This document shows positions 1 to 64,000 of a stretch of DNA of 64,000 bases, piece by piece. Both the position numbers and the translations under genes were made by a program. The notes under the pieces were generated by a model that ran no database searches, was not told the origin of the DNA, and saw only the letters and a program-made list of their open reading frames with translations. This DNA is from Acidobacteriota bacterium (GTDB lineage Bacteria; Acidobacteriota; Vicinamibacteria; Vicinamibacterales; UBA2999), in assembly GCA_018000455.1 (NCBI GenBank), contig JAGNJW010000008.1, positions 24,294 through 88,293 of the forward strand, in the 5' to 3' direction. The number at the start of each line of letters is the position of its first letter. Position 1 is the first letter of the stretch.

Positions 1-303
1 CTGATGAATGACGACCAGCGCGCCTCCATGGCTGGTCGTCACGGGGCTTTCATCGTGATAGCGCAGGGCCTCCCGCAGCCGGTCGGGATTCACTCCGAGC
101 GTACGTGGATCGCCGATGCGCCAGCCGCCGTCCAGCTCCGACGGGGGAAAGTAGCGAGCCTTCCCAGGCCGCGCCTGCTCGCTGTCGGTGCTGCCGGGCC
201 ACGGCAGGAGGCCCAACCTCACGGCGCCAACGCCGGCCATGCCGACGCCCGCCGCGGCAAGGATGCGTCTTCTGGTCAGCGTCAGTGAAGGGCGGGGTGT
301 CAT
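1..303 (-). CDS. Serine hydrolase (beta-lactamase-like), N-terminal part only; gene runs off the left edge
   Basis: Not in ORF track because there is no stop in the window. Reverse-strand ATG at 303..301 opens 101 sense codons down to position 1. Product reads MTPRPSLTLTRRRILAAAGVGMAG (twin-arginine-signal-like) ... SHGGALVVIHQ. Family assignment is from weak N-terminal resemblance only. Confidence 0.45.
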   Translation of the reverse strand, partial: MTPRPSLTLTRRRILAAAGVGMAGVGAVRLGLLPWPGSTDSEQARPGKARYFPPSELDGGWRIGDPRTLGVNPDRLREALRYHDESPVTTSHGGALVVIHQ

Positions 304-329
304 GGGGGCATGCGCTTGGGCGACGACGA

Positions 330-2387
330 TTATCGCTGGGCCGTCGGCGCACCGCTCGTCGTCAGGTGCTTGTTGAACCAGTCGAGGTAGCGCTGCAGGC
401 GATCGCGCTCGTAGCTGGGCACCGTCAGGCCGTGGAACTGGCCCGGGTAGACGACGAGCTGGGTCTCGACGCCGAGGCTCCGCAGCGCCTGATACATCTG
501 CTCGCCACCCGCGATCGGCACGTTGAAGTCTTTCTCGCCGCCCATGAAGAGCGTCGGCGTCTTGATCCGGTCGGCGTGGAAGAACGGATACGACACCTTC
601 ATCCAGGCGTCGGGGTTCTTCCACGGCTGGCCCATCTCCTGGTCGTACTGGACGATGTACTGGTCGATGCCGTAGATCGAGAATTGCAGCGAGCTGGCGG
701 CGCCGCTGACCGCAGCCTTGAAGCGCGTGTCGCTGGCGATCGTGTAGTTGGTCGAGATGCCGCCGTAGCTCCAGCCGCCGATGCCAAGCCGGTCGGGATC
801 CGCGATGCCTTGCCGAACGGCCTCATCCACCGCGCCGAGCAGGTCCGCCACCTCGAGGTTGCCCCAGTCACGATGAATCGCCTTCTGCCAGGCGTTGCCC
901 CGACCCGCGCTGCCGCGATAGTTGATGGCGAGGACCACGTAGCCGCTTGCGGCCAGGAACTCCCGATCGAACGAGAACGTGTGCTCGTCCTGGCCATTGG
1001 GGCCGCCGTGAATGATGAGCAGGGTCGGATACTTCGTGCCCGCCTTGAAACCGGCGGGCTTCACGACCAGGCCGTGCACCTCGGTGCCGTCCTTGCTTCT
1101 GGACTGGAAGTCTTCGGTCGTGGCCAGCTGCAACTCGCTCACGAGGGTCGCGTTGTGGCGGGTCAGCGGCCTTAGCGTCGTTGCCTCGAGGGCGTAGATC
1201 TCTCCCGGCTCGTGCGGCGACGTGGCCAGCACGGCGAAGTGCCCGTCGGCGCCTGCGCTCATCGCACGAATGACGCGCCGGCCCGTGGACTTGCGCTGCA
1301 CGGCGCCGGTCGGCGTTTCGGCGGGCACCGTCGCCACGTGATTGGTCCGGTCGTCCTGCAGCAGAAAGGAAATATGCTGGCCATTTGCCGACCACTCGAT
1401 GTTCGACACGGCGCGGTCGAGCGATGCCATGTAGACGACCGGCTTGTCGGTCGGGGTCGGCAGGTTGGCCGGCACTACCGTCAACTTGCTCATCCGGTAG
1501 GCGGTGTTCTGGTCGTCGTCGCCGGTCAGCACCGCGATGCGGCCGCCGTCGGGACTCCAGGCCGGGCGTCCGGATTCGCCGAACGGAGTGTTCGTGATCT
1601 GCGTCGGTACGGCACCGGGGGTGGCCTCGACGGTCCACAAGTCCTGGTTCGAGGTGCGGTCTGGGTCGGGCGCGCCGCGCTTGCTGAGAAAGGCGATGCG
1701 CAAGCCGTCGGGCGACCACTCGGGGCTGGTGTCGTCGGTGCCGCCGCTGGTCACGACGGTGTGCGTCTTCGTCGCCAGGTCGAACACCGCGATGTGGCTG
1801 TAGACGTGGCGCAGATGCCCGGCGCGATCCTGCTTGAACTGATAGCGATCGATGACGATTGGCGGCGGTGTCTTGCGCTTCCAGCCATCCTTCTTCTCTG
1901 GTTCGCTATCAGGGTCGTCGTCGCGCGCGACAAACGCGATGCGCGTGCTGTCGGGTGACCACTGGATGTCGGACACGCCGCCCTTGACGTCGCTCACGCG
2001 TTCGGCCTCGCCACCGGCCAGGTTGAGCAGCCAGATCTGGCCGCCCTTCTTCTTCTCCTCCTCGGTGCCGCGCGCGGCGACAAAGGCCAGGTACTTGCCG
2101 TCCGGGCTCCAGCGCGGCGACGATTCGCCGTCGGGCGACGAGGTGAGTTGCACCTGCTGACTGGCGTCCCACTTGACCATCCAGATGTCGCTGTTGCGCC
2201 GGTCTTTCTCGGCGTCGATGGTGGTCAGCGTGTAGGCCACCCAGAGGCCGTCGGGCGACCGCTGCGGATCGCCGACGGCGGCGATCCGCGAGTGGTCCTC
2301 CAAGGTCAGCGGCCGCTTGGGCGTCTGGGCCTGGCCAGCTCCGGCCGCCAGGGTCAGGATGCCTACGGCATAGAGGAGTCGTCTCAT
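330..2387 (-). CDS. S9 family prolyl oligopeptidase / acylaminoacyl peptidase with N-terminal TolB-like beta-propeller
   Basis: ORF 330..2387. Signal-like N-terminus MRRLLYAVGILTLAAGAGQAQ. Recurring SPDG/WSPDG propeller motifs. C-terminal alpha/beta hydrolase with nucleophile elbow GGWSYGG. Confidence 0.9.
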   Translation of the reverse strand: MRRLLYAVGILTLAAGAGQAQTPKRPLTLEDHSRIAAVGDPQRSPDGLWVAYTLTTIDAEKDRRNSDIWMVKWDASQQVQLTSSPDGESSPRWSPDGKYLAFVAARGTEEEKKKGGQIWLLNLAGGEAERVSDVKGGVSDIQWSPDSTRIAFVARDDDPDSEPEKKDGWKRKTPPPIVIDRYQFKQDRAGHLRHVYSHIAVFDLATKTHTVVTSGGTDDTSPEWSPDGLRIAFLSKRGAPDPDRTSNQDLWTVEATPGAVPTQITNTPFGESGRPAWSPDGGRIAVLTGDDDQNTAYRMSKLTVVPANLPTPTDKPVVYMASLDRAVSNIEWSANGQHISFLLQDDRTNHVATVPAETPTGAVQRKSTGRRVIRAMSAGADGHFAVLATSPHEPGEIYALEATTLRPLTRHNATLVSELQLATTEDFQSRSKDGTEVHGLVVKPAGFKAGTKYPTLLIIHGGPNGQDEHTFSFDREFLAASGYVVLAINYRGSAGRGNAWQKAIHRDWGNLEVADLLGAVDEAVRQGIADPDRLGIGGWSYGGISTNYTIASDTRFKAAVSGAASSLQFSIYGIDQYIVQYDQEMGQPWKNPDAWMKVSYPFFHADRIKTPTLFMGGEKDFNVPIAGGEQMYQALRSLGVETQLVVYPGQFHGLTVPSYERDRLQRYLDWFNKHLTTSGAPTAQR

Positions 2388-2409
2388 GGCAGGGAAACTA
2401 CCAGATTTG

Positions 2410-3315
2410 CTACTCCTTCGCTCGTCGAATCACCTGCGAGTCTGGATAGAACGCGCGCCAGGCGAACCAGTACGACGCAAACGCCGACACCTTCTGGCCG
2501 TCGACTTCAACGGTGGCGTTGGTGCGATCGCCGGTCGGCGTCACGGTCACCGGCAGGCCCTCGACGGTGGTCGTCAAGGTCGCGCCTGTTTGCAGGTCGT
2601 CCATCGGCACCGCGACAGCGCGGCCCTTGACCTGGAACCCCACGACCACCATCTTCGGCGGGTGGGTGCCGCTCATCCGCGTGCGTCCGGTGACGCCGAT
2701 GTTTGCGGAACCGTGGTACGTCTCGTAGCGATCCGTCGTGCCGGTCATGCCCGTGGCTCCCTGCTTGTCCAGTACGAGCGTCGCAGGGTGCAGGGTTCGC
2801 CATTCCTTCCACGACACCAGCGACGATTCGACGATGGTCAGGCGCTGCCCCTTGAGCGGCCCCTCGATGGCATCACCGAGTGCTTGGGCCCACCAGGAAT
2901 CGGTCTGCCGGTCGTACATCACGAGGTTGTCGCGCCACAACATGCCTGAGACGCCGAAGGTGAGTTCGCGGGCGCCGACCGTGCGGGCATACACGATGCC
3001 TGTGTAACACAGCGGTCACCAGGTGACGGCGATCGAGCGCGAGCCGATCGTGTCGTTGACGATCTCGTGGCCGTTCAAGAGCCACGTCGAGTAGGCCTTG
3101 GCCGCCTGTCCGTCCGCGACGCCGATGACCGGCTCGTCGTCACGCATGAAGGTCGCCTCGGCGGCAGTAACGAACACCGGCGCGTCGATGGCGGGAATGC
3201 CGTCTTTGGGCAGCCCGCGCACGACCGGATCGCCGTCGATGGACTTCTCTTCGATCCAGGTGCGGCCCTGGGCGGCGACGAGCGCCACTAAGACGAGTAC
3301 AGGAATCAGATTCAT
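2410..3315 (-). CDS. DUF3179-family protein interrupted by a single in-frame TGA (candidate selenocysteine codon, or nonsense pseudogene)
   Basis: ORFs 3016..3315 and 2410..2994 are in the same frame, separated only by TGA (3016..3018) and 7 sense codons. The joined product reads ...GSRSIAVTW-[TGA]-PLCYTGIVYARTVG...FGVSGMLWRDNLVMYDRQTDSWWAQ, which is one DUF3179-type protein. Confidence 0.6.
2986..3000 (-). other. Small mRNA hairpin 15 nt downstream of the in-frame UGA (SECIS-compatible position, not diagnostic)
   Basis: mRNA GGCAU-CGUGU-AUGCC has a 5-bp stem and 5-nt loop with G at loop position 2. A second hairpin CUGUG-UUA-CACAG lies directly after the UGA. Confidence 0.2.
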
Positions 3316-3325
3316 CGAGAGGACC

Positions 3326-4495
3326 TCAGCGCGTTGGTGAGTGCAGCGTCAGCTTCTGAATGCGCCAGTTGTTCATGTCGGCCACATACAGCGTGTCGTC
3401 GGTCGGACAGGCCAGCGAATGAATCCAGTTGAACTGCTTCACGTCCCGGCCAGAGATCCCCATCGTCCCGAGGATGCGGCCGTCGAGCGTCATCTTGTAG
3501 ATCCGCCCGGGTTCCGAATCCGACGTGTAGAGGTACTGCGTGGCGCCGCTGGTGATGCACAGCGTCCAGGGTTGCGTCTCGTCAGGAGGGCTGGCCGCCA
3601 GGTTGCCGAGCACCGGGTGGCGCGTCTTGTCGTAGACGGCGTTCAGGAAGATGAAGCGACGGAAGGTGCCGTCGGCGTCGAACACCTGAATGCGACGGTT
3701 GTTGCGGTCGGCGACGTAGACGTTGTTGCTGCGATCGACGGCGATGTTGTGCGGGGTATTGAACTGCCCAGGATTCTGGTCGGCGTGCGGCCCGCCGGAA
3801 CCTCTCGTGCCCCACGACGTCACCCACGCGCCGCGCTTGTCGTACTTCGCGACGCGCGCGTTGGTGTAGCCGTCGCTGATGTAGATGTTGTCGTCGGCAT
3901 CGAAAGCGATGTCGGTCGGACCGCGGAAGTAGCCGTCCTGCGCGGGCGGCGGCGGCGGGCCGCCGCGGCCATGGAACCACGACTCTTCCGGATCGTCAGG
4001 GCCCTCGGGGCGACGGCCGAGGTTCATCGTGACGTACCCTTCCGGGTTGAATCGCACGGCCGTATTGGTGCCCTTGTCGACCACCCAGAGGTTGTCGTGG
4101 CGATCGAAGCGAATGGCGTGGCCGTAGCCGAGGCCGTAGACCTTCTTGCCGATTTCGCGCACGAAGCGTCCCGTGGCCAGGTCGAACTCGAGCAGTTCGG
4201 TCGACGCGTTGCCGTAGAGCGGGCCCTGGGTCGCACTGCCCGGGTGATTCAACACCACCAGGCGGTTCTTCGAGTTGATGGCCACGCCGAGCACCTCGCC
4301 GAAGTTCATGTCGGCCGAGTAGGTCAGGAAGTCGGTCGCTGCATCAAACGGGATCTCCGGCACGACGACCGGCGAGGGAGCCGGCTGCGGCGATGGCGCG
4401 GCGGCGGGCTGGTCGGCCGTCACCCCCGGGTTGCGGAACAGGAACACGGCACAGACGAGCACTGCTGGAATCGCCATCGCCGACCATCGCTTCAT
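3326..4495 (-). CDS. NHL-repeat six-bladed beta-propeller protein (peptidylglycine-lyase-like), secreted
   Basis: ORF 3326..4495. Signal-like MKRWSAMAIPAVLVCAVFLF. Repeated NHL-type motifs such as YVADRNNRRIQVFD, YVADMNNWRIQKL and YISDGYTNARVAKYD. Confidence 0.8.
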   Translation of the reverse strand: MKRWSAMAIPAVLVCAVFLFRNPGVTADQPAAAPSPQPAPSPVVVPEIPFDAATDFLTYSADMNFGEVLGVAINSKNRLVVLNHPGSATQGPLYGNASTELLEFDLATGRFVREIGKKVYGLGYGHAIRFDRHDNLWVVDKGTNTAVRFNPEGYVTMNLGRRPEGPDDPEESWFHGRGGPPPPPAQDGYFRGPTDIAFDADDNIYISDGYTNARVAKYDKRGAWVTSWGTRGSGGPHADQNPGQFNTPHNIAVDRSNNVYVADRNNRRIQVFDADGTFRRFIFLNAVYDKTRHPVLGNLAASPPDETQPWTLCITSGATQYLYTSDSEPGRIYKMTLDGRILGTMGISGRDVKQFNWIHSLACPTDDTLYVADMNNWRIQKLTLHSPTR

Positions 4496-4532
4496 GAGAG
4501 CCTCCGAACGTCTGAGTTGAGCGGGCGGGCGG

Positions 4533-6347
4533 CTAGTTCACGCCGAAGGCGAGCAGCACGTTGCCCGGCCGCGCGCGGTAGTCGCCGGAGTTCACGTAGA
4601 GCATGCCGCCAACCACCACCGCCGCCGGGCCGTTGAGCGAGCCGCCCCGCGCCTTCACGCCGTTCACGGTGGGGAAGTCGCGGTTGGTATCGTAGTGCCA
4701 GAGCACCGACCCATCGCGGGTCGAGTAGGCGCGGATGCCGCCGTCGAAGGAACCAGACAACACGGCGCCTGGAATCACCGTGATCGCTGCCGACTGGGCG
4801 CCGTTGCAGACGCGCGCGGCGCCGCTGCACAAGAGCGGATCGGGCGGCGCCGCGAACCACACGCGCTCGCCCGTGCCGATCTTTACCGCGTGCAGGCCGC
4901 CCGGCTGCGGATGATTCTGATCGGCGACCGGCAGGTAGGCGTTGTCGGCGTCGGCGGCGATGCCCCACTCGATGCCCCCGAGCGTGCCGCCGAGGCCGGC
5001 GCGGTACTGCCAGAGCACCTTGCCGCCGTTGTCGGGGTCGAGGCCATAGGCCACGCCTGACTTCTGCCCCACGACGAGCATCTCGCGGCCGTCGGGTCGC
5101 TTGGCGATCACTGCCGAGGCGCCGAAGTCGTAGTCAGGCCCCGGTGTGTCGCCGCAGTTCACTTCGCCCGGTCGGCACCCGTAGAGATCTCCAGGCGCGA
5201 GCTGCTGCTGCCATCGCATCTTGCCTGTCTCGAGGTCGAAGGCCACGATGGCGTCGGTGCCCGGCTGCGACTCCTTGCCGCTGTAGGTGTTGCCCACCGC
5301 CGCGTAGATGACCGCTCGCTTCACGTCGATGGTTGGCGCCGACCAGATGGCGCCGCCCGAGGGTCCCCACGACTCGCCGCCATCAGGACGCCGGCCCATG
5401 AGCACCGGGGCCACCGGAATCGGATAGGCGCGCCAGATCGCGTGGCCGTCCGCGGTGTCGAGGGCGACGATCGCGCCGCGAAACGTGCAGCAGTTGTAGG
5501 TGGGGCTCTTGCCGACCTCTTCGTAGGAGGACGTGGGCACGTAGAGCCGGTCCTGATAGAGCAGCGGCGAGCCGGTGAGCCGCACGAGCGGATGGTCGTC
5601 GACCAGCACGCTCCAGATCAGTTGGCCGGTGGCCGCGTCGACGGCGTAGGCCCATCCCTTCTGATCGGAAAAATACGCATTGAACCTCGCAGCCGCGCCA
5701 GGACGGGGACCCACCGACACCGCGCCGCGCACGCCGCCACGCGCTTCGTAGATCCACACGACGCAGCCGGTCTTGGCATCGAGCGAGTAGACCGTGCCGT
5801 TCTGCGAGCCCACGAAGAGCCGTCCGCCAACGACGGTGGGCTGTGCCCAGGCTGCTGTGGCCTCCGGCAGCCCCAGCGCCCACTTCAGCGTCAGCTTCGG
5901 CAGTTGCGCCGCGGTGAGGCCGCCACGGCTGGCCGGCATGAAGTGCGTGTTCGCCAGATCGGCACTCCATCCGTTCCAGGCCGGTGCCGACGTCAGGCTC
6001 GTGAACGGTGCCGGGTTGGCGCAGCGGCCGATCGCCGGATCTGCTTTCGTCGCGACGCCCACCGCCCTGCCGGTGAGGTGCTCGGCCACTGCGCGCCGCT
6101 CGGCCCCGCTCATCGAGATCCCTTGATAGCGCATGGCGCCACCGGTCAGCGCCGCGATGATCGACTCGGGTGAGCGCGCCTTGAGCTGTTCCGTCGCCGG
6201 GGCGCGCGAGGCGGCCGCCCCGTCATGACACGAAGCGCAGCTGGTGCGGAAGATGGTGGCGCCGTCGGGCGCCTGGGCCCGTGCCGGGGCCGTGAGCATC
6301 AGGAATGTCCCCGCCGCGGCGGACGAGGTCAGCAACGAGCGGCGCAT
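4533..6347 (-). CDS. PQQ-repeat beta-propeller dehydrogenase with N-terminal c-type cytochrome domain (PVA-dehydrogenase-like architecture)
   Basis: Track ORF 4533..7529 is over-extended and antisense to the FGE gene. The internal ATG at 6347 gives MRRSLLTSSAAAGTFLMLTAPARAQ (signal), a heme motif CASCH, then PQQ-like propeller repeats. Confidence 0.85.
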   Translation of the reverse strand: MRRSLLTSSAAAGTFLMLTAPARAQAPDGATIFRTSCASCHDGAAASRAPATEQLKARSPESIIAALTGGAMRYQGISMSGAERRAVAEHLTGRAVGVATKADPAIGRCANPAPFTSLTSAPAWNGWSADLANTHFMPASRGGLTAAQLPKLTLKWALGLPEATAAWAQPTVVGGRLFVGSQNGTVYSLDAKTGCVVWIYEARGGVRGAVSVGPRPGAAARFNAYFSDQKGWAYAVDAATGQLIWSVLVDDHPLVRLTGSPLLYQDRLYVPTSSYEEVGKSPTYNCCTFRGAIVALDTADGHAIWRAYPIPVAPVLMGRRPDGGESWGPSGGAIWSAPTIDVKRAVIYAAVGNTYSGKESQPGTDAIVAFDLETGKMRWQQQLAPGDLYGCRPGEVNCGDTPGPDYDFGASAVIAKRPDGREMLVVGQKSGVAYGLDPDNGGKVLWQYRAGLGGTLGGIEWGIAADADNAYLPVADQNHPQPGGLHAVKIGTGERVWFAAPPDPLLCSGAARVCNGAQSAAITVIPGAVLSGSFDGGIRAYSTRDGSVLWHYDTNRDFPTVNGVKARGGSLNGPAAVVVGGMLYVNSGDYRARPGNVLLAFGVN

Positions 6348-6470
6348 GTCGTGACTCCTGAACACGGAGTGTATCGTTGCTTGGCCCCGGATCCCTCGGT
6401 CGAGCGGCGCCCGGCGCCAGGCGCCGCGCCACCGCTCGAAGCTGCAGCGGGGTGCTAGAGTAGCGCCGGA

Positions 6471-7604
6471 ATGGCGAGGCTCTGTCTTCGAGCGCGCACG
6501 TGCATCAGCGCCGCGGTGCTGCTGCTGACCGCGGCATGCCGCCCCTCGCCCGAGGCGCCGGCGCCGAGCCCGTCGTTTACGCCCACCACGCTCCACGACA
6601 CGGCACCGCCGTCGCCTGTCCCCGCCGGGATGGTCTGGATTCCGGGTGGAGAGTTCTCGATGGGCAGTGACACCGTAGCCGAGGCCCTGTGCGACCTGCC
6701 TGGCATCACGTACGACGCGCAGCCGATCCATCGCGTGGCCGTGGATGGGTTCTGGATGGACGCCACCGAAGTCACCAACGCGCAGTACGCCGCGTTCGTC
6801 GCGGCCACCGGATACGTGACACTCGCCGAGCGTTCGCCGGATCCGGCCGAGTTCCCGGCCGCGCCGCCAGAGCTGCTGGTGCCGGGGTCGACGCTCTTCA
6901 CGCCCCCCGGCCGGCCCGTGGCACTCGACGACGCGCGGCAGTGGTGGCGCTGGGCGCCCGGCACCAACTGGCGTCACCCTGAAGGCCCCGGCAGCACGCT
7001 GGCCGGACGCGAGCACTATCCGGTGGTGCACGTGGCCTTTGCCGACGCCGTCGCGTATGCCTCGTGGCGCGCGGGGCGGCTGCCGACTGAGGCCGAGTGG
7101 GAGCTTGCGGCGCGCGCGGGCCAGAGCGGAAAGCTGTATGCCTGGGGCGACGAACTGACGCCCGACGACGTCCATCAGGCCAATATTCATCAGGGCAGAT
7201 TCCCGCTGGAGGACGATGGACTCGACGGCTTTGCCGGCCTGGCGCCGGTGGCGCGTTTCCCCGCCAACGCCTACGGCGTGCACGACATGGCCGGCAACGT
7301 GTGGGAGTGGGTAAGCGATTGGTATCGCCCCGACTACTACTCTCTGCTGGCCGCGACCGGTGAGGTTGCGGTGAATCCCCAGGGGCCGAACGATTCCTTC
7401 GACCCTTCGGAGCCAGGTCTTCGGAAGCGCGTGCAGCGCGGCGGATCGTTTCTCTGCACGGAGCAGTACTGCTCCCGCTACCTGGTGGGCACCAGGGGCA
7501 AGGGCGAGATCTCGACCGGCAGCAATCATGTGGGGTTCCGCACGGTCAAGACGGCAGGAAGCAGACAGCCAGGAGCATCAGATGGTGAGGAAACTCGTCG
7601 GTAA
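6471..7604 (+). CDS. Formylglycine-generating enzyme (SUMF1/FGE family), lipoprotein-like signal
   Basis: Motifs seen: GGEFSMGSD, WRHPEGPGS, HPVVHVAFADAVAYASW, LPTEAEWELAARAG, NVWEWVSDWY, RGGSFLC. The N-terminus ends in LLTAAC. Confidence 0.9.
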   Translation: MARLCLRARTCISAAVLLLTAACRPSPEAPAPSPSFTPTTLHDTAPPSPVPAGMVWIPGGEFSMGSDTVAEALCDLPGITYDAQPIHRVAVDGFWMDATEVTNAQYAAFVAATGYVTLAERSPDPAEFPAAPPELLVPGSTLFTPPGRPVALDDARQWWRWAPGTNWRHPEGPGSTLAGREHYPVVHVAFADAVAYASWRAGRLPTEAEWELAARAGQSGKLYAWGDELTPDDVHQANIHQGRFPLEDDGLDGFAGLAPVARFPANAYGVHDMAGNVWEWVSDWYRPDYYSLLAATGEVAVNPQGPNDSFDPSEPGLRKRVQRGGSFLCTEQYCSRYLVGTRGKGEISTGSNHVGFRTVKTAGSRQPGASDGEETRR

Positions 7605-9063
7605 CGCGAGCCGGATCCGCACGATCCCTGTGGCTGTGGCGGCGGCCCTCGCCCTGGTCTCGTGCCAGACACCACCCAACCCCGTAGTGCCGGCACAGCC
7701 CAATGTCGTCGTCGTGCTCGTTGACGATGCGCGCTGGGACGACTTCGGCTTTGCCGGCCACCCGTTCGTCGACACGCCGGCCGTCGATCAACTGGCGCGC
7801 GAGGGCACGCGCTTTGCGAACGCCTTCGCCACCACGCCGCTGTGTTCGCCAAGTCGGGCGGCCCTGCTGACGGGGCAGTACGTGCACACCAACGGCATCA
7901 TCGACAACACCGCGCGCGACGCGGCCAGTCATCGGCTCGCCACCTTCGCCGTGCCACTGGAACAGGCCGGCTACCAGACCGGCTTCTTCGGCAAGTGGCA
8001 CATGGGGAACGACGACACGCGGCGGCCTGGGTGGACACATTGGGTCGCCATGAAGGGACAAGGCGAGGCGATCGATCCCAACCTCAACGTCGATGGCGAG
8101 CGGCTCACCGTCAAAGGCTACGTCACCGACATCCTCACCGACTACGTGGTGAGCTTCATGCGGCGCGCCGAAGGCAAGCCGTTCATGGTCTTTCTCGCGC
8201 ACAAGGCCCTGCACCCGAACGTTCAGCAGCTCGACGACGGCTCCACGGCGCAGTTGACAGGCCAACTGTCGGGATTCATTCCGGCCGAACGTCATCGTGG
8301 GCGCTACGCAAACGTCGAGGTGCCGCGACGGCCGAACGCCCGCGTGGCCCCGACGAAGAAGCCGGCTCTGCAGCGGACGATCGCCGGCCTGCCAGCGCTG
8401 GCGCCCGCGACGGGCACGCCCGACGTCGACGTGCGCGCCCGGCTCGAGATGCTGCTGGGCGTGGACGAAAGCCTCGCGCGCATCACCGAGACGCTGCGCG
8501 AGATGGGCCAACTGGACAACACCGTCGTCGTCTTCACGAGCGACCACGGCTACTTCTACGGCGAGCACGGGCTGAACGCGGAGCGTCGTCTCGCCTATGA
8601 AGAAACGGCGCGCATCCCGCTCATCGTTCGTTATCCGCCGGTGGCAAGGGCCGGCGCCACGGTGCCGCAGATGGCGCAGATCATCGACCTGGCGCCCACC
8701 GTGCTCGCGCTGGCCGGCGTCGCCGATCCGACCGCGCGCCAGGGACGATCGCTCGTGCCGCTGCTCGAGGGGGCGAGCGTGCCGTGGCGCGATTCGATCC
8801 TGCTCGAGTACTACACCGACCAGGTCTTTCCCCGCACGCTCACCATGGAGTATCAGGCGGTCCGCACCGAGCGCTACAAGTACATCCACTACGTCGAGCT
8901 CACGGGCATGGACGAGCTGTACGACCTGCAGGCCGACCCGTACGAACTCGAGAATCTCATCGGGACCGCACCAGGCGACCGCGTGTTGCCGGAGCTCCAG
9001 GCCGGCCTGGCCAAACTGCAGCAGGACACCGGGTATCGACGGGACTTCCGCGGCTACCGCTAG
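7582..9063 (+). CDS. Cys-type (arylsulfatase-like) sulfatase, lipoprotein signal
   Basis: Internal ATG at 7582 gives MVRKLVGN...ALALVSC. Sulfatase signature VVVLVDDARWDD ... PLCSPSRAALLTGQY (CxPxR FGE target). The start overlaps the end of the FGE gene by about 23 nt. Confidence 0.9.
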   Translation: MVRKLVGNASRIRTIPVAVAAALALVSCQTPPNPVVPAQPNVVVVLVDDARWDDFGFAGHPFVDTPAVDQLAREGTRFANAFATTPLCSPSRAALLTGQYVHTNGIIDNTARDAASHRLATFAVPLEQAGYQTGFFGKWHMGNDDTRRPGWTHWVAMKGQGEAIDPNLNVDGERLTVKGYVTDILTDYVVSFMRRAEGKPFMVFLAHKALHPNVQQLDDGSTAQLTGQLSGFIPAERHRGRYANVEVPRRPNARVAPTKKPALQRTIAGLPALAPATGTPDVDVRARLEMLLGVDESLARITETLREMGQLDNTVVVFTSDHGYFYGEHGLNAERRLAYEETARIPLIVRYPPVARAGATVPQMAQIIDLAPTVLALAGVADPTARQGRSLVPLLEGASVPWRDSILLEYYTDQVFPRTLTMEYQAVRTERYKYIHYVELTGMDELYDLQADPYELENLIGTAPGDRVLPELQAGLAKLQQDTGYRRDFRGYR

Positions 9064-9070
9064 CCCACAG

Positions 9071-9089
9071 ACGGCCGCGGCGCGGCCGT
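9071..9089. terminator. GC-rich hairpin between convergent genes (possible bidirectional terminator)
   Basis: ACGGCCGC-GGC-GCGGCCGT is a perfect 8-bp stem with a 3-nt loop. It lies between stop codons 9061..9063 (+) and 9095..9097 (-). There is no U-tract. Confidence 0.35.
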
Positions 9090-9094
9090 GAGAT

Positions 9095-10324
9095 CTACGG
9101 GCGCAGGATGTTCAAGTAGGCCGTGATGATGATCGCGTTGCTGAAATCGATGAAGAAGGCGCCCACCATCGGCAGCACCAGAAAGGCCCGCGGCGCGGCG
9201 CCGTAGCGCTCGGTGATCGCGCTCATGTTGGCCACGGCGTTGGGAGTCGCGCCCAGGCCGAACCCGCAGTGGCCCGCCGCCATCACCGCCGCGTCGTAGT
9301 CGCGCCCCATCACGCGGAACGTGATCCAGTACGAGACGGCCGCCACCATCGCCACCTGGGCCGCCAGGATCACGACCATCGGCACGGCCAGGTCGAAGAG
9401 CTCCCACAGGCGCAGTGTCATCAGCGCCATGGTGAGGAAGAGCGACAGCGCGATCGTGCCCAGGTCGTCGACCGTGCGCGCCTGAATGCGCAGCAGCCCG
9501 GTGGCATCGGCCAGATTGCGAAAGACCGCGGCCGCCAGCATCGCGCCGATGTAGCCGGGCAGCGTGATGAAATTGCCCAGCCATCCCGAGAGCACGCCGC
9601 CGGCGGCCATGCACGCCAGGATCACGGTGAGCATCTGCAGGAGGCTGTAGGCCGTCGGCGCTTCACCCGTCGGCTCGGTGTTGATCTCGGCGTCGAGCGA
9701 CGCGTGCTCGGCGGCTCGCGCCAGCTCGGAGGGGGCACCGCCGGCCGGACGAAGGCCGAGCCTCGCGACCAGCCGGGTGCCGACCGGCCCGCCGATGAGG
9801 CCCCCGCCCACCAGCCCGAACGTTGCGGCGGCCATGGCCAGCGTCACGGCCCCGGCCACCTGATACTGCTCTTGGAGCAGCTGGCCGAAGGCCACGCCGG
9901 TGCCGTGGCCGCCCGTCATGGTGATCGATCCGGAGATGAGGCCGATCAGCGGATCGACGCCCAGCGCCGTCGCGAGGCCGATCCCGACAGCATTCTGCAG
10001 GATGGCGAGGGCACTGGCGACGAGCCAGAAGAGCGCCACCTGGGGTCCGCCCTTCTTGAGCAGCACCAGACTGGCACCGAGCCCGATGGAGGTGAAGAAG
10101 GCGACCATGAACGGTCCCTGCAGCAGCGTGTCGAACTCGAGCGCCACGACGCCAGACTGCCGCAGGCCGAGCGCCAGCGTGGCGAAGAGCACCCCGCCGA
10201 CAACCGGCGCCGGGATGTTGAAGCGGTCGAGCACGCCGACGCGCCGGCGAACGCCGTAGCCGGCGAACAGGACCAGCGTGGCCACGGCGAGCGTCTGGAT
10301 GAGGTCGAGCTTGAGTGTTGTCAC
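9095..10324 (-). CDS. gltS: Sodium/glutamate symporter
   Basis: ORF 9095..10324. The polytopic membrane protein begins MTTLKLDLIQTLAVATLVLFAGYGVRRRVGVLDRFNIPAPVVGG, typical of the GltS family. Confidence 0.85.
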   Translation of the reverse strand: MTTLKLDLIQTLAVATLVLFAGYGVRRRVGVLDRFNIPAPVVGGVLFATLALGLRQSGVVALEFDTLLQGPFMVAFFTSIGLGASLVLLKKGGPQVALFWLVASALAILQNAVGIGLATALGVDPLIGLISGSITMTGGHGTGVAFGQLLQEQYQVAGAVTLAMAAATFGLVGGGLIGGPVGTRLVARLGLRPAGGAPSELARAAEHASLDAEINTEPTGEAPTAYSLLQMLTVILACMAAGGVLSGWLGNFITLPGYIGAMLAAAVFRNLADATGLLRIQARTVDDLGTIALSLFLTMALMTLRLWELFDLAVPMVVILAAQVAMVAAVSYWITFRVMGRDYDAAVMAAGHCGFGLGATPNAVANMSAITERYGAAPRAFLVLPMVGAFFIDFSNAIIITAYLNILRP

Positions 10325-10453
10325 TGGGTGCCGGCGACATTATGCGGCAGTCTGGACTACGGGCCCGGGCGAATACCGCTGGACGTGACTGTGGATCCGA
10401 ACGTCGAACCCCGTTACGATGTCGGGCGGTCTTCCCGCAGACAGGATGCACAG

Positions 10454-11401
10454 ATGCGTTCACGCCTGATCGTCGTCGGCCTGCTCGTTTTTGCCGTGCT
10501 CATCGCGTGGCAGGCGGCAGCGCCGCTCGACGCGCGTCGCCTCGCCCCGGCCGTCACGCTCGACGAAGTGGTGCCCCCGGGCGACAACTACGACAAGGCC
10601 GAGTTCCGGCTCTGGATTCCTGCCGATCTGGCCCGCGCCCGCGGCGTGCTGGTGCTGGTTCCGGGATCGAATGGCGACGGCCGGCCCATGGCCGAGGAGG
10701 CGTTCTGGCAGGCATTCGCCAGCCGCCATGCCCTCGCCGTAGTGGCGTGCCGCTTCACCGACAAGCCGCACGAGCTCGGGTTCATCGAAGACTACGTGGA
10801 TGTTTCACGCGGCAGCGGGCAGGCGCTCGTCACCGCGCTCTCGGCCTTTGCCACGCGTTCGGCGCATCCCGAGGTGGCCACGGCGCCGCTGTTCTTGTGG
10901 GGCATGTCGGCGGGCGGCCAGTTCAACTACGAGTTCGCCGCCTGGAAGCCCGAGCGCGTTGCCGCCTTCGTGGTCAACAAGGGTGGCATCTACTACAGCG
11001 CGCTCGTGCCCAGAGCCGCGCGCAGCGTGCCGGCCCTGTTGTTTGTCGGCGCCACCGATCTCGCCTTCCGGACCAACACCATCGTGGGGCTCTTCGCCGT
11101 GAATCGGCGGGCCGGAGCGCTGTGGGCGCTCGTCACCGAACCCGACACGGCGCACGTGGTCGGGCAGTCGCGCGACCTCGGCGCCATGTTCTTCGAAGAC
11201 GTGCTGGCGCTGCGGGTCTCGGACGACGGCTTGCGGCCGGTGCCCGATGCCACAGGCTTCATCGGTGATCTCGCGGCGGGCTCGTTCCAGCCGGCGGCCG
11301 GCGCCGCCGCGCCCGCCGTGCCCACCGCCTGGTTGCCGAGCGAGCGCATCGCCAGGGCGTGGCAGCACGTGACCCGGGGACGAGCAGCGAGCGGCAACTA
11401 G
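10454..11401 (+). CDS. Secreted alpha/beta hydrolase (esterase/depolymerase-like)
   Basis: Track ORF 9269..11401 is over-extended and antisense to gltS. The ATG at 10454 gives MRSRLIVVGLLVFAVLIAWQAAA. Nucleophile elbow GMSAGG. Confidence 0.7.
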   Translation: MRSRLIVVGLLVFAVLIAWQAAAPLDARRLAPAVTLDEVVPPGDNYDKAEFRLWIPADLARARGVLVLVPGSNGDGRPMAEEAFWQAFASRHALAVVACRFTDKPHELGFIEDYVDVSRGSGQALVTALSAFATRSAHPEVATAPLFLWGMSAGGQFNYEFAAWKPERVAAFVVNKGGIYYSALVPRAARSVPALLFVGATDLAFRTNTIVGLFAVNRRAGALWALVTEPDTAHVVGQSRDLGAMFFEDVLALRVSDDGLRPVPDATGFIGDLAAGSFQPAAGAAAPAVPTAWLPSERIARAWQHVTRGRAASGN

Positions 11402-11515
11402 GCTGGCAGCCGCTCGAGGGCCGAGGCGTCGGCTCTCTCCTCAACCTCCGCCGGAGGCGTCGATTTCCACCGTTGGAACCGTGCGACTGCTCGCGCGGTC
11501 AGGCATGCTAGACAA

Positions 11516-12235
11516 ATGGCGCCCACCACCCCGTCCCGCTTCCTCACCATCGACATCGGCGGCAGCGGCCTCAAGGCGGCGGTCGCGGATCGGTCGGGCA
11601 CGCTGCTGTCGACGCGCCTGCGGGTGAAGACGCCACAGCCGTCCTCACCAGACCTACTGCTCGACCGCCTCGTGGAACTCGTAGCGCCGCTCGAGCCGTT
11701 TGACTGCATCGCCGTCGGGTTCCCGGGCGTGGTGCGTTCCGGGGTGATCGTCACGGCGCCGAATCTCGGCACGGAAGCGCTCGCCGGGTTCGACCTGGCG
11801 GGCGCGCTCGAACAGCGGCTGGGCCGGCCGGTGCGCGTGGCCAACGACGCTACGGTGCAGGGGTTGGCGGTCGTCAAGGGGCGGGGCGTGGAGATGGTGA
11901 TCACGCTCGGCACCGGCTTCGGCGCCGCGCTCTTCCTCGAGGGCCGCCCGCTGCCGACGCTGGAACTCGGCCACCATCCGTTTCACAAGGGCGGAACCTA
12001 CGAAGATCGGCTGGGCGATCAGGCGCTGAAGAAAGACGGCAAGAAGAAGTGGAACCGCCGGCTGGCGCGCGCCATCCGCACGATTCGGGCGCTGACGTGC
12101 TTCGACGCGCTGTACATCGGCGGTGGCAATGCCCGCCATGTCACGCTCACGCTTGCGGCCGACACGACCACCATCGACAACGCCAACGGCGTCAAGGGCG
12201 GCGTGGCGTTGTGGTTGGGAGTCGGCGCCGGGTAG
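11516..12235 (+). CDS. ppgK: ROK-family polyphosphate glucokinase-like kinase
   Basis: Motifs seen: FLTIDIGGSGLKAAV, VGFPGVV, NDATVQGLA, TLGTGFGAALF. Confidence 0.75.
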   Translation: MAPTTPSRFLTIDIGGSGLKAAVADRSGTLLSTRLRVKTPQPSSPDLLLDRLVELVAPLEPFDCIAVGFPGVVRSGVIVTAPNLGTEALAGFDLAGALEQRLGRPVRVANDATVQGLAVVKGRGVEMVITLGTGFGAALFLEGRPLPTLELGHHPFHKGGTYEDRLGDQALKKDGKKKWNRRLARAIRTIRALTCFDALYIGGGNARHVTLTLAADTTTIDNANGVKGGVALWLGVGAG

Positions 12236-12376
12236 AACGGGCGCCCCGCAGGGCGGCCCGCCCCTTCCGCCACCGTGCCAGTACTCGATCTGCAGGAAGA
12301 GTGCGATCGTGCCGTGGGTCACATCGACCGGTGCCGTGGGTGCGGCCACGACAACACCGGGGCTGGGCGCGGCCGT

Positions 12377-13594
12377 CTACTCGAAGCGCAGCGCATCGAT
12401 TGGATCGAGACTCGCGGCCTTGCGTGCCGGGTAGAACCCGAAGAACACGCCGGTCATCGCGGCAAAGGCGAACGCCAGTCCCACCGACCCGGCCGTCACC
12501 GATGTCGGCCACGACATCCACAGCGTGACGCCGCGGGCCATGCCGAGGCCGAGCGCGATGCCGATGCCGCCGCCAATCGCGCTCAGCACCACGGCCTCGA
12601 CCAGGAACTGCAGCAGCACGTCGCGCCCCTTGGCGCCGACCGCCATGCGCAGGCCAATCTCGCGCGTGCGCTCGGTGACCGAGACCAGCATGATGTTCAT
12701 GATGCCGATGCCGCCGACCAGCAGCGACACGCCGGCGATGCCGGCCAGCAGTCCGGTCATCGTCTCGGTGGCCTGCACGCGCACGCTGGCCATCTCTTCG
12801 AGCGTGCGCACCATGAAGTCGTCGGCGTCATCGGGCTGGATCTTGTGCCGCAGGCGGAGCACCCCGGCGATGCGATCGGCCGTCGGGCCCGTGTCGGCGG
12901 CCGAGGCGGCCGACACCGTGATGTTCTGGATGAAGGTGATGCCGCGCAGCTTCTTCATCACCGTCGTGTAGGGCACGTAGACGACATCGTCCTGGTCCTG
13001 GCCCATGCCCGACTGGCCCTTGCTGGCCATCACGCCCACCACGGTGAACGGCTGGTTGTTGATGCGGATCACTTCGCCCACCGGATCCATGCCTGCCCCG
13101 AAGAGCTGGTCTTGCACCACGGCGCCGAGCACCGCCACTTTTGACGCGGTGGCGACGTCGGTTGGCGTGAAGAAGGCGCCATAGGTCGCCGGCCACGACC
13201 GGATGAACGGCAGGTCGACGTCGGTGCCCTGCACCTGCGTGCCCCAGTTGAGATTGCCAGCCACGATCTGCGCGCGCGTGTTGACGCCGGACGCCAGGTA
13301 CTGCACGCCGGCCACGGCGCGGATGGCCTCCGCGTCGTCGGGCGTGAGCGTGCTCGCGTTGCCCTGGCCGAGTCGCACCCCGCCCTGCTGGAAGTTGCCG
13401 GCACTGATCATGATCATGTTGGTGCCGGCGGCGCTGATCTGCGACTCGATCGACGCTTGAGCGCCGGTGCCGAGTGCCACCATCGTGATCACGGCCGACA
13501 CGCCGATGATCATGCCCAGCATCGTGAGCGCCGTTCGCATCTTGTTACGGGCGAGCGCCTTGACGGCGATTCTCAAGACCATCAGGAAGGACAT
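12377..13594 (-). CDS. ABC exporter permease (FtsX/MacB-type)
   Basis: ORF 12377..13594. N-terminal TM, a large periplasmic domain and C-terminal FtsX-like TMs (RTREIGLRMAVGA). Confidence 0.9.
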   Translation of the reverse strand: MSFLMVLRIAVKALARNKMRTALTMLGMIIGVSAVITMVALGTGAQASIESQISAAGTNMIMISAGNFQQGGVRLGQGNASTLTPDDAEAIRAVAGVQYLASGVNTRAQIVAGNLNWGTQVQGTDVDLPFIRSWPATYGAFFTPTDVATASKVAVLGAVVQDQLFGAGMDPVGEVIRINNQPFTVVGVMASKGQSGMGQDQDDVVYVPYTTVMKKLRGITFIQNITVSAASAADTGPTADRIAGVLRLRHKIQPDDADDFMVRTLEEMASVRVQATETMTGLLAGIAGVSLLVGGIGIMNIMLVSVTERTREIGLRMAVGAKGRDVLLQFLVEAVVLSAIGGGIGIALGLGMARGVTLWMSWPTSVTAGSVGLAFAFAAMTGVFFGFYPARKAASLDPIDALRFE

Positions 13595-13596
13595 GC

Positions 13597-14359
<763 letters not shown>

Positions 14360-14379
<20 letters not shown>

Positions 14380-15958
14380 GGGTGGGAATCAGGGGATTCG
14401 CGGTACCGCCCGCCGCCGGGGTCGCGCGCGCCGACGTGACGCCGGTCAGGCCGGTGACGATCTCCATCCCCTCCTGCAGGTCGGTGCCGAGCAGCTCGGT
14501 GAACGAGCCGTCGGTCACGCCGAGTCGCACGTTCACGGGTTTGAGCTGGCGGTCCATGAAGAGCCACAGGCGAGCGCGCGATTCAATAGCTGGCAGCGGC
14601 GCGAACAGCTCGTCGATGGTCTGCGCCGGCGTCGCGGCCCCGGCGGTGGCGCGTGTCGAGGGCGCGCGCCCGTTGGCCTGGGGCGGCGCGGCCGACTCGA
14701 ACGCGCTCGTGTCCGCGCCGCGTTCCTTCATTCGCGCGATGAACTGCTGCCGCTCCTCGACGGACATCGCCGCGAAGCGTTCCAACAGGCGCGCCTGACG
14801 GTCGCCGCCGGGCGCTGCCGTCTGCTCGCCTCGTGCCGTTGATTCCGGCGCCGCCGCCGGCGGCTGCGCGTCACGCGCCGCCGGAGGCGCACCATTCCTG
14901 CCGCCCCGTCCGCCGCCAGTCGCCGGGTCGGCCGGCACCGGCTGGTCGAGGGCGGCGAACATCTCGGTCGTGGGCCGGAAACGCAGCGCCAGGTTCGACA
15001 CCCGCAGCGCATTGGCGCGGTGGGCCACTTCGATCTTCACGGTGGCCGTCATGCCCGGCTTCAACTTCAACTGGGGGTTGGGGGATGTGATGAGCGTGCC
15101 GTAGGTGGTCACGTTCTGCACCACGGTGGGCTGCAGCCGCACTTGCGAGACCGTGCCTTCGAAGGTCTCGGTGGGATAGGCGTCGACGCGGAAGGTGACG
15201 TGCTGATTGGGCCGGATGCGGCCCACGTCGGCCTCGTCGACGCTCGCCAGCACCTCCATCTGCTTGAGATCGGCGGCAATCACGAACAACGTCGGCGCCT
15301 GCATGCTGGCGGCCACGGTCTGTCCGACGTCGACGCTGCGCTCGGTCACGATGCCGTCGATGGGCGCGACGATGATCGTGTGGTCGCGATTCACCTTCGA
15401 CTGGTTGACGGAGGCTTCCGATTGCCGCACCGCCGCCCGTGCCTGCGTCACGGTGGCCTGCTGCGAGGCTACCGCCGCCTCTGCCGTATCGACGGCGATC
15501 TTCGCGGCATCGAGTTCGCTCTGCGCCAGCAGCAGCCGCGAGGCGAGTTCACTGGCGCGTGCGAACTTCTGCTGCGCGTCGAGCAACTGCACCCGCGTCC
15601 GGTCGAGGTCGCTCTCGGCCTTCACGAGATTGGCTCGCGCCTGACTGAGACTCGCCTCGACCTGCTGCAGCTGCGCGTCGAACATCGACGGGTCGAGGCG
15701 CGCGATCACCTGGCCGCGCTTGACGATGGAGTTGAAGTCGGCGCCCAACCACTGGATGTTGCCCGACACCTGACTGCCCACGAGCACGGTCGTGACGGCC
15801 TGCAGGGCACCGGTGGCGCCAACGGCATCCACGATGTCGCCGCGTGTCACGGGCGCCGACGTTACGCCGATGTCGGGGCCGCCACGCTGGCGATACCACG
15901 CGGTGGCCACGGCGCCAGCGGTAGCGATGAGCACCAGTGCGACGATGGCTTTCTTCAT
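14360..15958 (-). CDS. Efflux periplasmic adaptor (HlyD/MacA family) with long low-complexity insert
   Basis: Internal ATG at 15958 gives MKKAIVALVLIATAGAVATAWY. Coiled-coil and barrel-sandwich regions are present. It overlaps the ATPase gene start by 20 nt. Confidence 0.85.
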
Positions 15959-16502
15959 GCTCGAATCCGCTCGCCCGAGGGGACCGTGCGGCGGGGAACC
16001 GGGCCGTGCATCCACGCCCGTGAGCATTGTACGTTGCAATCGCCGCACGGGCCGGATGGAATGCCGCTACTGGATCCGAGCGGCGAACCCTCGCTACCAT
16101 GGCAAGCGGTCTGGGACACACCCTGCCAACCGCCCTCGCTCCCGTGTTCGTGGGCGTAGGGCTGGCCGTGCGCGACGGCGTCGCGGCGCCACTGCCGGCG
16201 CTGGCGGCTTTCCTGTGCGGGTGGCTCATCCAGTTCGCCGGGGTCGTTACCGGCAATCTGCAGAACCTGGTCGACCATCCGTCAGACCGCGAACATCCGG
16301 AACTCGTGCATGCCGTGCCAACGACTTCGCGGCCAACGCGGATCGTTTCCTCGCCGAACGATGGAGGCATGCGAGCCGCCGGTGACGGTGAGCGGGATGT
16401 TGCTCTGGGAACGAGCGGGGCTGCGCGTGAGGTGGGCGGCGTCTTGCGCGACGCCAAGCCAGAGGACGGTCGGTACGGCGCCGCGTCGGCCGAGACGCTG
16501 GG

Positions 16503-17027
16503 TCAGATCGCGCCAGCGAGCACGAGCGCCGTCGCCACGACCAGACCGAGCAGCGCGACGCTCGACGCGACGATGGCGAGAACATGCACCAGGATCACGC
16601 CCGCCAACGATCGCGAGAGGATGATTCTGCTGTCGGCGTCAGGCTCGGGAGACAGACCGGTCATCGACAGCGTGAACGAGCCCCCGCGCGACAACAGGAA
16701 GGACCGCAGCTTCATCCGCACCAAACGGATCCCTTCGGAGCTCGTCGGCAACAGCGTACGACTGAGGGGCACCGCCTGGCCGCTCGCATCCGAAAGCGCG
16801 AAGTCCAAGGCTCGGAAATCGCCGGTCAGCCGGCGGCCTTCGGCCCAGAGTTCGTACGCTCCCGCCTCGGGCAGCTCGACGCTCTGGCTGGTGACGAGTG
16901 GCAGCCTGGCCACGGTCGCCGCCCGGATCCTTTGGATCAGGCTGCGAATCGTTCGGACGAGCACCAGCATCGCGCCGACGCCCAACCCGATCGCAACGGC
17001 GACCCAGCCGCTTTCGAGTGTCATCAT
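16503..17027 (-). CDS. Hypothetical membrane protein (N-terminal TM, about 100-aa beta-rich middle, C-terminal TM)
   Basis: Distal part of track ORF 16503..17570. ATGATG at 17027 is preceded by GGGAGAG. Product is MMTLESGWVAVAIGLGVGAMLVLV...GVILVHVLAIVASSVALLGLVVATALVLAGAI. Confidence 0.45.
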   Translation of the reverse strand: MMTLESGWVAVAIGLGVGAMLVLVRTIRSLIQRIRAATVARLPLVTSQSVELPEAGAYELWAEGRRLTGDFRALDFALSDASGQAVPLSRTLLPTSSEGIRLVRMKLRSFLLSRGGSFTLSMTGLSPEPDADSRIILSRSLAGVILVHVLAIVASSVALLGLVVATALVLAGAI

Positions 17028-17099
17028 GCTCTCCCGTCTCCCAACCGAGATCGTGCCCGCTGAGCCGTGAGGCGCTCTCCACGATCGCCGAGCGCCGAG

Positions 17100-17598
17100 T
17101 CGGCTCGAGCGGGATGCCAACGCAAGCAAGGTCGTGGTGTCGTCCCACAGGTCCGGGCCGTCGTCGTCGTCCACGGTCTTGAAGCCAGTGAAGGTCACGG
17201 CCTTGCCGGCGCCGTCGGCGCACACGGCCCGGTAACGCATCTGCTTCTCGCGCGGATCGGCCTGACGCACGAGCAGATTGAAGGTGCCGCGCTGCACGGG
17301 CCGCGTGCCGCCCACGAGCGGACTCGTGATCGTGCCTTCGGTCCGGGCCTCGTGCGCCGGGTCGGTCTTGAAGTGGTCGGCGTCGTCCATGTGGATTGTG
17401 AACTCGACGTCGAGACGTGTCTTCGCATCGCACTGCCGCTCATCCCCTGGCAGTACATCACCAGATTGAAGCGGCCGCCGCTGGCGCCATCGGCATGGTC
17501 GAATGTCACGCCGGCCTCGTCGAGCCACACCTGCAGCACGCCCGCCTGGAAGCCACCTTGAGTCCGTCACCGGCCAGGATCAACGCACGCTTGGGCAC
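17100..17598 (-). pseudogene. Frame-broken patatin-like phospholipase N-terminus joined to an unrelated beta-rich domain (probable pseudogene or chimera)
   Basis: Good RBS and start: GGAGG (17606..17610), 7 nt, then GTG at 17598. Three frames are needed to read it. Frame 1 gives VPKRALILAGDG. Frame 2 gives (T)QGGFQAGVLQVWLDEAGVTFDHADGASGGRFNLVMYCQG, with the patatin oxyanion G-rich loop and the GxSxG nucleophile. Frame 3 gives LDVEFTIHMDDADHFKTDPAHEA...WDDTTTLL. Confidence 0.35.
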
Positions 17599-17620
17599 GG
17601 GGAAACCTCCGGTAACACCA

Positions 17621-18232
17621 CTACGCCGAGAGCGGGCGCTGAAAAAACGGCGCGAGCAGTCCCAACACCGTGGAGACGACGATCACCGAGAGGCCGGATA
17701 GCGCTGCCGAGTACCACGACATGGCGCCGAACGGCGAGTGTGGCAGTCCGAACGCCCAAGCCGTGTAGGCGACCGTCGCGGCGAACATCTCCCAGACCGG
17801 CCACGCCCCGAACGAGAGCGGCAGTTCCCTGCCCGCTGCCTTGACCTTGGCGGCAAAGAGCAGCCACACGACCACGGGCGTTATTGCGAAGAACGACCCG
17901 AACACGATCCAGTCCGTCACGGTGATCGTCGGCGTTTGCACCGTCGCCATGACCGCGACGTAGACGGTGAGGACTTCAGTGGGAATGTAGCCGAAGAGCA
18001 CATTCATCGCCGTGTCTACTGAGGTGGCGGCGCCCGGCGGCAGCGGCGAGGCAGCAGGCGCCGGCATTCCGGGCGCGCCGAGCGGCGCCGGTGCGTCGAG
18101 CGGCGCGGGTGCGGCCACCGGCGTCGTGCGGGCAGCCAGGGCGATCTCGTCGACCGTTGACGGCACGCGGTCGAGCGGTGCGAGGTCGGTCCGTCGCGCA
18201 GACGCCGCATTGGCGAGCGAGTTGAGGCTCAT
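17621..18232 (-). CDS. Hypothetical 4-TM membrane protein with Pro/Ala-rich N-terminal region
   Basis: ORF 17621..18232. AGGAG lies 8 nt upstream of the ATG. It is the last intact gene of the 24283->17621 operon. Confidence 0.6.
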   Translation of the reverse strand: MSLNSLANAASARRTDLAPLDRVPSTVDEIALAARTTPVAAPAPLDAPAPLGAPGMPAPAASPLPPGAATSVDTAMNVLFGYIPTEVLTVYVAVMATVQTPTITVTDWIVFGSFFAITPVVVWLLFAAKVKAAGRELPLSFGAWPVWEMFAATVAYTAWAFGLPHSPFGAMSWYSAALSGLSVIVVSTVLGLLAPFFQRPLSA

Positions 18233-18256
18233 GTCGAATCTCCTGTCCGCGGGGGA

Positions 18257-19828
18257 CTACGACTTCAGCTTGTCGAGCAGCGACGCCATGGCGTCGTCGA
18301 TCGAGGCGCTCGGCACGCCCAGCCGTTTGGCCAGGCGCATCGACACCCCGCGTGAGGCGCGCGTGGGCGTTGCCCGCGGTGCCTTGACGGCGGTCGATGG
18401 CGATGCGCCGGCGTCCTCGCCACCCGGCAGATTCCGGATCGCGTTGTACAGTCCTCGTTCCAGGTTCGTGAGCGCCGGGTCGTCGGCGATCTTCGCCTGC
18501 GCCTGCACCCGGCCTACCAATTCGTCGAACTTGGGGACCCGGCTGCGCTGCTTCTTCACCGCGGGCGCCGTCGGCCCGCCGTAGCGCCATACCAGCCACA
18601 CTTCAGATCCCCACAGGCGGTCGGCGATCGACGACGACAACGAGCCACGCGGCACGAGCGAGGGACGCGCGGCGGCCGCCGCCGATACGATCACCCAGCT
18701 GTTCAGCAACATCGGCGGCACGGCGAACGTCGCGCGTGACGCTCGCCCGAGCCAGAGCGAGAGCGCGGCCACGTCTGGATGTCCCGGCACCAGCGGCTCG
18801 ATGGCATCCACGATCGCGGCCACCAACTGTCGCGCGTCAGACGGTTCGGGCCGTCCGACCGATCGGGCGATCGAGGCACCGCGGACCAGCGTGTGCGCCA
18901 CGGCCATGGCGAACGACGGATTCGGCACTGCCGATGCCGACATCGCCTCCGCGTGTGCGGTGGCAATCGTGACGTGCGGACCCGCAATCCACGACTTCGC
19001 GAGCTCGGCGTAGCCACGCACGTCGCTGGTGACGACCTCGCCGGGCCTGGCCATGAGGATGGTGGCGTTGGCCAGGTCGGCACGCCAGAGCGGCCGCTTG
19101 AGTGTTCCGTGATTGCGCATGCCGAGCAGCACCTGCGTCTGCCAGCCGGGCGAAACCACCAGCGATTGTTCGAGGCCCCGCGCGTCCTGGTCCGACGATT
19201 CACCCAGAGCGACGCGAAGCCGATAGGAGCCGGGCGCCAGCGTCGCGACGTGCGTGACGGCGGTCGGGCTGGCGTTTGCGGTCGTCGAGACGACGGTCTG
19301 CAGGTCCACCACCAGGGCGCCGCCGGCATCGCACAGCGACAGGCCGAGGGCCGGGTGTGCGTCGGGTGCCTCAGGCGAACCGGCGAGCTCGAACATCACG
19401 CCCGATGCCATGGCTGGCGTGGGCGCCAGCGCGCGGGTCTGCGGCCTGGCGCCGCGCGCCGCAGCGTGCGTCACCTCCTCACCAGTCGGGGCCGCCAGCG
19501 GCGGTGGCGGTGGCGCCGCCATCGCGAGCGGCGGTACGACTTCGCTCTTCGACAGGCCGTGCTCGAACACGTCCGGGAGCGCCACGGTGACGTCCGCCGT
19601 GCCGGACACGACCGTCGTCATCGTGCGCTCGACATCGCCGCGCCGGAACTTCAGCTTGTAGATGCCGGCCGGTACCTCACGCGTCAACGTACCCACCGAG
19701 CGGCTGACGAGGCGGAACGTGTAGTCGATGAGAAACACTTCCGTGTCGGGCGGCGCCTTCACGATGAGACGGGTCGTGGGCCCTTCCGGGCTGGCGCCGC
19801 GCGGGCCGGTCGGATCAGATGTCGACAT
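18257..19828 (-). CDS. Hypothetical 523-aa protein: two PEGA-like beta-sandwich modules, a helical region and an HTH-like C-terminal tail
   Basis: ORF 18257..19828. GGAGGG lies upstream of the ATG, and the start overlaps the caspase-like gene by 14 nt. Modules: ...VPAGIYKLKFRRGD... and ...LAPGSYRLRVALGE.... Tail: SMRLAKRLGVPSASIDDAMASLL. Confidence 0.65.
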   Translation of the reverse strand: MSTSDPTGPRGASPEGPTTRLIVKAPPDTEVFLIDYTFRLVSRSVGTLTREVPAGIYKLKFRRGDVERTMTTVVSGTADVTVALPDVFEHGLSKSEVVPPLAMAAPPPPPLAAPTGEEVTHAAARGARPQTRALAPTPAMASGVMFELAGSPEAPDAHPALGLSLCDAGGALVVDLQTVVSTTANASPTAVTHVATLAPGSYRLRVALGESSDQDARGLEQSLVVSPGWQTQVLLGMRNHGTLKRPLWRADLANATILMARPGEVVTSDVRGYAELAKSWIAGPHVTIATAHAEAMSASAVPNPSFAMAVAHTLVRGASIARSVGRPEPSDARQLVAAIVDAIEPLVPGHPDVAALSLWLGRASRATFAVPPMLLNSWVIVSAAAAARPSLVPRGSLSSSIADRLWGSEVWLVWRYGGPTAPAVKKQRSRVPKFDELVGRVQAQAKIADDPALTNLERGLYNAIRNLPGGEDAGASPSTAVKAPRATPTRASRGVSMRLAKRLGVPSASIDDAMASLLDKLKS

Positions 19829-20840
19829 GCATGGTCCCTCCCGCCCCCACCAGCTCCACGGTTTTCGCTTTCGCGGCCGTTCTGACCTGGTACAGGCCAG
19901 GACGAAGCCCCCAGGTGAGCGTGGCGGCGGTCATCGCGCTCGGCGGCACCACCGTCGTCAAATCGCCGAGCACCAGAGTGGGAACCTCGCCGGTGAAGCT
20001 CACCACGAGCTCGTAGGGTGCGGCGAGCTGCGCCAGGCCTTCCACCAGCACGAAGTCGTCCTCGGCGCCGGCCGGAAACTCCGGTGTCTGCTTGTTGTTG
20101 GGGTTCTCGCCTTCGGCTTTGGCCTCGGCGTCCAGGGCATTGGTGACGAAGTTCTTCAGCAGCAGCCCAGTGACACGCCCCTGCGCATCCGCCGCCTTGG
20201 TCAAGCCGGCAACCAGGGCCTCGGTGAAGCGGCCTCGCACCTGGCCGCCGTTGGTCGGCGTGGGCCGCTCGCGCGATGCCATGGCGAAGCCGGTGGCATA
20301 GCCGATGAAAACGCGCGACGGCGGCGGGTTCAGTTTGGGATTCCAGGGCACGGGCCTCAGCGGCGCCGTCTGCTGCACCTCACGGCAGCAATCCATGAAC
20401 AAGACGATCTCCTTGAACAGAGCCGCCATTCGGAACCACTCGACGTACTTCTTCCCGGCGATGTGGTGGCCGGTGCGATCGCGTGTCGCGTTGGCCATCA
20501 GCAGGTTGACGTCTTCGGTGCTGCTGGCGAAACCGTGACCGGCAAAGAAGAGGTACAGCCGTCGGCCCCCGACCGAGCCGTTCGCCTTGGCCTCGTCGAG
20601 GATCCGTTCGAACGCAAGATCGATCGTGGCCTCGGTCGGGGTTGGACCCTCGGCGGTGGCGCCCGACACGATCGTCGTCACCCGGGCGGCGGGCACGTTG
20701 CCACCGGTCGGCGAGACCAGCCACTTGACGACCTCGAGCGCGTCGCGCTCCGGTCCCGCCAGGTCCTTCGAGTCGCCGTTGTCCTGGAGGCCCGGGTAGT
20801 GGTTGATACCCACGACCACCGCGCGATCGTCTGCTGCCAT
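19815..20840 (-). CDS. Caspase-like (peptidase C14 / orthocaspase-type) protease with C-terminal beta-sandwich
   Basis: VVVGINHYPG... is followed by a His in LYLFFAGHG (codon 20535..20537) and a Cys in VLFMDCCRE (codons 20385..20390). The C-terminal module reads LRPGLYQVRTAAK. Confidence 0.75.
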   Translation of the reverse strand: MAADDRAVVVGINHYPGLQDNGDSKDLAGPERDALEVVKWLVSPTGGNVPAARVTTIVSGATAEGPTPTEATIDLAFERILDEAKANGSVGGRRLYLFFAGHGFASSTEDVNLLMANATRDRTGHHIAGKKYVEWFRMAALFKEIVLFMDCCREVQQTAPLRPVPWNPKLNPPPSRVFIGYATGFAMASRERPTPTNGGQVRGRFTEALVAGLTKAADAQGRVTGLLLKNFVTNALDAEAKAEGENPNNKQTPEFPAGAEDDFVLVEGLAQLAAPYELVVSFTGEVPTLVLGDLTTVVPPSAMTAATLTWGLRPGLYQVRTAAKAKTVELVGAGGTMHVDI

Positions 20841-20844
20841 GGCC

Positions 20845-22998
20845 TCAGAACGGGTAGAGCGTCTTGATGAAGGCGATGTCGGTCGGCGACAGCGTCTTGT
20901 TCAGGCCCACCGACATCCCGTCGCTCGTGAAACGTGGATCGATGGGGTACATCATGATCGACTGTGGATCGGGCGTCGAGAACACCGTCAGCGACTTGTC
21001 GTAGGTGGCAAACAGGTTGGTGTCGACCTTCTCCTTGGTCCAGAAGTTGGGCGGTCCGGCGTAGTACTCGTAGACCACGTCCTTGTTCCACTGGATGCCG
21101 CCGAGCGGATGGTTGTGCTCGTGGATGCAGCCCAGGGCATGCCCGAACTCGTGCAGTACCACGCGCGCCACTTCGTCGTCGGTGGAATCGGCGCGTAGCC
21201 AGCCGAAGTTCATCGTCGGTTCAGCAGCGTCGATGCTGAGGCACTCGCGCCCGACATACGACCAGGAGCCGCGTCGCTGGAACGAAATCCGGATCGGCGC
21301 ATCGGCGGCGGTGCCGAAGGCCAGCTGGATGTTGGCATGCCGCATCCACTCCGTTGCCGCGGCCTGCACACGGGCCTGAATGGCGGGATCGCCGTCGAGG
21401 AAGCGGATGCGCAGGATCTGCCCGGGCGCCCACGTCGAGTCCTTGACGAGCGCCATGCGCTCGGTGCTCTTGGGCGGCGTGGCACGGCGGTCGATGCAGG
21501 CCAGGAAGTCGCCGGCATCGCTACCGCCGGCAGCCGCCAGCGGCGCCGGCGCCGATCGGTCGCCGGGGGGCGACTGGCCCGCGCCCTTGATGAAGCGTTC
21601 GAAGGCCGAGCGGACCACGACTGCGCCGTCGTGTTCGTCACGCGGCAACTGGGCCAGACGCGCGCCGCGCTCACGCGGCGTCTCGGCCATCTCGAGCTTC
21701 TTGGTCGTCTCGATGAGGCTGACCTGGAACTCCGAGAGCGGTTCGTGCGAAGCCTCGGCCTCGAGCGAAGCGAGCACGGCGTCGTCGTCCATGGCGGCGC
21801 CCGTGGAGGGCGCCATCGGCGCCGCAATCGGAGCCGGAGGCCGCGGCAGATGCGTCGGCGTGTCGGTGCGCAGCGTGTTCGTGAGGTTGCGCGTGAAGGT
21901 GTTGGCGTCGCGATCGCGCGCCGTGAGGAACGCCGGCAGATCGAAGATCTCCTTGACGGTCGCCGGCACCGAGGTGTGGTCGTAGAGCGTGTGGTCGAGG
22001 GTGCCCTTGGCCACGAACGGCGACACGATGATGGCCGGCACGCGCAAGCCCAGCTTGCGGAAGTCGCACGCCGGATCACCGCTGTTGAGGCCGTCGGGGG
22101 ACACGCAGTCGGGCGGCAGCACGTGGTCGTACATGCCGCCGTGCTCGTCGTAGGTGATGACGAGCAGCGTGTGCTGCCAGACTGGCGAGTTGCGGATCGT
22201 CTCGTAAACGTCGGCAATGAGCTGCTCGCCGAGCGCCACATCGTGCGGTGGGTGCTGGTCGTTGGCCTTGAGCCCGAGAAAGTCGAAGTAGCGCGGCTCA
22301 ATGAACGAGTACGACGGCAGCGAGCCCGACTGGCAGTCGAGCGCGAAGAACACCTGGAAGGTCTTGAAGTTCTTCTTGTAGGCCGGATTGCGCAGGCTGC
22401 CCAGGGTCACGCACTGCGGCATGTCGTGGAAGTAGACCGTCCAGTCTTCCTGGGCGGCCGTCAGGCTGTCGAAAATGGTCTTCATCGGGTAGTTGCGGAA
22501 CTGGTTGTCGTTGAAGCCGCCGGAGGTGGCGGCATGCACGAAGAACCGGTTCGGCCAGGTCTGGCCCGGCACCGACGAGAACCAACGGTCGCACAGCGCG
22601 AACTCCCGCGCCAGCGTGCTGAGCACGGGCAGTTTCTGCGGATCGAAGCACTTCATGATGCGCTTGCCGCCCTCGACGTCGTTGTCGGGCAACGACGCGT
22701 AGTCTTTCACGAACCCGATGCTCGTCTCGGCCGGCGGCGTCGCCGGCACCGTCGGCGAGTTGTAGATCTGCATGTTGACGTGCGTGTATTCGTGCGACGG
22801 ATCCACCGCCGGGTCGCCGAAATCGCCGAGGTAACGGGCGTCGTTCGTCACGGGCACCTTCGTCGAGGCGGGATCGGCCGGATCGACGCGGTTGAACTCC
22901 GCACCGGTCAAACCGTCGCCGCTGCCGAGGAACCCCAGCATGTGGTCGAACGAGCGATTCTCGAGCATGAGGACGACGACGTGACGGATGCTCGGCAT
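20845..22998 (-). CDS. Fusion protein: N-terminal phosphoesterase (phospholipase C / AcpA family) and C-terminal astacin-like zinc metalloprotease
   Basis: N-terminus MPSIRHVVVLMLENRSFDHMLGFLG is the PLC-type phosphoesterase signature. The C-terminal HEFGHALGCIHE (21118..21153) fits HExxHxxGxxHE, and SIMMY fits the Met-turn. No signal peptide is visible. Confidence 0.85.
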   Translation of the reverse strand: MPSIRHVVVLMLENRSFDHMLGFLGSGDGLTGAEFNRVDPADPASTKVPVTNDARYLGDFGDPAVDPSHEYTHVNMQIYNSPTVPATPPAETSIGFVKDYASLPDNDVEGGKRIMKCFDPQKLPVLSTLAREFALCDRWFSSVPGQTWPNRFFVHAATSGGFNDNQFRNYPMKTIFDSLTAAQEDWTVYFHDMPQCVTLGSLRNPAYKKNFKTFQVFFALDCQSGSLPSYSFIEPRYFDFLGLKANDQHPPHDVALGEQLIADVYETIRNSPVWQHTLLVITYDEHGGMYDHVLPPDCVSPDGLNSGDPACDFRKLGLRVPAIIVSPFVAKGTLDHTLYDHTSVPATVKEIFDLPAFLTARDRDANTFTRNLTNTLRTDTPTHLPRPPAPIAAPMAPSTGAAMDDDAVLASLEAEASHEPLSEFQVSLIETTKKLEMAETPRERGARLAQLPRDEHDGAVVVRSAFERFIKGAGQSPPGDRSAPAPLAAAGGSDAGDFLACIDRRATPPKSTERMALVKDSTWAPGQILRIRFLDGDPAIQARVQAAATEWMRHANIQLAFGTAADAPIRISFQRRGSWSYVGRECLSIDAAEPTMNFGWLRADSTDDEVARVVLHEFGHALGCIHEHNHPLGGIQWNKDVVYEYYAGPPNFWTKEKVDTNLFATYDKSLTVFSTPDPQSIMMYPIDPRFTSDGMSVGLNKTLSPTDIAFIKTLYPF

Positions 22999-22999
22999 A

Positions 23000-24283
23000 T
23001 CAGTACACCTTGGTGGAGATGGAGAAGAACCAGGTCGTCTTGCGACGCTCCCGGATCAGCCGGAAGATGTTCGGTTCGGCCGCGGCGTCCTCGCCCTCGG
23101 ATTCCTTGCCGAAGACCGCGCCCCCGCTGACCACGATACGACTGAAGAGCAGCACCGACGGACCGGCGAAGATCCGCCTGCCGGGCGCTCGCACATCGGT
23201 GCCGAGACTGAAGGCCGCGCCTACCCGGCTTTGTCGACGGTCACCGGTGACGTCGTCATTCGAGCCGTAGAGCTGCCAGCCGAGGAACAGCGTGTAGCCG
23301 ATGCTTCCAGCGGTGCTGCCCTGCTGCTGGAAGAGCTCCTCCTCGCCAAACGTGCCGGCCCGCTTCACCTTGTCGAAGGCCAGGTCACGCAGACCGGAGA
23401 AGGAGACGCCGCCGTGCACGACCAGCGGCATCGTCGACTGAACGAAGTAACCCACCTCGTCCACGGGCGTCACGCCGCCGGCTTCGTCGAGGGCCACGAC
23501 CGTGAAGGTCACGCGCGTGCCTGGTTGGCGCTTTCCGACGCGCTTGACCTCGATCCCGATGGCCTTGGCCGACAGCCGGAGGAAGATCTCGGCCCGTTCG
23601 CTCACCGCAGCGTGGAGCTCGGTGATGGCGCGGTACATCTCCCGCCGCTCGCCGTAGATCGCGGCAAAGGCCGCTGTGTTGGCCGGGTTCAGCAGGAAGC
23701 TCTGAAGGTCGGCGCGCGCCCGGCCGAGCACTTCCACCTGGCCGGCGATACCGGTCTTCGGCTGCGTGGTCTCACTGCCGCGCGCCCGGGCGAGCGACTC
23801 GGCCTGCGCCGCGGTCAGGCCGGTGGCCGTGTAGGGCCGCGCCGCCGCCGCAATCGCCGCGTCGGTGTCTAGCGACAGCGCGTACAGTGTCTGAAGCTTC
23901 TGGAGCAGCGGGTCGGCCGCCGGTGTGCCTGGAGCGCCTTCCGCGAGCACGCCAGCCAGCGAGGGGCTCAAGATGCTGCTCCACAGCTTGGCCAGGTATC
24001 CGTAGCTCTCCGACCGCTGTTCGGCCACGTCGAACTTGAGCGTGTAGCGCAGGAAGTTGAAGTGCTCGATGCAGACGTCGACCCGGTCGCGGTCGGTGAT
24101 CCGAGTCTCGATGGGCGGCGTCGTGCGCCATTCCCCCTCCTCGAACCGGACGGTGAACCGCGCCGTCGTGGAGACACGGTCGCCGCAGCTGACGGCGGAC
24201 TGCGCCGAGGCGAGTGCCGGGGTCAGGGCGGCCAATCCAACGGTCGCCACGATTGCTCTTACGATCGGACTCATGGTGGGCAC
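23000..24283 (-). CDS. Secreted hypothetical protein, C-terminal half beta-rich (possible outer-membrane protein); first gene of the operon
   Basis: ORF 23000..24283 has a GTG start. An alternative ATG at 24274 gives MSPIVRAIVATVGLAALTPALASAQ. The protein ends ...TTWFFSISTKVY. Its stop lies 1 nt before the ATG of the next gene. Confidence 0.65.
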   Translation of the reverse strand: MPTMSPIVRAIVATVGLAALTPALASAQSAVSCGDRVSTTARFTVRFEEGEWRTTPPIETRITDRDRVDVCIEHFNFLRYTLKFDVAEQRSESYGYLAKLWSSILSPSLAGVLAEGAPGTPAADPLLQKLQTLYALSLDTDAAIAAAARPYTATGLTAAQAESLARARGSETTQPKTGIAGQVEVLGRARADLQSFLLNPANTAAFAAIYGERREMYRAITELHAAVSERAEIFLRLSAKAIGIEVKRVGKRQPGTRVTFTVVALDEAGGVTPVDEVGYFVQSTMPLVVHGGVSFSGLRDLAFDKVKRAGTFGEEELFQQQGSTAGSIGYTLFLGWQLYGSNDDVTGDRRQSRVGAAFSLGTDVRAPGRRIFAGPSVLLFSRIVVSGGAVFGKESEGEDAAAEPNIFRLIRERRKTTWFFSISTKVY

Positions 24284-24744
24284 CCCCGGTGCTCGCGCAG
24301 CATCGATCCCAACTCGGGCATCACCATCATCCGCTGGTCACCCGAGGACGCACAGCACTCCCTGCTCGCCGGGCTGTCTACCGCCCAGCCGGCGCCAATC
24401 GCGATTCGCGGCCGGGCGGACCCTGCACCCTGCTGGACGGACCTACGGATGGGTTTTTCTGGCGCCGCCCGATCAGAATCCCGGCAGGTAGTCGTCGATC
24501 GCGCCGACGATCAGCACCTCGGCGCCGTCCACGGTCGTAATCTCGCCGTGATCGGAATCCTCGTCGGCATGATGGAAGTCGCCCGCGCGGCCACGCGCAC
24601 GGCCAGCTGATGCTGCTCGTTGGGGTCCGGTTGTCGGCTCAAACCGAGACATCCTTCGCACCTGCTTCGATCGCAACCGGTCGATGGCGTGCTTGCCACA
24701 CTGGAACAGCCGGGGGCTGGTCTTCCTGAGCCGTCGCGCCGCGG

Positions 24745-26412
24745 TCAGTCGCGCAGTCCGAAGGTAAAGAGCGCGTTGCCGGCGATGACCGTCACGTACT
24801 GCTTGCCCTCGACCATGTAGGTGACCGGGCCCATCACGATCTGGCCGCCGAGACTGGCCTTGAAGAGCAGGGCGCCGGTGCGGGCGTCGAGGGCCATGAA
24901 GTGGCCTTCGCGACCGCCGGTGAAGAGCAGGTCACTGGCCGTCGTGAGCATCCCAGCGTCGCTCACGTCGAACTGGCGCAGCTTCCACTTCGGCTGGCCG
25001 GTGTCAGGGTCCATGGCGACGACGGCGCCGTTGCCCACTTCGTCGGTCCAGTTGTTGATCGGGCCGCGGCGGCCGATGCCGATCGTTGGCGCGCCGGGCG
25101 CCGGCGTGACCACGCTGAAGCCGCCGCCGGTGAAGAGCTGGCCGGGCGTGTAGGTGGATTCCTCGGGACGGTAGATCGTGCCGTAGTTCTCCCACGCTGA
25201 GAAGTAGAAGAGGCCCGTGCGCGGACTGTAGGACGGCACATACCAATTGGTGCCACCCTGGTTGCCCGGATACGTGGGGGAGCCGGGCGGCTGCGGCGTC
25301 TGCTGCGGCCGGCCCACGGCGTCGAGACCGCTGGCCCAGTTCACCTTCACGAACGGCGTGCCGGCCAGGAACTCGCCGGTCACGCGGTCGAGCACGTAGA
25401 AGTAGCCGTTGCGATTGGCCCACAGCATCAGCTTGCGCGGCTGGCCCTTCCACATGCGATCGACGAGCACCGGCACCTGCACGGCATCGTAGTCGTAGGG
25501 ATCGTGCGGCGTGAACTGGAAGTGCCACCTGAGCGCGCCGGTGTCGGCATCGAGCGCGATCGCCGAGTCGGAGTAGAGGTTGTCGCCGGGCCGCTGCTTC
25601 GGGTTCCAGTCGGGTCCCGGATTGCCGATGCCCCAGTAGACGAGATTGAGCGCCGGGTCGTAGGAGCCGGTGACCCAGGCCGGTGCGCCGCCGGTCTTCC
25701 AGTCGTCGCCCTCCCAGGTGTCGTGGCCGGGTTCGCCGGGGCCGGGAATCGTGTAGAACTTCCAGACTTCCTTGCCGCTCCTGGCATCGTAGGCCGCGAC
25801 GTAGCCGCGGATGCCGTACTCGCCGCCGCCGACGCCCACGAGCACCTTGTCCTTGATGACGAGCGGCGCCATCGTGATCGAGTAGCCGGCCTTCACATCA
25901 CCCACGGCGACGTTCCAGCGTGCCTTGCCGCTGACGCGGTCGATGGCGACGAGCCGCGCATCGAGCGTGCCCATGAACACCAGATCGCCGAGGATGGCGA
26001 CGCCGCGGTTGTTGGCGCCGCAGCATACCTTGGCATCGGGCGAGGGCGTGTGGCGGTAGAGCCAGTAGAGCGATCCGGTCTTGGCATCCACGGCCATCAC
26101 GTCGTTGGGCCGCTGGGTGAGGTACATCATGCCGTCCACCACCAACGGATTCGACTGCCAGGCGCCGAACACCTGGTTCTGCACCACCCACTTCGATTCG
26201 AGCCGCGCGACGTTGGCCGGTGTGATCTGGTCGAGCGTGCTGTAGCGCTGACTCGTGTAGGTACCGCCGTAGGTGAGCCAGTTGTGCGGCTCACTCGCCG
26301 CTCGGAGCAGGCGATCGCTGGTCACCTGCGCATCGAGGGCGTAGGAGCCGGCCATGAGGGCCACGAGCAGCAGCGTGAATCCCACGCGCGGACGACCGTT
26401 GACGCGGCTCAT
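24745..26412 (-). CDS. PQQ-dependent alcohol dehydrogenase (methanol/ethanol family quinoprotein)
   Basis: Track ORF 24745..27048 is over-extended. The ATG at 26412 gives MSRVNGRPRVGFTLLLVALMAGSYALDAQ. Also seen: NWLTYGGTYTSQRYS, the vicinal Cys pair in DAKVCCGANNRG, and 8-bladed propeller repeats. Confidence 0.9.
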   Translation of the reverse strand: MSRVNGRPRVGFTLLLVALMAGSYALDAQVTSDRLLRAASEPHNWLTYGGTYTSQRYSTLDQITPANVARLESKWVVQNQVFGAWQSNPLVVDGMMYLTQRPNDVMAVDAKTGSLYWLYRHTPSPDAKVCCGANNRGVAILGDLVFMGTLDARLVAIDRVSGKARWNVAVGDVKAGYSITMAPLVIKDKVLVGVGGGEYGIRGYVAAYDARSGKEVWKFYTIPGPGEPGHDTWEGDDWKTGGAPAWVTGSYDPALNLVYWGIGNPGPDWNPKQRPGDNLYSDSAIALDADTGALRWHFQFTPHDPYDYDAVQVPVLVDRMWKGQPRKLMLWANRNGYFYVLDRVTGEFLAGTPFVKVNWASGLDAVGRPQQTPQPPGSPTYPGNQGGTNWYVPSYSPRTGLFYFSAWENYGTIYRPEESTYTPGQLFTGGGFSVVTPAPGAPTIGIGRRGPINNWTDEVGNGAVVAMDPDTGQPKWKLRQFDVSDAGMLTTASDLLFTGGREGHFMALDARTGALLFKASLGGQIVMGPVTYMVEGKQYVTVIAGNALFTFGLRD

Positions 26413-27179
26413 TGCACACCTCGCAGCGACAGGAGATAGGCGACCAGGTCGGCGACCTCGTCGGTCGAGAGCGTCTTGGCCACCGACGGCATCGGTGAGG
26501 TGGTGGCAGTGTTCATGGTCTTGATGTCGGCCTTGACGACGGTGGCGAGCTCGCCGGTGTCGGTGACGAGCTGCACCGAGAAGGTGTCTTCGTTCACCCG
26601 CCGCCCACGGAGGATCTTGCCGGCGGTCGTGACGATGGTGACCGGGCGGTTGATGGGCGGCATGGCGCGCGAGGGTTCGAGCAGCGCGCGCTGCAGGGCG
26701 GCCGGCGTGCGCAGGGCGCCGATGTCGCTCAAGTCGGGTGCGGTGAGCGGGCCGGCGCCGTGCACGCGGTGGCAGGTCGCGCAGGCGGCCTTGCCGGCAA
26801 AGAGCCCCTGTCCGCTCGCGATGTTGCCGACCTTGACGGCCGTGCCCTCGGGGTCGAAGCCGGCCCGGATCATGGCGATGATGCCGGTGACCTCGGCCGG
26901 CGCCAGGGAGAAGGCCGGCATCCCGGGGGGCACGCCCTTCGCGATGACCTGTGCCAGGTCGTCGTCGGTGACGGCGCGGCGGAAACGTCCGCGCCGCAGG
27001 TCCACCCCGGCCACCGTGTCGCCATTGGCGCCGTGACAGAGCTGGCACTGTGCGGCGTAGACACGCACGCCGGTGGTGATATCAGCGGAGCTGTAGGTGT
27101 GATCCTGGGCGGGGGCGGGGGCGGCTACCGCGAGCAGCAAGGTCAGGCAAAGTAGCGTCGGGCGCCGGAGTACGAGCAT
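26409..27179 (-). CDS. Dihaem c-type cytochrome (probable electron acceptor of the PQQ dehydrogenase)
   Basis: Internal ATG at 27179 gives MLVLRRPTLLCLTLLLAVAAPAPAQ. Two CxxCH motifs (CQLCH, CATCH). ATGA overlap with the dehydrogenase start. Confidence 0.85.
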   Translation of the reverse strand: MLVLRRPTLLCLTLLLAVAAPAPAQDHTYSSADITTGVRVYAAQCQLCHGANGDTVAGVDLRRGRFRRAVTDDDLAQVIAKGVPPGMPAFSLAPAEVTGIIAMIRAGFDPEGTAVKVGNIASGQGLFAGKAACATCHRVHGAGPLTAPDLSDIGALRTPAALQRALLEPSRAMPPINRPVTIVTTAGKILRGRRVNEDTFSVQLVTDTGELATVVKADIKTMNTATTSPMPSVAKTLSTDEVADLVAYLLSLRGVQ

Positions 27180-27252
27180 GGAGCGCACTTGTACCCGTTC
27201 GTCACCGGCCGTGCAACCCAATACCCACGGCTCACCCTGAATCCGTCGGATA

Positions 27253-29142
27253 ATGACCGCCATGCGCATGATGTTTCAGGTCGTCGTCTGTGCCGGGCTC
27301 GTCGCCGCGCTGGCGGCGCCGGCGGCCGCGCAGGCGCCGGTGGCCTACCGCGTGTCGTTTCCGACGCCCGAGCACCGCTGGATGCAGGTGGAGGTCACCT
27401 TTCGCGACGTGCCGGCCGGTCCGCTGCAGGTGCGCATGAGCCGTAGCTCGCCGGGCCGCTACGCCCTGCACGAGTTCGCCAAGAACGTGTTCGACGTGCA
27501 GGTGAAGGACGGCAAGGGCCGTTTGCTCGCGCCGCTGCGGCCGAACCTCCACCAGTGGACCGTGCCCGGCCACGACGGCACGGTGGTGGTCAGCTACCGC
27601 GTGTTCGGCGATCGCACCGACGGCACCTATCTCAGCGTGGACGCGACGCACGCACACCTGAACATGCCGGCCTCGCTCATGTGGGCGCGCGGGCTCGAGC
27701 AGCGCACGGCGCGCGTCGAGTTCGTGCCGCCGCCGGGCGCGACCTGGAACGTCGCCACGCAGCTCTTCCCCACGGGCAGCCCGCACGTCTTCACCGCGCC
27801 CAACCTGCAGTACCTGATGGACAGCCCGGCCGAAGTGGGCACCTTCGCCCTGCGGACCTTCGCCGTCGACGACGGTAAGGGCCCGCAGACGTTCCGCATC
27901 GCGCTGCACCACGACGGCAGCGATGCCGAGGCCGACGCCCTTGCCCGAGACGTCGAGAAGATCGTACGCGAGACGATGCCGATCTTCGGCGAGCTGCCGC
28001 GCTTCGACGGCGGCACCTACACGTTTCTTTCCGACTACCTGCCGTGGGCGAGCGGCGACGGCATGGAGCATCGCAACAGCACGGTGCTCTCGTCGCCGGG
28101 GGGCCTGCGCAGTCCCGGCCAGCGTGCCGGCATCATCGGCACCGTCGCCCACGAGTTCTTCCACGCCTGGAACATGGAACGCATCCGGTCGAAGGCGATC
28201 GAGCCCTTTGATTTCGAAGACGCCAACATGTCGGGCGAGCTGTGGTTCGGCGAAGGCTTCACGAGCTACTACGACGCCCTCATCACCCAGCGCGCCGGGC
28301 TGACCACGCTCGACGACATGCTGGGCGACTACGCGGGCCTCGTCAACGCCGTGACTCTGGCGCCGGGCCGCCACATCCGCACCGCCGAGCAGATGTCGCA
28401 ACTGGCGCCGTTTGTCGATGCCGCCGTGTCGATCGACAAGACGGCGTGGCCCAACACCTTCATCTCCTACTACACGTGGGGCGCCGCGCTCGGACTGGCC
28501 ATGGACCTGTCGCTGCGCGACATGACCAACGACAAGGTCACGCTCGACGACTACATGAAGCTGATGTGGACGGAGTACGGCGTGCCGGGCATGAAGGGCG
28601 CGCCCGGCGTCGTGGCCAAGACCTACACGATGGAAGACCTGCAGGGGCACCTCGCGCAGCTCTCCGGCAACGTCACGTTCGCGCGCGAGTTCTTCGCCAA
28701 GTTCGTGCAGGGGCACGAGGTGCCCGACTACGCGACGTTGCTCGGCAAGATGGGCCTGGTCGTGCGCAAGCGCGCGGCGGGGAAGTCGTGGCTCGGCAAT
28801 GCCGCCTTGCAGCCGGCAGCCGGCGGCCTGCGCGTGGGCCTGGTGCCGTTCGACTCGCCGCTCTACAAGGCCGGCGTGGCCGATGGCGATCAGCTCGTGG
28901 CCGTGGGTGGCGTGGCGGTGACGACGCCGCAGGCTGTGACCGACGTGCTCGCGAAACGCAGCCCGGGCACTTCGCTTCCCCTGCGCTTCGTGCGGCGCAG
29001 CGGCGGCGACCCCGTGACCGCCACGGTGACGCTCGAGGAAGACCCACGCATCGAGATCGTGACGGCCGAATCCACCAGGGCCGCTGTCGCGCCTGAGCAG
29101 AAGCAGCGGCGCACGGCCTGGCTGGCGTCGAAGACCCGATGA
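27253..29142 (+). CDS. M61 glycyl aminopeptidase with C-terminal PDZ domain (copy 1)
   Basis: Signal-like N-terminus. Zinc motif HEFFHAWN. The overall layout is paralogous to 37686..39497. Confidence 0.9.
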   Translation: MTAMRMMFQVVVCAGLVAALAAPAAAQAPVAYRVSFPTPEHRWMQVEVTFRDVPAGPLQVRMSRSSPGRYALHEFAKNVFDVQVKDGKGRLLAPLRPNLHQWTVPGHDGTVVVSYRVFGDRTDGTYLSVDATHAHLNMPASLMWARGLEQRTARVEFVPPPGATWNVATQLFPTGSPHVFTAPNLQYLMDSPAEVGTFALRTFAVDDGKGPQTFRIALHHDGSDAEADALARDVEKIVRETMPIFGELPRFDGGTYTFLSDYLPWASGDGMEHRNSTVLSSPGGLRSPGQRAGIIGTVAHEFFHAWNMERIRSKAIEPFDFEDANMSGELWFGEGFTSYYDALITQRAGLTTLDDMLGDYAGLVNAVTLAPGRHIRTAEQMSQLAPFVDAAVSIDKTAWPNTFISYYTWGAALGLAMDLSLRDMTNDKVTLDDYMKLMWTEYGVPGMKGAPGVVAKTYTMEDLQGHLAQLSGNVTFAREFFAKFVQGHEVPDYATLLGKMGLVVRKRAAGKSWLGNAALQPAAGGLRVGLVPFDSPLYKAGVADGDQLVAVGGVAVTTPQAVTDVLAKRSPGTSLPLRFVRRSGGDPVTATVTLEEDPRIEIVTAESTRAAVAPEQKQRRTAWLASKTR

Positions 29143-29573
29143 GGCATTCCCCGATCGTCCGCCGTGCCCTCCTTGCCGTGGTGGCGGCCTTCGCCGCATC
29201 AGTCGTTCCCATGCTGGCCGAGCAGCAGGAAGATCTGTCGAAGGTGCCTCGGATCACGCTGGCCGAGTACAGGCCGCTGCAGGCGAAGAATGCCGTGCTC
29301 ACGATCGACGTGCGCGACCCGCACGGGTTCGACGCCGGCCACGTGCCGGGCGCCCTCAACGTCTCGGTCGTGGACGTCGAGATCATGGCCAATCGGGTGC
29401 TCAAGGAAAAGCGGCCGGTCGTCGCCTACTGCGCCTGTCCCGACGATCACTCGGCGCTGTACGTGGCCGCCAAGCTCATGCGCGTGGGCGTGAACGACAT
29501 CCGCGTCCTCACCGGCGGCTGGAACGCCTGGAAGGCCGCCGGCGGCAAGGTCGAGATGACGCCCGAGCCCTGA
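29139..29573 (+). CDS. Rhodanese-domain sulfurtransferase-like protein, secreted
   Basis: ATGA overlap with the M61 stop. The active-site loop is AYCACPDDH, followed by GGWNAW. Confidence 0.8.
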   Translation: MRHSPIVRRALLAVVAAFAASVVPMLAEQQEDLSKVPRITLAEYRPLQAKNAVLTIDVRDPHGFDAGHVPGALNVSVVDVEIMANRVLKEKRPVVAYCACPDDHSALYVAAKLMRVGVNDIRVLTGGWNAWKAAGGKVEMTPEP

Positions 29574-29650
29574 CGGTCCGCCGGCTACGCCAGCGTCCCT
29601 GATACACTGAAATCTGGCCACGTCGGCCACCCGGAGACCGAACTGCACTC

Positions 29651-30070
29651 ATGACCACCACACGCCTCTTCGTTGCCGCCAGCACTGTTCTCGCCGTTGT
29701 CATCACGTCCTGGATGGGTCCTGTCGATGCCCGCGCGGCCCAGGAGATGTTGGCCAGTCAGGGCGTCTACACCGCCGAGCAGGCCAACCGAGGTGTCACG
29801 CTGTACGACACGTCGTGCGCGTCGTGCCATGAGCTGGGCAAGTTCAAGGGCACCGAGTTCGCCAACGCCTGGGCCGACAAGCCGCTGACCGACCTGCACA
29901 ACGCCGTCACGTCGATGCCGATGGACGCGCCCGGCAGCATGAAGCCAGAGGAGTACGCCGACATCCTCGCCTACTTCCTGAGCATCAACGACTATCCGGC
30001 CGGCGAGACCGAGCTGGCCGGCACCGAGGACGCGATCAAGGCCATCAAGCTCGACGTCATCAAGAAGTAG
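29651..30070 (+). CDS. Small monohaem c-type cytochrome
   Basis: Signal-like N-terminus. A single CASCH motif. Confidence 0.75.
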   Translation: MTTTRLFVAASTVLAVVITSWMGPVDARAAQEMLASQGVYTAEQANRGVTLYDTSCASCHELGKFKGTEFANAWADKPLTDLHNAVTSMPMDAPGSMKPEEYADILAYFLSINDYPAGETELAGTEDAIKAIKLDVIKK

Positions 30071-30074
30071 CGCG

Positions 30075-30431
30075 CTACTGCGCGTTCTTGGCCGCCTCGT
30101 CGGTCGACTTCCGTAGTTCCTTGACGAGGAAGTAGGTGCCGGCGAGACTGGCGGCGGTAACGAGCAGCGTCATCATCATCATGCCGCCGCCCCCACCGCC
30201 GCCGCCCATCATCTGCTTGCGCACCGGCGTGGCCGGACGCGCCGGCACCCGCGGGAACGGCGACGTCTGGGCGGCGGCCGCGGCGGCGCGATCGATCGAG
30301 GAACGCAGCGCCGTCGTCTGCGGGCGCGTCGCCGTGCCGCCGTCGCCGTCGGAGGCGAGCGACGGACCGGCGGTGACGGCCGACAGGAACGCGGTCAGGG
30401 TGAGAACGGTCGCGAATCGGGCTCGACGCAT
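30075..30431 (-). CDS. Small secreted / C-terminally anchored hypothetical protein with a Met-Gly low-complexity block
   Basis: Signal MRRARFATVLTLTAFLSAVTAG. It contains ...KQMMGGGGGGGGMMMMTLLVTAASLAGTYFLV.... GGAGG lies upstream of the ATG. Confidence 0.5.
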   Translation of the reverse strand: MRRARFATVLTLTAFLSAVTAGPSLASDGDGGTATRPQTTALRSSIDRAAAAAAQTSPFPRVPARPATPVRKQMMGGGGGGGGMMMMTLLVTAASLAGTYFLVKELRKSTDEAAKNAQ

Positions 30432-30446
30432 GGGAATCCTCCAGGA

Positions 30447-30472
30447 GCGACTCGGGTGCGAGCGTGAGTCGC
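30447..30472 (-). promoter_or_regulatory. 5'-leader stem-loop upstream of 30075..30431
   Basis: GCGACTC ... GAGTCGC forms a 7-bp stem between the conserved 29-nt element and the RBS. Confidence 0.3.
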
Positions 30473-30481
30473 ATCACCCTC

Positions 30482-30510
30482 AACGCGCGGACTGGTAGGA
30501 ACCGGGACCA
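30482..30510 (-). repeat. Conserved 29-nt upstream element, copy 1
   Basis: The plus-strand sequence AACGCGCGGACTGGTAGGAACCGGGACCA matches 31245..31273 at 27 of 29 positions. It lies about 50 nt upstream of the start codon. Confidence 0.6.
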
Positions 30511-30558
30511 TCGCACCGGAGGCGCGTGTCGACCGCCTCCCGAAGGGCGTTCGCCGGT

Positions 30559-31182
30559 CTAGCGCGCCTCGAAGTTCCAGGAGCCGCTGAAGGTCGTTCC
30601 GGCCACGGTCAATGGCGTCATGGTCCCGCTGATCCGGGTGCCGATCACCGACCCACTGATGAACAGGTCCATCTGGACTCCCGTCTCGCTTTGCGCCGTG
30701 CCTGTGGGGCACGTGACGGTGACGGGGAACGCCGTGTCCGGCAGCGTCACCCGGCCGCCCACCGAGCCGTTGGGTGCGACAAACAGGTAGCCGTCGCTCT
30801 TTTTCATCAGCACATCCCAGCTTCCGGTTCCGTAGCTGCACGGTCCGACGCTACCGGTATGGGTCAGCTTCAAGAGACCGGGTTGGAGCACGTAGGTCAA
30901 AGCGTTTGTGGGGATCAGGGGGGCCAGCAGATCCGGAGGATCGTACGTATTCAGGATGTCGCCGGGCTCGAAGGTCACGGTCCCCTCGAATGACTGTGTC
31001 GTGTCGAGCGGCGAGACCAGGGTGCGCCTGACGGCCGTCATGGTGCCGCGCCAGCTCGCCGCGGGGGGCGGGGTCGAGGCCGTCGGCACCGGGCTCGGAC
31101 CGGCTGGTGTCGGGCTGCTACTGCCGCCGCCGCACGCCAGGGTCATCGCCAGTGGAGCCAGCGCGAGGATCAGACGCTTCAT
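30559..31182 (-). CDS. Hypothetical lipoprotein
   Basis: Lipobox in MKRLILALAPLAMTLACGGGSS, followed by a Pro-rich linker and a beta-rich body. Confidence 0.6.
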   Translation of the reverse strand: MKRLILALAPLAMTLACGGGSSSPTPAGPSPVPTASTPPPAASWRGTMTAVRRTLVSPLDTTQSFEGTVTFEPGDILNTYDPPDLLAPLIPTNALTYVLQPGLLKLTHTGSVGPCSYGTGSWDVLMKKSDGYLFVAPNGSVGGRVTLPDTAFPVTVTCPTGTAQSETGVQMDLFISGSVIGTRISGTMTPLTVAGTTFSGSWNFEAR

Positions 31183-31202
31183 CGTGTCTCTCCGTAAATG
31201 TG

Positions 31203-31234
31203 CGCGTCAGGTCGCCACCAACGGGACCTGACGC
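31203..31234 (-). promoter_or_regulatory. 5'-leader stem-loop upstream of 30559..31182
   Basis: GCGTCAGGTC - 12 nt - GACCTGACGC is a perfect 10-bp inverted repeat. Confidence 0.35.
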
Positions 31235-31244
31235 CTCACCCCTT

Positions 31245-31273
31245 AACGCGCGGACCGGCAGGAACCGGGACCA
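31245..31273 (-). repeat. Conserved 29-nt upstream element, copy 2
   Basis: The plus-strand sequence is AACGCGCGGACCGGCAGGAACCGGGACCA. It lies about 62 nt upstream of the lipoprotein start and about 40 nt upstream of the divergent sigma-factor start. Confidence 0.6.
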
Positions 31274-31313
31274 GTGGCCCGGACGCGCCGCGTTTTCGCC
31301 TCCGGGAAGGCGT

Positions 31314-31931
31314 ATGCTCAGCGCCATGGCCGAGGAGGGCGCCGCGCCCCAGGATGTGACCGCCCTGCTGCGGGAGTGGCGGGGCGGCGACGGTGCGGCG
31401 CTCGATGCCCTGATGCCGCTCGTCTACCGCGAGCTCCACCTCATCGCTGCCCGCTACATGTCGGGCGAGCGCCCGGGGCACACGCTGCAGAGCACGGCGC
31501 TCGTGAACGAGGCGTTCCTGCGTCTGGTGAAGCAGCGGGTCGACTGGCAGAGCCGCGCGCACTTCTTCGCCGTCGCCGCCACCGCCATGCGCCGCATCCT
31601 GGTCGATCACGCCCGGCGTCTGCGCGCCGGCAAGCGCGGCAGCGCCACGCCGCCAATACCGCTCGACGAGGCCGTGGCGCTCACGGCGCCGCCGCCCGGC
31701 GTGGACGCGGTGGACGCCGTGGCGCTGGATTGCGCGTTACAGGCATTGGAAGCAATCGATGCCCAGCAGGGCCGGATCATCGAGCTGCGCTTCTTCGGCG
31801 GCCTGACCGTCGAGGAGACGGCCGACGTGCTCGGGGTGTCGCCGACCACCGTGAAGCGCGAATGGGCCATCGCCCGGGCCTGGCTGCTGCGGGCCATCGA
31901 GCACGGCGCGCCCGGCTCGACGTCGCCATGA
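31314..31931 (+). CDS. ECF-type sigma-70 family factor (kinase-associated subgroup)
   Basis: ...DVTALLREWRGGDGAALDALMPLVYRELHLIAARYM...ALVNEAFLRL is the sigma-2 region. ...LRFFGGLTVEETADVLGVSPTTVKREW is the sigma-4 HTH. Alternative ATG at 31326. Confidence 0.85.
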   Translation: MLSAMAEEGAAPQDVTALLREWRGGDGAALDALMPLVYRELHLIAARYMSGERPGHTLQSTALVNEAFLRLVKQRVDWQSRAHFFAVAATAMRRILVDHARRLRAGKRGSATPPIPLDEAVALTAPPPGVDAVDAVALDCALQALEAIDAQQGRIIELRFFGGLTVEETADVLGVSPTTVKREWAIARAWLLRAIEHGAPGSTSP

Positions 31932-31938
31932 GCCGCCG

Positions 31939-34440
31939 ATGACCGACGCCGAACGCTGGGTCGCGGTGAAAGCGCTGGTCGGGGACGCCCTCGACCTCGC
32001 GCCCGAGGCGCGCGCGGCGTGGCTCGCCGCCCAGGACGTGTCCGAGGACCTGCGCGAGGAGGCCGCCGCGCTGCTCGATGCCGACGCCCGCGCGGGACCG
32101 TTCCTGGTCCGGGCCGCGATCTTCGAGACGGCCGCCGCCGGTGCCGTCCACGATGCCACCCGCGCGGCCGCGGCGCCGGCGATCGGGCCAGGTCAGCGTC
32201 TGGGGGCCTATCGCGTCGAACGCGTCATCGGCGAGGGTGGGATGGGCACGGTCTACCTCGCCACGCGGGCCGACGACGCCTTCGACAAACAGGTCGCGAT
32301 CAAGCTCGTGCGGGCGGGGCTGGCCGGTCCAGGGCTCGTCGAGCGCCTGCGCGAGGAACGGCGCGTGCTGGCGTCCCTCGATCACCCCAACATCGCCCGG
32401 CTGCTCGATGGCGGCGCCACCGACGACGGCGTGCCCTACGTGGTGATGGAGTACGTCGACGGTCTGCCCGTCGACGCCTACTGCGAGGCACGCGGCACGA
32501 CGGTCGCCGGGCGGGTCGCGCTCGTGCGGCACGTCTGCGACGCGGTGCACGACGCGCATCGCAATCTGGTCGTGCACCGCGACATCAAGCCCGGCAACAT
32601 CCTGGTCACCGCCGACGGCACGCCGAAGCTGCTCGACTTCGGCATCGCCAAGGTGCTCGGAGGGGTGGCAGCCTCACGCAGCCAGACCGTGGGCGCGATG
32701 ACCCCCGACAGCGCCAGTCCTGAACAGGTCACCGGCGGCGCCATCACGGTGGGCACCGACGTCTACGGCTTGGGCCTGCTGCTCTACCGGCTGCTCGCCG
32801 GCCGCGGGCCGTTCGACACGGCCGGCAGCGCCGCGGCGCTGCTCCGGGCGGTGTGCGAGGACGATCCGGTGCCGCCCAGCCGGCTCGCTCCCGGCCTGTC
32901 GATTCCGGCGGATCTCGATCGCATCGTGCTCAAGGCGCTGGCCAAACGTCCGCAGGATCGCTATGACACGGCCGCCGCGCTCTCCGACGACCTCGGTCGC
33001 CTGCTCGACCAACGGCCCGTCAGGGCCACGCCCGATTCGCTCGCCTACCGCAGCCGTCGCTTCGTGGCACGGCACCGGTTGGGCACCGCGGTTGCCGCCA
33101 CGGCCATCATCGTGCTCCTGGCCGGCGTCGTCGCCACGGCCTGGCAAGCAGGTATCGCGCGACGCGAACGAGCCCGTGCCGAGCAGCGCTTCGACGACCT
33201 GCGCCGCCTCGCCAACACGCTCATCTTCCGCATCCACGACGCGGTGAGCGAGCTGCCGGGGTCGACGCCCGTGCGTCAGACCATCGTCGAGAGCGCGGTC
33301 GTCTATCTCGACACGCTGGCACGCGAGGCGACCGACGACCTGCCTCTGCAGCGCGAGTTGGCGGCCGCCTACGAACGCCTGGCCTCGGTGCAGGGCCGAA
33401 GCGGCGCGGCCAACCTCGGCGACGTTGCCGGCGCCCGCGTCAACCTCGACAAGGCGCTCGCGTTGAGGCGCGCCATCGCCTCGCCGCCGCGGGCAACGCC
33501 CGTCGACACGGTCGCCCTCGCCACGACCCTCGAACGCCTGGCCAACCTCCCGGCGACTCCCGAGACGCGATCGGCCCTCGCGCTCGAGGGTCTGGCCCTG
33601 CTCGACGCCCTGCCCGCCGCCGATGCCGCCACGCTCGGGGCCAGAGCCGCCCGCGCCGCCCTCGTGTGGAACGACGCCGTGAGCCGCGCCGATCGCAAGG
33701 ACTACGCCGCCGCCGCGGAGCGCTACCAGCAGGCCGCCAGCCTGTTCGAGCAGTTGATGCTCGCCGACCCGGCCGGCGCCGTCGCGCGTGGCCGCAGCCT
33801 GGCGATCGCCTACCGCAACATCGGCTCCGTCCGCTGGATGCTGGACGATCGGCCGGCCGCCATCGAGGCCTACCGCCAGGCCCTGGCCCTCGACGAATCG
33901 CGGCTGGCCACGCAGCCCGACAACACGACCTGGCGGCTGGATCTGTCCTACAGCGTGTCATCCATCGCCTTTGCCGAGCTCGAGACCGGCGCGACGGCGG
34001 CGGCGGTCGCACACTACGAGCGAGCGCTCGATCTGCGCCAACAGGCTCTGACCGCTGATCCGCAAAACGACCAGGCCCAGGACGGCGTGATGCGGGCGCA
34101 GCGGGCCCTGGCCCGCGCGCTCGGGCTGCAGGGGCAGGAGCGCCGGGCGCTCGACGCGTCGGCCGCGGCAGTGCGGATGGCGGAAGTGCGGCTCCAATCA
34201 CGGCCGGACGCCGGCCGGGCCGCGGCCCTCGTGGAGTCGCTGCTCGCCGAGGTGCGGCTGCGCCGGCACTTCGCCGCGCGCACGCCCGCGCACGTCCAGG
34301 CCGCCTGTCTCGCGTTCGATCGCATCGAGGTCGTGCGGCGGCAGGCGGTGGCAGCCGGCGCCACGCGTGCGCCCGGCCCCGGCGAGGCGGAACTGGCGGG
34401 CGAACGCGGGTCGTGTCCGGCCCCGCCGCGCGGGCGCTGA
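31939..34440 (+). CDS. Ser/Thr protein kinase with a TM segment and a long TPR-like C-terminal region
   Basis: Kinase motifs: GEGGMGTVYLA, VAIKLV, HRDIKPGNIL, DFGIAK. A TM segment at about AVAATAIIVLLAGVVATAW is followed by repeated helical TPR-like units. Confidence 0.9.
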   Translation: MTDAERWVAVKALVGDALDLAPEARAAWLAAQDVSEDLREEAAALLDADARAGPFLVRAAIFETAAAGAVHDATRAAAAPAIGPGQRLGAYRVERVIGEGGMGTVYLATRADDAFDKQVAIKLVRAGLAGPGLVERLREERRVLASLDHPNIARLLDGGATDDGVPYVVMEYVDGLPVDAYCEARGTTVAGRVALVRHVCDAVHDAHRNLVVHRDIKPGNILVTADGTPKLLDFGIAKVLGGVAASRSQTVGAMTPDSASPEQVTGGAITVGTDVYGLGLLLYRLLAGRGPFDTAGSAAALLRAVCEDDPVPPSRLAPGLSIPADLDRIVLKALAKRPQDRYDTAAALSDDLGRLLDQRPVRATPDSLAYRSRRFVARHRLGTAVAATAIIVLLAGVVATAWQAGIARRERARAEQRFDDLRRLANTLIFRIHDAVSELPGSTPVRQTIVESAVVYLDTLAREATDDLPLQRELAAAYERLASVQGRSGAANLGDVAGARVNLDKALALRRAIASPPRATPVDTVALATTLERLANLPATPETRSALALEGLALLDALPAADAATLGARAARAALVWNDAVSRADRKDYAAAAERYQQAASLFEQLMLADPAGAVARGRSLAIAYRNIGSVRWMLDDRPAAIEAYRQALALDESRLATQPDNTTWRLDLSYSVSSIAFAELETGATAAAVAHYERALDLRQQALTADPQNDQAQDGVMRAQRALARALGLQGQERRALDASAAAVRMAEVRLQSRPDAGRAAALVESLLAEVRLRRHFAARTPAHVQAACLAFDRIEVVRRQAVAAGATRAPGPGEAELAGERGSCPAPPRGR

Positions 34441-34496
34441 CCCCGCGCGCCGGGGAGATCGCCTTGTCTTGTTGAGTCTGGCGGCAGATGCCGTCG

Positions 34497-35243
34497 TCAG
34501 GGCGACGTGGCGTAGGCGATTTCGTCGGCCACGAAGGCGCGCCACTCCGCTTCGGTGCGCACCTCGAAGGTTGCGCGCATGCGGTAGTGGCCCAGTCCGC
34601 AGAGCTGCGAGCAGCCGACCTCCCACGCCCCGGTCGTGATGGGCGTGAACCAGGCGCTCACCGGCAACCCGGGCGTCACGTCCTGCTTCACGCGCATGGT
34701 GGCCAGCGTGAAGCTGTGAATCACGTCCTTGCTCGACAGGTGCGCGACGGTCGGCCGGTCGACCGGCACGACGAGCATGCCGATGAGCACGAAGTCGTCG
34801 GCCGCGGCCGGATCGGTGCGGTCGATGCCGATCGGATCGGCCGCGGTGATGAGCGACGGCGCCGTGCGGCCGAAGCGGCCGTCGAAACCCGGGTAGTGGA
34901 AGTTCCACGCGTACTGCTCGCCGATGACGCGCACCTCGGCGGCGGCCAGAGGTGGCGGCACGGCCCGCTCGCGCCACGCCGGGAGCGCCGAACCGGCCAG
35001 CAGCCACACGTCGCCGAGCACGATGGCGGCAATCGCCATGAGCGGCCAGTGCCGGCCGGCGGGGCTGCTCGGGGCCACGCCCGCGCGCGCCCGGAACCGC
35101 ACGAGAATCATCGCGAAGATCGCCAGCCAGCTCAGGAAGACGATGGCCGCCTCGGTGTGCGCGGTGGCGAGCACGCCGTCGAACTGCGCCGCATGCGTGG
35201 AGGCGGGCGTCGGCAGCCAGCGGTTCAGCCACTCGCCGATCAC
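34497..35243 (-). CDS. ctaC: Cytochrome c oxidase subunit II (CuA cupredoxin, no fused cytochrome c)
   Basis: CuA ligands are visible in ...HSF...CSQLCGLGHYRM. The GTG start overlaps the upstream stop (GTGA). Confidence 0.85.
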   Translation of the reverse strand: MIGEWLNRWLPTPASTHAAQFDGVLATAHTEAAIVFLSWLAIFAMILVRFRARAGVAPSSPAGRHWPLMAIAAIVLGDVWLLAGSALPAWRERAVPPPLAAAEVRVIGEQYAWNFHYPGFDGRFGRTAPSLITAADPIGIDRTDPAAADDFVLIGMLVVPVDRPTVAHLSSKDVIHSFTLATMRVKQDVTPGLPVSAWFTPITTGAWEVGCSQLCGLGHYRMRATFEVRTEAEWRAFVADEIAYATSP

Positions 35244-35440
35244 GACGCGGCCCCCGGCGCCGGCCGGTGCTCATCAGCCTCGGCGGCGTCATGCCGCACG
35301 ACCGCCAGGGCGCCGCGCGCGAACGCCGCTACCACCAGCACCACCAGCGCCGCCAACACGGCGACCCCTGCGTGGAGCCCGCTCGTGAGGAGCGAATCGA
35401 GCGGACGCGCGCACACGAGGCAGGCGACAACGAGGCTCAT
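35240..35440 (-). CDS. Small (66-aa) membrane protein inside the oxidase cluster
   Basis: Product MSLVVACLVCARPLDSLLTSGLHAGVAVLAALVVLVVAAF.... It has ATGA/GTGA overlaps with both neighbours. It lies below the 60-aa-from-start logic of the track because it is embedded in the long ORF 35240..36154. Confidence 0.4.
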   Translation of the reverse strand: MSLVVACLVCARPLDSLLTSGLHAGVAVLAALVVLVVAAFARGALAVVRHDAAEADEHRPAPGAAS

Positions 35441-35997
35441 ATCAGGTACAACCCCACCACCGTCGTGAGCCACAGCGCGAACATCAGCAGCCAGTAGCGC
35501 TCCAGCATGGCACCGCGCCTGGCCCGCTGCAGTGCCGGCGCAGGTTCGAGCGCCACCCACACGGCGGCGATCGTGCCACCGGCGACGAGAACGGCCACAG
35601 TACCGGTGAGCGCATACCAGCAGGCCAGTGGAACGCTCGACGCCGGCAGGTGCCCCTGCGAGGCGAGCCACCCGGCGACGTAGATGCACCGCCAGACGAA
35701 CGCCGTGCCGGCCAGGCCCACCAGCCACGAGAAGCGTGGGAGTCCGGCGATCGGCACGCCCTCGCCCGACAGGCGCCGCGACTGCATCACCGCGAAGCCC
35801 AGCCACATGGTGCGGAACCAGTGGTCCACGGCCATCGACCACTCGCCGGCCGACCCGGCACGCCACGGCGTCTCCCAGATGGTGCTCCCGGCCCGTAGCA
35901 GCACGTAGCCCGAGAAGAGGGCGCCATAGAACATGACGACCGAGGCGATGAAGAGCCACATGCCGGTGAGTGCGGCGCGCCCTTCGCGGTCGGACAT
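35437..35997 (-). CDS. Cytochrome c oxidase subunit III-like protein
   Basis: Internal ATG at 35997 gives MSDREGRAALTGMWLFIASVVMFYGALFSGYVLLR..., a polytopic protein. Confidence 0.7.
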   Translation of the reverse strand: MSDREGRAALTGMWLFIASVVMFYGALFSGYVLLRAGSTIWETPWRAGSAGEWSMAVDHWFRTMWLGFAVMQSRRLSGEGVPIAGLPRFSWLVGLAGTAFVWRCIYVAGWLASQGHLPASSVPLACWYALTGTVAVLVAGGTIAAVWVALEPAPALQRARRGAMLERYWLLMFALWLTTVVGLYLI

Positions 35998-36008
35998 CGT
36001 GACCGCGC

Positions 36009-37655
36009 TCACGCCTGCTCCTCGTGGTAGCGATAGGGCGCGCCCGTGACGACCGGCGGCTCGGCGAAGTTGCCGGCTGGCGGCGGTGACGAGGTGGCCC
36101 ACTCGAGAGTGGTGGCCTGCCAGGGGTTCTCAGCTGGCTCGCCCGTTCGCGCACTGCGGTAGAGATTCCACAGGAACACGAGCTGGAAGAGGCCGAGCGC
36201 CACGGCGGTCCAGGTCATGAACGGGTTCCAGGCGAGCGTCGGTCCGGCCAGTTCGTACTGCAGGCCGCCATCGTACATCCGCCGGTTCACGCCCATGAGG
36301 CCCATGAGGAACATGGGCAGGAAGACGGCGTTCATGGCCACGAACGAGCCGACGAAGTGCACCAGGCCGAGCCGTTCGCTCATCCGGCGTCCGGTGAGTT
36401 TCGGGAACCAGTGGTAGATGCCGGCAAAGAGGGCGAAGAGCGATCCGGGAGCCACCAGGTAGTGGAAGTGGCCGACGACGTAGTAGGTGTCGTGGAGGAT
36501 GACGTTGCTCGGCCCGAGAGCGAGCGGCAGGCCTGTCACGCCGCCCAGGCCGAACATCGGCAGGAAGGCGAGAGCGAAGCACATTGCGGTGGTGAAGCGG
36601 ATCGCACCGCCCCACAGCGTGACGACGAGCGAGGTGAGCAGGATGACCGACGGTACCGACACGGCCACGGTCGTAATCTGGAAGAAGCTGCTGAGGGTCG
36701 TGCTCATGCCCGTGAGCAGCATGTGGTGCGCCCACACCACCATCGACCACGCGCCGAGCGTCACGACCGCCCCCACCATCAGGCCGTAGCGCCAGAGCGG
36801 CCGCCTGGCGTGCGCGGTGATGACTTCGGCCACGATGCCCATGGCCGGGAGCACGAGCACGTAGACCTCGGGATGCGCGAGGAACCAGAACAGGTGCTGC
36901 CAGAGCAGCGGATTCCCGCCCCCAGAGACCGCCAGCGGCGTGTTGCTCACGGCCAGGCCGGTCGGCAGGAACACACTCGAGCCGAGCACGCGGTCCATGA
37001 GCTGGAAGACGGCGGCGGCCTGGAGGGCCGGGAAGGCGAGCAGCAGCAGCAGCGCGGTGACGGCCTGCGACCAGATGAAGAAGGGCAGACGCATCAGCGT
37101 CAGGCCGCGGGCCCGGTAGGCCACCACCGTGGTCACGATGTTGATCGCCACGAGCATCGACGACACGCCGAGCAGCAGGATGCCGATGAGCCACGCCGTC
37201 TGGCCCGACGAAGCGATGACCGACAGCGGCGGATACGACGTCCAGCCCGAGTTGGCCGCGCCGCCCGGCAGTGCAAAGCTCGCCGTCATGAGCAGCCCGG
37301 CGGCGAGGTAGGTGAGATAGCCGGCCACGCTCAGCCGCGGGAACGCCAGCCCCGAGGCGCCCACCTGCAGCGGTACCAGATACGATCCGAAGGCGCCGGT
37401 CGCCAGCGGCACCACGGCCAGGAAGATCATCACCGAGCCGTGCATGCCGACGAGCTGGTAGTAGAACTCGGGCAGCAGGATGCCACCGGGCGCATTGGTC
37501 TCGCCGAAGATGGCCGTGGCAATCGCGATCGGCTGCCCCGGCCATGCCAGCTGCCAGCGGAACAGCAACATCAGCAGGAAGCCGACGGTCATGAACCCGC
37601 CGGCGGTCACGCCGTAAACGATACCGAGGGTCTTGTGGTCGCGGAGGCGGTGCAT
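36009..37655 (-). CDS. ctaD: Cytochrome c oxidase subunit I (haem-copper oxidase)
   Basis: Track ORF 36009..38576 is over-extended. The ATG at 37655 gives MHRLRDHKTLGIVYGV.... Motifs WAHHM and GHFHY are present. Confidence 0.9.
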   Translation of the reverse strand: MHRLRDHKTLGIVYGVTAGGFMTVGFLLMLLFRWQLAWPGQPIAIATAIFGETNAPGGILLPEFYYQLVGMHGSVMIFLAVVPLATGAFGSYLVPLQVGASGLAFPRLSVAGYLTYLAAGLLMTASFALPGGAANSGWTSYPPLSVIASSGQTAWLIGILLLGVSSMLVAINIVTTVVAYRARGLTLMRLPFFIWSQAVTALLLLLAFPALQAAAVFQLMDRVLGSSVFLPTGLAVSNTPLAVSGGGNPLLWQHLFWFLAHPEVYVLVLPAMGIVAEVITAHARRPLWRYGLMVGAVVTLGAWSMVVWAHHMLLTGMSTTLSSFFQITTVAVSVPSVILLTSLVVTLWGGAIRFTTAMCFALAFLPMFGLGGVTGLPLALGPSNVILHDTYYVVGHFHYLVAPGSLFALFAGIYHWFPKLTGRRMSERLGLVHFVGSFVAMNAVFLPMFLMGLMGVNRRMYDGGLQYELAGPTLAWNPFMTWTAVALGLFQLVFLWNLYRSARTGEPAENPWQATTLEWATSSPPPAGNFAEPPVVTGAPYRYHEEQA

Positions 37656-37685
37656 GGAAGCCGGCGGAGCACTTACAATACCGCC

Positions 37686-39497
37686 ATGCGCCGCGTTCTG
37701 TACGTCGCTCTCGCGCTCGTCGTCACCGCCGCCACGATGTCCGATCCGTCCGCACAATCGCTGCCCCAACCCATTCGCTACACGCTGCGCTTTCCGGCGC
37801 CGGCGACGCACTACGTCGAGGTCGAGGCCGTCTACCCGACGGATCGGCGGCCCGAGGTGGAGCTGATGATGGCCGTGTGGACGCCCGGTTCGTATCTGGT
37901 GCGCGAGTACGAGCGGCAGGTCGAGAACCTGACGGTGTCCGACGACGGTGGGCGGGCGCTGACGGCGGTGAAACCGGCCAAGAACCGCTGGCGCATCGCG
38001 ACCGCTGGCGCCGCCACCGTCACCGTGCGTTACCGCGTCTACGGTCGCGAGATGACCGTGCGCAACAACTGGGTCGAGGCGGGCTTCGCGATGCTGAACG
38101 GCGCGCCCACCTTCATCACGCTGGCCGAGCGCACCGCGCGGCCCCACGAGGTCACGATCGTGCCGCCGCCCGCCTGGCAGGGCTCGGCCACGCCGCTCAT
38201 GCCGCTGGCGGGCCGGGCCTACAGCTACCGTGCCGAGGATTTCGACACGCTGGTCGACAGTCCGATCATCGTCGGCAATCCGGTGGTCAGAAGCTTCGAG
38301 GTGGACGGCAGAGCGCACCACCTGGTGCTCGAAGGCGATCCCTCGCTCTTCGACGCCGATCGTGCCGCCGCCGACGTGAAGAAGATCGTCGAGGCGGGCA
38401 GGGGCGTGATGGGGCGTTTCGACTATCCCCACTACTTCTTTCTCAACATGGTGACCGAGTCGGGCGGCGGCCTCGAACACAAGAACGCGTTTCTCACCAT
38501 GTCGAGCCGTTTCACGACGCGCACCCGCCGCGCCTACGTGAACTGGCTCAACCTCGTCGGCCACGAGTACTTCCACAACTGGAACATCAAGCGTCTCAGG
38601 CCGATCGAACTCGGCCCCTTCGACTACGAGGGCGAGAACTACACGAAGAGCCTGTGGGTGGGTGAGGGCTTCACCGACTACTACGGCGCGCTGCTCGTGC
38701 GTCGTGCCGGGCTGCAGACCGAGGCCGAGTACTTCGACGAGCTATCGAATGCCATCGAGCAGGTGCAGATGCGGCCGGGTCGCAACGTGCAGCCGGTGGA
38801 CATGGCGTCGTTCGATGCCTGGATCAAGCAGTATCGCCCCGACGAGAACAGCGTCAACACCAGCATCGACTACTACAGCAAGGGCGCGGCCATTGCCTTC
38901 ATGCTCGATGCCAAGATCCGCAAGGCGACCGGCGGCGCCAAGACGCTCGACACGGCGATGCGCCTGGCCTACGAGCGCTACTCGGGCGCCACCGGCTACA
39001 CGCCCGAGCAGTTCCAGCAGACGATGGGTGAAGCCGCCGGCGTCGACTTGGGCGCGTGGTTCGCCGACGTCGTGAGCGGCACGACGGAACTCGACTTCGC
39101 GGAGGCGCTCGATTTCTACGGGCTGCGCTTCACGCCGGTCGACCTCAAGACCGCGCGGGCCACGATGGGCGCCAGCACCCGCAACGACAACGGCCGGCTG
39201 GTGGTGTCGATCGTGCGACGCGGCACACCGGCCTACGCCGCCGGCGTCAACGTGGACGACGAGATTGTCGCCATCGACGATCTGCGCGTGCGCGCCGATG
39301 GCCTGGTGGCGCGCATGGACCAGTACAAGGTGGGCGACACGGTGCGCCTGCTGGTCGCGCGCCGCGACCGGCTGCTCCCCTTCGACGTGACGCTCGCGGC
39401 CGAGCCGGGGCGGCCGTGGCGAATCCAGCCGAAGCCAGACGCGACTGCCGAGCAGAAGGCGCGACTGGCCGCCTGGCTGGGCGCGACAAAAGGCTAG
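37686..39497 (+). CDS. M61 glycyl aminopeptidase with C-terminal PDZ domain (copy 2)
   Basis: Track ORF 36357..39497 is over-extended. The ATG at 37686 gives MRRVLYVALALVVTAATMSDPSAQ. Zinc motif HEYFHNWN. Confidence 0.9.
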   Translation: MRRVLYVALALVVTAATMSDPSAQSLPQPIRYTLRFPAPATHYVEVEAVYPTDRRPEVELMMAVWTPGSYLVREYERQVENLTVSDDGGRALTAVKPAKNRWRIATAGAATVTVRYRVYGREMTVRNNWVEAGFAMLNGAPTFITLAERTARPHEVTIVPPPAWQGSATPLMPLAGRAYSYRAEDFDTLVDSPIIVGNPVVRSFEVDGRAHHLVLEGDPSLFDADRAAADVKKIVEAGRGVMGRFDYPHYFFLNMVTESGGGLEHKNAFLTMSSRFTTRTRRAYVNWLNLVGHEYFHNWNIKRLRPIELGPFDYEGENYTKSLWVGEGFTDYYGALLVRRAGLQTEAEYFDELSNAIEQVQMRPGRNVQPVDMASFDAWIKQYRPDENSVNTSIDYYSKGAAIAFMLDAKIRKATGGAKTLDTAMRLAYERYSGATGYTPEQFQQTMGEAAGVDLGAWFADVVSGTTELDFAEALDFYGLRFTPVDLKTARATMGASTRNDNGRLVVSIVRRGTPAYAAGVNVDDEIVAIDDLRVRADGLVARMDQYKVGDTVRLLVARRDRLLPFDVTLAAEPGRPWRIQPKPDATAEQKARLAAWLGATKG

Positions 39498-39560
39498 CCG
39501 GCGTCCCGCATTGCGGGACACCGGCTCAGCAGGCGAGTGTGCGGGCGCGTGGTTGCGGGG

Positions 39561-41417
39561 TTACTGGGCGGCGAGGTCGGTCAGACCCGACTCGCCCCAC
39601 ACGAGTGATTCGCCCCAGATGAGCGTGTCGCCCCACACGAAACTCTGGCCGTCGATGACGAGGAGGCCCTCGCCCCAGACGATCGACTCGCCCCAGATGA
39701 AGCTGGTGGAGGTGACGATGTTCTCGCCCCAGATGAACGTGTTGCCCCAGACGAGCGCCTCGCCCCAGATCAACGTATTGCCCCACACGATGTTCGACTG
39801 CCACGCCGGCAGGTTCGAATAGATGGCGTCGCCGTAGAGTGTCGACGCGCCCCAGATGATGCGGCGGCTCCACGGCAAGGTAAAGCCGCCGAGCTTGCTC
39901 GATTCGACGACCGGTGTCGCCAGCCACCAGCTGCCCAGGACGCGCGACGGGTCGAGACTCTTGGCCAACGCGAGGGCGCCGAGGCCGTTGAGGCCGCCGG
40001 CGCCCTGCGTCAGCAGATCGAGCTCGGGGCCCGAAGCCGACTCCCTGACCGGCACCGCGCTGAACTGCAGCATGGCTTTTACGGCGTTGGGCGGCAGGTC
40101 GCGGCCGGCGGCCGGGAACGCCGCCCGATTGGCCTCGAGCAGCAGGGCCACGACACCGGTGGTCGTGGCGGCCGCCATGCTCGTGCCGTAGAGCTTCACG
40201 GCGTCGCCGGAGGCCGACAGCGTGCTCGCCGTCTTCGAAAGCTCGGAGCCCGCGGCGCTCGTTGAGAAGAGACCATGGCCCGGCGCCAGCACATCGGGCT
40301 TGGCGAAGCCGTCGTACCACGTCGGCCCGCGCGAACTGAACGCCGAGGCCGTGTCGTCGCGCCGGTCGGCCGTGCCGTGCACGTCGAGGCTGCCGGCCGT
40401 GATGGCCGACGGCGCGTTGCCGGGTGACGTGATGCCAGCGTAGCCCGAGACGCCGGTCGTCGGATTCTGGCCGTAGTTGCCGGCCGAGGTCACGACCACC
40501 AGGCCCGCCGCCACCGCCTTCTCGACCGCCTGCACCAGCGGGTCGGTCTTCGCCGGCTCCAGAATCGGATGACCGAGCGACAGGTTGATGATGTGGATGT
40601 TCAGATTGCTCTTGTTCGCGACCAGGAATTCGATCGCCTTGATCAGATGACTCGTCTTCCCGGCGCCGGTCGCGTCCAGCACCTTGATGCCCACGAAGTG
40701 GACCTTGGGGGCGATGCCGCCGAACGTGAGCGAGGAGGCGCCGATGAGACCGGCCACATGCGTGCCGTGTCCGTAGGCGTCTGTCGCGGTCGACGTCGTG
40801 CCGTTGCGGCCGGCCTTCGTCGTGAAGTCGTAGAACGCCGAGATGCGGCCCTGGAACTGGGTGGCCGTGCCGTCGATGCCTGAATCCACCACCGCCACGC
40901 CCACGCCGGCGCCGGTGCGCCCGCTGAACTGCGTGCCGAGCGATCCCATCAGTGCGCTCCACTGCGTCGTTGAAGCCGACAGATCAGCAAAGGCGCTCCA
41001 CCACTCGGTCGTGCCTGAAGTGGACGTCGTCGTCGCCGTGCTGGTTGAACTCGTCTTCTTGCTGCCGGCGCCAGCGGCGTAGACCAGTGCGTCAGCCGAG
41101 ATGCCCTCGACCGCCCCGAGTCCGGCGAGCTCGTCGATGTCTTCGGGCGCCAGCACCGCGCCGATGCCCGCCACCGACGGCATCTCGTCGTTGACCTTCA
41201 GCTTGCGCGCCTTGAGTGCCGCCCGCACTTCCTTCTCGCGGCCGGGCACGACGCGAAGAATTACACCGACCGGGCGCGATCCCTGCCTGGCGTCGCTGAC
41301 CGCGCGGTCGAACTTGCGCGAGTTCCTCGGGCCCTGGGCAAACGCTACCCCGGCGGCGAGTGCGAGTACGGCGCACGCCAACAGGCCAGTGCGCCAGATC
41401 ACGTTTGGTCTCGTCAT
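39561..41417 (-). CDS. Secreted S8 subtilisin-like serine protease with C-terminal degenerate x-[IL]-[VI]-W-G-x hexapeptide repeats
   Basis: Likely start at 41417 gives MTRPNVIWRTGLLACAVLALAAGVAFAQ. Catalytic motifs VAVVDSGI, GHGTHVAG, GTSMAAATTTG. Tail: ...NIVWGNTLIWGEALVWGNTFIWGENIV...FIWGESIVWGE...FVWGDTLIWGESLVWGES. Confidence 0.85.
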   Translation of the reverse strand: MTRPNVIWRTGLLACAVLALAAGVAFAQGPRNSRKFDRAVSDARQGSRPVGVILRVVPGREKEVRAALKARKLKVNDEMPSVAGIGAVLAPEDIDELAGLGAVEGISADALVYAAGAGSKKTSSTSTATTTSTSGTTEWWSAFADLSASTTQWSALMGSLGTQFSGRTGAGVGVAVVDSGIDGTATQFQGRISAFYDFTTKAGRNGTTSTATDAYGHGTHVAGLIGASSLTFGGIAPKVHFVGIKVLDATGAGKTSHLIKAIEFLVANKSNLNIHIINLSLGHPILEPAKTDPLVQAVEKAVAAGLVVVTSAGNYGQNPTTGVSGYAGITSPGNAPSAITAGSLDVHGTADRRDDTASAFSSRGPTWYDGFAKPDVLAPGHGLFSTSAAGSELSKTASTLSASGDAVKLYGTSMAAATTTGVVALLLEANRAAFPAAGRDLPPNAVKAMLQFSAVPVRESASGPELDLLTQGAGGLNGLGALALAKSLDPSRVLGSWWLATPVVESSKLGGFTLPWSRRIIWGASTLYGDAIYSNLPAWQSNIVWGNTLIWGEALVWGNTFIWGENIVTSTSFIWGESIVWGEGLLVIDGQSFVWGDTLIWGESLVWGESGLTDLAAQ

Positions 41418-41868
41418 GGAAGTCACTATGCAGCCTCTTCTCACGGCGCGCGGCGTTCGATGCCTCGCGCTCCGCCCTGCGTAACAGCAAACGCGCTGCC
41501 ATCTCGGTTGCGCTCTCGCCGCCGAGTGCGCAAGTCGTTGAGCGTGGAGCGGTTGCTGCCGGCACTTGGCCGTCTCACCGGCCGGCGAAGTGCGATTCGC
41601 CAGGTCCGGCTATTCGAAAATTCGGCGCGCCAGGCGAGCCTCAACCCGAAAAGACGGGTCTGCGGACGCGCCCGCCGGGGGGCGCATCTACCGGTTGAGC
41701 CCGCATCAGGGGCACTGAACTTTCGGTTGGTCGACGTTCGCCTGAGCCGAGGTTTCGACTCGCCGAGGCGCGCCCGCCGAGATCGCTGCGACCAGTGCTG
41801 GACGTTGCGCGATCGTAAACGACTTGTAGGCAACGACTTGACAGGCTAAGTGCGTCGCCGGCGGCAAT

Positions 41869-41884
41869 TGGCACTGCCTCTGCA
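41869..41884 (+). promoter_or_regulatory. Sigma-54-type -24/-12 promoter-like motif upstream of the second S8 protease gene
   Basis: TGGCAC-TGCCTC-TGCA has GG and GC spaced as in TGGCAC-N5-TTGCA. It is embedded in the direct repeat GCAATTGGC ... GCAATTGGC. Caveat: the implied transcription start is only 1 to 3 nt before the ATG at 41897. Confidence 0.25.
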
Positions 41885-41896
41885 ATTGGCTGGGGC

Positions 41897-44389
41897 ATGA
41901 AAATCCGGAACAAGCACTGGTCGTCTGGCTGGACGGCCGTCGCGATTGCTCTCCTTGTCATCGCCACGGGAGCGGTGGCGCCGAGCGCCCAGGGACGCAG
42001 TGGCCAGAGACCGCCGCGGCGTGCCGATCGCGCCGACCTCGAGCTGGCCGCGCGGCTCAACCAGGGAGACGGCAGCGACCGCGAGCGCGTGATCATCACG
42101 CTCAAGCCCGGAGCCAAACGCCGGATGCTGCAGGACCTGCAGGCCTACGGCGAGCGCGCCGACAAGGACTTCGGCGTGATCGAGGCCGTGTCCGGCCGCA
42201 TGTCGCGCCGCTTGCTCCGCCAACTGCGGAATCATCCCGACGTCGTGTCGATGTCGGTCGATGCCGACGTCACGCCGATGAGTGTGGCCGGCGTGAGCGG
42301 CGCGGCCCAGGGCTCGCCGTATTCACTGCGCAGCACCCTCGGCCTTGAAGCCACCACCTACGCCGCGGCGTCGGTGGCGGCCGGCGCCACCACCTCGGCC
42401 AAGGGTGGGTCGGTGTCCACCCTGTCCTGGTCGCACACGGTCGCCGCCGGCAGCAATCGCCTGCTGCTCGTGAGCACCGCGCACCGCGACGGTACCAAGT
42501 ACGTCTCGGGGGTCACCTTCGGCGGGGTCAACCTCGCAGTCAGGATGTCTGCGGGCACCAAGGAGAACAGCACGGCCCTCTACTACCTGGTGAATCCTCC
42601 GGTGGGCACCGCCACGGTGCAGGTGACGATGACCGGCGCCGTGCACGTCGCGGCGTCGGCCACGACCTTCACCGGCGTCGATCCAGTGTCGCCGTTCAGC
42701 CCGGGCGCGTCGGGCGTCGGGTCGAGCACCACCGCCTCGGTCTCGCTTCCGAGCACGGTGGGCGCGGTGGTCGTGAACGCCGTGGCCGCCAATGGCGATG
42801 CTGGCACGCTGAGCCTCCTTGGCACCGGCGCCAGCCTGTGGAACGACAACACCGGCACGAGCAAGACCAACATTCGCGGCGCGGCGGCGACGCGGCCGGG
42901 CGGCGGCACCGTGACCGTGGGCCGGACGCTGGCGGCCAGCAAGGCCTGGAGTATCGTGGCAACCACGCTGCAACCGGGCGTGGTGGCGGCGCAAACGGCC
43001 ACCACGACCCGCACGGGCGCGGGTGTGACCGTGGCGGTCATCGACTCCGGCATGCTGCTCGACGGCGGCCTTGCGACCCGGCTCAAGACCACGCGCGACT
43101 TCACGACCGGCAACGCCAATCCCCCGGCGGTCTCAGCCGTTGACGGCTACGGCCACGGCACGCATGTCGCCGGCCTCATCGGCAGCAACCAGGCCGAGAT
43201 CAAGGGCGTTGCGCCGGGGGTGTCGTATGTGAGCCTGCGCGTGCTCAACTCCTACGGCGTCGGCGCGACCAGCAACGTGATCAACGCCGTGCAGTGGGCC
43301 ATCACCAACAAGACCACCTACGGCATCGACATCATCAACCTCTCGCTCGGCCATCCCATCTTCGAACCGGCCGCGACCGACCCGCTCGTGCAGGCGGTGG
43401 AAGCCGCCGTGCGCGCCGGCATCGTGGTGGTGACCTCGGCCGGCAACATGGGCAAGAACCTCGTGACCGGCCAGATCGGCTACGCCGGCATCAGCTCGCC
43501 CGGCAACGCGCCATCGGCCATCACGGTGGGTGCCGTCAAGACGTTCGACACGACCACCCGCGCCGATGACCTGATTGCCGACTACAGCTCGCGCGGCCCG
43601 ACGTGGCACGACGGCTACGCCAAGCCGGACGTCGTGGCGCCCGGTCACCGCCTGCTCGGTCCCTCCTCGTCGAGCCAGACGCTCTACTGCCTGCTGGCGA
43701 CCCAGCGGGTGACCATCGGCGGGCGGCCGTACCTCACCTTGAGCGGCACCAGCATGGCGGCGGCCGTCACGAGCGGGTCGGTGGCGCTGATGCTCGAGGG
43801 GGCCAGGGCTGCGTATGGCGCCACGCCCACCGTCAACGCGGTGAAGGCGATGCTGCAACACACGGCGTTCCCGATGAGCGATGCTGCCGGCGCGCCGTAT
43901 CACGGCTTCGCGCAGGGCGCCGGAGCCCTGAACGCCGCGGGCGCGGCCGTGCTGTCGCAAGCCATCAACCCGGTCGCCACCAGCACCAACTGGCTGACGG
44001 TGGGCGTCTCCGAGTCGACGACCGTCGACGGGCAGAACATCGTGTGGGGCGAGAACATCGTGTGGGGCGAGAACATCGTCTGGGGCGAAGCCATCTACAC
44101 GAAGCGCGGCGCCTGGGCGAACAACATCGTCTGGGGCGAGAACGTCGTGTGGGGCAACAACATCGTCTGGGGAAACAACATCGTCTGGGGCAACAACATC
44201 GTCTGGGGCAACAACATCGTGTGGGGCCTGAATATCGTCTGGGGCGAAAACATCGTCTGGGGCGAAAACATCGTCTGGGGCGAGAACATCGTCTGGGGTC
44301 AGAACATCGTGTGGGGCGAGAACTTCCTCGCGCTCAACGAGCTCACGATCGGCTACCCCATGTGCGGCGGCGGACTGGAGACGATGTAG
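41897..44389 (+). CDS. Secreted S8 subtilisin-like serine protease with inserted beta-rich domain and C-terminal N-I-V-W-G-E/N hexapeptide repeat array
   Basis: Signal MKIRNKHWSSGWTAVAIALLVIATGAVAPSAQG. I9-like propeptide. Catalytic motifs VAVIDSGM, GHGTHVAG, GTSMAAAVTSG. There are 14 tandem hexapeptide units near the C-terminus. Confidence 0.85.
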   Translation: MKIRNKHWSSGWTAVAIALLVIATGAVAPSAQGRSGQRPPRRADRADLELAARLNQGDGSDRERVIITLKPGAKRRMLQDLQAYGERADKDFGVIEAVSGRMSRRLLRQLRNHPDVVSMSVDADVTPMSVAGVSGAAQGSPYSLRSTLGLEATTYAAASVAAGATTSAKGGSVSTLSWSHTVAAGSNRLLLVSTAHRDGTKYVSGVTFGGVNLAVRMSAGTKENSTALYYLVNPPVGTATVQVTMTGAVHVAASATTFTGVDPVSPFSPGASGVGSSTTASVSLPSTVGAVVVNAVAANGDAGTLSLLGTGASLWNDNTGTSKTNIRGAAATRPGGGTVTVGRTLAASKAWSIVATTLQPGVVAAQTATTTRTGAGVTVAVIDSGMLLDGGLATRLKTTRDFTTGNANPPAVSAVDGYGHGTHVAGLIGSNQAEIKGVAPGVSYVSLRVLNSYGVGATSNVINAVQWAITNKTTYGIDIINLSLGHPIFEPAATDPLVQAVEAAVRAGIVVVTSAGNMGKNLVTGQIGYAGISSPGNAPSAITVGAVKTFDTTTRADDLIADYSSRGPTWHDGYAKPDVVAPGHRLLGPSSSSQTLYCLLATQRVTIGGRPYLTLSGTSMAAAVTSGSVALMLEGARAAYGATPTVNAVKAMLQHTAFPMSDAAGAPYHGFAQGAGALNAAGAAVLSQAINPVATSTNWLTVGVSESTTVDGQNIVWGENIVWGENIVWGEAIYTKRGAWANNIVWGENVVWGNNIVWGNNIVWGNNIVWGNNIVWGLNIVWGENIVWGENIVWGENIVWGQNIVWGENFLALNELTIGYPMCGGGLETM
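44033..44317 (+). repeat. 18-bp coding tandem repeat (3 units, 33-nt interruption, 11 units)
   Basis: AACATCGT(C/G)TGGGG(C/A/T)(GAG/GAA/AAC/CAG/CTG) is repeated head-to-tail at 44033..44086 and 44120..44317. The units are nearly identical at the DNA level. Confidence 0.95.
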
Positions 44390-44424
44390 GCCATGTGCCG
44401 CCACGACGGTGTGGAGCATTCGTC

Positions 44425-45096
44425 ATGGAGCTGATGCCGTTTCGCCCCAAACGGGATGCGCTGACCGGGCGTGATCCCGTGGTCGCGCTTCCCGCCGCCG
44501 GGATCACCTCGCCGGTCGACTGGCGTGAGGGTCTACCGGTGCTGCGCGGCCTCGGCCTCACGCTGCGTGAGCTGACGGCCGCCGATGCGCCGTCGCTTGC
44601 CGCGCAGCTCACGACGGCGCAGGTCACGCGGTTCATCTCGCCACCGCCGACAAGCGTGGCGGGCTTCGAGCGGTTCATCACCTGGACGCACCGCGAACGC
44701 GCCGCCGGGCGCTATGCCTGCTTCGCGGTCGTGCCCGACGGCGACACCGTGGCCGTCGGTATCTTCCAGATCCGCCGGCTCGACGGCAAGGACGGCGTCG
44801 CCGAGTGGGGCTTCATCCTCGGCGAGGCATATTGGGGCACCGGGTTGTTCCTCGCCGGCGCCCAGCTCGTCGTCGACTTCGCGTTCGAGACGATGGGCCT
44901 GGCGCGCCTCGAGGCCCGGGCCTCGACAGCCAACGGCCGCGGCAACGGGGCCCTGGCGAAGCTCGGCGCCGCAAGAGAGGCAGTGCTGCGGCAATCGTTC
45001 GACCGCCACGGCCAGTGGCACGACCAGGCGCTGTGGGCGATTCTCAGCGACGACTGGCCGGCCGCACGCTGCAGCCGCGCCGCGGTCGTGCACTGA
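44425..45096 (+). CDS. GNAT family N-acetyltransferase (RimJ/RimL-like)
   Basis: Internal ATG at 44425 of track ORF 43603..45096. Sequence reads ...LRELTAADAPSLAAQL...FAVVPDG...VGIFQIRRLD...AEWGFILGEAYWGTGL...LARLEARASTANGRGNGALAKLGA. Confidence 0.8.
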   Translation: MELMPFRPKRDALTGRDPVVALPAAGITSPVDWREGLPVLRGLGLTLRELTAADAPSLAAQLTTAQVTRFISPPPTSVAGFERFITWTHRERAAGRYACFAVVPDGDTVAVGIFQIRRLDGKDGVAEWGFILGEAYWGTGLFLAGAQLVVDFAFETMGLARLEARASTANGRGNGALAKLGAAREAVLRQSFDRHGQWHDQALWAILSDDWPAARCSRAAVVH

Positions 45097-45402
45097 AACC
45101 CCTCTCAGGCGCCGCCCCCCAGGCAGGCGAGGCGCCCGCCTGGCCAGTTGCGCGCACCACATCCGCCGGCGATTGTCTTCACATCGCCGCACTCGATCGG
45201 GTCGTCATCGCCGCCGAAATTTTGACTCACGGGGTTCAGGGCCCCAAGTTGAGCCAAATTATCGACTCGGCGACGCTGAACCGACGACGGCCACCCCGTT
45301 TCCTGCCGAAGAATTCCTCTGTAAACACTGTGGATAGTGGTCTTTGCGGGCACAGCGCAAGGCGTCCCGTGGGCTGGCACCGTCGTTGCCACTGGATGGG
45401 GC

Positions 45403-46527
45403 ATGAGACTTCTGAAACTCCGGGCCCCCTTCCTTGGACGCGCGATCCTCGCGCTGTTCTGTTTGGCGGCAGTGCTTCCCGGCGCGGCTAAAGCGCAGGT
45501 ACCACAACTGCAGGTGGTGACCGTAGCAGTCGTGCCGGGACAGCCGGCCACTGTTCTCGTCACGGGCACTCCCGGCGACTACGTCGCCATCGGCGGCAGC
45601 GTCGTCGGTGCAGGGTTCTCGGCCGGCGGCCAGGCCTTATCGCTCGGCTCGGATGTCGTCCTTGTGGCGCAGGGCCGACTCGATGCCGGCGGTCACGCCA
45701 CGTTCCGGTTCGTCCCGCCCTTCCTCGGGACAACGGTTGACCGCTACTACGTGCAAGCCGGCACCTCGACGAATCCGGGGTTTGCGCCCCTGGCGCTGAC
45801 GCCGGGGCAAGTCGTGTTGAATGCCGATCTGGCCGGCGTGCTGATTGGTCCCGCCGGCGCGGATGGAGCTCCAGGACCTGCCGGACCTCAGGGAGCGCCA
45901 GGAACTCCAGGCCCGGAGGGCGCGACGGGGCCGCAGGGACCCGCGGGACCACACGGACCCACTGGCGCGAACGGCGCCGACGGGACTCCCGGGCCGCAAG
46001 GTCCAACCGGTGCGACTGGCGTCGATGGCCCCTCCGGGCCACATGGTCCCGCAGGCCCGCAAGGCCCACAGGGATTCACGGGTCCACAAGGACCACATGG
46101 ACCGACGGGACCGCAGGGGCCTGCCGGCGCGACCGGTGCTCAAGGCATTCAGGGACCCGTCGGGCCGAGCGAAGTCTTCATCACCCAGCCCGCAGAGACG
46201 GTCAAGCTCACCGAACAGATCGAGACCACGGTCCTGGCGTTCAAGTTGCCTGCAGGTAGCTACCTGCTCCAGTCCCACATGCTGCTCGACAACGGCGACA
46301 CCAAGGTCAATCTCACCTGCACCCTCTACGAGGAAGGCACCGTGCTCGGCGTTGCGTCCCTGTTCGTCGAAGCTGATCGGGACGTGGCCGTGTCGATGAC
46401 CTCCGCGAGCGTGGTCGTCGATTCCGCCGTCATCACCATGACATGCCTTGCCGACGACGCTGGAGCCCAGGCGTCGTACCGCACGCTGACGGCGGTGAAG
46501 GTGGGCTCGGTCTCCATTCAGCAATAA
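45403..46527 (+). CDS. Secreted collagen-like (Gly-X-Y) triple-helix repeat protein with globular N- and C-terminal domains
   Basis: ATG at 45403 gives [32 protein letters not shown]. It has about 35 uninterrupted G-X-Y triplets and a beta-rich C-terminal domain of about 120 aa. Confidence 0.8.
45847..46164 (+). repeat. Gly-X-Y collagen-like coding repeat
   Basis: [51 protein letters not shown]...[11 protein letters not shown]. Confidence 0.9.
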
Positions 46528-46633
46528 GAGGCGCAAACCCAGGCCGGCGAACATCAACCAACAGTCCGGCTAGCTCCGGAAGTTGCTCGGAGCCCCAACC
46601 TTCTCCGGCGTGAGTTCGTCTACTCCTACGCCG

Positions 46634-49207
46634 ATGATCTGCGAGAAATGCCGCGTGCTGCCCGTCCTTGTGGTGTGTCTGCTTGGCTCCGCCCCAACAG
46701 GTTTGGCGGCACCGCCCGACGGCGCCGACCGCGAGCGCGAACGGGCGATCGTGAACGCGCTAGCCGTCTCGGCCGCCGGACCAATCGTCATCGACGGCCG
46801 GTTCGATGAGCCCGTCTGGGCGCTGGCTCCAGTCGTCGGCGAGTTCGTGCAGCGCGAGCCGGCCGAGGGCGCCGAACCCACCGAGCGCACCGAAGCACGG
46901 CTCGCCTACGACGCTGTTGCGCTCTACGTCGCCATCCGCGCCTTCGACCGCGAACCTGGCAAGATCACCGGCATGCTCACTCGTCGCGACGAGCGTTCGC
47001 CGTCCGACTGGCTCAAGGTCGCCATCGACTCGTACTACGACCGCCGCACCGCCTACGAGTTCGGCGTCAATCCCGCGGGCGTCAAGACCGACCGCTACTA
47101 CTTCAACGACGGCGCCAACGACGACAGCTGGGACGCCGTGTGGGACGTGCAGGTGACACGCGACGCCGAGGGCTGGCGCGCCGAGTTCAAGATCCCGTTC
47201 TCGCAGCTCCGCTTCGCCCGCGGCGGTGGCCCGGTGGGCGTCGCCATCATCCGCGATCTGCCGCGCGCGAACGAGACGGCGACGTGGCCGCTGCTCGCCA
47301 GAAGCGTCAACGGCTTCGTCTCGCAGTTCGGCACCGTCAACGGCCTGCAGGCCGGCGCCTCGCCCAAGCGCCTCGAGCTCATGCCGTACACGGTGGGCGA
47401 GGTCATCCGCGCGTCGAAAGACCTCGAGAATCCGCTCTGGCGCGCGACCAACCCTGGCGCCAACGTTGGTGTCGACCTCAAGTACGCCGTCACGCCGGCC
47501 CTCACGCTCACCGCCACGCTCAACCCCGACTTCGGCCAGGTGGAAGCCGATCCGGCGGCCGTGAACCTCGATGCCTTCGAGCTCTTCTTCGCCGAGCGCC
47601 GGCCGTTCTTCGTCGAAGGATCTGGCATCTTCCGCTTCAACATGGACTGCAACGACGGCGACTGCACGGGGCTGCTGTACTCGCGCCGGATCGGACGCTC
47701 GCCGCAGGGCTCGGCCGATACCGACGACGGCGAGTACAGCGAGGCCCCAGTGTCGGCCACCATCCTCGGCGCCGCCAAGCTCACCGGCCGGATCGGACAG
47801 TTCTCGGTGGGCGCGCTCAGTGCCGTCACGCAGAAAGAGCAGGCGACGATCGCCGCCGGGCTCACGCGCCGCCGCCAGACCGTCGAGCCGCTCACGAGCT
47901 TCAACGTGCTGCGTGCCAGGCGCGAGTTCGCCAACAACTCGAACCTCGGCGTGATGCTCACGACCACCAACCGGCAGTCCACCGCCGATACCGCCTTCCT
48001 GGCCGACAACAGCATGGCTGGCGGGGTGGACTACGACTGGCGACTCAGCCCGCGCTACAGCGTCACCGGCTTTCTCGTCGGCAGCCGCATCGCTGGCAGC
48101 GAGGCGGCCATCACCCGCCTGCAGGAAAACGCCGTCCACAACTTCCAGCGGCCCGATGGCGACTACCTCACCTTCGACGATACGGCCACGACGCTGGCGG
48201 GTCACGCCGGTGCCGTCGGGGTCTCGAAGATCGGCGGCGAGCGCGTGCGCTTCAGCGCCAACTACGGCTACAAGAGCCCGGGCTTCGACTCGAACGATCT
48301 CGGCTTCCAGCGCCGCGCCGACGAGCGCACGATGAATCACTGGCTGCAGTGGCGCGACCAGACGCCCGGCAAGTACGTGCGCCAGTACATGGTCAACCTC
48401 AACCAGTGGGCCGGTTGGAACTTCGGCGGCGACCGCCTGTTCGGCGGCGGCAACATCAACATGCACTGGACGTTCCAGAACAACTGGCGCACGGGCTTCG
48501 GCTTCAACATGAACGGTGGCGGCCTGCGCGATCGCTCGACGCGCGGCGGCCCGGTCGTCAGGACCAACGACAGCCTGGGCCTGTGGCACTACATCGACCT
48601 CGACGACCGCCGCGCCGTGACGCCGGGCTACAACGGCTACTTCGAGCGCGACGGCCAGGGCACGTTGCGCTTCAACGCCAACCCCCGCCTCACTTGGCGG
48701 CCGAGCCGAGCCATTCGCCTCGAGACCGGCGTGCGCTTCAACCGCAACGACGACGATGCGCAGTGGGTCGAGAACGTGGACGAGGGGGGCGCCACCCGCT
48801 ACGTGTTCGGACGGCTCGAGCAGCGCACCGTGGCCATGACGCTGCGCGCCAACTACACGATGTCGCCGACGCTGTCGTTCCAGAGCTACGCCGAGCCATT
48901 CGTGTCGGCCGGGCGCTACCAGCGCTTCCGTGAGCTCACGAACGGCCGGGCCGGGGCTTACGCCGACCGCTTTGAGCCCTACGCCTACACGGGCGATGCC
49001 GACTTCAACTACCGGTCGTTCCGCACGACCAACGTGCTGCGCTGGGAATACCGGCCGGGGTCGTCGCTCTTCGCCGTGTGGCAGCAGGGACGCCAAGAGG
49101 ACGGCGACCGCGGCGACTTCCGCTTCGGCCGCGACTTCGGGGGCCTGTTCTCGTCGCCCTCCCGCAACGTGTTCCTGGTGAAGTTCAGCTACTGGTTCAA
49201 TTACTAG
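46634..49207 (+). CDS. Large outer-membrane-type protein, CBM9-like N-terminal domain plus DUF5916-like beta-barrel
   Basis: ATG at 46634 gives MICEKCRVLPVLVVCLLGSAPTGLAAP. Also seen: IVIDGRFDEPVWALAPVVGEFVQREPAEG...LYVAIRAFD. The C-terminus ...FLVKFSYWFNY has an aromatic terminal residue typical of OM barrels. Confidence 0.7.
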   Translation: MICEKCRVLPVLVVCLLGSAPTGLAAPPDGADRERERAIVNALAVSAAGPIVIDGRFDEPVWALAPVVGEFVQREPAEGAEPTERTEARLAYDAVALYVAIRAFDREPGKITGMLTRRDERSPSDWLKVAIDSYYDRRTAYEFGVNPAGVKTDRYYFNDGANDDSWDAVWDVQVTRDAEGWRAEFKIPFSQLRFARGGGPVGVAIIRDLPRANETATWPLLARSVNGFVSQFGTVNGLQAGASPKRLELMPYTVGEVIRASKDLENPLWRATNPGANVGVDLKYAVTPALTLTATLNPDFGQVEADPAAVNLDAFELFFAERRPFFVEGSGIFRFNMDCNDGDCTGLLYSRRIGRSPQGSADTDDGEYSEAPVSATILGAAKLTGRIGQFSVGALSAVTQKEQATIAAGLTRRRQTVEPLTSFNVLRARREFANNSNLGVMLTTTNRQSTADTAFLADNSMAGGVDYDWRLSPRYSVTGFLVGSRIAGSEAAITRLQENAVHNFQRPDGDYLTFDDTATTLAGHAGAVGVSKIGGERVRFSANYGYKSPGFDSNDLGFQRRADERTMNHWLQWRDQTPGKYVRQYMVNLNQWAGWNFGGDRLFGGGNINMHWTFQNNWRTGFGFNMNGGGLRDRSTRGGPVVRTNDSLGLWHYIDLDDRRAVTPGYNGYFERDGQGTLRFNANPRLTWRPSRAIRLETGVRFNRNDDDAQWVENVDEGGATRYVFGRLEQRTVAMTLRANYTMSPTLSFQSYAEPFVSAGRYQRFRELTNGRAGAYADRFEPYAYTGDADFNYRSFRTTNVLRWEYRPGSSLFAVWQQGRQEDGDRGDFRFGRDFGGLFSSPSRNVFLVKFSYWFNY

Positions 49208-49313
49208 CCGGCCTCGCTTCCCGGCGGCGCGCGAAATTCCCTCGCCCTCTCCTCCAGCCCGGACGTAATGTGTACGGCAGCGGTCAGCCCTTCGGCCGCG
49301 CGTTGGAGGTGAC

Positions 49314-49775
49314 ATGGCTGGTATCGGTGGGTGGGTGAGGGCGATGGTGTGCGGCGGAGCGATCCTGGCGACGGGCGTCGTCTGGCTGACGCCAGGGCGT
49401 GCGTCGGCGCAGCAGCGGGAAGGCGCGATGGCGCCCGTCGAAGTGCAAGGCGACGCCGCCCACGGCCGCTACCTCGTCGAGCGGGTGGTGATGTGCGGCG
49501 AGTGCCATTCCACCCGCAACCAGGCAGGAGACATCGTTGAGGGCACGTTCCTCCACGGCGGCCCGATGCCGGCCCGGGTGGCGTGGTCGGCAGACTGGCC
49601 CGTGCAGGTGCCACGCATCGCCGGCCTCCCGGGCTACACCGACATCGAAGCGCAGCGTCTGCTCACGCAAGGCGCCATCAGGCGCAACGGCATTCAGGCC
49701 CGGGCACCGATGCCGCGCTTCCGCATGACGCCGCAGGACGCCGCAGACGTCATCGCGTTCCTGCGCACGCAGTAG
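49314..49775 (+). CDS. Small c-type cytochrome
   Basis: Signal-like N-terminus and the haem motif CGECH. The start is uncertain (49314 or an internal Met). Confidence 0.7.
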   Translation: MAGIGGWVRAMVCGGAILATGVVWLTPGRASAQQREGAMAPVEVQGDAAHGRYLVERVVMCGECHSTRNQAGDIVEGTFLHGGPMPARVAWSADWPVQVPRIAGLPGYTDIEAQRLLTQGAIRRNGIQARAPMPRFRMTPQDAADVIAFLRTQ

Positions 49776-49789
49776 CCCTCGGCGACGGT

Positions 49790-49888
49790 ATGGGAAAAGG
49801 ACGGCTCGAAGCTTTCAGCGACGGCGTGGTGGCCGTGATGTGGCTCGTGCCCGATCGCCGTATCGAGCGCGCGCTCAGCAAGAGCTAG
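49790..49888 (+). pseudogene. 32-codon remnant of a TMEM175/DUF1211-type channel gene (N-terminal signature retained, body deleted)
   Basis: Product is MGKGRLEAFSDGVVAV-MWLVPDRRIERALSKS*. The RxxxFSD motif of TMEM175 TM1 is present, but a full protein would be about 200 aa. Confidence 0.35.
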
Positions 49889-49890
49889 CC

Positions 49891-50145
49891 ATGTCGGTCC
49901 TGCAGAACCTGCGCGACATCCTCTACGGCGTCGCTTACGGACGCTACGAGCGCGAGCTCAAGCAGCAGGCCGCCGAGTTGAACGACTACTTCCTCCTGCT
50001 CTGCTACATGGAAGTGGTAGGCCTGCCGAATCCGGCGGCGTTCTATCTGCTCGAGGTCTATCCGCATCTGCTCGACCAGTTCCATCTCTGGCATCGGCGC
50101 ATGGGCATGGACCGCTCGCCCGTCGGCAGCCTGCCGTGCTGCTGA
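49891..50145 (+). CDS. Small (84-aa) protein ending in Cys-Cys-stop (resembles, from memory, the family annotated 'cory-CC-star protein')
   Basis: ATG at 49891 gives MSVLQNLRDILYGVAYGRYERELKQQAAELNDYFLLLCYMEVVGLPNPAAFYLLEVYPHLLDQFHLWHRRMGMDRSPVGSLPCC*. It overlaps the ArsA-like gene start. Confidence 0.6.
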   Translation: MSVLQNLRDILYGVAYGRYERELKQQAAELNDYFLLLCYMEVVGLPNPAAFYLLEVYPHLLDQFHLWHRRMGMDRSPVGSLPCC

Positions 50146-51083
50146 CGCCGATGCAGGGCCTGCTCGATCGCGAGGTGCTGTTCTTCGGCGGCAAGGGCGG
50201 CGTTGGCAAGACCACCTGCGCGGCGGCCATGGCCCTGGCGGCGAGCCGCGCCGGCCGCAAGGTGCTGCTCGTGTCAACCGACCCGGCGCATTCCACCTCC
50301 GACATCTTCGAGCGGAAGATCGGCGCCGATCCCACCGAGTTGTTGCCCAATCTCTGGGGTCTCGAGATCGACGCCGCCACCGAATCCGCGCGTTACGTCA
50401 GCGAGGTGAAAGATCGGGTGCGCGCACTCTTCGGCCACTCGATCCTCAAAGAAGCCTACAAGCAGATCGATCTGGCGGCCAGCATGCCCGGCGCCGAGGA
50501 AGTGGCGCTCGTCGATCGCATGGGCGGCCTCATCCTCGGCGACGATACGCGCTTCAACCTCATCGTCTTCGACACGGCACCCACCGGCCACACGCTGCGG
50601 CTGGTGCGGATGCCGGAACTGATGGACGCCTGGATCCGCGCGCTCACCAGGTCGCGCCGCGCCATGCTCGGCGTGGAAGGGGACGATCAGGAGGATCCGA
50701 TCCTGCTGTCGCTGCGCGCTCGCTTCGAGCGCCTCCAGGGCCTGCGTGCCCGGCTCACGAGCGGCCGGACGTGCGCCTTCGTGCTGGTGCTCATTCCGGA
50801 GCGCCTGCCGATCGAGGAAACCGCGCGCGCCCTCACGCAACTCGACGACACCGGCGTCCGGATCGGCGGGCTGGTCGTGAACCGCGTGCTGCCGCGCGAG
50901 ACCGCCGACGCGTTCCTGCTGGCTCGCCGCGCCCAGGAGCAGGTGTATCTCGACGAGATCGCGTCACGCTTCGCCAGCCGTCCACGCCTCTACCTGCCAC
51001 AGTACCCCCGCGATGTTTACGGGTTGGCGAGCCTGGGCCCTGTGGCCGAGGCACTCGCCGCCGCCACAGGAGTGTCCCGATGA
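50136..51083 (+). CDS. ArsA/Get3-family P-loop ATPase (single-domain)
   Basis: GGKGGVGKTT is the deviant Walker A. Also seen: STDPAHS and DTAPTGHTLRL. GTG start at 50136 (10-nt overlap) or ATG at 50151. Confidence 0.85.
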   Translation: MLLTPMQGLLDREVLFFGGKGGVGKTTCAAAMALAASRAGRKVLLVSTDPAHSTSDIFERKIGADPTELLPNLWGLEIDAATESARYVSEVKDRVRALFGHSILKEAYKQIDLAASMPGAEEVALVDRMGGLILGDDTRFNLIVFDTAPTGHTLRLVRMPELMDAWIRALTRSRRAMLGVEGDDQEDPILLSLRARFERLQGLRARLTSGRTCAFVLVLIPERLPIEETARALTQLDDTGVRIGGLVVNRVLPRETADAFLLARRAQEQVYLDEIASRFASRPRLYLPQYPRDVYGLASLGPVAEALAAATGVSR

Positions 51084-51595
51084 AGATAGCCCGCCCCAAG
51101 CCCGGCGACTACGCCCCGTTCTACCAGCCCTACCTCGATGCGTCGTCGGTGGACGACGCCCACGAGCTGCTGGCGCCGCAAAGCGACGTGCTCGCCTACA
51201 TGGCCACCTGGCCCGAGACCAAGGCCGGCCACCGCTACGCCGAGGGGAAGTGGACCGTCGGCCAGGTCGTGGGCCACATGGCCGATTCCGAGCGGGTCTT
51301 CGCCTACCGCCTGCTCCGCATCGCCCGTGCCGATGCCACGCCGCTTTCCGGCTTCGACGAGAACGCCTGGCAGATCAAGGCCGGCTTCGAGGCACGGCCG
51401 CTGGCCAGCCTCGTTGCCGAACTCGCCGCCGTGCGGCAGGCGTCGCTGGCGCTCATCCGATCGCTCGACAAGGCCGCGCTCGACCGCGCCGGCTCGGCCA
51501 ACAATCAGCGCGTCACCGCCCGCGCACTCGTGTGGCTGGTCGGCGGACACTTCGCCCACCACATCGGCATCCTCCGCGATCGGTACGGTGCGTGA
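51080..51595 (+). CDS. DinB-family (DinB_2/YfiT-like) four-helix-bundle protein
   Basis: ATGA overlap with the ArsA-like stop. His-containing motifs VVGHMADSERVF and GGHFAHHIGIL. Confidence 0.8.
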   Translation: MKIARPKPGDYAPFYQPYLDASSVDDAHELLAPQSDVLAYMATWPETKAGHRYAEGKWTVGQVVGHMADSERVFAYRLLRIARADATPLSGFDENAWQIKAGFEARPLASLVAELAAVRQASLALIRSLDKAALDRAGSANNQRVTARALVWLVGGHFAHHIGILRDRYGA

Positions 51596-53289
51596 AGGCG
51601 GCGCTTGCCGGCGGCCTGCTGGGCGCGGCGCTCTTTCTCGCCATCGACGGCCCCGAGATCGTCAGGCCGACGAACCTCGGCTGGACCATGCGTCACGACC
51701 TGCAGACCTACGTGCTGGCGTGGACGCACTTCCGGCACACGCCGTGGCAGTGGCCGCTCGGGGCGGTGCCCGCCGTGGGCCACCCGGTGGGTACCTCGAT
51801 CGGCAATGCCGACGCGATTCCCGTCGCCGCCTTCGCGCTCAAGCCCCTGCAGGCCGTGCTGCCCGAGCCGTTCCAGTATCTCGGCGCGTGGCTGCTCGCA
51901 TGCTTCGTGCTGCAGGGCGTCTTCGGGGCGCTGCTGGTCGGGCTCGCCACGCCTGACTGGCGGCTGCAAGTGCTCGGCGCGGCGCTCTTCGTGCAGGTGC
52001 CGGCCCTCATCAACCGCACGGGACACCCGGCGCTCTGCGCCCATTGGCTGCTGCTGGCCTCGATCTGGCTGCTCGTCGACGGCATGCGGGCATCACGCCG
52101 CTGGCACGTCGGGGCCTGGCTGACGCTCTCGGCGCTCGTCGCGGCCACGCAACCGTATCTCGCGGCGATGGTGCTGGCGCTGGCGGTTTCGGCCCTTGGC
52201 AATCGGGCGTGGGGGCAGCGTCCGGCGCGGCGGGCGCTGGCGGGGTTGGCCGCCAACGTCCTTGCGGTGGCCGTTGTGACGGGCCTCGTGTTCTGGCAAT
52301 GCGGCTATTTCCTCGTCGGATCGGCGGGCGCATTGCAGTCCGCCGGGCTGGGATACTACTCGATGAACCTGCTCGCCCCCGTGATCGGGATGGGCTACTC
52401 GACGCTGCTGCCCGAGATTCCGCTCGCCACCCAGGGCCAGTACGAGGGCCATGTCTACTTCGGTCTCGGCTGGCTGCTCGTGACGGTGGTGGCGATCGTA
52501 GTGGCCGCGCGCCGCCGCGGCGCGATGCCGCGGCTCGGCCTCGGCTGGCTCGCGGTGGCGGCGTGCACGGTCATGGCGGTCAGCCCGGTTGTGACCTTCG
52601 GCGCGGCCACGCTCATCGACCTGAACGCCTGGGCGCCGGCCAGCATGGCGATGTTCCGCTCGAGCGGTCGCTTCGGCTGGGTCTCGATGTATGCCGTCTT
52701 CGCACTGACGGCGATGGTGGTCGTGTCGCGCCTGCCACGGCGGACCGCGCTCGCCGTCCTGGCCGGTGCCGTCGTGCTCCAGGCCGTGGACCTCAGCGCC
52801 GCCTACCGTGCCATCGAAGGGCGCCGGCAGAGCGCGTGGTGGACCGACTATGACTCGCCCATGAAGAGCCCCGCGTGGGAGGTCCTGGTGCCGGCCTACC
52901 GCCACCTGGCCATGGCGCCGCCGGACATGTGCACGGAGGTGTGGGCGCCGGCTGCCGGTCCGCATCTGCCGTTTTCGCTCATGGCCGGCAGTCACGGCGT
53001 CACGATCAACTCCGGCAATGCCGGCCGCTACGATCTCGCGGAAGTGCTGCGCTACTGCGCCACGCTCGAAGCCGACCTGCGGGCCGGGCGCGTGGACGAC
53101 GAGAGCCTCTATGTGCTCAGCCCGGCGATGCGCGCGGTGCTTGGCGCAGCCACGCGCCGGCCGCTCGCGTGCGGCGTGCTCGATGGCTTCGACGTCTGCA
53201 CGGCAGCCGACACCTGGAGCCGCTGGCAGGTGGCGGCGTCGCGCGCAGGGTTCACGGCCACCGCCGTCGGGCCCGCCGCCCGGCCCTGA
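51592..53289 (+). CDS. Large polytopic membrane protein (DUF6311-like, GT-C-like topology) with soluble C-terminal domain
   Basis: GTGA overlap with the DinB stop. Sequence reads ...DLQTYVLAWTHFRHTPWQWPLGAVPAVGHPVGTSIGNADAIPVAAFALKPL...PFQYLGAWLL.... It has about 10 or more TM segments. The family call is from memory. Confidence 0.6.
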   Translation: MKAALAGGLLGAALFLAIDGPEIVRPTNLGWTMRHDLQTYVLAWTHFRHTPWQWPLGAVPAVGHPVGTSIGNADAIPVAAFALKPLQAVLPEPFQYLGAWLLACFVLQGVFGALLVGLATPDWRLQVLGAALFVQVPALINRTGHPALCAHWLLLASIWLLVDGMRASRRWHVGAWLTLSALVAATQPYLAAMVLALAVSALGNRAWGQRPARRALAGLAANVLAVAVVTGLVFWQCGYFLVGSAGALQSAGLGYYSMNLLAPVIGMGYSTLLPEIPLATQGQYEGHVYFGLGWLLVTVVAIVVAARRRGAMPRLGLGWLAVAACTVMAVSPVVTFGAATLIDLNAWAPASMAMFRSSGRFGWVSMYAVFALTAMVVVSRLPRRTALAVLAGAVVLQAVDLSAAYRAIEGRRQSAWWTDYDSPMKSPAWEVLVPAYRHLAMAPPDMCTEVWAPAAGPHLPFSLMAGSHGVTINSGNAGRYDLAEVLRYCATLEADLRAGRVDDESLYVLSPAMRAVLGAATRRPLACGVLDGFDVCTAADTWSRWQVAASRAGFTATAVGPAARP

Positions 53290-53360
53290 GTGCGCACACT
53301 CGATCAACTCGCGCCGCCGACCGCGAGCGCCGGGCAGGCGTGGAACGGCCGGCCCGGCCG

Positions 53361-54977
53361 CTAGCCGAGCGTGGCCAGCTCGAGATCCGGGTTCTGTTGC
53401 TGCATGTAGCTGAGGTGCCACGGCGACTCGAAGAGCAGCACCGGCCGCTCGTCGCGGTCCACGGCGCGCAGCACGCCGGACGAGCGGTTCTCGAGGTCCG
53501 AGAGCGTCTTGGCGTCGGCCTTCACCCAGCGCATGGCCACGTAGGAGATCGGGTCGATCTTGCACTCGACGCCGTACTCCTGTTTGAGCCGCGCCTCGAC
53601 GATATCGAGCTGGAGCGGCCCGACCACGCCGAGAATCGGCTCGCGGCGGCCGTGCACCGGGAAGACCACCTGCATCAGGCCTTCTTCCTCGAGCTGCGTC
53701 ACGCCGGTGACGAACTGCTTCGAGCGCTGATCGAGCAGACGCGCGCGGCCGAAGTGCTCAGGCGGGAAGCGCGGCACCGGCGGATAGCGCACGAACGAGC
53801 CGGCGTAGAGCGTGTCGCCGATGGCGAACTTGCCGGGATTCGGCAGGCCGATGACGTCGCCCGGGTAGGCGCGCTCGACCGTCTCGCGCTCGCCGCCGAA
53901 GAAGCGGTAGGGGCGCGTGGCGCGCACCGTATCGCCGACGCGCGCGTTCACGAGCGCCATGTCCTTCTCGAACACGCCAGAGCAGACGCGCACGAACGCC
54001 ACCCGATCGCGATGCTTGCGGTTCATGTTCGCCTGAATCTTGAAGACGAACCCCGAGAAGCCCGGCGCGAGCGGCGACACCAGGCCCTGCTCCGTCATGC
54101 GCGGCTGCGGCGGCGGCGCCAACGTCTCGAGGGCCTGCAGCAGGGCTTCCATGCCGAAGTTGTCGAGGGCGCTGCCGAAGTAGACCGGCGTCTGATTGCC
54201 GGCCAGGTACTCCGCCCGATCGAAGGTCGTGCCGGCGCCCTTGATGAGCGACGTGTCGTTGATGAGCGTCTCGTGCGCGTCCTTCCCGAGGATGTCGACG
54301 AGCACCGGATCGGCGGCGTGAGTCGAGTGCACGGGCGCGCGGTAGCCGCCGCCCTTCACGCGCTCGTAGAGGCGCGTGTCCTGCGTCACCAGGTCGAAGA
54401 CGCCGCGAAAGCGGTCGCCGCTGCCGATCGGCCAGTTGAGTGGCGCCGTGTGGATGCCGAGCACGCGCTCGATCTCTTCGAGCAGCTCGAACGGATCGCG
54501 GCCCGGAAGATCCAGCTTGTTGATGAAGGTGAGGATCGGGAGCTTGCGGAGGCGGCACACCTCGAACAGCTTGCGCGTCTGCGTTTCGATGCCCTTGGCG
54601 GCGTCGATCACCATGATCACGCTGTCGACGGCAAAGAGCGTGCGATACGTGTCTTCGCTGAAGTCCTGGTGGCCCGGCGTGTCGAGCAACGTGACGCGGC
54701 AGTTGCCGAGGTCGAAGTCGAGGGCGGCCGACGTCACCGAGATGCCGCGTTCGCGCTCGATGTCCATCCAGTCGGAGACGACATGCCGCTGCGTCTTCCT
54801 GCCGCGCACGGCACCGGCCAGCTCGATGGCGCCGGCATAGAGCAGCAGCTTCTCGGTGAGGGTCGTCTTGCCCGCGTCCGGGTGCGAGATGATGGCGAAG
54901 GTGCGGCGGCGGCTGACTTCGGCGGCCAGTTTCGGATCGATGCCCGACGAAGCATCCAGAGGCGTTTCCAGGGTCAC
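53361..54977 (-). CDS. prfC: Peptide chain release factor 3
   Basis: AIISHPDAGKTTLTEKLLL, DTPGHQDF and NKLD GTPase motifs. Length and domain order are typical of RF3. Confidence 0.95.
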   Translation of the reverse strand: MTLETPLDASSGIDPKLAAEVSRRRTFAIISHPDAGKTTLTEKLLLYAGAIELAGAVRGRKTQRHVVSDWMDIERERGISVTSAALDFDLGNCRVTLLDTPGHQDFSEDTYRTLFAVDSVIMVIDAAKGIETQTRKLFEVCRLRKLPILTFINKLDLPGRDPFELLEEIERVLGIHTAPLNWPIGSGDRFRGVFDLVTQDTRLYERVKGGGYRAPVHSTHAADPVLVDILGKDAHETLINDTSLIKGAGTTFDRAEYLAGNQTPVYFGSALDNFGMEALLQALETLAPPPQPRMTEQGLVSPLAPGFSGFVFKIQANMNRKHRDRVAFVRVCSGVFEKDMALVNARVGDTVRATRPYRFFGGERETVERAYPGDVIGLPNPGKFAIGDTLYAGSFVRYPPVPRFPPEHFGRARLLDQRSKQFVTGVTQLEEEGLMQVVFPVHGRREPILGVVGPLQLDIVEARLKQEYGVECKIDPISYVAMRWVKADAKTLSDLENRSSGVLRAVDRDERPVLLFESPWHLSYMQQQNPDLELATLG

Positions 54978-55020
54978 CCTTCAAGGGTACTGGATTCGGC
55001 GATCATGGAGCACCTGCCCG

Positions 55021-56181
55021 ATGATCTCGACGCTTGCCATCGCCGGTTACCGGTCCCTTCGCGAGGTGGTACTGCCCCTCGGCCGGCTCACGCTCATCAC
55101 CGGGCCCAACGGCTCGGGCAAGTCGAGCCTGTACCGGGCGCTGCGCCTCCTGGCCGAGACGGCACAGGGCCGCGTGGTGTCGTCGCTGGCGCAGGAGGGC
55201 GGCCTGGCATCCACGCTCTGGGCCGGGCCGGAGCGCTTCTCGCGTGGGATGCGCGAGGGCGACGATCCGGTGCGGGGTGCCAAACGTCAAGGGCCGGTGA
55301 GCCTGCGCCTCGGGTTCGGCTCGGCCGATTTCAGCTACGCCATCGATCTCGGGCTGCCGGCGCCGCCGGTCGGCGCCTTCGGCCACGACCCGGAGATCAA
55401 GAGCGAGGTGGTGTGGGCCGGCGAGGTGCTGCGGCCGTCGGCCGTGCTCGTCGAGCGCAAGGGGGGCGTCGTGAAGTCGCGCGAGGGCCGTGAGTGGGCG
55501 CTCCTCACGCACCAGCTGTCGAGTTTCGACAGCATGATGACGCACTGCGCCGATCCCCGGCAGGCACCCGAGCTCCTGCTGCTGCGTGAGCAGATGCGTG
55601 GCTGGCGCTTCTACGACCAGTTCCGTACCGACCATGCAGCGCCGGCCAGGCACGCACACGTCGGCACGCGCACGCCGGTGCTCGGGCACGACGGCGCCGA
55701 CGTGGCGGCCGCGATTCAGACCATCACGGAAATCGGTGACAACCAGGCGCTCGAGGCGGCGGTGGCCGACGCCTTTCCCGGCGCCCGGCTACGCGTCGCC
55801 GTCCACGACGGCCGCTTCAGCCTGGAGATGCACCAGCACGGGCTGCTGCGTCCGTTGAGCGCAGCGGAGCTCTCGGACGGCACGCTGCGCTACGTGCTGT
55901 GGGTGGCGGCGCTGCTCACCCCGCGCCCGCCCGACGTGCTGGTGCTGAACGAGCCGGAGACGAGCCTGCACCCGGATCTGCTGCCCCCGCTCGGCCGCCT
56001 CATCGCGCAGGCGTCGCAGCACGCGCAGGTGATCGTCGTGTCGCACGCCGCCGCGCTCATCGACACGCTGCGGCAGCAGCGCGACTGCTGGCCGGTGACG
56101 TTGTCGAAGACGCTGGGCGAGACGTCTGTGGAGGAAGCCACCGGACTGTCCCGCCCGCCCTGGAAGTGGCCGCCGCGCTGA
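55021..56181 (+). CDS. Stand-alone SMC/ABC-like AAA ATPase (COG4637-like)
   Basis: ATG at 55021 gives MISTLAIAGYRSLREVVLPLGRLTLITGPNGSGKSSLYRAL (Walker A). Also ...LSDGTLRYVLWVAAL (signature-like) and VLVLNEPETSLHP (Walker B). Confidence 0.75.
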   Translation: MISTLAIAGYRSLREVVLPLGRLTLITGPNGSGKSSLYRALRLLAETAQGRVVSSLAQEGGLASTLWAGPERFSRGMREGDDPVRGAKRQGPVSLRLGFGSADFSYAIDLGLPAPPVGAFGHDPEIKSEVVWAGEVLRPSAVLVERKGGVVKSREGREWALLTHQLSSFDSMMTHCADPRQAPELLLLREQMRGWRFYDQFRTDHAAPARHAHVGTRTPVLGHDGADVAAAIQTITEIGDNQALEAAVADAFPGARLRVAVHDGRFSLEMHQHGLLRPLSAAELSDGTLRYVLWVAALLTPRPPDVLVLNEPETSLHPDLLPPLGRLIAQASQHAQVIVVSHAAALIDTLRQQRDCWPVTLSKTLGETSVEEATGLSRPPWKWPPR

Positions 56182-56230
56182 CGGCGCGCCGGCGCTACTT
56201 GACGACCACGGCGTCGCAGCCGATGACGTG

Positions 56231-58708
56231 CTATTGCGGCCGGCCGGCCGTCGGTCCAGCCGCGGGTGAAAGCGTGGTCGTGGTTTCGGCCACCGACTCC
56301 ACCTTGCCGCGCGAGTAGGCCACCGGGAAGTAGCGCCCGCGGGCCCAGAGTTCGAAGAGATCCCGGTAGTGCGGATCGTCGGGATTACCCGACTGGCCCG
56401 GCGTGTTGAGGCCCACGCTGTTGTCCCAGTTGTCGGTGTCGGCCACGATCTTGAGCGACCCGCCCGACGTCTGGTTGTCATTGCCGCCGGTGGCGCTCAC
56501 CGTCGTGCCATCGCCGCCGCGGGGGAACGGTCCGACCTCGAGCCTCTTCTTCATCTCGGCGTTCACCGCGTCCGAGAGCGGATGCCTGATGAAGGCGTGG
56601 TGCAGCTTCTCGTCGCCCCACTTCCAGGCCGCCATGTCGGCGCCGAAGCGCGCGGTGACGTCGGCTACGCCCTGCTCGAACGCCGTTGTCACCATCTGGT
56701 CACGGCCCTTGGTGGGCTCGGCGCCAAACCGGCCGTCGGGCGCGTAGAGGAAGTCGATGGCGCGCTTGGTGCTGATGAGACCGGCCGGCACCGCGGCGCG
56801 TGCTGCCGCCGGGATCGAGGCCTGGCGCACGGCCGTGATGAGCCGGCGCGAGAACAGTTCGTAGACGGCCGCCGCATTCGAGTTCTTGTCGAGCACGAAG
56901 TCCCACCGGAGGACGAGGTCCCTGGCTCCGGCCACGGCCGGATTCGCGAACGGCAGGTCGCGCAGGAGAGGCACGATGGCCCGCGCGGCCATCGACAGGT
57001 CGTCGTTCTGCAGCCGCGTCATCTCGGCCACGCTGAAGCGGCGGCCCGAGCCCACGACCTCCTCGATGCGGTGCGCGCGATACGGGTCGGCCCAGGTGTA
57101 GTGGCGCGCGTTCGGATAGGGATAGTCGTTGGGGAAGAGGTAGTGGTTGGCGGTCGCGATGAAGCCGCGGGTGGGGTTCACCTCGCTCGGCAGGGCGTTG
57201 ATCGGGAGATACCCGTCCCATTCGTAGCGGCCGTCGCCGGGCACCGGCAGGAGGCCGCTCCACGAGCGCAGGGGCGCGATTCCAGCGGCCTGCCAGCCGA
57301 TCGTGCCGCTCGTGTCGACCCACACCATGTTCTCGGAGGGCATGCGGTTGTAGGTGCACGCTTCGGCGAACTCGGCCCAGCTCTTGGCCTGGTTCATCCT
57401 CAGGCTCGACAGATACGGCGCCCCGCCGGTTTCCATCCATCCGGCGCGCAGCGCGTAGGCGCGATGTTTGGCGGCGTCTTCGTAGAGCACGGGTCCGTGA
57501 CGCGTGTACTTGAGCGTGGCGGTGGCGGCCGGTTGCCCCTTCACCGGGATCGTCTCGGTGACGACGCGCATCGCTTCCCACTGGCCCCGGTAACGGTACT
57601 CGTCTGCATTGGCCGGATTGGTCTCGTAGACGTAGAGGTCTTCGCTGTCGGTGCCGAATACGGTGAGCCCCCACGCGCCGTAGTCGTTGTGTCCGATCGA
57701 GACGCCCGGCAGTACGGGCTCGCCGCCGCCGATGACGTTCCAGCCGGGGGCGACGAGATGCACCCAGTAGCGCAGTGACGGTGCTTCGATGACCCGGTGG
57801 GGATCATTGGCCATGATCGGCATCCCGCTCTGCGTCTTGGCGCCGCTCACCACCCAGTTGTTCGAGCCGATGCCGGTGTCGACGATCCGGCCGCCGTCGC
57901 TCGACCGCGCCAGGGCCGGCTCGTCCGCTGCCTCGGCCCGCTCCTGGCTGCGGTAGGCGGGCGCGACGTCTTCGGGCCGGAAGTGGATGGTGTCGCGAAA
58001 GGCGTTGTAGACCTTGAGCACGTCGGCCGGGAAGGTCTTGGCGTCGATCAGCGGATCGAGCACGAGCGGGGGATCGCCGCCCTGCAGCCACAGCAGGTCG
58101 CGCAGGCCGTCGGCGCCGATCGCGGCCAGCGCGCGGGTGTTCGTGACTTCGTTCGGCAGGTTCGACGTGAGCGCCTGATGGCGCGAGACGACGACCTCCG
58201 GCGTCCACCTGCCGGGGGTGATGCCGAGCATCCGGAACTCGATCGGCAGCGTCGACGGCGAGCGCAGCGCCTCGTCCACCTGCGCGTTCACGCCCCGCAC
58301 GTAGGCCTCGACGATCGCCTTGCCGCGCGGATGGTAGTGGTTGAGCTCGGCGTCGAGGTCGCCCCGGAACCGGTGCAGCCGGGTGCCGATGTCGCGGGTG
58401 AGCTCGCGCGGCCCCAGGATCTCGGCCACGGTACCGGTGGCGCGCCGTCGCCAGATCTCGAACTGGAAGAGGCGATCCCTGGCGGCCAGGTAGCCCTGTG
58501 CCATGAAGAGGTCGTCTTCGTTCGCGGCGTAGATGTGGTTGATGCCCCAGCGGTCGCGGATGACCTCGACCCGCTGGTGGAGGCCTGGCACCGACAGCGT
58601 GGCGCGCGTGTCCAGCGCCGGCGCTGGTGCCTGCGCGTGTGCCGCCCCGCCCATCGTGACGAGACCGGCAAGGGCGAGCAGGGTGACGAGGCGACGGGAC
58701 TTCCGCAT
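56231..58708 (-). CDS. Penicillin/AHL acylase family Ntn-hydrolase, secreted
   Basis: Signal MRKSRRLVTLLALAGLVTMGGAAHAQ. Autoprocessing nucleophile context GIGSNNWVVSG. Confidence 0.9.
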   Translation of the reverse strand: MRKSRRLVTLLALAGLVTMGGAAHAQAPAPALDTRATLSVPGLHQRVEVIRDRWGINHIYAANEDDLFMAQGYLAARDRLFQFEIWRRRATGTVAEILGPRELTRDIGTRLHRFRGDLDAELNHYHPRGKAIVEAYVRGVNAQVDEALRSPSTLPIEFRMLGITPGRWTPEVVVSRHQALTSNLPNEVTNTRALAAIGADGLRDLLWLQGGDPPLVLDPLIDAKTFPADVLKVYNAFRDTIHFRPEDVAPAYRSQERAEAADEPALARSSDGGRIVDTGIGSNNWVVSGAKTQSGMPIMANDPHRVIEAPSLRYWVHLVAPGWNVIGGGEPVLPGVSIGHNDYGAWGLTVFGTDSEDLYVYETNPANADEYRYRGQWEAMRVVTETIPVKGQPAATATLKYTRHGPVLYEDAAKHRAYALRAGWMETGGAPYLSSLRMNQAKSWAEFAEACTYNRMPSENMVWVDTSGTIGWQAAGIAPLRSWSGLLPVPGDGRYEWDGYLPINALPSEVNPTRGFIATANHYLFPNDYPYPNARHYTWADPYRAHRIEEVVGSGRRFSVAEMTRLQNDDLSMAARAIVPLLRDLPFANPAVAGARDLVLRWDFVLDKNSNAAAVYELFSRRLITAVRQASIPAAARAAVPAGLISTKRAIDFLYAPDGRFGAEPTKGRDQMVTTAFEQGVADVTARFGADMAAWKWGDEKLHHAFIRHPLSDAVNAEMKKRLEVGPFPRGGDGTTVSATGGNDNQTSGGSLKIVADTDNWDNSVGLNTPGQSGNPDDPHYRDLFELWARGRYFPVAYSRGKVESVAETTTTLSPAAGPTAGRPQ

Positions 58709-58772
58709 GGTGTCCTCCAGGCGGCGCGCAGGTCAGCCGGACCCTCGGCCGACGGGCAGTATACTTTCAGAA

Positions 58773-60227
58773 ATGCGGTTTGCCCCCGAGTACGTCAACC
58801 ACGTACTCACCGACAACTTCGAAGACGCCAAGATTCACCTGCTGGCGCCGCTCGTGTCCATCCACTACGCGCACCTGGTGATGCTCACCGAGCGGCACAT
58901 CCTCTCGAAGGACGACGCCCGGGTGCTCCGCACGGCGCTCGACGGCATTTCCGTCGCTGCGGTCAGGCAGGTGCCGTTCGACGGCACTTACGAAGATCTG
59001 TTCTTCTACCTCGAGCACCTCATCGCCGAATCGGCGGGCGAGCAGGTGGCCGGCCGTCTGCACACGGCGCGCAGCCGCAACGACATCGCGATGACGACCT
59101 ACCGCATGTGGCAGCGGGGAAGCATCGCGCTGCTGGCACAGGCCACGCTGACGCTCCGCGCGGCACTGCTGGATCTGGCAAAGCAGCACACGGCGACGAT
59201 CTACGGCGCCCACACGCACACGCAGCCAGCGCAGGTGACCACCATCGCGCACTACCTGCTGGCGATCGTCGAGCAGCTCGAACGCGATGCCAAGCGCCTC
59301 GAAGCCGCCTACCGATCGACCAACGTGAACCCGCTCGGAGCCTGTGCCATCACCGGCACCGGCTTTCCGATCGATCGGCAGCGCACCTCGGGACTGCTCG
59401 GTTTCGACGCCCCGACGGGCAACACCTACGGCAGCATCGCCACGGTGGATTATCTGCTCGAGGGCGTCTCGGCTGCAGCCATCACCATTGTCGGCCTGGG
59501 CCGCGTCGTGCAGGACCTGCTGCTCTGGGGCACGATGGAATTCGGCTACCTGGTACTGGCCGAAGGCTTCGTGCAGTCGAGCAGCATCATGCCGCAAAAA
59601 CGCAACCCGGTGGCGCTCGAACACGCGCGCGGTATCGGCAGCCAGGCGGTGGGACAGGCGCAGGCTATCATCACGGCCGTGCACAACACGCCCTTCGGCG
59701 ACATCGTCGACACCGAAGACGACCTGCAACCGCTGATCGCCTCGATGTACCGCGACGCCACGCGCATGGTCTCGATCCTGGCCGCGGCGCTCGAGGACGC
59801 GCAGTTCAACGTCGAGCGCCTGGCGGCCCGGGCGGGTGAGGGCGGCACGACCATCACCGAACTCGCCGACACGCTGGCGCGCGACCACGGGCTGCCCTTC
59901 GGTACCGCCCACAAGATCGCCGGCCTGGTCATTCGCGGCAAGAACGACGCGCCGGCGGCGAAGATGTCGGAACTGCTGGCCACGGCCTCTGCCGACGTCC
60001 TCGGCGCGCCGATCGCCTACGACGAGGCCGGCATCGAGCGGATTCTGAGCCCGCGGCACTTCGTCGAGATCAGGAAGACCCACGGCGGGCCCGCGCCGGA
60101 GCGGACCACCGAAGCCATCGCGCAGTCTCGGGCGGCACTGGCCGCCGATGAAGCGTGGTGGAAGGGCCGCAAAGACGCCCTCGCCCAGGCGTCACGGCAG
60201 CTGTCTGACGCGGTCATGGCCCTATGA
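58773..60227 (+). CDS. Argininosuccinate lyase family (fumarase/aspartase superfamily) protein with atypical N-terminus
   Basis: ATG at 58773. Motifs seen: TARSRNDI, THTQPAQ, and the signature SSIMPQKRNP. Confidence 0.8.
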   Translation: MRFAPEYVNHVLTDNFEDAKIHLLAPLVSIHYAHLVMLTERHILSKDDARVLRTALDGISVAAVRQVPFDGTYEDLFFYLEHLIAESAGEQVAGRLHTARSRNDIAMTTYRMWQRGSIALLAQATLTLRAALLDLAKQHTATIYGAHTHTQPAQVTTIAHYLLAIVEQLERDAKRLEAAYRSTNVNPLGACAITGTGFPIDRQRTSGLLGFDAPTGNTYGSIATVDYLLEGVSAAAITIVGLGRVVQDLLLWGTMEFGYLVLAEGFVQSSSIMPQKRNPVALEHARGIGSQAVGQAQAIITAVHNTPFGDIVDTEDDLQPLIASMYRDATRMVSILAAALEDAQFNVERLAARAGEGGTTITELADTLARDHGLPFGTAHKIAGLVIRGKNDAPAAKMSELLATASADVLGAPIAYDEAGIERILSPRHFVEIRKTHGGPAPERTTEAIAQSRAALAADEAWWKGRKDALAQASRQLSDAVMAL

Positions 60228-60319
60228 CGGCGATGCAGCAGCAGTACGTGCGCGTCGCCGTCGTCTGGGTGACGGTGCTGGTCGCACTCTACGCCCTGCA
60301 GGAGTACTTCACGCCGTAA
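60224..60319 (+). CDS. Possible 31-aa single-TM micro-protein preceding the SSF symporter
   Basis: Not in the track. ATGA overlap with the upstream stop. Product is MTAMQQQYVRVAVVWVTVLVALYALQEYFTP*. Confidence 0.3.
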   Translation: MTAMQQQYVRVAVVWVTVLVALYALQEYFTP

Positions 60320-60348
60320 CGGCGGCCTGAAGCGGCTAGCCCCTGAAC

Positions 60349-62052
60349 ATGCACCCCATCGACTGGCTCATCATCGCCGCCTACCTCGGCTGGATCGCGT
60401 GGGACGGCTTGCGCCTGTCGAAGCACCAGGTGGGGCTCGAGGGTTACCTGCTGGCCGGCCGCAGCCTGCCGTGGTGGGCGGTCGGCCTGTCGGTGATGGC
60501 GACGCAGCTCTCGGCCGTCACCATGATCGGCACGACCGGACAGGGCTACGCCGACGGCATGCGCCTGTTGCAGCAGTACTTCGCGCTGCCGATCGCCATG
60601 ATCGTGTTGTCGGTAACGCTCGTCCCGTTCTTCCACCACGCGCGCGTCTACACGGCCTACGAGTATCTCGAGCGCCGCTTCGACGCCAAGACGCGCACCA
60701 TGACGTCGTTCCTGTTTCTCGTGTCGCGTGCCATGGCGACCGGCGTCGTCATCTCGGCGCCCGCCGTCGTGCTGTCGGTGATGCTCGGACTGAGCGTGAC
60801 CAGCACGTGCCTCCTGTTGGCCCTGCCCACCGCGTTCTACACGATGTTCGGCGGCGTGCAGGCCGTGGCCTGGACCGACGTCAAGCAGATGGTGCTCATC
60901 GTGGGCGGCCTGCTGGCGGTGGTGGTGGCGCTGGTCATGGGCCTCCCCGACGGCGTCGGTCTCGGCGACGCCCTGCACCTGGCGGGCACGACGGGGCGCA
61001 TGCAGGTCATCGACTTCCGCTTCGATCTCACCGAGAAGTACACATTCTGGTCGGGCACCATCGCGGCGTTCTTCCTGTTCTGCTCCTATTTCGGCACCGA
61101 CCAGAGCCAGGTGCAGCGCTATCTCACGGCGCGGTCGGTCGACGAGGCGCGCACGTCGCTGCTCATGAGCGCCTACTGGAAGATCCCGCTCCAGGCACTC
61201 GTGCTGCTGGTGGGCGTGCTGATGTTCGTGTTCTACCTGTTCACCCCGCCGCCGATGCTCTTCAATGCGGCGCACGAGTCACAGGTGAAGGCCAGCTCCC
61301 GAGGCGGTGACTATGCCGCTGCCGAGCGTCGCTTCGACGCGGCGTTCGATGTCCAGCGTGAGGCGGCGGCGAATCTGACCCGGGTGCAGCGCGCCAATGA
61401 CGCAGCCGGCACGGTCGAGTACACGGCGGCGTTCTCAGCGGCCACCGCCGAGGTGACGGCCGCCCGCGCCGAGGCCGTGGGCATCGTGAAGTCGGTCTCG
61501 GGCGACTCCTCGTACAACGACATCAACTACGTGTTTCCGACCTTCGTGCTCACGCACCTTCCGGTCGGGCTCGTCGGTTTGCTCATCGCTGCCATCCTGG
61601 CCGCGGCCATGTCGACGATCTCGGCGGAGCTGGCGTCACTGTCGACCGCCACCGTCATCGATTTCTACCGCCGCTGGTGGTCGGCCGACGCTCCTGAGAC
61701 GCACCTGCTGTGGGTGTCTCGCCTGGCGGTGGCCTTGTGGGGCCTCTTCGCCAGCGTGGTCGCCATCTACGCCGCGGAGCTCGGCTCGCTCATCGAGGTC
61801 GTCAACCGCTTCGGGTCGTATTTCTACGGTTCGATCCTCGGCGTCTTCATTCTCGCGATCGGCTCGTCGCGCGCCAATGGGCACGGCGCGTTCGTCGGCC
61901 TCATCGGCGGCATGGCGAGTGTCGGCTACGTCGCCACCCAGACCCGGATCGAATTCCTGTGGCTGAACTTGGTCGGCGCGGTGGCCGTCTGTGTGATTGG
62001 CCTGGCGGTGAGCGCGCTGACCGGCGGCAACCCACGGCCAGCCGAGGGTTAG
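60349..62052 (+). CDS. Sodium:solute symporter family (SSF) transporter with a long helical insert
   Basis: Polytopic ORF 60349..62052 with typical SSF N-terminal helices (...GRSLPWWAVGLSVMATQLSAVTMIGTTGQGY...). Confidence 0.9.
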   Translation: MHPIDWLIIAAYLGWIAWDGLRLSKHQVGLEGYLLAGRSLPWWAVGLSVMATQLSAVTMIGTTGQGYADGMRLLQQYFALPIAMIVLSVTLVPFFHHARVYTAYEYLERRFDAKTRTMTSFLFLVSRAMATGVVISAPAVVLSVMLGLSVTSTCLLLALPTAFYTMFGGVQAVAWTDVKQMVLIVGGLLAVVVALVMGLPDGVGLGDALHLAGTTGRMQVIDFRFDLTEKYTFWSGTIAAFFLFCSYFGTDQSQVQRYLTARSVDEARTSLLMSAYWKIPLQALVLLVGVLMFVFYLFTPPPMLFNAAHESQVKASSRGGDYAAAERRFDAAFDVQREAAANLTRVQRANDAAGTVEYTAAFSAATAEVTAARAEAVGIVKSVSGDSSYNDINYVFPTFVLTHLPVGLVGLLIAAILAAAMSTISAELASLSTATVIDFYRRWWSADAPETHLLWVSRLAVALWGLFASVVAIYAAELGSLIEVVNRFGSYFYGSILGVFILAIGSSRANGHGAFVGLIGGMASVGYVATQTRIEFLWLNLVGAVAVCVIGLAVSALTGGNPRPAEG

Positions 62053-62056
62053 ACGT

Positions 62057-62176
62057 ATGGCCAGCCGACCGCTGCTCCTCGCGCTCATCGGCCTCATCGT
62101 GGTGATCGTGGCGTCGTGGGCCCTAGGCGAGGCGCTCAGGCAGCGCAAGACGACCAAGCGTCGGCCGAAGCGCTGA
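62057..62176 (+). CDS. Possible 39-aa single-TM micro-protein following the SSF symporter
   Basis: Not in the track. The ATG lies 5 nt after the symporter stop. Product is MASRPLLLALIGLIVVIVASWALGEALRQRKTTKRRPKR*. Confidence 0.3.
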   Translation: MASRPLLLALIGLIVVIVASWALGEALRQRKTTKRRPKR

Positions 62177-62188
62177 CCGCGGATCCTT

Positions 62189-64000
62189 CTACAGCTCGAC
62201 CTGGACGCCCAGTTCCACGACCCGCTCCGGCGGCAGCCGGAAGAAGCCGGTCGCCCGCCCGGCGTTCTGCGCCATCAGCACGAAGAGGCGCTCCCGCCAC
62301 CGCGCCAGCCCCGGCGCCCGCGTCGGGATCAGCGTTTCACGGCCAAGGAAAAAGGTCGTGTCGTGGGCGTCGATCGGCAGCCCCTCGAGCTGCGCCAGCC
62401 GCAGGGCGGCCGGCACGTCCACGGTGTCCATGAAGCCGAAGTAGAGCGTCACGTCGAAGACACCGCCGCCGAGGGACTTGATGCTGACGCGCTCTTCGGC
62501 GTCGACATACGGCCAGGGCATTGTCTTCACGAGCAACGCCACGACGACCTCGTGCAGCACCTTGTTGTGGCGTAGGTTGTGGGCGAGCGCCGGCGGCGTC
62601 CCGTGCGGCTGCGCCGTCATGAAGACGGCGGTGCCCGGTACGCGGGCTGGCGGATGTGCGGCGATCCGCTGCAGGAAGTGTTCGAGGGGCTCGGCGCGCG
62701 CCGTCAGGCGCTCGGCCACCAGGCCGCGGCCGGTCTTCCACGTCGTCATGAGCGTGAAGAGCACGCCGCCGATGGCGAGCGGCAACCAGCCGCCGTGCAT
62801 GATCTTGAGGGCATTGGCGCCGAAGAAGAGCAGGTCCACCGTCAGGAAGAGCCCGGTGATGGCGAACACCACGACCTTCGGCCACCGCCAGCGTTCGAGG
62901 GCGACGTGGTGGAGCAGCACGACCGTGATGATCATGGTGAGCGTCACAGCGATGCCGTAGGCAGCGGCGAGGCTGGCCGAGGTCTGGAACCCGACGACGA
63001 TCGCCACCGTGCACATCATGAGTGCCCAGTTGACCTGCGGCACGTAGACCTGCCCGGCCTCGGCCGACGACGTGTGATCGATGGTCATGCGCGGCGCGTA
63101 GCCGAGCTGCACGGCCTGCTGCGTCAGTGAGAACGCGCCCGAGATGAGCGCCTGTGAGGCGATGATTGCCGCGCCCGTCGCCAGCGCCACCATCGGCAGG
63201 AGCAGCCACTCCGGCGCCATCAAGAAGAAGGGGTTGATGGCCGCGGCCGGATTCGAGAGGAGCAGCGCGCCTTGTCCGAAGTAGTTGAGCAGCAGCGCCG
63301 GCAGCACCACCGTGAACCACGCCAGGCGGATAGGTCGCCGGCCGAAGTGGCCCATGTCGGCGTAGAGCGCTTCACCGCCCGTGACCACGAGAAACACGGC
63401 GCCGAGCACCGCCACGCCGTGCAGGCCATGCTCACGAAAGAAGGCGGCGGCGTGTCTGGGGTCTGCCGCCGTGAGCACGATGGGGTTACTGGCCAGCCAC
63501 GCCGCCCCGAGCGCTCCGATGACGACGAACCACAGCAGCATCACCGGCCCGAAGAGGCGGCCCACATAGTCGGTACCGTGCCGCTGGATGCCGAACACGA
63601 CCAGCAGAATGGCCACCGTGAGTGGCACGACGTAGGGTGTGAACACCGGCGTGACGACGTTCAGGCCCTCGGCGGCGCTCAGCACCGTGATGGCCGGAGT
63701 GATCATGCCGTCGCCGTAGAGCAGGGCAGCGCCGAAGATGCCGAACAGCACGAGGAGCGGCATGCGCCGGCCGGCCGCTTTCCGCGCCGGGAGCAGGGCC
63801 ATGAGTGCCAGGATGCCGCCTTCTCCGTGGTTGTCGGCGCGCATGACGATGGCGACGTACTTGAGCGAAATGACCAGGAGCAGCGAGTAGATGATGAGCG
63901 ACAGCACGCCCAGCACGTTGTCCTGCGAGGGCGGCACGGAGTGCGTGCCGAAGAAGCACTCACGCAGCGCGTATAGCGGACTGGTGCCGATATCGCCGTA
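62189..64000 (-). CDS. kup: KUP/HAK/KT potassium uptake transporter; 5' end beyond the right edge
   Basis: The track ORF starts at an internal GTG (63937). The same frame stays open to 64000 and reads YGDIGTSPLYALRECFFGTHSVPPSQDNVLGVLSLI..., the conserved Kup N-terminal motif. Confidence 0.9.
   Translation of the reverse strand, partial: YGDIGTSPLYALRECFFGTHSVPPSQDNVLGVLSLIIYSLLLVISLKYVAIVMRADNHGEGGILALMALLPARKAAGRRMPLLVLFGIFGAALLYGDGMITPAITVLSAAEGLNVVTPVFTPYVVPLTVAILLVVFGIQRHGTDYVGRLFGPVMLLWFVVIGALGAAWLASNPIVLTAADPRHAAAFFREHGLHGVAVLGAVFLVVTGGEALYADMGHFGRRPIRLAWFTVVLPALLLNYFGQGALLLSNPAAAINPFFLMAPEWLLLPMVALATGAAIIASQALISGAFSLTQQAVQLGYAPRMTIDHTSSAEAGQVYVPQVNWALMMCTVAIVVGFQTSASLAAAYGIAVTLTMIITVVLLHHVALERWRWPKVVVFAITGLFLTVDLLFFGANALKIMHGGWLPLAIGGVLFTLMTTWKTGRGLVAERLTARAEPLEHFLQRIAAHPPARVPGTAVFMTAQPHGTPPALAHNLRHNKVLHEVVVALLVKTMPWPYVDAEERVSIKSLGGGVFDVTLYFGFMDTVDVPAALRLAQLEGLPIDAHDTTFFLGRETLIPTRAPGLARWRERLFVLMAQNAGRATGFFRLPPERVVELGVQVEL

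Follow-up and report, generated by a model that had tools for sequence, protein, structure and literature searches.

A TGA in a DUF3179 gene of an uncultured wastewater bacterium is very probably a selenocysteine codon

A gene for a DUF3179 protein on the minus strand (2410..3315) of the 64-kb window, by which we mean the whole stretch of DNA analysed here, is interrupted by an in-frame TGA at 3018..3016. This TGA very probably encodes selenocysteine, and the gene belongs to the known DUF3179 selenoprotein family. A sequence-only reading of this DNA had leaned towards selenocysteine in a UxxC motif, and that leaning is backed here by the distribution of Cys and TGA among homologues, by a covarying hairpin downstream of the codon and by the fixation of TGA in the species. 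Judged by what sequence can test, the locus shows every feature by which a bacterial selenoprotein gene is recognized. The phenomenon is already known and would not surprise a selenoprotein specialist.

The gene, assigned from its sequence, its translation and Pfam PF11376, starts with an ATG at 3315, ends with a TAG at 2412..2410 and comprises 301 codons, made up of 99 amino acids, Sec100 and a further 201 amino acids. The TGA, which appears on the plus strand as 'tca', is the sole in-frame stop within these codons, and its translated surroundings read ...SIAVTW-TGA-PLCYTGIVYAR.... When the stop is bridged, the Pfam DUF3179 (PF11376) match spans it, extending over residues 37–267 with an E value of 4e-72 and scoring 243.5 bits where the cut-off is 27. 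Alignment of 105 full-length homologues reveals conservation of at least 90% at T98, C100, P101, L102 and C103, and the TGA is aligned with C100 of the near-invariant VTW-C-P-L-C, so that it replaces the first Cys of C-P-L-C; the earlier claim that the stop stands at the first Cys of a conserved VT(Y/W)-C-P-L-C motif is thus borne out. On this alignment, and on the TGA found in relatives, codon 100 (UGA, 3016..3018) would be read as selenocysteine, with the UGU codon at 3007..3009 supplying its partner Cys103. The resulting U100-P-L-C103 has Sec as the first residue of a conserved CxxC, the mark of the DUF3179 selenoprotein subfamily. Many homologues contain an additional segment, about 40 residues long, which the window protein lacks.

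At the N terminus, the stretch MNLIPVLVLVALVAAQ (3268..3315, minus strand) was judged by eye to be a putative signal peptide, and hydrophobic N termini that resemble it and end in AQ are also present in orthologues. Because this N terminus is signal-peptide-like, the DUF3179 protein is probably exported.

Purifying selection acts on the sequence past the TGA as it does on the part before. In comparisons of the window gene with nine relatives, dN/dS is 0.12–0.43 past the TGA and 0.13–0.41 before it, and the 201 codons that follow are open with a GC3 of 0.84; the frame is, in short, both open and constrained beyond the UGA. Elsewhere in the window, TGA is the stop used most often and serves as the ordinary terminator of many Pfam-confirmed genes, so the genetic code is not one in which TGA has been reassigned. 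A scan of the window for stops flanked on both sides by 70 open, high-GC3 codons returned the TGA site and one other, at 34198..34200, which was rejected as an interrupted gene because it lies antisense to a kinase gene. A same-frame pair of open reading frames at 17621..19828, split by a TAG, proved to be two adjacent genes, the second with an ATG nine codons past the stop. The window's other decayed genes, of which the earlier reading spoke, find no support in the stop-codon scan, which yielded no further interrupted gene.

The TGA is also found in other genomes. Our starting set was the best 120 protein matches to the window protein, seven of which are C-terminal fragments that start just past the motif, at (M/V)YAR, a trace of gene callers halting at an in-frame TGA. 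At three loci retrieved via the C-terminal protein alone, L001 (GCA_964350785.1), L005 (a Vicinamibacteraceae metagenome-assembled genome (MAG)) and L006 (a JGI metagenome), the DNA was examined and has TGA at the same codon; all three share the same layout, in which an N-terminal open reading frame of 98–99 codons is followed by the TGA and then by P-L-C-Y-T-G and the remaining domain. Aligned with the window protein, their products share about 50% identity with it (52.8% by blastp for L005/L099). Six independent assemblies of the same species, from several wastewater runs, all have TGA and differ from the window at this locus by only two bases, both synonymous; TGA is fixed in the species.

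A wider search with the pattern V-T-W-TGA-P-L-C-[Y/F]-T over species-representative genomes returned at least 120 loci, which, among the matches listed, come from at least eight phyla; the carriers include Chloroflexota, Acidobacteriota (Vicinamibacterales), Zixibacteria, Methylomirabilota, Tectomicrobia, Marinimicrobia, Nitrospinaceae, Ignavibacteria and Binatia, among others. Every one of these listed loci (at least 120) encodes a DUF3179 homologue that is 28–76% identical to the window protein; the alignment mostly crosses the stop, and most of the uncut loci have long open frames on both sides of it. A single Chloroflexota chromosome carries four TGA-form DUF3179 genes, and the nearest relatives among the listed matches are Vicinamibacterales MAGs, of which one (L034) is 76% identical over 153 residues. 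As the pattern fixed the V-T-W-TGA-P-L-C-[YF]-T codons, it accounts in part for how conserved those columns are; hairpin columns 25–41, from the Gly codon onwards, lie outside the pattern, and columns 23 and 24 overlap the last Thr codon (23 fixed, 24 free). No synteny with relatives was found besides the DUF3179 gene itself, and it is from the nearest DUF3179 homologues alone that the window would be assigned to a related acidobacterium. A comparison of Cys with TGA across orthologues, which the sequence-only reading had proposed as a check, reveals both forms at exactly this codon: the conserved Cys forms a Sec/Cys pair, and TGA-form homologues occur in other organisms.

These observations bear on whether the gene is instead a pseudogene, either through a new TGC/TGT-to-TGA nonsense mutation or through recent loss of the Sec machinery that left a Sec codon stranded, with a product that ends at 99 residues. 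Such decay would fit with the lack of Sec machinery genes in the window and with a genome of 68.7% G+C, in which long open frames persist for some time by chance. It has to be set against the same TGA in at least 120 genomes, among them the closest relatives (at 76%, around 53% and around 50% identity), its fixation in six same-species assemblies that differ from the window only synonymously, and the 201 intact codons beyond it, with their GC3 of 0.84 and dN/dS of 0.12–0.43. The stop is not private and constraint downstream of it is not relaxed, as would be expected of a nonsense pseudogene. We consider a pseudogene very improbable, a very recent loss of Sec decoding being the likelier way to one, and de novo nonsense mutation, the fresh TGC/TGT-to-TGA change that had been offered as the alternative, is excluded in practice by a TGA common to relatives, to at least 120 genomes and to six assemblies of the species.

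The gene has likewise been treated as two genes. Automatic gene callers, in every assembly seen, annotate a 99-residue N-terminal protein that ends at the TGA and, in the window, a 194-residue protein that starts from a GTG at 2994 (Val107). If these were two genuine polypeptides, P-L-C-Y-T-G would stay untranslated, although it is conserved as protein in independently found orthologues, and the junction would fall inside a continuous Pfam domain and inside a fold predicted as one unit. The called GTG start at 2994 moreover lies inside the hairpin described below and is not accompanied by a signal peptide, and a split at TGA is a known artefact of selenoprotein genes (PMC13188914). Two separate products are barely credible here, and the single Sec-containing protein is the reading that we carry forward.

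Past the UGA, the message contains a SECIS-type hairpin (2984..3002, minus strand), recognized through covariation, a Cys-form control, folding energies and the bSECIS criteria. In the family, the helix is 7 bp long, pairing 3002..2996 with 2990..2984 around the loop CGUGU at 2995..2991; the window copy pairs at six of the seven positions, the exception being A3001 opposite C2985. Its core, GGCAU/AUGCC at 3000..2986, begins 15 nt past the UGA, and the GGCAU-CGUGU-AUGCC element that had been pointed out at this distance is indeed present, conserved and covarying.

Covariation was assessed in 119 distinct TGA-form sequences, aligned without gaps from 3 bases before the Trp codon to 45 past the TGA. 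Across this set, 93.5% of cells in the 7-bp helix (columns 23–29 with 35–41) are paired. Four of the seven pairs have changes on both sides, amounting to 72 compensatory cells compared with 15.9 ± 3.2 in shuffles, and the covariation score of 0.29 falls to 0.03–0.06 under a one- to three-column shift of the 3′ partners. Compensation crosses codon boundaries: the third bases of the Gly and Thr codons covary with the first bases of the Ala/Ser and Arg codons, such that Gly GGC/GGA goes with Ala GCC/Ser UCC, and Thr ACG/ACU with Arg CGN/AGA. The Tyr codon within the stem is TAT in 106 of the 112 Tyr codons of the TGA forms, high-GC genomes included, and where TAC occurs its partner is mostly G. 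The single mismatch of the window hairpin beyond the family consensus would be in keeping with a pseudogene, whereas the synonymous TAT and the stem bases that the window retains argue against one.

As a control, we assembled 21 Cys forms, namely 18 metagenome genes with the same protein motif and the three closest Cys-form homologues; the Cys-pattern scan of metagenome contigs had yielded 19 loci, a sample that suffices as a control and not for the relative frequencies of Sec and Cys. All seven pairs are present in 82 of the 119 TGA forms compared with none of the 21 Cys forms. The Tyr codon of the Cys forms is TAC in 8 and TAT in 7, and the mean local fold energy is −4.8 kcal/mol in the 18 metagenome Cys forms versus −9.1 kcal/mol in the TGA forms. 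Cys forms thus do not fully maintain the hairpin. Compensatory changes support it, and it is a property of the TGA forms specifically. Covariation among orthologues, also raised in advance as a check, is accordingly answered by this second of the two hairpins noted after the UGA, which covaries in TGA forms and is incomplete in Cys forms.

The bSECIS model describes a loop of 3–9 nt, a stem of 4–16 bp and a G within the first two loop positions, with 16–37 nt between the UGA and the loop and a minimum free energy of −7.5 kcal/mol or lower (PMC13188914). The window element has a 5-nt loop, CGUGU, whose second base is G and whose third is U and which lies 20 nt past the UGA, and an upper stem of 5 bp plus a C-G pair across the A·C mismatch, weaker than most in the family. 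Its core hairpin alone is predicted at −5.2 kcal/mol, and the minimum-energy fold from the UGA to +42 at −14.3 to −16 kcal/mol. All of the bSECIS values are therefore matched, with the window copy reaching −7.5 kcal/mol only when a lower helix is included; in the family, 108 of the 119 members are at or below this energy.

This possible lower helix, from fold prediction, would pair UGACCG at 3018..3013 with its 3′ half CGGUCG at 2976..2981 (minus strand), and this pairing is the reason that the fold from the UGA to +42 comes to −14.3 kcal/mol. By eye, it is present in close acidobacterial relatives too. As a general feature of the family it was rejected, with 60.6% of cells paired across the set, and we treat it as lineage-specific. 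The first hairpin, CUGUG-UUA-CACAG (3000..3012, minus strand), exists in the window and has one base in common with the second (3012..3000 and 3000..2986). It was rejected as a conserved element, as it does not covary and 18 of the 119 sequences can form its middle pair. Of the suggestion that two hairpins after the UGA might serve as a SECIS, then, both hairpins are real and the second is conserved, but the first is not. The accompanying caution that such hairpins are not diagnostic by themselves was sound: 91 nt of the single window sequence folds no better than shuffles (z = 0.37), and the question therefore needed comparative evidence. A search of the whole window against Rfam at gathering thresholds gave no match, so no curated SECIS family applies.

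We propose that the mRNA hairpin 15–33 nt past the UGA, with the loop CGUGU and its G in second position, acts as a SECIS element. By the established bacterial pathway, its loop would recruit SelB-GTP together with Sec-tRNA(Sec) to the ribosome stalled at the UGA; Sec would then be inserted and the 201 further codons translated. The predicted product is one protein of 301 residues, probably exported, with U100-P-L-C103 in place of C-P-L-C. We infer SelB-dependent decoding in this organism by analogy with that pathway.

ARAGORN detected no tRNA genes in the 64-kb window, and no selA, selB, selD or tRNA-Sec gene was found within it or in the roughly 7.6 kb beyond the window start. A Pfam scan of 30 further open reading frames of the window returned no SelA, SelB or SelD, its sole translational GTPase being RF3. 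One Tectomicrobia MAG has a tRNA-Sec gene (ARAGORN; Rfam RF01852, 75 bits) at a distance of 3.3 kb from its TGA-form DUF3179 gene, which offers indirect support for Sec machinery in carriers of the TGA form. Selenoproteins have been reported from some Acidobacteria (PMC1794560).

Read-through of the TGA might also insert a residue other than Sec, with a selC*-type tRNA-Cys or an acidobacterial allo-tRNA opal suppressor delivering Cys or Ser and the hairpin serving a SelB-like factor. Both kinds of tRNA have been described: selC* tRNA-Cys mimics tRNA-Sec and may be an opal suppressor, and allo-tRNAs of Acidobacteria may act as nonsense suppressors (PMC5389517); it is in acidobacterial MAGs, moreover, that the closest relatives of the gene are found. 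Yet the window contains neither a selC* nor an allo-tRNA gene, selC* comes from Firmicutes, Thermodesulfobacteria, Nitrospirae and Proteobacteria rather than Acidobacteria (PMC5389517), the tRNA-Sec beside the Tectomicrobia TGA-form gene is canonical, and the literature treats DUF3179 as a true selenoprotein. In that literature, we found no experimental evidence of selenium incorporation. Insertion of Cys or Ser, which would leave a listed 'selenoprotein' without selenium in this organism, is in our estimation extremely unlikely, and selenocysteine remains our reading of the codon.

From sequence and context, the protein most plausibly acts in the cell envelope, where it would provide a site for selenol/thiol redox chemistry or for metal binding. 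At six other DUF3179 loci, three of the Sec form and three of the Cys form, every gene adjoins one or more of the following: ECF sigma/anti-sigma pairs, CMD (AhpD-like) genes or thioredoxin/AhpC/DsbD_N genes. Such neighbours fit a thiol/selenol redox role in the envelope. The co-directional neighbours in the window are different and encode an NHL-repeat protein, an S9 peptidase and a PQQ dehydrogenase that carries a cytochrome c domain. For the structure, we took the AlphaFold model of a Cys homologue (P0002) that is 59–61% identical to the window protein; this model is confident (pLDDT 92.4) and mostly beta. A Foldseek search of the model against the PDB returned nothing below E = 0.1, and the modelled fold gives no indication of function. 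Weak partial matches of the model to Rieske-type domains were seen and are not relied on. Searches with the DUF3179 protein of PDB sequences and of NCBIfam gave no match.

For annotation, the gene calls in all public assemblies examined consist of two fragments, one of 99 residues and one of about 194–233 residues (99 and 194 in the window), where the correct product would be a single chain of some 300 residues that has Sec as residue 100. Among species-representative genomes, at least 120 are touched by this mis-call. For automatic annotation of DUF3179 selenoproteins, a covariance model could be seeded from the hairpin alignment of the family, together with its covariation and its Cys-form control. 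DUF3179 is also without a solved structural relative. Having a U/CxxC motif, probably being exported and recurrently neighbouring thioredoxin, AhpD and ECF-sigma genes, it is a reasonable target for study as an envelope redox protein.

DUF3179 (PF11376) is tabled as a prokaryotic selenoprotein family with the motif UxxC/T in two reviews (PMC9312934, 2022; PMC13188914, 2026), both of which cite work on Olavius symbionts (Zhang & Gladyshev 2007, NAR 35:4952). The window gene is a member of this already known selenoprotein family, sharing with it the Pfam family, Sec at the first CxxC position (U-P-L-C) and a stem-loop past the UGA, and differing in nothing of kind, other than that this copy comes from an uncultured wastewater bacterium. 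Among DUF3179 homologues, the window copy stands apart in the absent segment of about 40 residues and in neighbours unlike the usual ones.

Like the bSECIS consensus and the E. coli fdhF SECIS, the window element is a hairpin within the coding sequence, just past the UGA, whose small apical loop carries a G and then a U near its 5′ side, and its UGA-to-loop distance of 20 nt is inside the 16–37 nt of the consensus. The predicted lower helix of the window includes the UGA itself, and so does the lower helix of the fdhF SECIS. The window element differs from that of fdhF in that its sequence is unrelated, no bulged U was identified and the upper stem consists of 5 bp plus one pair. Compared with thiol-oxidoreductase-like selenoproteins, the DUF3179 Cys-homologue model differs in being mostly beta and without a significant PDB match. 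The redox-type U-x-x-C motif is shared with these UxxC/CxxU selenoproteins (thioredoxin-like, DsbA-like, AhpD/CMD-like and Prx-like), and DUF3179 loci of both Sec and Cys form often lie beside thioredoxin/AhpC, DsbD_N, CMD and ECF sigma/anti-sigma genes.

In every public gene call that we saw (the window gene, 2410..3315 on the minus strand, and loci L001–L012 fetched from other assemblies), the DUF3179 gene is split at the in-frame TGA into one ORF of 98–99 amino acids and a second of 194–233 amino acids. This two-ORF split is a systematic annotation artefact, and the same mis-split probably affects the at least 120 genomes recovered by scanning species representatives for V-T-W-TGA-P-L-C-[Y/F]-T. 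A scan of the window for stops flanked on both sides by open, high-GC3 codons flagged, besides the DUF3179 TGA, only one further stop, at 34198..34200 on the minus strand; it is antisense to a Ser/Thr kinase gene (31939..34440), and we rejected it as an interrupted gene since it looks like a shadow frame. Two coding-like ORFs at 17621..19828 on the minus strand share one frame across a TAG (18257..18259), and an ATG nine codons past that TAG suggests two adjacent genes rather than one broken gene; neither ORF has a Pfam match. Elsewhere in the window, an ORF at 45337..46527 matches the collagen triple-helix repeat family (Pfam PF01391, E = 2e-17), against a high-GC bacterial background; its coding status is uncertain, as the high-GC3 list does not include it.

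The closest homologue carrying Cys at the TGA position, P0002 (L152, 3001..3975), shares the peptide TGIVYAR with the window protein, and its gene retains six of the seven base pairs of the SECIS-type hairpin despite the Cys form, the broken pair lying at the Tyr codon (TAC in place of TAT). A fairly recent Sec/Cys switch in this clade would fit. TGA-form genes also occur as paralogues, with up to four in single Chloroflexota genomes (L019, L064 and L098 on contig OZ244845.1; L023 and L029 on CBDFJV010000007.1). L098 comprises two such genes in tandem, and in a Vicinamibacterales locus (L030) another DUF3179-like stretch follows the first by about 1.2 kb.

In a Candidatus Tectomicrobia MAG (L092), the TGA-form DUF3179 gene at 3416..4549 has a tRNA-Sec gene (2..98; anticodon tca; 75 bits to Rfam RF01852) 3.3 kb upstream. 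An FGE-sulfatase-domain gene sits between the two, and the window also has one near its DUF3179 gene, at 6471..7604. The window further contains two separate PQQ-dependent dehydrogenase and cytochrome c sets (4533..6347 and 24745..27269), of which one is fused, with the NHL and DUF3179 genes directly downstream of it, and the other has its cytochrome c as a separate, di-haem-like gene.

Around both Sec forms (L001, L005 and L006) and Cys forms (L152, L153 and L154), DUF3179 genes are recurrently adjoined by ECF sigma factor/zf-HC2 anti-sigma pairs, CMD (AhpD-like) genes and AhpC-TSA/thioredoxin/DsbD_N genes. This recurrence tentatively suggests a redox-stress module of the envelope. The window copy has none of these neighbours.

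Within the protein, an HEIVND motif lies 12–17 residues ahead of the U/CPLC motif, and its residues H83, E84, N87 and D88 are fully or almost fully conserved. The AlphaFold model of P0002 is mostly β and confident (pLDDT 92.4, pTM 0.89). It has no significant match in the PDB, where its best partial matches are Rieske-type domains (probability 0.5–0.6, TM-score of around 0.5 on the target).

What the first reader, a model, noticed from the sequence alone, without database searches (positions are those of the whole stretch)
17598..24283. Tightly coupled operon stacking three or four different 'executioner' hydrolases with secreted and membrane partners: candidate uncharacterised conflict or cell-death system
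Five intact minus-strand genes are packed with almost no spacing.
- Secreted protein A (24283->23000): its stop lies 1 nt before the ATG of B.
- Protein B (22998->20845): a PLC-type phosphoesterase fused to an astacin-like metzincin. A 4-nt gap with GAGG separates it from C.
- Protein C (20840->19815): a caspase-like C14 peptidase. It overlaps D by 14 nt, with GGAGGG upstream of the D start.
- Protein D (19828->18257): a 523-aa unknown. A 24-nt gap with AGGAG separates it from E.
- Protein E (18232->17621): a 4-TM protein. A 22-nt gap with GGAGG leads to a patatin-like start at 17598.

Catalytic signatures are directly readable: ENRSFDH; HEFGHALGCIHE plus the SIMMY Met-turn; FFAGHG plus FMDCC; and GASGG in the patatin remnant.

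B, C and D lack signal peptides, whereas A is secreted and E is membrane-embedded. I know of no named system with this composition. Caspase-like peptidases, patatin-like lipases and membrane proteins do recur as effectors in bacterial anti-phage and programmed-death modules. Here there is no STAND or other NTPase sensor, so the trigger logic would be new. The functional interpretation is inference; only the architecture and motifs are observed.
Basis: partly seen in the sequence, partly recalled or inferred. Interest (0 to 1): 0.8.

Follow-up and report, generated by a model that had tools for sequence, protein, structure and literature searches.

The report
Caspase–metzincin–adaptor death-protease cassette
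The five tightly packed genes are a real, mobile cassette built around a widespread but unnamed three-gene core (an astacin-like zinc protease, a caspase-like protease and a novel partner protein) that most likely acts as a protease-triggered self-destruction or conflict module; here it is armed with a fused phospholipase C.

Summary
In detail: the ORFs, the spacings (1, 4, −14, 24 and 22 nt), the motifs and the domain calls are all confirmed.

Comparative genomics changes the picture.
- **Conserved unit.** It is not a stack of executioner hydrolases. It is caspase C plus protein D. C sits directly upstream of D in 56 of 56 dereplicated loci, and the two always overlap (14 nt in 37 of 47).
- **Third core gene.** An MMP/astacin-like metzincin (M) precedes C in 41 of 48 loci.
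- **Lineage-specific parts.** In the window's acidobacterial lineage M carries an N-terminal phospholipase C fusion, giving protein B. The same lineage adds the exported protein A and the 4-TM protein E.
- **Patatin.** It is a frameshifted remnant outside the cassette.
- **Variable partners elsewhere.** M is fused to a GH25 lysozyme, or the core sits beside trypsin–NucA, trypsin–PLD, GDSL lipase or α/β-hydrolase-like proteins. None has a signal peptide.
- **Fusions.** Caspase–D, D–astacin and D–NACHT fusions exist.
- **Protein D.** D has no Pfam family, yet about 2,700 clusters at 50% identity match its profile.

Best reading (inferred, not shown): this is a caspase-centred protease–effector module. 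D acts as adaptor or sensor. C removes a conserved Cys-containing pro-segment from M at a conserved Arg/Lys, unleashing the metalloprotease and PLC inside the cell.

I rate it a new variant of a known kind. Membership in the CATRA system could not be tested.

The parts
23000..24283 (-). A: exported 427-aa protein of unknown fold. It has a Sec signal peptide (cleavage motif ASA-Q) and a conserved C-terminus ...FFSISTKVY. It is an accessory partner specific to the PLC-fused sub-lineage.
   Evidence: ORF. No Pfam, NCBIfam or PADLOC family. 21 homologues, all about 415-460 aa. Signal peptide and mature part are conserved. In all four independent contexts examined it is followed directly by PLC-metzincin, caspase and D. 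It is absent, apart from its last 17 codons, in L006.
21934..22989 (-). B, N-terminal domain (aa 4-355): phospholipase C / acid phosphatase-type phosphoesterase with no signal peptide. It is a lineage-specific effector head fused to the metzincin.
   Evidence: PF04185, 5e-81, model positions 1-356 of 356. The fusion is found only in the window lineage: L006, L022, L023, L024, L095, L096.
21439..21510 (-). B, conserved pro-segment (aa 497-520, GDFLACIDRRATPPKSTERMALVKD). It holds Cys501 and the conserved basic residue Arg514. Proposed latency peptide and proposed caspase cleavage site (Arg514|Met515).
   Evidence: The same segment, with the Cys about 22 residues and an Arg/Lys 9 residues before the conserved Trp, precedes the catalytic domain in stand-alone metzincins of related loci and in the wider family. 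The cleavage role is inferred.
20848..21438 (-). B, C-terminal domain (aa 521-717): MMP-like/astacin-like metzincin (M), the third core component. Contains HEFGHALGCIHEH and the SIMMYP Met-turn.
   Evidence: Astacin PF01400, 25.5 bits against cut-off 22.5. Motifs are invariant in 20 aligned relatives. A stand-alone 220-300-aa homologue sits upstream of the caspase in 41 of 48 dereplicated loci. The family is large: 2,644 hits at E <= 1e-10.
20070..20825 (-). C, caspase-like C14 peptidase domain (aa 6-257). Contains the His of AGHG and the Cys of MDCC.
   Evidence: PF00656, 36.2 bits against cut-off 21.4. PADLOC caspase model, 2e-17. The dyad motifs are conserved in 23 relatives.
19818..20057 (-). 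C, C-terminal beta-sandwich (aa 262-341), homologous to the two sandwiches of D. Proposed homotypic docking domain.
   Evidence: hhalign profile-profile probability 91% against D sandwich 1 and 85% against D sandwich 2.
19815..19828 (-). 14-nt overlap of the C stop with the D start (translational coupling).
   Evidence: The overlap is 14 nt in 37 of 47 dereplicated C-D pairs. The remaining pairs overlap by 17, 23 or 26 nt, and no pair is separated.
18257..19828 (-). D: obligate caspase partner. Two beta-sandwich domains (about aa 17-90 and 141-260), an alpha-helical domain with no detected fold relative (about aa 262-465, invariant H312, H350-P-D352, PPM371-373, S377-W378, W411, W414) and a C-terminal two-helix tail. 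Proposed adaptor/sensor.
   Evidence: No Pfam family for any of 19 members. AF2 model pLDDT 74.7, pTM 0.74. Foldseek finds only Ig-like matches for the sandwiches and nothing significant for the helical domain. 2,687 clusters at 50% identity match the profile. A caspase lies upstream in 56 of 56 loci. Fusions exist to caspase, astacin, NACHT, GAF-HATPase, a lectin-like domain and a GH13-like domain.
17621..18232 (-). E: 203-aa membrane protein (Pro/Ala-rich N-terminus, then three to four TM spans). Accessory, restricted to the PLC-fused lineage. The cassette ends at its stop codon.
   Evidence: Hydropathy. Homologues only in L006, L022 and L023, with a partial one in L024. Absent in L095. Homology with L006 and L023 ends at about window position 17618.
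16503..17598 (-). Decayed flank, NOT part of the cassette. It holds a frameshifted patatin-like N-terminus (LILAGDG..., GASGG) followed by a fragment weakly similar to the C-terminal region of a GMC-oxidoreductase-type protein.
   Evidence: Reading frames. No Pfam hit. Called as fragments in L022, with a 353-bp indel relative to the window. 25% identity over 130 aa to the L001 768-aa protein.

Best explanation
The locus is a lineage-specific, five-gene version of a widespread and apparently unnamed three-gene module: metzincin (M), caspase-like protease (C) and partner protein D.

Proposed mechanism, of the protease-effector kind:
1. C and D are made in fixed proportion through a conserved overlapping stop/start. 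They associate through homologous beta-sandwich domains.
2. D acts as the adaptor or sensor that licenses the caspase. In some relatives D is fused to a NACHT NTPase, a lectin-like domain or a GAF-kinase module that would supply the signal input.
3. The activated caspase cuts the latent metzincin after a conserved Arg/Lys (Arg514 of B). This removes a short Cys-containing pro-segment and creates the new N-terminus that astacin-type enzymes need for activity.
4. In this window the metzincin carries a phospholipase C on the same chain. Activation would therefore release an intracellular zinc protease and a phospholipase that destroy proteins and the inner membrane, giving cell death or growth arrest in response to infection or damage.
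5. A (exported) and E (membrane) are accessory envelope partners of the PLC-armed version only.

Shown: gene order, coupling, domain identities, conserved catalytic and pro-segment residues, fusions, variable toxin-like partners, mobility.
Inferred: who cleaves whom, the trigger, and the death or defence outcome.
For: - Obligate C-D synteny: 56 of 56 loci. M is present in 41 of 48.
- The C/D overlap is conserved.
- Pairwise distances of M, C and D correlate: r 0.71-0.75, Mantel p <= 0.001.
- Rosetta-stone fusions exist: caspase-D, D-astacin and D-NACHT.
- C and D share a beta-sandwich domain.
- The catalytic residues of both proteases are invariant.
- M has a conserved N-terminal Cys...[RK] pro-segment.
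- The full-length relative SCO6992 binds zinc but showed no protease activity. This is compatible with latency (PMC9705864).
- Variable cytoplasmic toxin-type partners take the fused or adjacent positions: PLC, GH25, trypsin-NucA, trypsin-PLD, PLD and GDSL lipase. A weakly alpha/beta-hydrolase-like ~500-aa protein (hits below the Pfam cut-off) replaces M. None has a signal peptide.
- Caspase-like proteases next to alpha/beta-hydrolase and other zymogen effectors are experimentally established anti-phage death modules (Evans et al.).
- Trypsin-NucA is a described conflict core (Kaur et al. 2020).
- Distribution is patchy across at least 8 phyla.
- Transposase flanks occur in L005, L094 and L097, and the pair is carried on two conjugative plasmids.
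- The cassette has discrete boundaries with different flanks in relatives.
Against: - No experiment exists on any member.
- No defence-island context was found. The window flanks are housekeeping genes. 141 neighbours of related loci hit only kinase models in PADLOC.
- D and M match nothing in PADLOC.
- Co-directional neighbours are mostly heterogeneous.
- This D carries no recognisable sensor domain, and its helical domain has no structural match.
- The cleavage site and the Cys-switch idea rest on motif conservation and analogy with astacin and MMP zymogens.
- A secreted partner (A) is not explained by an intracellular suicide model.
- The correlated distances partly reflect shared organismal phylogeny.
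Confidence: 0.55

Rival explanations
1. An intracellular regulatory-proteolysis module for stress response or development, not a conflict system. The caspase, D and the metzincin would process specific cellular substrates under Ser/Thr-kinase/FHA or two-component control. The attached hydrolases would remodel lipids or the cell wall during differentiation.
For: - Ser/Thr kinase or FHA-domain genes lie within 6 kb in 11 of 69 dereplicated groups.
- An FHA-Trans_reg_C gene lies upstream of A in L023.
- A histidine kinase lies downstream in L010, and D is fused to GAF-HATPase in P0011.
- The distant M relative SCO6992/AbsR1 influences antibiotic production in Streptomyces (PMC9705864).
- There is no defence-island signal.
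- The hosts are mostly soil bacteria with complex lifestyles.
Against: - Kinases are abundant in these phyla, so the adjacency may be chance. No background rate was computed.
- Patchy distribution, plasmid and transposase association, and swapping of toxin-type partners (nuclease, PLD, PLC, lysozyme) are not typical of housekeeping regulators.
- D-NACHT fusions point to NLR-like conflict logic.
Confidence: 0.2
2. A maturation and delivery cassette for exported antibacterial or lytic enzymes. Phospholipase, muramidase, nuclease and lipase heads are typical interbacterial toxins. The two proteases would process them, D would chaperone them, and A/E would help export across the envelope.
For: - The repertoire of partner enzymes mirrors known interbacterial effector classes (established knowledge of T6SS/T7SS effectors): PLC, GH25, NucA, PLD, GDSL lipase.
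- A carries a conserved signal peptide, and its stop lies 1 nt before the B start.
- E is a membrane protein.
- Characterised PF04185 enzymes and astacins are mostly extracellular (established knowledge).
Against: - None of B, C, D or the partner enzymes has a signal peptide or TM segment.
- No secretion-system genes and no obvious immunity genes were seen next to the core in the loci examined.
- A and E are missing from most of the family.
Confidence: 0.12
3. It is simply a member of an already described computationally defined system: the caspase-dependent CATRA ternary system of Burroughs and Aravind 2020, or the NucA-peptidase system of Kaur et al. 2020. D would correspond to a named domain.
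For: - CATRA is described as a caspase-dependent ternary conflict system with variable effectors (PMC8195603). The name stands for 'Caspase and TPR repeat-associated' (PMC12657218).
- The helical domain of D gives weak, non-significant TPR-like Foldseek matches.
- Some relatives sit beside trypsin-NucA fusions.
Against: - No Pfam model of any kind matches D in 19 members at E <= 1, and none matches c2, A or E.
- No TPR protein is part of the conserved core.
- The NucA-trypsin description mentions neither a caspase-D pair nor a metzincin, and the window has no trypsin or NucA gene.
- The defining papers were not available.
Confidence: 0.1
4. Fortuitous adjacency of unrelated genes, for example a phosphate-scavenging phospholipase next to unrelated peptidases.
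For: The flanking genes are metabolic or transport genes. The promoter and terminator scans were uninformative.
Against: Synteny, overlap, co-variation and gene fusions across dozens of loci in at least 8 phyla.
Confidence: 0.02

Closest known systems
Caspase-linked protease-effector defence modules (alpha/beta-hydrolase, MBL, EACC1, Pepco; Evans et al., bioRxiv 2025.11.14.688446)
   Same: A caspase-like cysteine protease is encoded next to a latent, cytoplasmic hydrolytic effector. Effectors and sensors are swapped between loci. In M-less relatives a ~500-aa protein with weak alpha/beta-hydrolase similarity (below the Pfam cut-off) sits exactly where the metzincin normally is. STAND fusions occur.
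   Different: The effector here is a metzincin, with PLC or GH25 fused in some loci. This class is not among the ten surveyed families in that paper. The caspase is not itself fused to a sensor. Instead it is always paired with a separate protein D that has no counterpart there. No phage-defence phenotype is known.
EACC1-caspase two-gene system (Kaur et al. 2020, eLife 9:e52696)
   Same: The best NCBIfam match of C is 'caspase, EACC1-associated type'. That system also has a membrane-associated partner and a caspase with variable attachments.
   Different: The score is 37.9 bits against a cut-off of 140. There is no single-TM EACC1 protein upstream. A is a 427-aa exported protein, and E is a 4-TM protein downstream of D.
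NucA-peptidase 'System 3' (Kaur et al. 2020)
   Same: Trypsin-Endonuclease_NS fusions, the core of that system, lie next to the M-C-D triad in L019, L082/L033, L093 and on a Sinorhizobium plasmid. An S8 peptidase precedes C-D on a Mesorhizobium plasmid. The idea of a proteolytic cascade that deploys an effector is shared.
   Different: The window has no trypsin or NucA gene. The published description names no caspase-D pair and no metzincin.
Astacin / MMP zymogens (metzincin clan)
   Same: HExxHxxGxxHE zinc site, with the astacin-type Glu after the third His, and an SxMxY Met-turn. A short N-terminal segment with an invariant Cys precedes the catalytic domain, reminiscent of the MMP cysteine switch. 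A conserved cleavable site would give a new N-terminus (AAL/MAL...), as in astacin maturation (established knowledge).
   Different: Cytoplasmic, with no signal peptide. The pro-segment is only about 23 residues. The family corresponds to the uncharacterised 'MMP-like sub-family 3' (cd04327, per PMC9705864). The activating protease would be a caspase homologue.
SCO6992/AbsR1 of Streptomyces coelicolor (NCBIfam NF050131)
   Same: It shares the metzincin domain (E 1.4e-34 over model positions 70-254). It binds zinc and has a conserved HExxH.
   Different: 119.7 bits against an equivalog cut-off of 650. It is reported as a beta-glucuronidase that affects antibiotic production. Its gene neighbours were not examined here, so whether a caspase-D context accompanies it is unknown.
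Apoptosome/inflammasome logic (NLR-adaptor-caspase-executioner)
   Same: In D-NACHT fusions D sits at the N-terminus, the position held by caspase-recruiting adaptor domains in NLR/Apaf-1 proteins (established knowledge). D and the caspase share a homotypic domain. The executioner lies downstream of the protease.
   Different: The shared domain is an Ig-like beta-sandwich, not a death-fold domain. The window's D has no NTPase. This is an analogy only.

Membership tests
Peptidase C14 (caspase/metacaspase/orthocaspase) | Profile match above the curated threshold | tested here: met
   PF00656, 36.2 bits against cut-off 21.4, aa 6-257.
Peptidase C14 (caspase/metacaspase/orthocaspase) | Catalytic His-Cys dyad | tested here: met
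   xGHG and MDCCR motifs are conserved in 23 aligned relatives.
Metzincin / astacin-like zinc peptidase | HExxHxxGxxH zinc site plus Met-turn | tested here: met
   HEFGHALGCIHEH and SIMMYP are invariant in 20 relatives. Astacin PF01400 scores 25.5 bits against 22.5.
Metzincin / astacin-like zinc peptidase | Secreted pro-enzyme with a signal peptide (typical astacins) | tested here: not met
   Neither B nor the stand-alone M proteins have a signal peptide.
Phospholipase C / acid phosphatase (PF04185) | Full-length domain match including the N-terminal ENRSFDH metal-site motif | tested here: met
   273 bits, model positions 1-356 of 356. Motif at aa 13-19.
Phosphocholine-specific PLC (TIGR03396 equivalog) | Equivalog score threshold | tested here: not met
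   103 bits against cut-off 580. Substrate specificity is therefore unknown.
beta-glucuronidase AbsR1 (NF050131 equivalog) | Equivalog score threshold | tested here: not met
   119.7 bits against cut-off 650. Only the metzincin core is shared.
EACC1-caspase system | EACC1-type caspase model above threshold, and a single-TM EACC1 gene 5' of the caspase | tested here: not met
   37.9 bits against cut-off 140. No EACC1 or any other Pfam hit for A, D or E.
Protease-effector defence module (Evans et al. 2025) | Protease gene adjacent to and co-evolving with a hydrolytic or pore-forming effector gene | tested here: met
   M lies next to C in 41 of 48 loci. Distances correlate at r 0.75.
Protease-effector defence module (Evans et al. 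2025) | The effector is a latent zymogen activated by site-specific cleavage, and the system confers phage defence | not testable with these tools
   Only a conserved candidate site ([RK] nine residues before the conserved Trp) and a Cys-bearing pro-segment were found.
CATRA ternary system (Burroughs and Aravind 2020) | CATRA domain protein and CATASP small protein next to a caspase, with TPR association | tested here: inconclusive
   No Pfam model matches D (19 members), c2, A or E. No significant TPR fold was detected. I could not confirm that the library holds CATRA models, and the defining papers are not held.
NucA-peptidase System 3 (Kaur et al. 2020) | Trypsin-like peptidase plus NucA endonuclease as core | tested here: not met
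   Absent from the window. Present beside relatives only.
STAND/NLR-type sensor system | NACHT/NB-ARC NTPase in the system | tested here: not met
   None in the window cassette. D-NACHT fusions exist in relatives L013, P0183 and P0233.
Patatin-like phospholipase | Intact ORF with a Gly-rich oxyanion motif and GxSxG | tested here: not met
   GASGG is present, but the ORF is frameshifted and truncated. There is no Pfam hit.
Known anti-phage systems in PADLOC-DB v2.0 | Component HMM matches | tested here: not met
   Only a generic caspase model hits C, at 2e-17. A, B, D and E have no hit.

The most novel reading that the evidence does not exclude
The caspase-D-metzincin triad is a previously unnamed, phylum-spanning bacterial death machine with three new elements:
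1. A new caspase-docking adaptor family (D) that uses an Ig-like homotypic domain. When fused to NACHT it occupies the position of CARD/PYD in NLRs.
2. A caspase-to-metalloprotease zymogen cascade in prokaryotes, with activation by removal of a cysteine-switch-like pro-peptide. I found no description of such a cascade in the searchable literature.
3. A modular 'warhead' slot on the metzincin (PLC, lysozyme and others).
Probability: 0.3. Interest if true: 0.8.

Novelty: new variant of a known kind. Interest (0 to 1): 0.66.

Why it matters
If the model holds, it adds a new effector class and a new obligate caspase partner to the growing set of bacterial protease-gated death modules. The effector is a cytoplasmic metzincin zymogen, optionally armed with a phospholipase C or a lysozyme. 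The partner is D, whose profile matches about 2,700 clusters at 50% identity yet has no Pfam family.

The model also gives a directly testable bacterial analogue of the eukaryotic chain from adaptor to initiator protease to executioner. Defined residues are available for mutation:
- Cys151/Cys152 of C.
- H616/E617 of B.
- Cys501 and Arg514 of B.

It would also explain why the one studied relative of the metzincin, full-length SCO6992, shows no protease activity.

Tried and rejected
- **Genome scan with the full D alignment.** It failed for lack of a conserved stretch. A trimmed alignment worked.
- **Viral sources.** Viral contigs and phage genomes contain no D relative. A prophage or phage origin is therefore not supported.
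- **Fold and sequence searches against PDB.** Foldseek of full-length D found only generic Ig-like or carboxypeptidase-regulatory sandwiches. The isolated helical domain gave nothing significant, with a best E of 0.64 (TPR-like). Sequence or profile searches for A, D and c2 found nothing.
- **Family libraries.** Pfam, NCBIfam and PADLOC give no family for A, D, E or c2.
- **E versus c2.** I considered that the gene downstream of D in other loci (c2) was the equivalent of E. I rejected this: c2 is a soluble, well-conserved 230-330-aa protein unrelated to the 4-TM E.
- **Patatin remnant as a fourth effector.** Rejected, because it is decayed and lies beyond the cassette boundary.
- **Defence-island test.** PADLOC on 141 neighbours found only Ser/Thr-kinase (PD-T4-6-like) hits. 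The window flanks are a MacAB-type exporter, a PQQ dehydrogenase with cytochrome c, an M61 peptidase and a rhodanese.
- **Signals in the sequence.** Promoter/terminator and tRNA scans were uninformative.
- **Literature.** The CATRA-defining papers (J Bacteriol 2020; NAR 2023) are not held. Keyword searches for a caspase-astacin system found no description.
- **Structure coordinates.** The tool does not return coordinates, so the Cys-to-zinc-site geometry of the pro-segment could not be checked.

Full report
**1. The observation**

The five minus-strand ORFs are present exactly as described:
- A: 24283-23000
- B: 22998-20845
- C: 20840-19815
- D: 19828-18257
- E: 18232-17621

The junctions are 1 nt, 4 nt, a 14-nt overlap, 24 nt and 22 nt. 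Shine-Dalgarno-like purine runs lie in front of C, D, E and the patatin-like GTG at 17598.

Pfam assigns the following:
- B: a full-length phosphoesterase/PLC domain (PF04185, 5e-81) and a C-terminal astacin-type domain (PF01400, 25.5 bits against a cut-off of 22.5).
- C: Peptidase_C14 (36.2 bits against 21.4).
- A, D and E: nothing.

NCBIfam and PADLOC add little. C gives sub-threshold hits to 'caspase, EACC1-associated type' (37.9 bits against 140) and to a generic PADLOC caspase model. The B C-terminus gives a sub-threshold hit to 'AbsR1'.

The patatin-like piece is a pseudogene remnant. LILAGDG... and ...GASGG lie in different frames, and the rest of the domain is missing.

**2. What is conserved**

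D homologues were collected from three sources: a protein search, one genome per species and metagenomes. I annotated all loci with HMMs built from the window proteins and their relatives. After dereplication at 85% D identity there are 69 groups:
- A caspase lies immediately upstream of D in 56 of 56 groups with enough sequence.
- The metzincin, as a stand-alone 220-300-aa protein (M), lies upstream of the caspase in 41 of 48.
- A soluble, well-conserved 230-330-aa protein (c2, no family) follows D in 19 of 45.
- E follows D in only 3 groups.

The C stop and the D start always overlap: 14 nt in 37 of 47 pairs, otherwise 17, 23 or 26 nt.

Pairwise distances of M, C and D are correlated across 37 complete loci (Spearman 0.71-0.75, Mantel p <= 0.001).

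The hosts span eight phyla: Acidobacteriota, Actinomycetota, Myxococcota, Gemmatimonadota, Bacteroidota, Chloroflexota, Pseudomonadota and Verrucomicrobiota.

A profile search of 1.84 billion representatives finds 2,687 clusters at 50% identity (1,444 at E <= 1e-30). D is therefore a large family without a Pfam model. The metzincin family is comparably large (2,644 hits). The two closest stand-alone relatives whose context could be retrieved sit in the same triad; a third look-up returned nothing.

**3. What is special about the window**

The PLC domain is an N-terminal fusion to M. It is found only in the window's lineage: L006, L022, L023, L024, L095 and L096.

A belongs to the same lineage.
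- Its 21 homologues all carry the AxAQ signal peptide.
- In four independent contexts A is followed directly by PLC-M, C and D.

E is likewise restricted to this lineage, and it is missing in L095.

Nucleotide homology with L023 and L006 begins 39 nt upstream of the A start. It ends about three bases beyond the E stop codon, at about 17618, and the flanks differ. A-E therefore behaves as a discrete cassette, and the patatin remnant is flank.

The window's own neighbours are housekeeping genes: a MacAB-type exporter, a PQQ dehydrogenase with cytochrome c, an M61 peptidase and a rhodanese.

**4. Evidence on function**

Both proteases look active. HEFGHALGxIHEH with SIMMYP, and xGHG with MDCCR, are essentially invariant.

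Gene fusions tie the three proteins together:
- caspase-D: P0152 and P0195
- D-astacin: P0171
- D-NACHT/STAND: P0183, P0233 and the 1,626-aa ORF in L013

D is also fused C-terminally to three other domain types:
- a GAF-HATPase module
- a lectin-like 3-keto-disaccharide-hydrolase domain
- a GH13-like domain

These are the kinds of domains that serve as inputs.

The AF2 model of D (pLDDT 74.7) shows two beta-sandwiches and a helical domain. The sandwiches resemble Ig-like or carboxypeptidase-regulatory domains. The helical domain modelled alone has no significant PDB match. The C-terminal 80 residues of the caspase are homologous to both D sandwiches (hhalign 85-91%). This suggests homotypic docking.

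The position next to, or fused with, M is variable:

| Partner | Where |
|---|---|
| PLC fused to M | window lineage |
| GH25 lysozyme fused to M | L064 |
| Unknown 530-aa head fused to M | L012 |
| Trypsin-Endonuclease_NS | L019, L082, L093, Sinorhizobium plasmid |
| Trypsin-PLD and PLD | L015, L007 |
| GDSL lipase | L093 |
| ~500-aa protein, weakly alpha/beta-hydrolase-like (below the Pfam cut-off), replacing M | four groups |
| Extra C25/CHAT-like protease | |

None of these partner enzymes has a signal peptide or TM segment.

Some loci are flanked by transposases or lie on conjugative plasmids. None is on viral contigs or phage genomes.

**5. Proposed mechanism**

Known work shows that caspase-like proteases encoded next to alpha/beta-hydrolase, MBL, EACC1 or Pepco proteins activate them by site-specific cleavage to kill the infected cell (Evans et al.). 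Trypsin-NucA operons were proposed to work through a proteolytic cascade (Kaur et al.). The present module fits that logic, with M as the effector.

M proteins carry a conserved short N-terminal segment in front of the catalytic domain. Relative to the conserved Trp, it holds:
- a conserved Cys, in WCFAW or xCIDR, about 22 residues upstream;
- a conserved Arg/Lys 9 residues upstream, followed by [AM]-A-L.

In B these are Cys501 and Arg514|Met515.

By analogy with the MMP cysteine switch and with astacin maturation (a new N-terminus salt-bridged to the Glu after the third His, which is retained here as HEH), I infer that the caspase removes this segment. Both analogies rest on established knowledge, not on tests done here. 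The D-x-C arrangement at the catalytic Cys would suit a basic P1 residue, as in metacaspases.

The only studied relative, full-length SCO6992, binds zinc but showed no protease activity. This is compatible with latency, though the authors interpret it otherwise.

D would be the adaptor or sensor. A and E would be envelope accessories of the PLC-armed variant; their roles are unexplained.

**6. Caveats and rivals**

- There is no defence-island signal. PADLOC on 141 neighbours returns only Ser/Thr-kinase models, and co-directional neighbours are mostly heterogeneous.
- Kinase/FHA genes recur near the module in 11 groups. This keeps a regulatory or developmental reading alive.
- The partner enzymes also resemble interbacterial toxins. 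The lack of export signals and of secretion or immunity genes argues against that reading.
- I could not read the papers that define the caspase-dependent CATRA system. No Pfam model matches D, c2, A or E, and no TPR is part of the core, but membership remains formally untested.

**7. Verdict**

The finding is best described as a PLC-armed, A/E-decorated variant of an unnamed caspase-D-metzincin module, that is, a new variant of the known protease-effector kind.

Confidence by level of claim:
- A genuine functional module: about 0.9.
- The conflict/death reading: about 0.55.
- The specific cleavage model: about 0.3.

Noticed in passing
window 16503-17598 (minus strand): Decayed gene remnants lie between E and the HlyD/MacA gene. 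They comprise a frameshifted patatin-like N-terminus and a fragment with 25% identity over 130 aa to the C-terminal region of the 768-aa GMC-oxidoreductase-type protein that lies downstream of the triad in L001. The 97%-identical relative L022 lacks 353 bp here (window about 16729-17082).
   Followed up: partly
window about 24471, upstream of A; L022 1-652: The window and the 97%-identical contig L022 share the downstream flank (HlyD/MacA side) but diverge about 190 nt upstream of the A start. L022 carries a gene there that clusters with the FHA/kinase-domain group. This could be a recent rearrangement or an assembly join at the cassette edge.
   Followed up: partly
L001 6650-7432, L008 11596-12543 and 17 other groups (alignment A5): c2 is a well-conserved soluble 230-330-aa protein (N-terminal motif SVSFQRTxRIPDD; invariant Q22, R23, W75, PQ.Y.V.P.Q). 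It follows D in 19 of 45 groups and has no Pfam, NCBIfam or PDB match. It is a fourth, frequent component that is absent from the window.
   Followed up: partly
L011 2-4777, L046, L037 3499-9385: Tandem duplications of the pair occur (D-C-D-C, or M-C-D-C-D) in a Gemmatimonadaceae MAG and in a metagenome contig.
   Followed up: no
L095 708-3896: In one relative of the A-PLC-M-C-D cassette the divergent upstream gene encodes a 1,062-aa PLD-DEAD/ResIII helicase-DUF3427 protein, a nuclease-helicase type of gene. This was the only defence-like neighbour noticed for the PLC lineage.
   Followed up: no
window 24745-27048 (minus strand): The 767-aa ORF is an over-extended call. The PQQ-dehydrogenase domain starts about 215 codons in (signal-peptide-like MSRVNGRPRVGFTLLLVALMAG). 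The upstream part overlaps a separate di-haem cytochrome c gene (26409-27269).
   Followed up: partly
window 31107-34440: An ECF sigma factor gene is followed by an 833-aa Ser/Thr kinase with TPR repeats, about 7 kb upstream of the cassette. Kinase/FHA genes recur near related loci (11 of 69 groups), but no background rate was computed.
   Followed up: no
window 34001-38000: AT skew is unusually high (0.19-0.20) and GC reaches 0.73 in 32-36 kb. Long overlapping ORFs lie on both strands (36009-38576 on the minus strand, 36357-39497 on the plus strand).
   Followed up: no

Follow-up and report, generated by a model that had tools for sequence, protein, structure and literature searches.

The NIVWG array, a new and unnamed repeat family at the C-terminus of predicted secreted S8 proteases of soil Acidobacteria

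Among described repeats, the closest motif analogue of the one reported here is that of the grass IRI proteins (Lolium perenne LpAFP/LpIBP, PDB 3ULT; Pfam PF21300, LbR_Ice_bind), whose N-x-V-x-G units bury Asn and Val in the core, turn at Gly and leave the x positions exposed (PMC5744647). The grass units recur with a period of 7–8 (14–15 residues per coil) and expose Thr, Ser and Val. Partial parallels are offered by the bacterial transferase hexapeptide of LpxA and LpxD (Pfam Hexapep, consensus [LIV]-[GAED]-x2-[STAV]-x), with its six-residue period and one aliphatic residue and one Gly per unit, and by the C-terminal triple-stranded beta-helix of T4 gp5, built from VxGxxxxx octapeptides and likewise made of very short repeats with one aliphatic and one Gly. 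The C-terminal domains of subtilases (the beta-jelly-roll of Tk-SP, 3AFG; PPC and P-domains) are also non-catalytic extensions of the S8 domain, but they are globular and of fixed size.

Vicinamibacterales are abundant, mostly uncultured soil bacteria, whose secreted proteases are thought to aid soil nitrogen turnover. The window analysed here, a stretch of 64,000 nucleotides from a MAG contig of this order, carries the following features (positions are those of the window).

39561..41444, minus strand: paralogous S8 protease (618–627 aa) carrying the C-terminal module in diverged form, adjoining the host gene (ORF; Peptidase S8, 153.2 bits)
39594-39797, minus strand: degenerate units of the paralogue (NTLIWG, EALVWG, ESIVWG and similar; translation)
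41897..44389, plus strand: S8 protease gene bearing the repeat (subtilisin-type, 'AprX-like'; 830 aa; predicted secreted; ORF, Pfam PF00082)
43016..43924, plus strand: Peptidase_S8 catalytic domain, residues 374–676 (Pfam; AlphaFold2 pLDDT mostly >90)
43967..44032, plus strand: conserved pre-array segment NPVATSTNWLTVGVSESTTVDG, family motif W-L..T..G (kept in relatives; pLDDT ~87–95, packed with the S8 domain)
44033..44086, plus strand: repeat block 1, 3 units, QNIVWG ENIVWG ENIVWG (translation; short strands predicted, pLDDT ~76–95)
44087..44119, plus strand: conserved linker EAIYTKRGAWA (kept in orthologues, recognisable across the wider family)
44120..44317, plus strand: repeat block 2, 11 units x-N-[IV]-V-W-G (translation, Tandem Repeats Finder; pLDDT <50)
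44318..44389, plus strand: degenerate 15th unit ENFLAL, 17-aa tail NELTIGYPMCGGGLETM and stop codon (translation)
44425..45096, plus strand: RimJ/RimL-like GNAT acetyltransferase gene, 35 bp downstream of the protease (Pfam Acetyltransf_3, E 1.6e-22)

The host protein belongs to Peptidase family S8, scoring well above the gathering score of PF00082 (E 3.8e-44, 151.6 bits vs cut-off 21.8 over residues 374–676) and having the Asp-His-Ser triad and the oxyanion Asn in conserved motifs; D383 (VIDSG), H420 (HGTHVAG), S619 (GTSMA) and N517 are invariant columns in an 84-sequence alignment. Its N-terminal MKIRNKHWSSGWTAVAIALLVIATGAVAPSAQG resembles a signal peptide. A fold search with the AlphaFold2 model of the S8 domain and array retrieved Tk-SP (3AFG) and Vpr (8JMW) as the nearest solved folds, the matches covering the S8 domain only. 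Judged by their conserved residues, the S8 proteases carrying the module are catalytically intact, and signal peptides are predicted for them.

The array spans residues 713–807 of 830 and lies in frame with the ORF as 3 + 11 units of 18 bp, each encoding x-N-I-V-W-G. An earlier note on this DNA had described an S8 protease ending in an in-frame hexapeptide repeat, and the translation, Pfam and Tandem Repeats Finder (44030-44323, period 18, 16.6 copies, score 297) all agree with it. The 15-mer AACATCGTSTGGGGC, with at most one mismatch, occurs at 14 sites in the array and at one in the neighbouring paralogue, vs 0.01 expected. Block 1 has 3 units in every member of the orthologous clade, block 2 is composed of NNIVWG, ENVVWG, LNIVWG, ENIVWG and QNIVWG, and a short tail with C-[GS]-G-G is kept in the closest orthologues. 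The segment between the blocks, AIYTKRGAWAN, had been taken for an interruption; it reads instead as an ancestral and conserved linker, E[AS]IYT[NK]R.AWA throughout the orthologous clade and '..Y.N..AW..' at the same place in the wider family.

Since the window is part of a MAG contig and repeats can be assembled wrongly, the array might be an assembly or annotation artefact, as the earlier note had considered. However, the 14 units comprise 10 distinct DNA sequences (mean pairwise identity 86%), no exact internal repeat exceeds 32 bp, and the frame runs unbroken from the S8 domain to the conserved tail. Moreover, equivalent arrays are found in dozens of independent assemblies, Mb-scale contigs included, with 12–16 units in orthologues on contigs of 0.7–4.6 Mb, so that we give an artefact practically no weight.

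The exact host protein was found on one contig only. A word-based homologue search returned 76 matches, and a search of representatives with the repeat module returned ~745 cluster representatives at E<=1e-3, of which 162 also passed E<=1e-10, nearly all of them being S8 proteases; arrays of the [NE]N[IV]VWG type, which the earlier note had proposed to look for in other genomes, are indeed present there. The exceptions were low-complexity false positives, among which P0220, P0311 and P0304 were rejected as unrelated low-complexity repeats, and read-through fusions of the protease with the downstream GNAT (P0300 and P0283). The 55 related genomic loci with the module are mainly from Vicinamibacterales MAGs, some on Mb-scale contigs, and the host clade range covers soil Acidobacteriota (Vicinamibacterales) plus some Acidimicrobiia and Solirubrobacterales. 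Across the family the module has a fixed architecture, namely a W-L..T..G....W segment with the first unit(s), the '..Y....AW' linker, an array of variable length and a short tail.

The unit logo of 357 proteins (4–23 units each) gave D/E.60, N.71, I.73, V.81 and G.89, that is a consensus [DE]-N-I-V-W-G in which Trp is invariant by construction, being fixed by the unit search pattern. Taking relatives as a whole, the number of units goes from 1–3 up to >20. The strict 6-residue period proposed at first is exact in the window protein and does not extend to the family, where inter-unit spacers are 1 to 8 or more residues long: just 39% of the spacings have period 6, so that a constant period of 18 residues per coil is absent family-wide, periods of 8–12 are common, longer ones occur, and period 7 accounts for 0.7%. 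In some relatives (e.g. L023, L032, L037) the spacers contain Cys-x4-5-Cys, which would fit extracytoplasmic surface loops.

Neither Pfam nor NCBIfam recognised the repeat, whether queried with the entire host protein, its C-terminus alone, the paralogue or 34 relatives. The C-termini of the host protein and of the paralogue, searched against PDB sequences, yielded nothing or, at best, marginal matches to the hexapeptides of LpxD and eIF2B-epsilon, and no NIVWG, IVWG or tryptophan-ladder repeat was found described in the literature searched. The array had indeed been placed outside any named family, and distinguished from LpxA-type hexapeptides and pentapeptide repeats, on first reading, and both statements hold. 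Pentapeptide (A(D/N)LXX, period 5) and RTX nonapeptide (GGxGxDxUx, period 9) beta-rolls were discarded, their period and consensus being different and no Pfam match being found. The anti-phage S8 system (IetS/IteS) was rejected as well, because the matches (PADLOC IetS, 57 bits; NCBIfam IteS, 40 bits vs cut-off 900) were limited to the generic S8 domain. We therefore regard the NIVWG array as a new, unnamed repeat family on hundreds of predicted secreted S8 proteases of soil Acidobacteria.

Compared with the grass repeat, the family units carry the same N-x-V-x-G core, N(.71)-I-V(.81)-W-G(.89), with Ile and Trp at the x positions, and weak matches were obtained for relatives (P0071 vs 3ULT, E 0.0022; P0283 vs PF21300, 20.7 bits, below the cut-off of 30); PF21300 gave no match in the window protein by Pfam search. 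On the contrary, the host is a bacterial protease, the residues predicted to be exposed are Ile and Trp, and BLASTP of the array against the grass repeat required a gap in every unit. The NIVWG units follow a period of 6, or 8–12 in relatives, and the two-residue spacer that would give the grass period of 7 is strongly avoided, indicating a geometry different from that of the grass analogue.

The six-residue period could also point to a divergent left-handed beta-helix of the LpxA/LpxD type, with three units per turn, as the window protein keeps a period of exactly 6, block 1 has exactly 3 units, and marginal matches to LpxD regions were seen with phmmer (E ~0.04) and with the NCBIfam LpxD model (E 0.012–0.038). 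The NIVWG unit, however, does not follow the Hexapep consensus, putting Trp at the L/I/V position in the HMMER register and at the small-residue turn position in the other, and it is not found on an acyltransferase. At E<=1 Pfam Hexapep had no match in the host protein or its C-terminus, nor was it matched in 34 relatives. Spacing varies in the family, with periods of 8–12, and neither AlphaFold2 run produced a left-handed beta-helix. We hold such a helix to be very unlikely.

The earlier note had attributed the similarity of the 18-bp units to recent expansion or ongoing concerted evolution. In two protein-guided comparisons between orthologues, pS was 0.32 and 0.25 in the array vs 0.36 and 0.32 in the S8 domain, and pN was 0.03 and 0.02 vs 0.064 and 0.073. 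The synonymous codon mix in the array is near background usage (Val GTC:GTG 10:5 vs background 0.40:0.56). A pS equal to that of the catalytic domain implies that the units are positionally orthologous and old and, taken together with the lower pN and the background codon mix, it shows that the near-identity of the units derives from amino-acid constraint (5/6 positions) and strong GC3 codon bias, and not from recent amplification; the conservation of block 1 and of the linker also speaks against the earlier view. The tract thus encodes a genuine, selectively maintained module, a [DE]-N-I-V-W-G array on a large clade of S8 proteases.

Array length does vary between relatives, as had been anticipated. 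Block 2 has 9–13 units in orthologues, and in the closest relative (~93% nucleotide identity in the flanks) 3 units instead of the 11 found here, an 8-unit difference with clean in-frame junctions. Whole-unit copy number ranges from 3+3 to 3+13; in the course of evolution, units have been added and removed in frame. Together with adjacent identical units (AACAACATCGTCTGGGGC twice and GAAAACATCGTCTGGGGC twice), these differences are what a contingency locus would display, in which a tract of recent expansion or concerted evolution lets a surface protease vary in length by strand slippage or recombination. Synonymous near-identity through ongoing slippage or conversion was nevertheless not found, array pS being that of the catalytic domain between species, the codon mix at background and exact repeats at most 32 bp long. 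Furthermore, an 18-bp unit makes frame switching impossible, and the short 3+3 version was read on a short-read contig of 2 kb, where collapse during assembly may have produced it. The copy-number differences were seen between lineages, and we consider a contingency locus unlikely.

Structure prediction was informative for the first part of the module. In the AlphaFold2 model of the S8 domain with the array (84-sequence alignment), block 1 and the linker reached pLDDT 76–95 as short strands beside the S8 domain, and the conserved W-L..T..G....W segment and first unit(s) are modelled as packing on the protease domain. The main array had pLDDT <50, and the same was observed for the array of the diverged paralogue C-terminus (34-sequence alignment), so that no fold is supported for it by either run. 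Two further points count against a solenoid: monomeric beta-solenoids are usually recognised by AlphaFold, and an Ile/Trp exterior is unusual for a soluble monomer.

The best explanation overall, which on balance we find probable, is a selectively maintained C-terminal module forming a beta-solenoid or beta-ribbon for tethering or self-association. By analogy with the N-x-V-x-G pattern of beta-rolls and beta-helices, the side chains of N and V would face the interior and those of I and W the exterior, an in/out pattern that fits a solenoid; a beta-helix or solenoid with a Trp ladder had been suggested in the earlier note. Gly and the acidic spacer would make the turn, where relatives may insert loops, some of them closed by Cys-x4-5-Cys. 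The product would be a rod-like solenoid or ribbon with Ile/Trp ladders, its length set by the number of units, which probably requires oligomerisation, Ca2+ or a ligand for folding; such a need would account for the failure of monomeric AlphaFold2. Intertwined oligomeric beta-helices are typically unpredictable from a monomer, and this would fit the AlphaFold failure on the NIVWG array; the gp5 helix differs from it in period and motif, and is triple-stranded, while the array is known here from sequence and monomer models. The module probably has a non-catalytic role, either holding the protease on a polymeric or hydrophobic surface, whether envelope, exopolysaccharide or substrate, or mediating self-association. 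C-terminal extensions of subtilases are expected to serve in stabilisation, anchoring or export; from their globular domains the NIVWG module differs in consisting of tandem 5-residue cores in variable number, with no detectable similarity in sequence or model.

The same predictions can be read as an array with no stable monomeric fold, either a sticky segment of low-complexity or cross-beta (functional-amyloid-like) type or a pro-region cleaved off following export. Low pLDDT in both runs and the highly variable unit number and spacer length are in line with it, so broad a range of array lengths would be compatible with a non-globular or disordered element too, and cleavable C-terminal extensions are common among secreted subtilases. 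Conservation of 5/6 positions across phyla, with a pN below that of the catalytic domain, indicates instead precise structural or recognition constraints, and the paired Cys in relatives' spacers suggest defined loops. An unfolded or removable array therefore appears improbable to us.

Whatever the fold, the NIVWG module is common to hundreds of proteases, evolves under stronger constraint than the S8 domain beside it and was missed by Pfam, NCBIfam and AlphaFold2, thus representing a concrete gap in protein-family annotation. Its definition would yield a searchable domain and a handle on protease retention on cells or substrates, and the module might supply a minimal beta-repeat of a new type, bearing an aromatic ladder, for use as a scaffold.

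The gene directly following the array-bearing S8 gene on the same strand codes for a RimJ/RimL-like GNAT in 38 of 51 array-bearing loci (gaps of -60 to +200 bp counted), stop and start often overlapping, and this coupling is an unexplained, testable association. Numerous near-identical short units, an S8 protease in cis and a conserved, translationally coupled N-acetyltransferase would be expected if the repeats were multiple core peptides of a ribosomal natural product fused to their own protease, with the GNAT as tailoring or immunity enzyme. This reading is highly improbable, given that the spacers vary in length and sequence and no cleavage or recognition site can be made out in them, prediction places the first units within the folded enzyme, and the protease has a predicted Sec-type signal peptide while the GNAT is apparently cytoplasmic. 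In addition, no maturation enzyme besides the GNAT was conserved in the neighbourhoods of array-bearing loci. More speculatively, and only as a tentative extension of the tethering or self-association module favoured above, an undescribed Trp/Ile-ladder solenoid or ribbon dependent on ligand, Ca2+ or oligomerisation might act with the coupled GNAT, frequently joined by an outer-membrane protein of DUF5916/CBM9-like type, as a system for protease export, anchoring or activation. The nearest PDB sequence to the GNAT gene of the window is 2Z0Z (E 2e-9). On the other side of the host gene, the diverged module architecture of the paralogue is also kept in the paralogue's own orthologues.

Translation of nt 44033–44317 in the ORF frame gave three hexapeptide units (QNIVWG-ENIVWG-ENIVWG), an 11-residue segment (EAIYTKRGAWA) and a second block of 11 units of the types NNIVWG, ENVVWG, LNIVWG, ENIVWG and QNIVWG, followed by a degenerate unit (ENFLAL) and a 17-residue tail. 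The array is carried by the first of two genes coding for subtilisin-type (S8) peptidases:

41897..44389, + strand, S8 protease with the NIVWG array, 830 aa (ORF)
39561..41444, - strand, second S8 protease (paralogue) with a diverged repeat copy at its C-terminus (ORF, Pfam, translation)

Residues 374–676 of the host protein match Pfam Peptidase_S8 (E 3.8e-44), making it a subtilase; in an alignment of 84 sequences, the columns that hold its Asp, His and Ser triad residues and its oxyanion Asn are invariant. Tandem Repeats Finder reported a period of 18 at 44030–44323 (16.6 copies, score 297), and the array has 14 copies of the unit 15-mer consensus and the neighbouring gene one, where 0.01 would be expected by chance. 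The frame, the period, the 15-mer count and the Peptidase_S8 match thus confirm, as written, the in-frame 18-bp hexapeptide array that the earlier note had placed at the C-terminus of an S8 protease. An insertion of ~230 residues separates the propeptide-like region from the catalytic domain (42300–43000, residues about 135–362) and had no Pfam match; in some homologues PF24517, or the name 'DNRLRE domain-containing', is found at this position.

The identical 830-aa protein was found in one public contig (JAHZTR010000081.1, assembly GCA_020054605.1). Such arrays were looked for in other genomes, where 55 related loci came to light. HMMER, run exhaustively over 1.84 billion cluster representatives, matched 745 of them at E<=1e-3 (162 at E<=1e-10), and a word-indexed search with the 140-residue C-terminus matched 76 proteins. 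In the genome collection, almost all related loci came from MAGs labelled Acidobacteriota or Vicinamibacterales, with a few from Acidimicrobiia and one from Solirubrobacterales. Wherever enough sequence was present the matched representatives were S8 proteases, with few exceptions; these were rejected, being either low-complexity proteins without relation to the family or fusions produced by reading through into the downstream gene. More than 7000 relatives were retrieved when the query comprised the catalytic domain and the tail, often named 'serine protease AprX' or 'S8 family serine peptidase' in the source. In two proteins (P0097, P0166) and two loci (L048, L052), public assemblies or gene calls read the array out of frame and produce pseudo-repeats of the HRLG or QHRVG type, which suggests indel errors inside such arrays.

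The architecture of the module was read from the translated tails of the 55 loci and of about 300 proteins. It begins with a W-L..T..G....W segment and an initial x-x-I-I/V-W-G unit, of which the clade of the window has three, continues with a linker of the type G-[DE]-[AS]-[IV]-Y-x-N-x-x-A-W and ends with the main array and a short variable tail. Since the linker is conserved throughout these tails, AIYTKRGAWAN, formerly described as an interruption, does not disrupt a once-continuous array and is instead ancestral. The strict 6-residue period is true of the window protein and represents one state only of the family, in which spacing 6 accounts for 39% of unit spacings, spacings of 8, 9, 10, 11 and 12 are all common and spacing 7 is rare (0.7%, 24 of about 3260); a 2-residue spacer (period 7) seems to be sterically excluded. 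In 357 proteins with at least four units (median 10, range 4–23), the unit consensus was [D.45/E.15]-N.71-I.73-V.81-W-G.89, where Trp was required by the search pattern. Asp, Gly, Ser and Asn abound in the spacers, each of which has a Cys-x4-5-Cys pair in several relatives. Cys-pair spacers, e.g., QCEGDGCNNIVWG and DCAGADCDNIVWG, were seen in many relatives (L023 7511–9631 and the tails of L032, L034 and L037–L046). Some tails finish with a Thr-rich linker and a terminal GG[LSI]F; the clade of the window has a single Cys (...MCGGGLETM) instead.

The recent expansion of the array proposed in the earlier note was not borne out. Among the 14 units there are 10 different DNA sequences (mean pairwise identity 86%), with synonymous codon choice close to the background usage of neighbouring genes (Val GTC:GTG 10:5 versus a background of 0.40:0.56; Glu GAG:GAA 4:2; Gly mostly GGC). 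Synonymous differences from the orthologous loci L004 and L007 were essentially equal in the array (0.32 and 0.25) and in the catalytic domain (0.36 and 0.32), and the orthologues have unit-specific markers in common, such as a lone LNIVWG and, in second place in block 2, ENVVWG. Because of this codon mix, equal divergence and common markers, the units are shown to be old and positionally orthologous, their near-identity being due to strong codon bias and to constraint on five residues. Non-synonymous differences were 0.03 and 0.02 in the array and 0.064 and 0.073 in the catalytic domain, and purifying selection is stronger on the units than on the enzyme core.

Copy number does differ between relatives: block 2 has 9–13 units in orthologues, and in the closest relative, P0077 (a 2-kb JGI contig, flanks of about 93% nucleotide identity), its third unit runs straight into the tail, an exact in-frame difference of 8 units that could be real or a short-read collapse. 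These differences lend partial support to a contingency-type length-variable tract, the likeliest of five alternatives considered, which is nevertheless contradicted by a synonymous divergence of the array like that of the catalytic domain. An assembly artefact, the least likely of the five, is improbable in the window, since exact internal repeats reach 32 bp at most and other assemblies have arrays of 12–16 units on contigs of 0.7–4.6 Mb. For the module, what is demonstrated is its family membership, architecture and selection pattern, and the best-supported reading of the tract is a conserved non-catalytic C-terminal repeat domain in a clade of secreted soil-bacterial subtilases, kept by strong purifying selection and with an evolvable unit number.

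The repeat belongs to no named family, as supposed earlier: neither Pfam nor NCBIfam matched it in the window proteins or in 34 relatives. PDB sequence searches returned only marginal matches to the LpxD hexapeptide region (E about 0.04); a divergent LpxA-type left-handed beta-helix ranks third among the alternatives. AlphaFold2 was run on residues 363–830 with the 84-sequence alignment. The S8 domain, the pre-array segment, the first three units and the linker reached pLDDT about 76–98, with short strands for units at query 345–348, 351–354, 358–361 and 364–367, and the catalytic part was structurally most like Tk-SP (3AFG) and Vpr (8JMW). The 11-unit array stayed below pLDDT 50, and the more informative diverged C-terminus of the paralogue averaged 43.9 in a second run. 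A non-globular, amyloid-like or cleaved pro-region is the second likeliest alternative, and a fused multi-core peptide precursor the fourth.

As a motif, NIVWG falls under N-x-V-x-G, which is repeated in the ice-binding beta-helix of Lolium perenne, where the x residues are exposed and Asn rows stabilise the core (PMC5744647). By analogy, Asn and Val would point inward and Ile and Trp outward, and Gly with the acidic spacer would form the turn, where loops are inserted in relatives. A 7-residue-period relative matched 3ULT weakly (E 0.0022, heavy compositional bias), another relative scored 20.7 bits against PF21300 (cut-off 30), and the window array could be aligned to 3ULT only by opening a gap in every unit (E 0.029, single comparison). 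The grass repeat has a period of 7–8 residues, whereas spacing 7 is nearly absent here; this avoidance, the low AlphaFold2 confidence and a very hydrophobic predicted exterior disfavour a grass-type monomeric beta-roll. Alternatives to it are an oligomeric, Ca2+- or ligand-dependent assembly, or a cross-beta or disordered state. We favour a rod-like beta-repeat whose Ile/Trp surface may serve protease attachment or self-association, both fold and function being inferred.

The paralogue is the immediately upstream gene, divergently transcribed from the opposite strand, with the units SNIVWG NTLIWG EALVWG NTFIWG ... ESIVWG ... DTLIWG ESLVWG. Its mid-array insertion 'EGLLVIDGQSFVWG' is conserved, also in distant relatives. 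The other genes around the pair are:

37686-39497, + strand, M61 glycyl-aminopeptidase-like gene with PDZ domain, adjoining the paralogous S8 gene
44425-45096, + strand, GNAT acetyltransferase, RimJ/RimL-like (Pfam Acetyltransf_3, E 1.6e-22)
45337-46527, + strand, collagen-like protein gene with Gly-Pro-x triplet runs (Pfam Collagen; Tandem Repeats Finder matches 45856-45960)
46583-49207, + strand, DUF5916 protein with a weak CBM9-like N-terminal region (domain match)

The GNAT gene begins 35 bp beyond the stop codon of the protease, and among solved structures its product is closest to RimJ/RimL-type enzymes. In 38 of the 51 loci with an array-bearing S8 ORF (L002–L054), a homologue of this GNAT follows on the same strand at −60 to +200 bp, and three of the ten loci lacking it end at a contig edge. 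The pairing occurs in Acidobacteriota and Acidimicrobiia, i.e., in at least two phyla, and the S8 stop and GNAT start codons often overlap, thus suggesting translational coupling. As read from the sequence, both proteases would carry a signal peptide, the GNAT having no evident one. S8 and GNAT are fused in the public gene calls of P0300, P0283 and L048. No name, model, structure or paper for the NIVWG repeat was found in Pfam, NCBIfam, PDB sequences or the literature; short strand-turn tandem repeats and C-terminal extensions of subtilases are known as general kinds, and what is new, with no earlier description found, is the motif, its variable spacing rule and the GNAT coupling.

In about 16 loci the S8/GNAT pair has a DUF5916 homologue nearby; L010 and L011 show the order S8-GNAT-S8 paralogue-DUF5916 on one strand, with gaps of a few bases. 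The end of the DUF5916 protein (...KFSYWFNY) resembles an outer-membrane-protein terminus. The collagen-like gene, between GNAT and DUF5916, is partly conserved in L004 and L007. As the M61-like gene adjoins the S8 paralogue, three peptidase genes stand in a row, and further upstream are an ECF sigma factor and a Ser/Thr kinase (31939–34440) and cytochrome oxidase genes.
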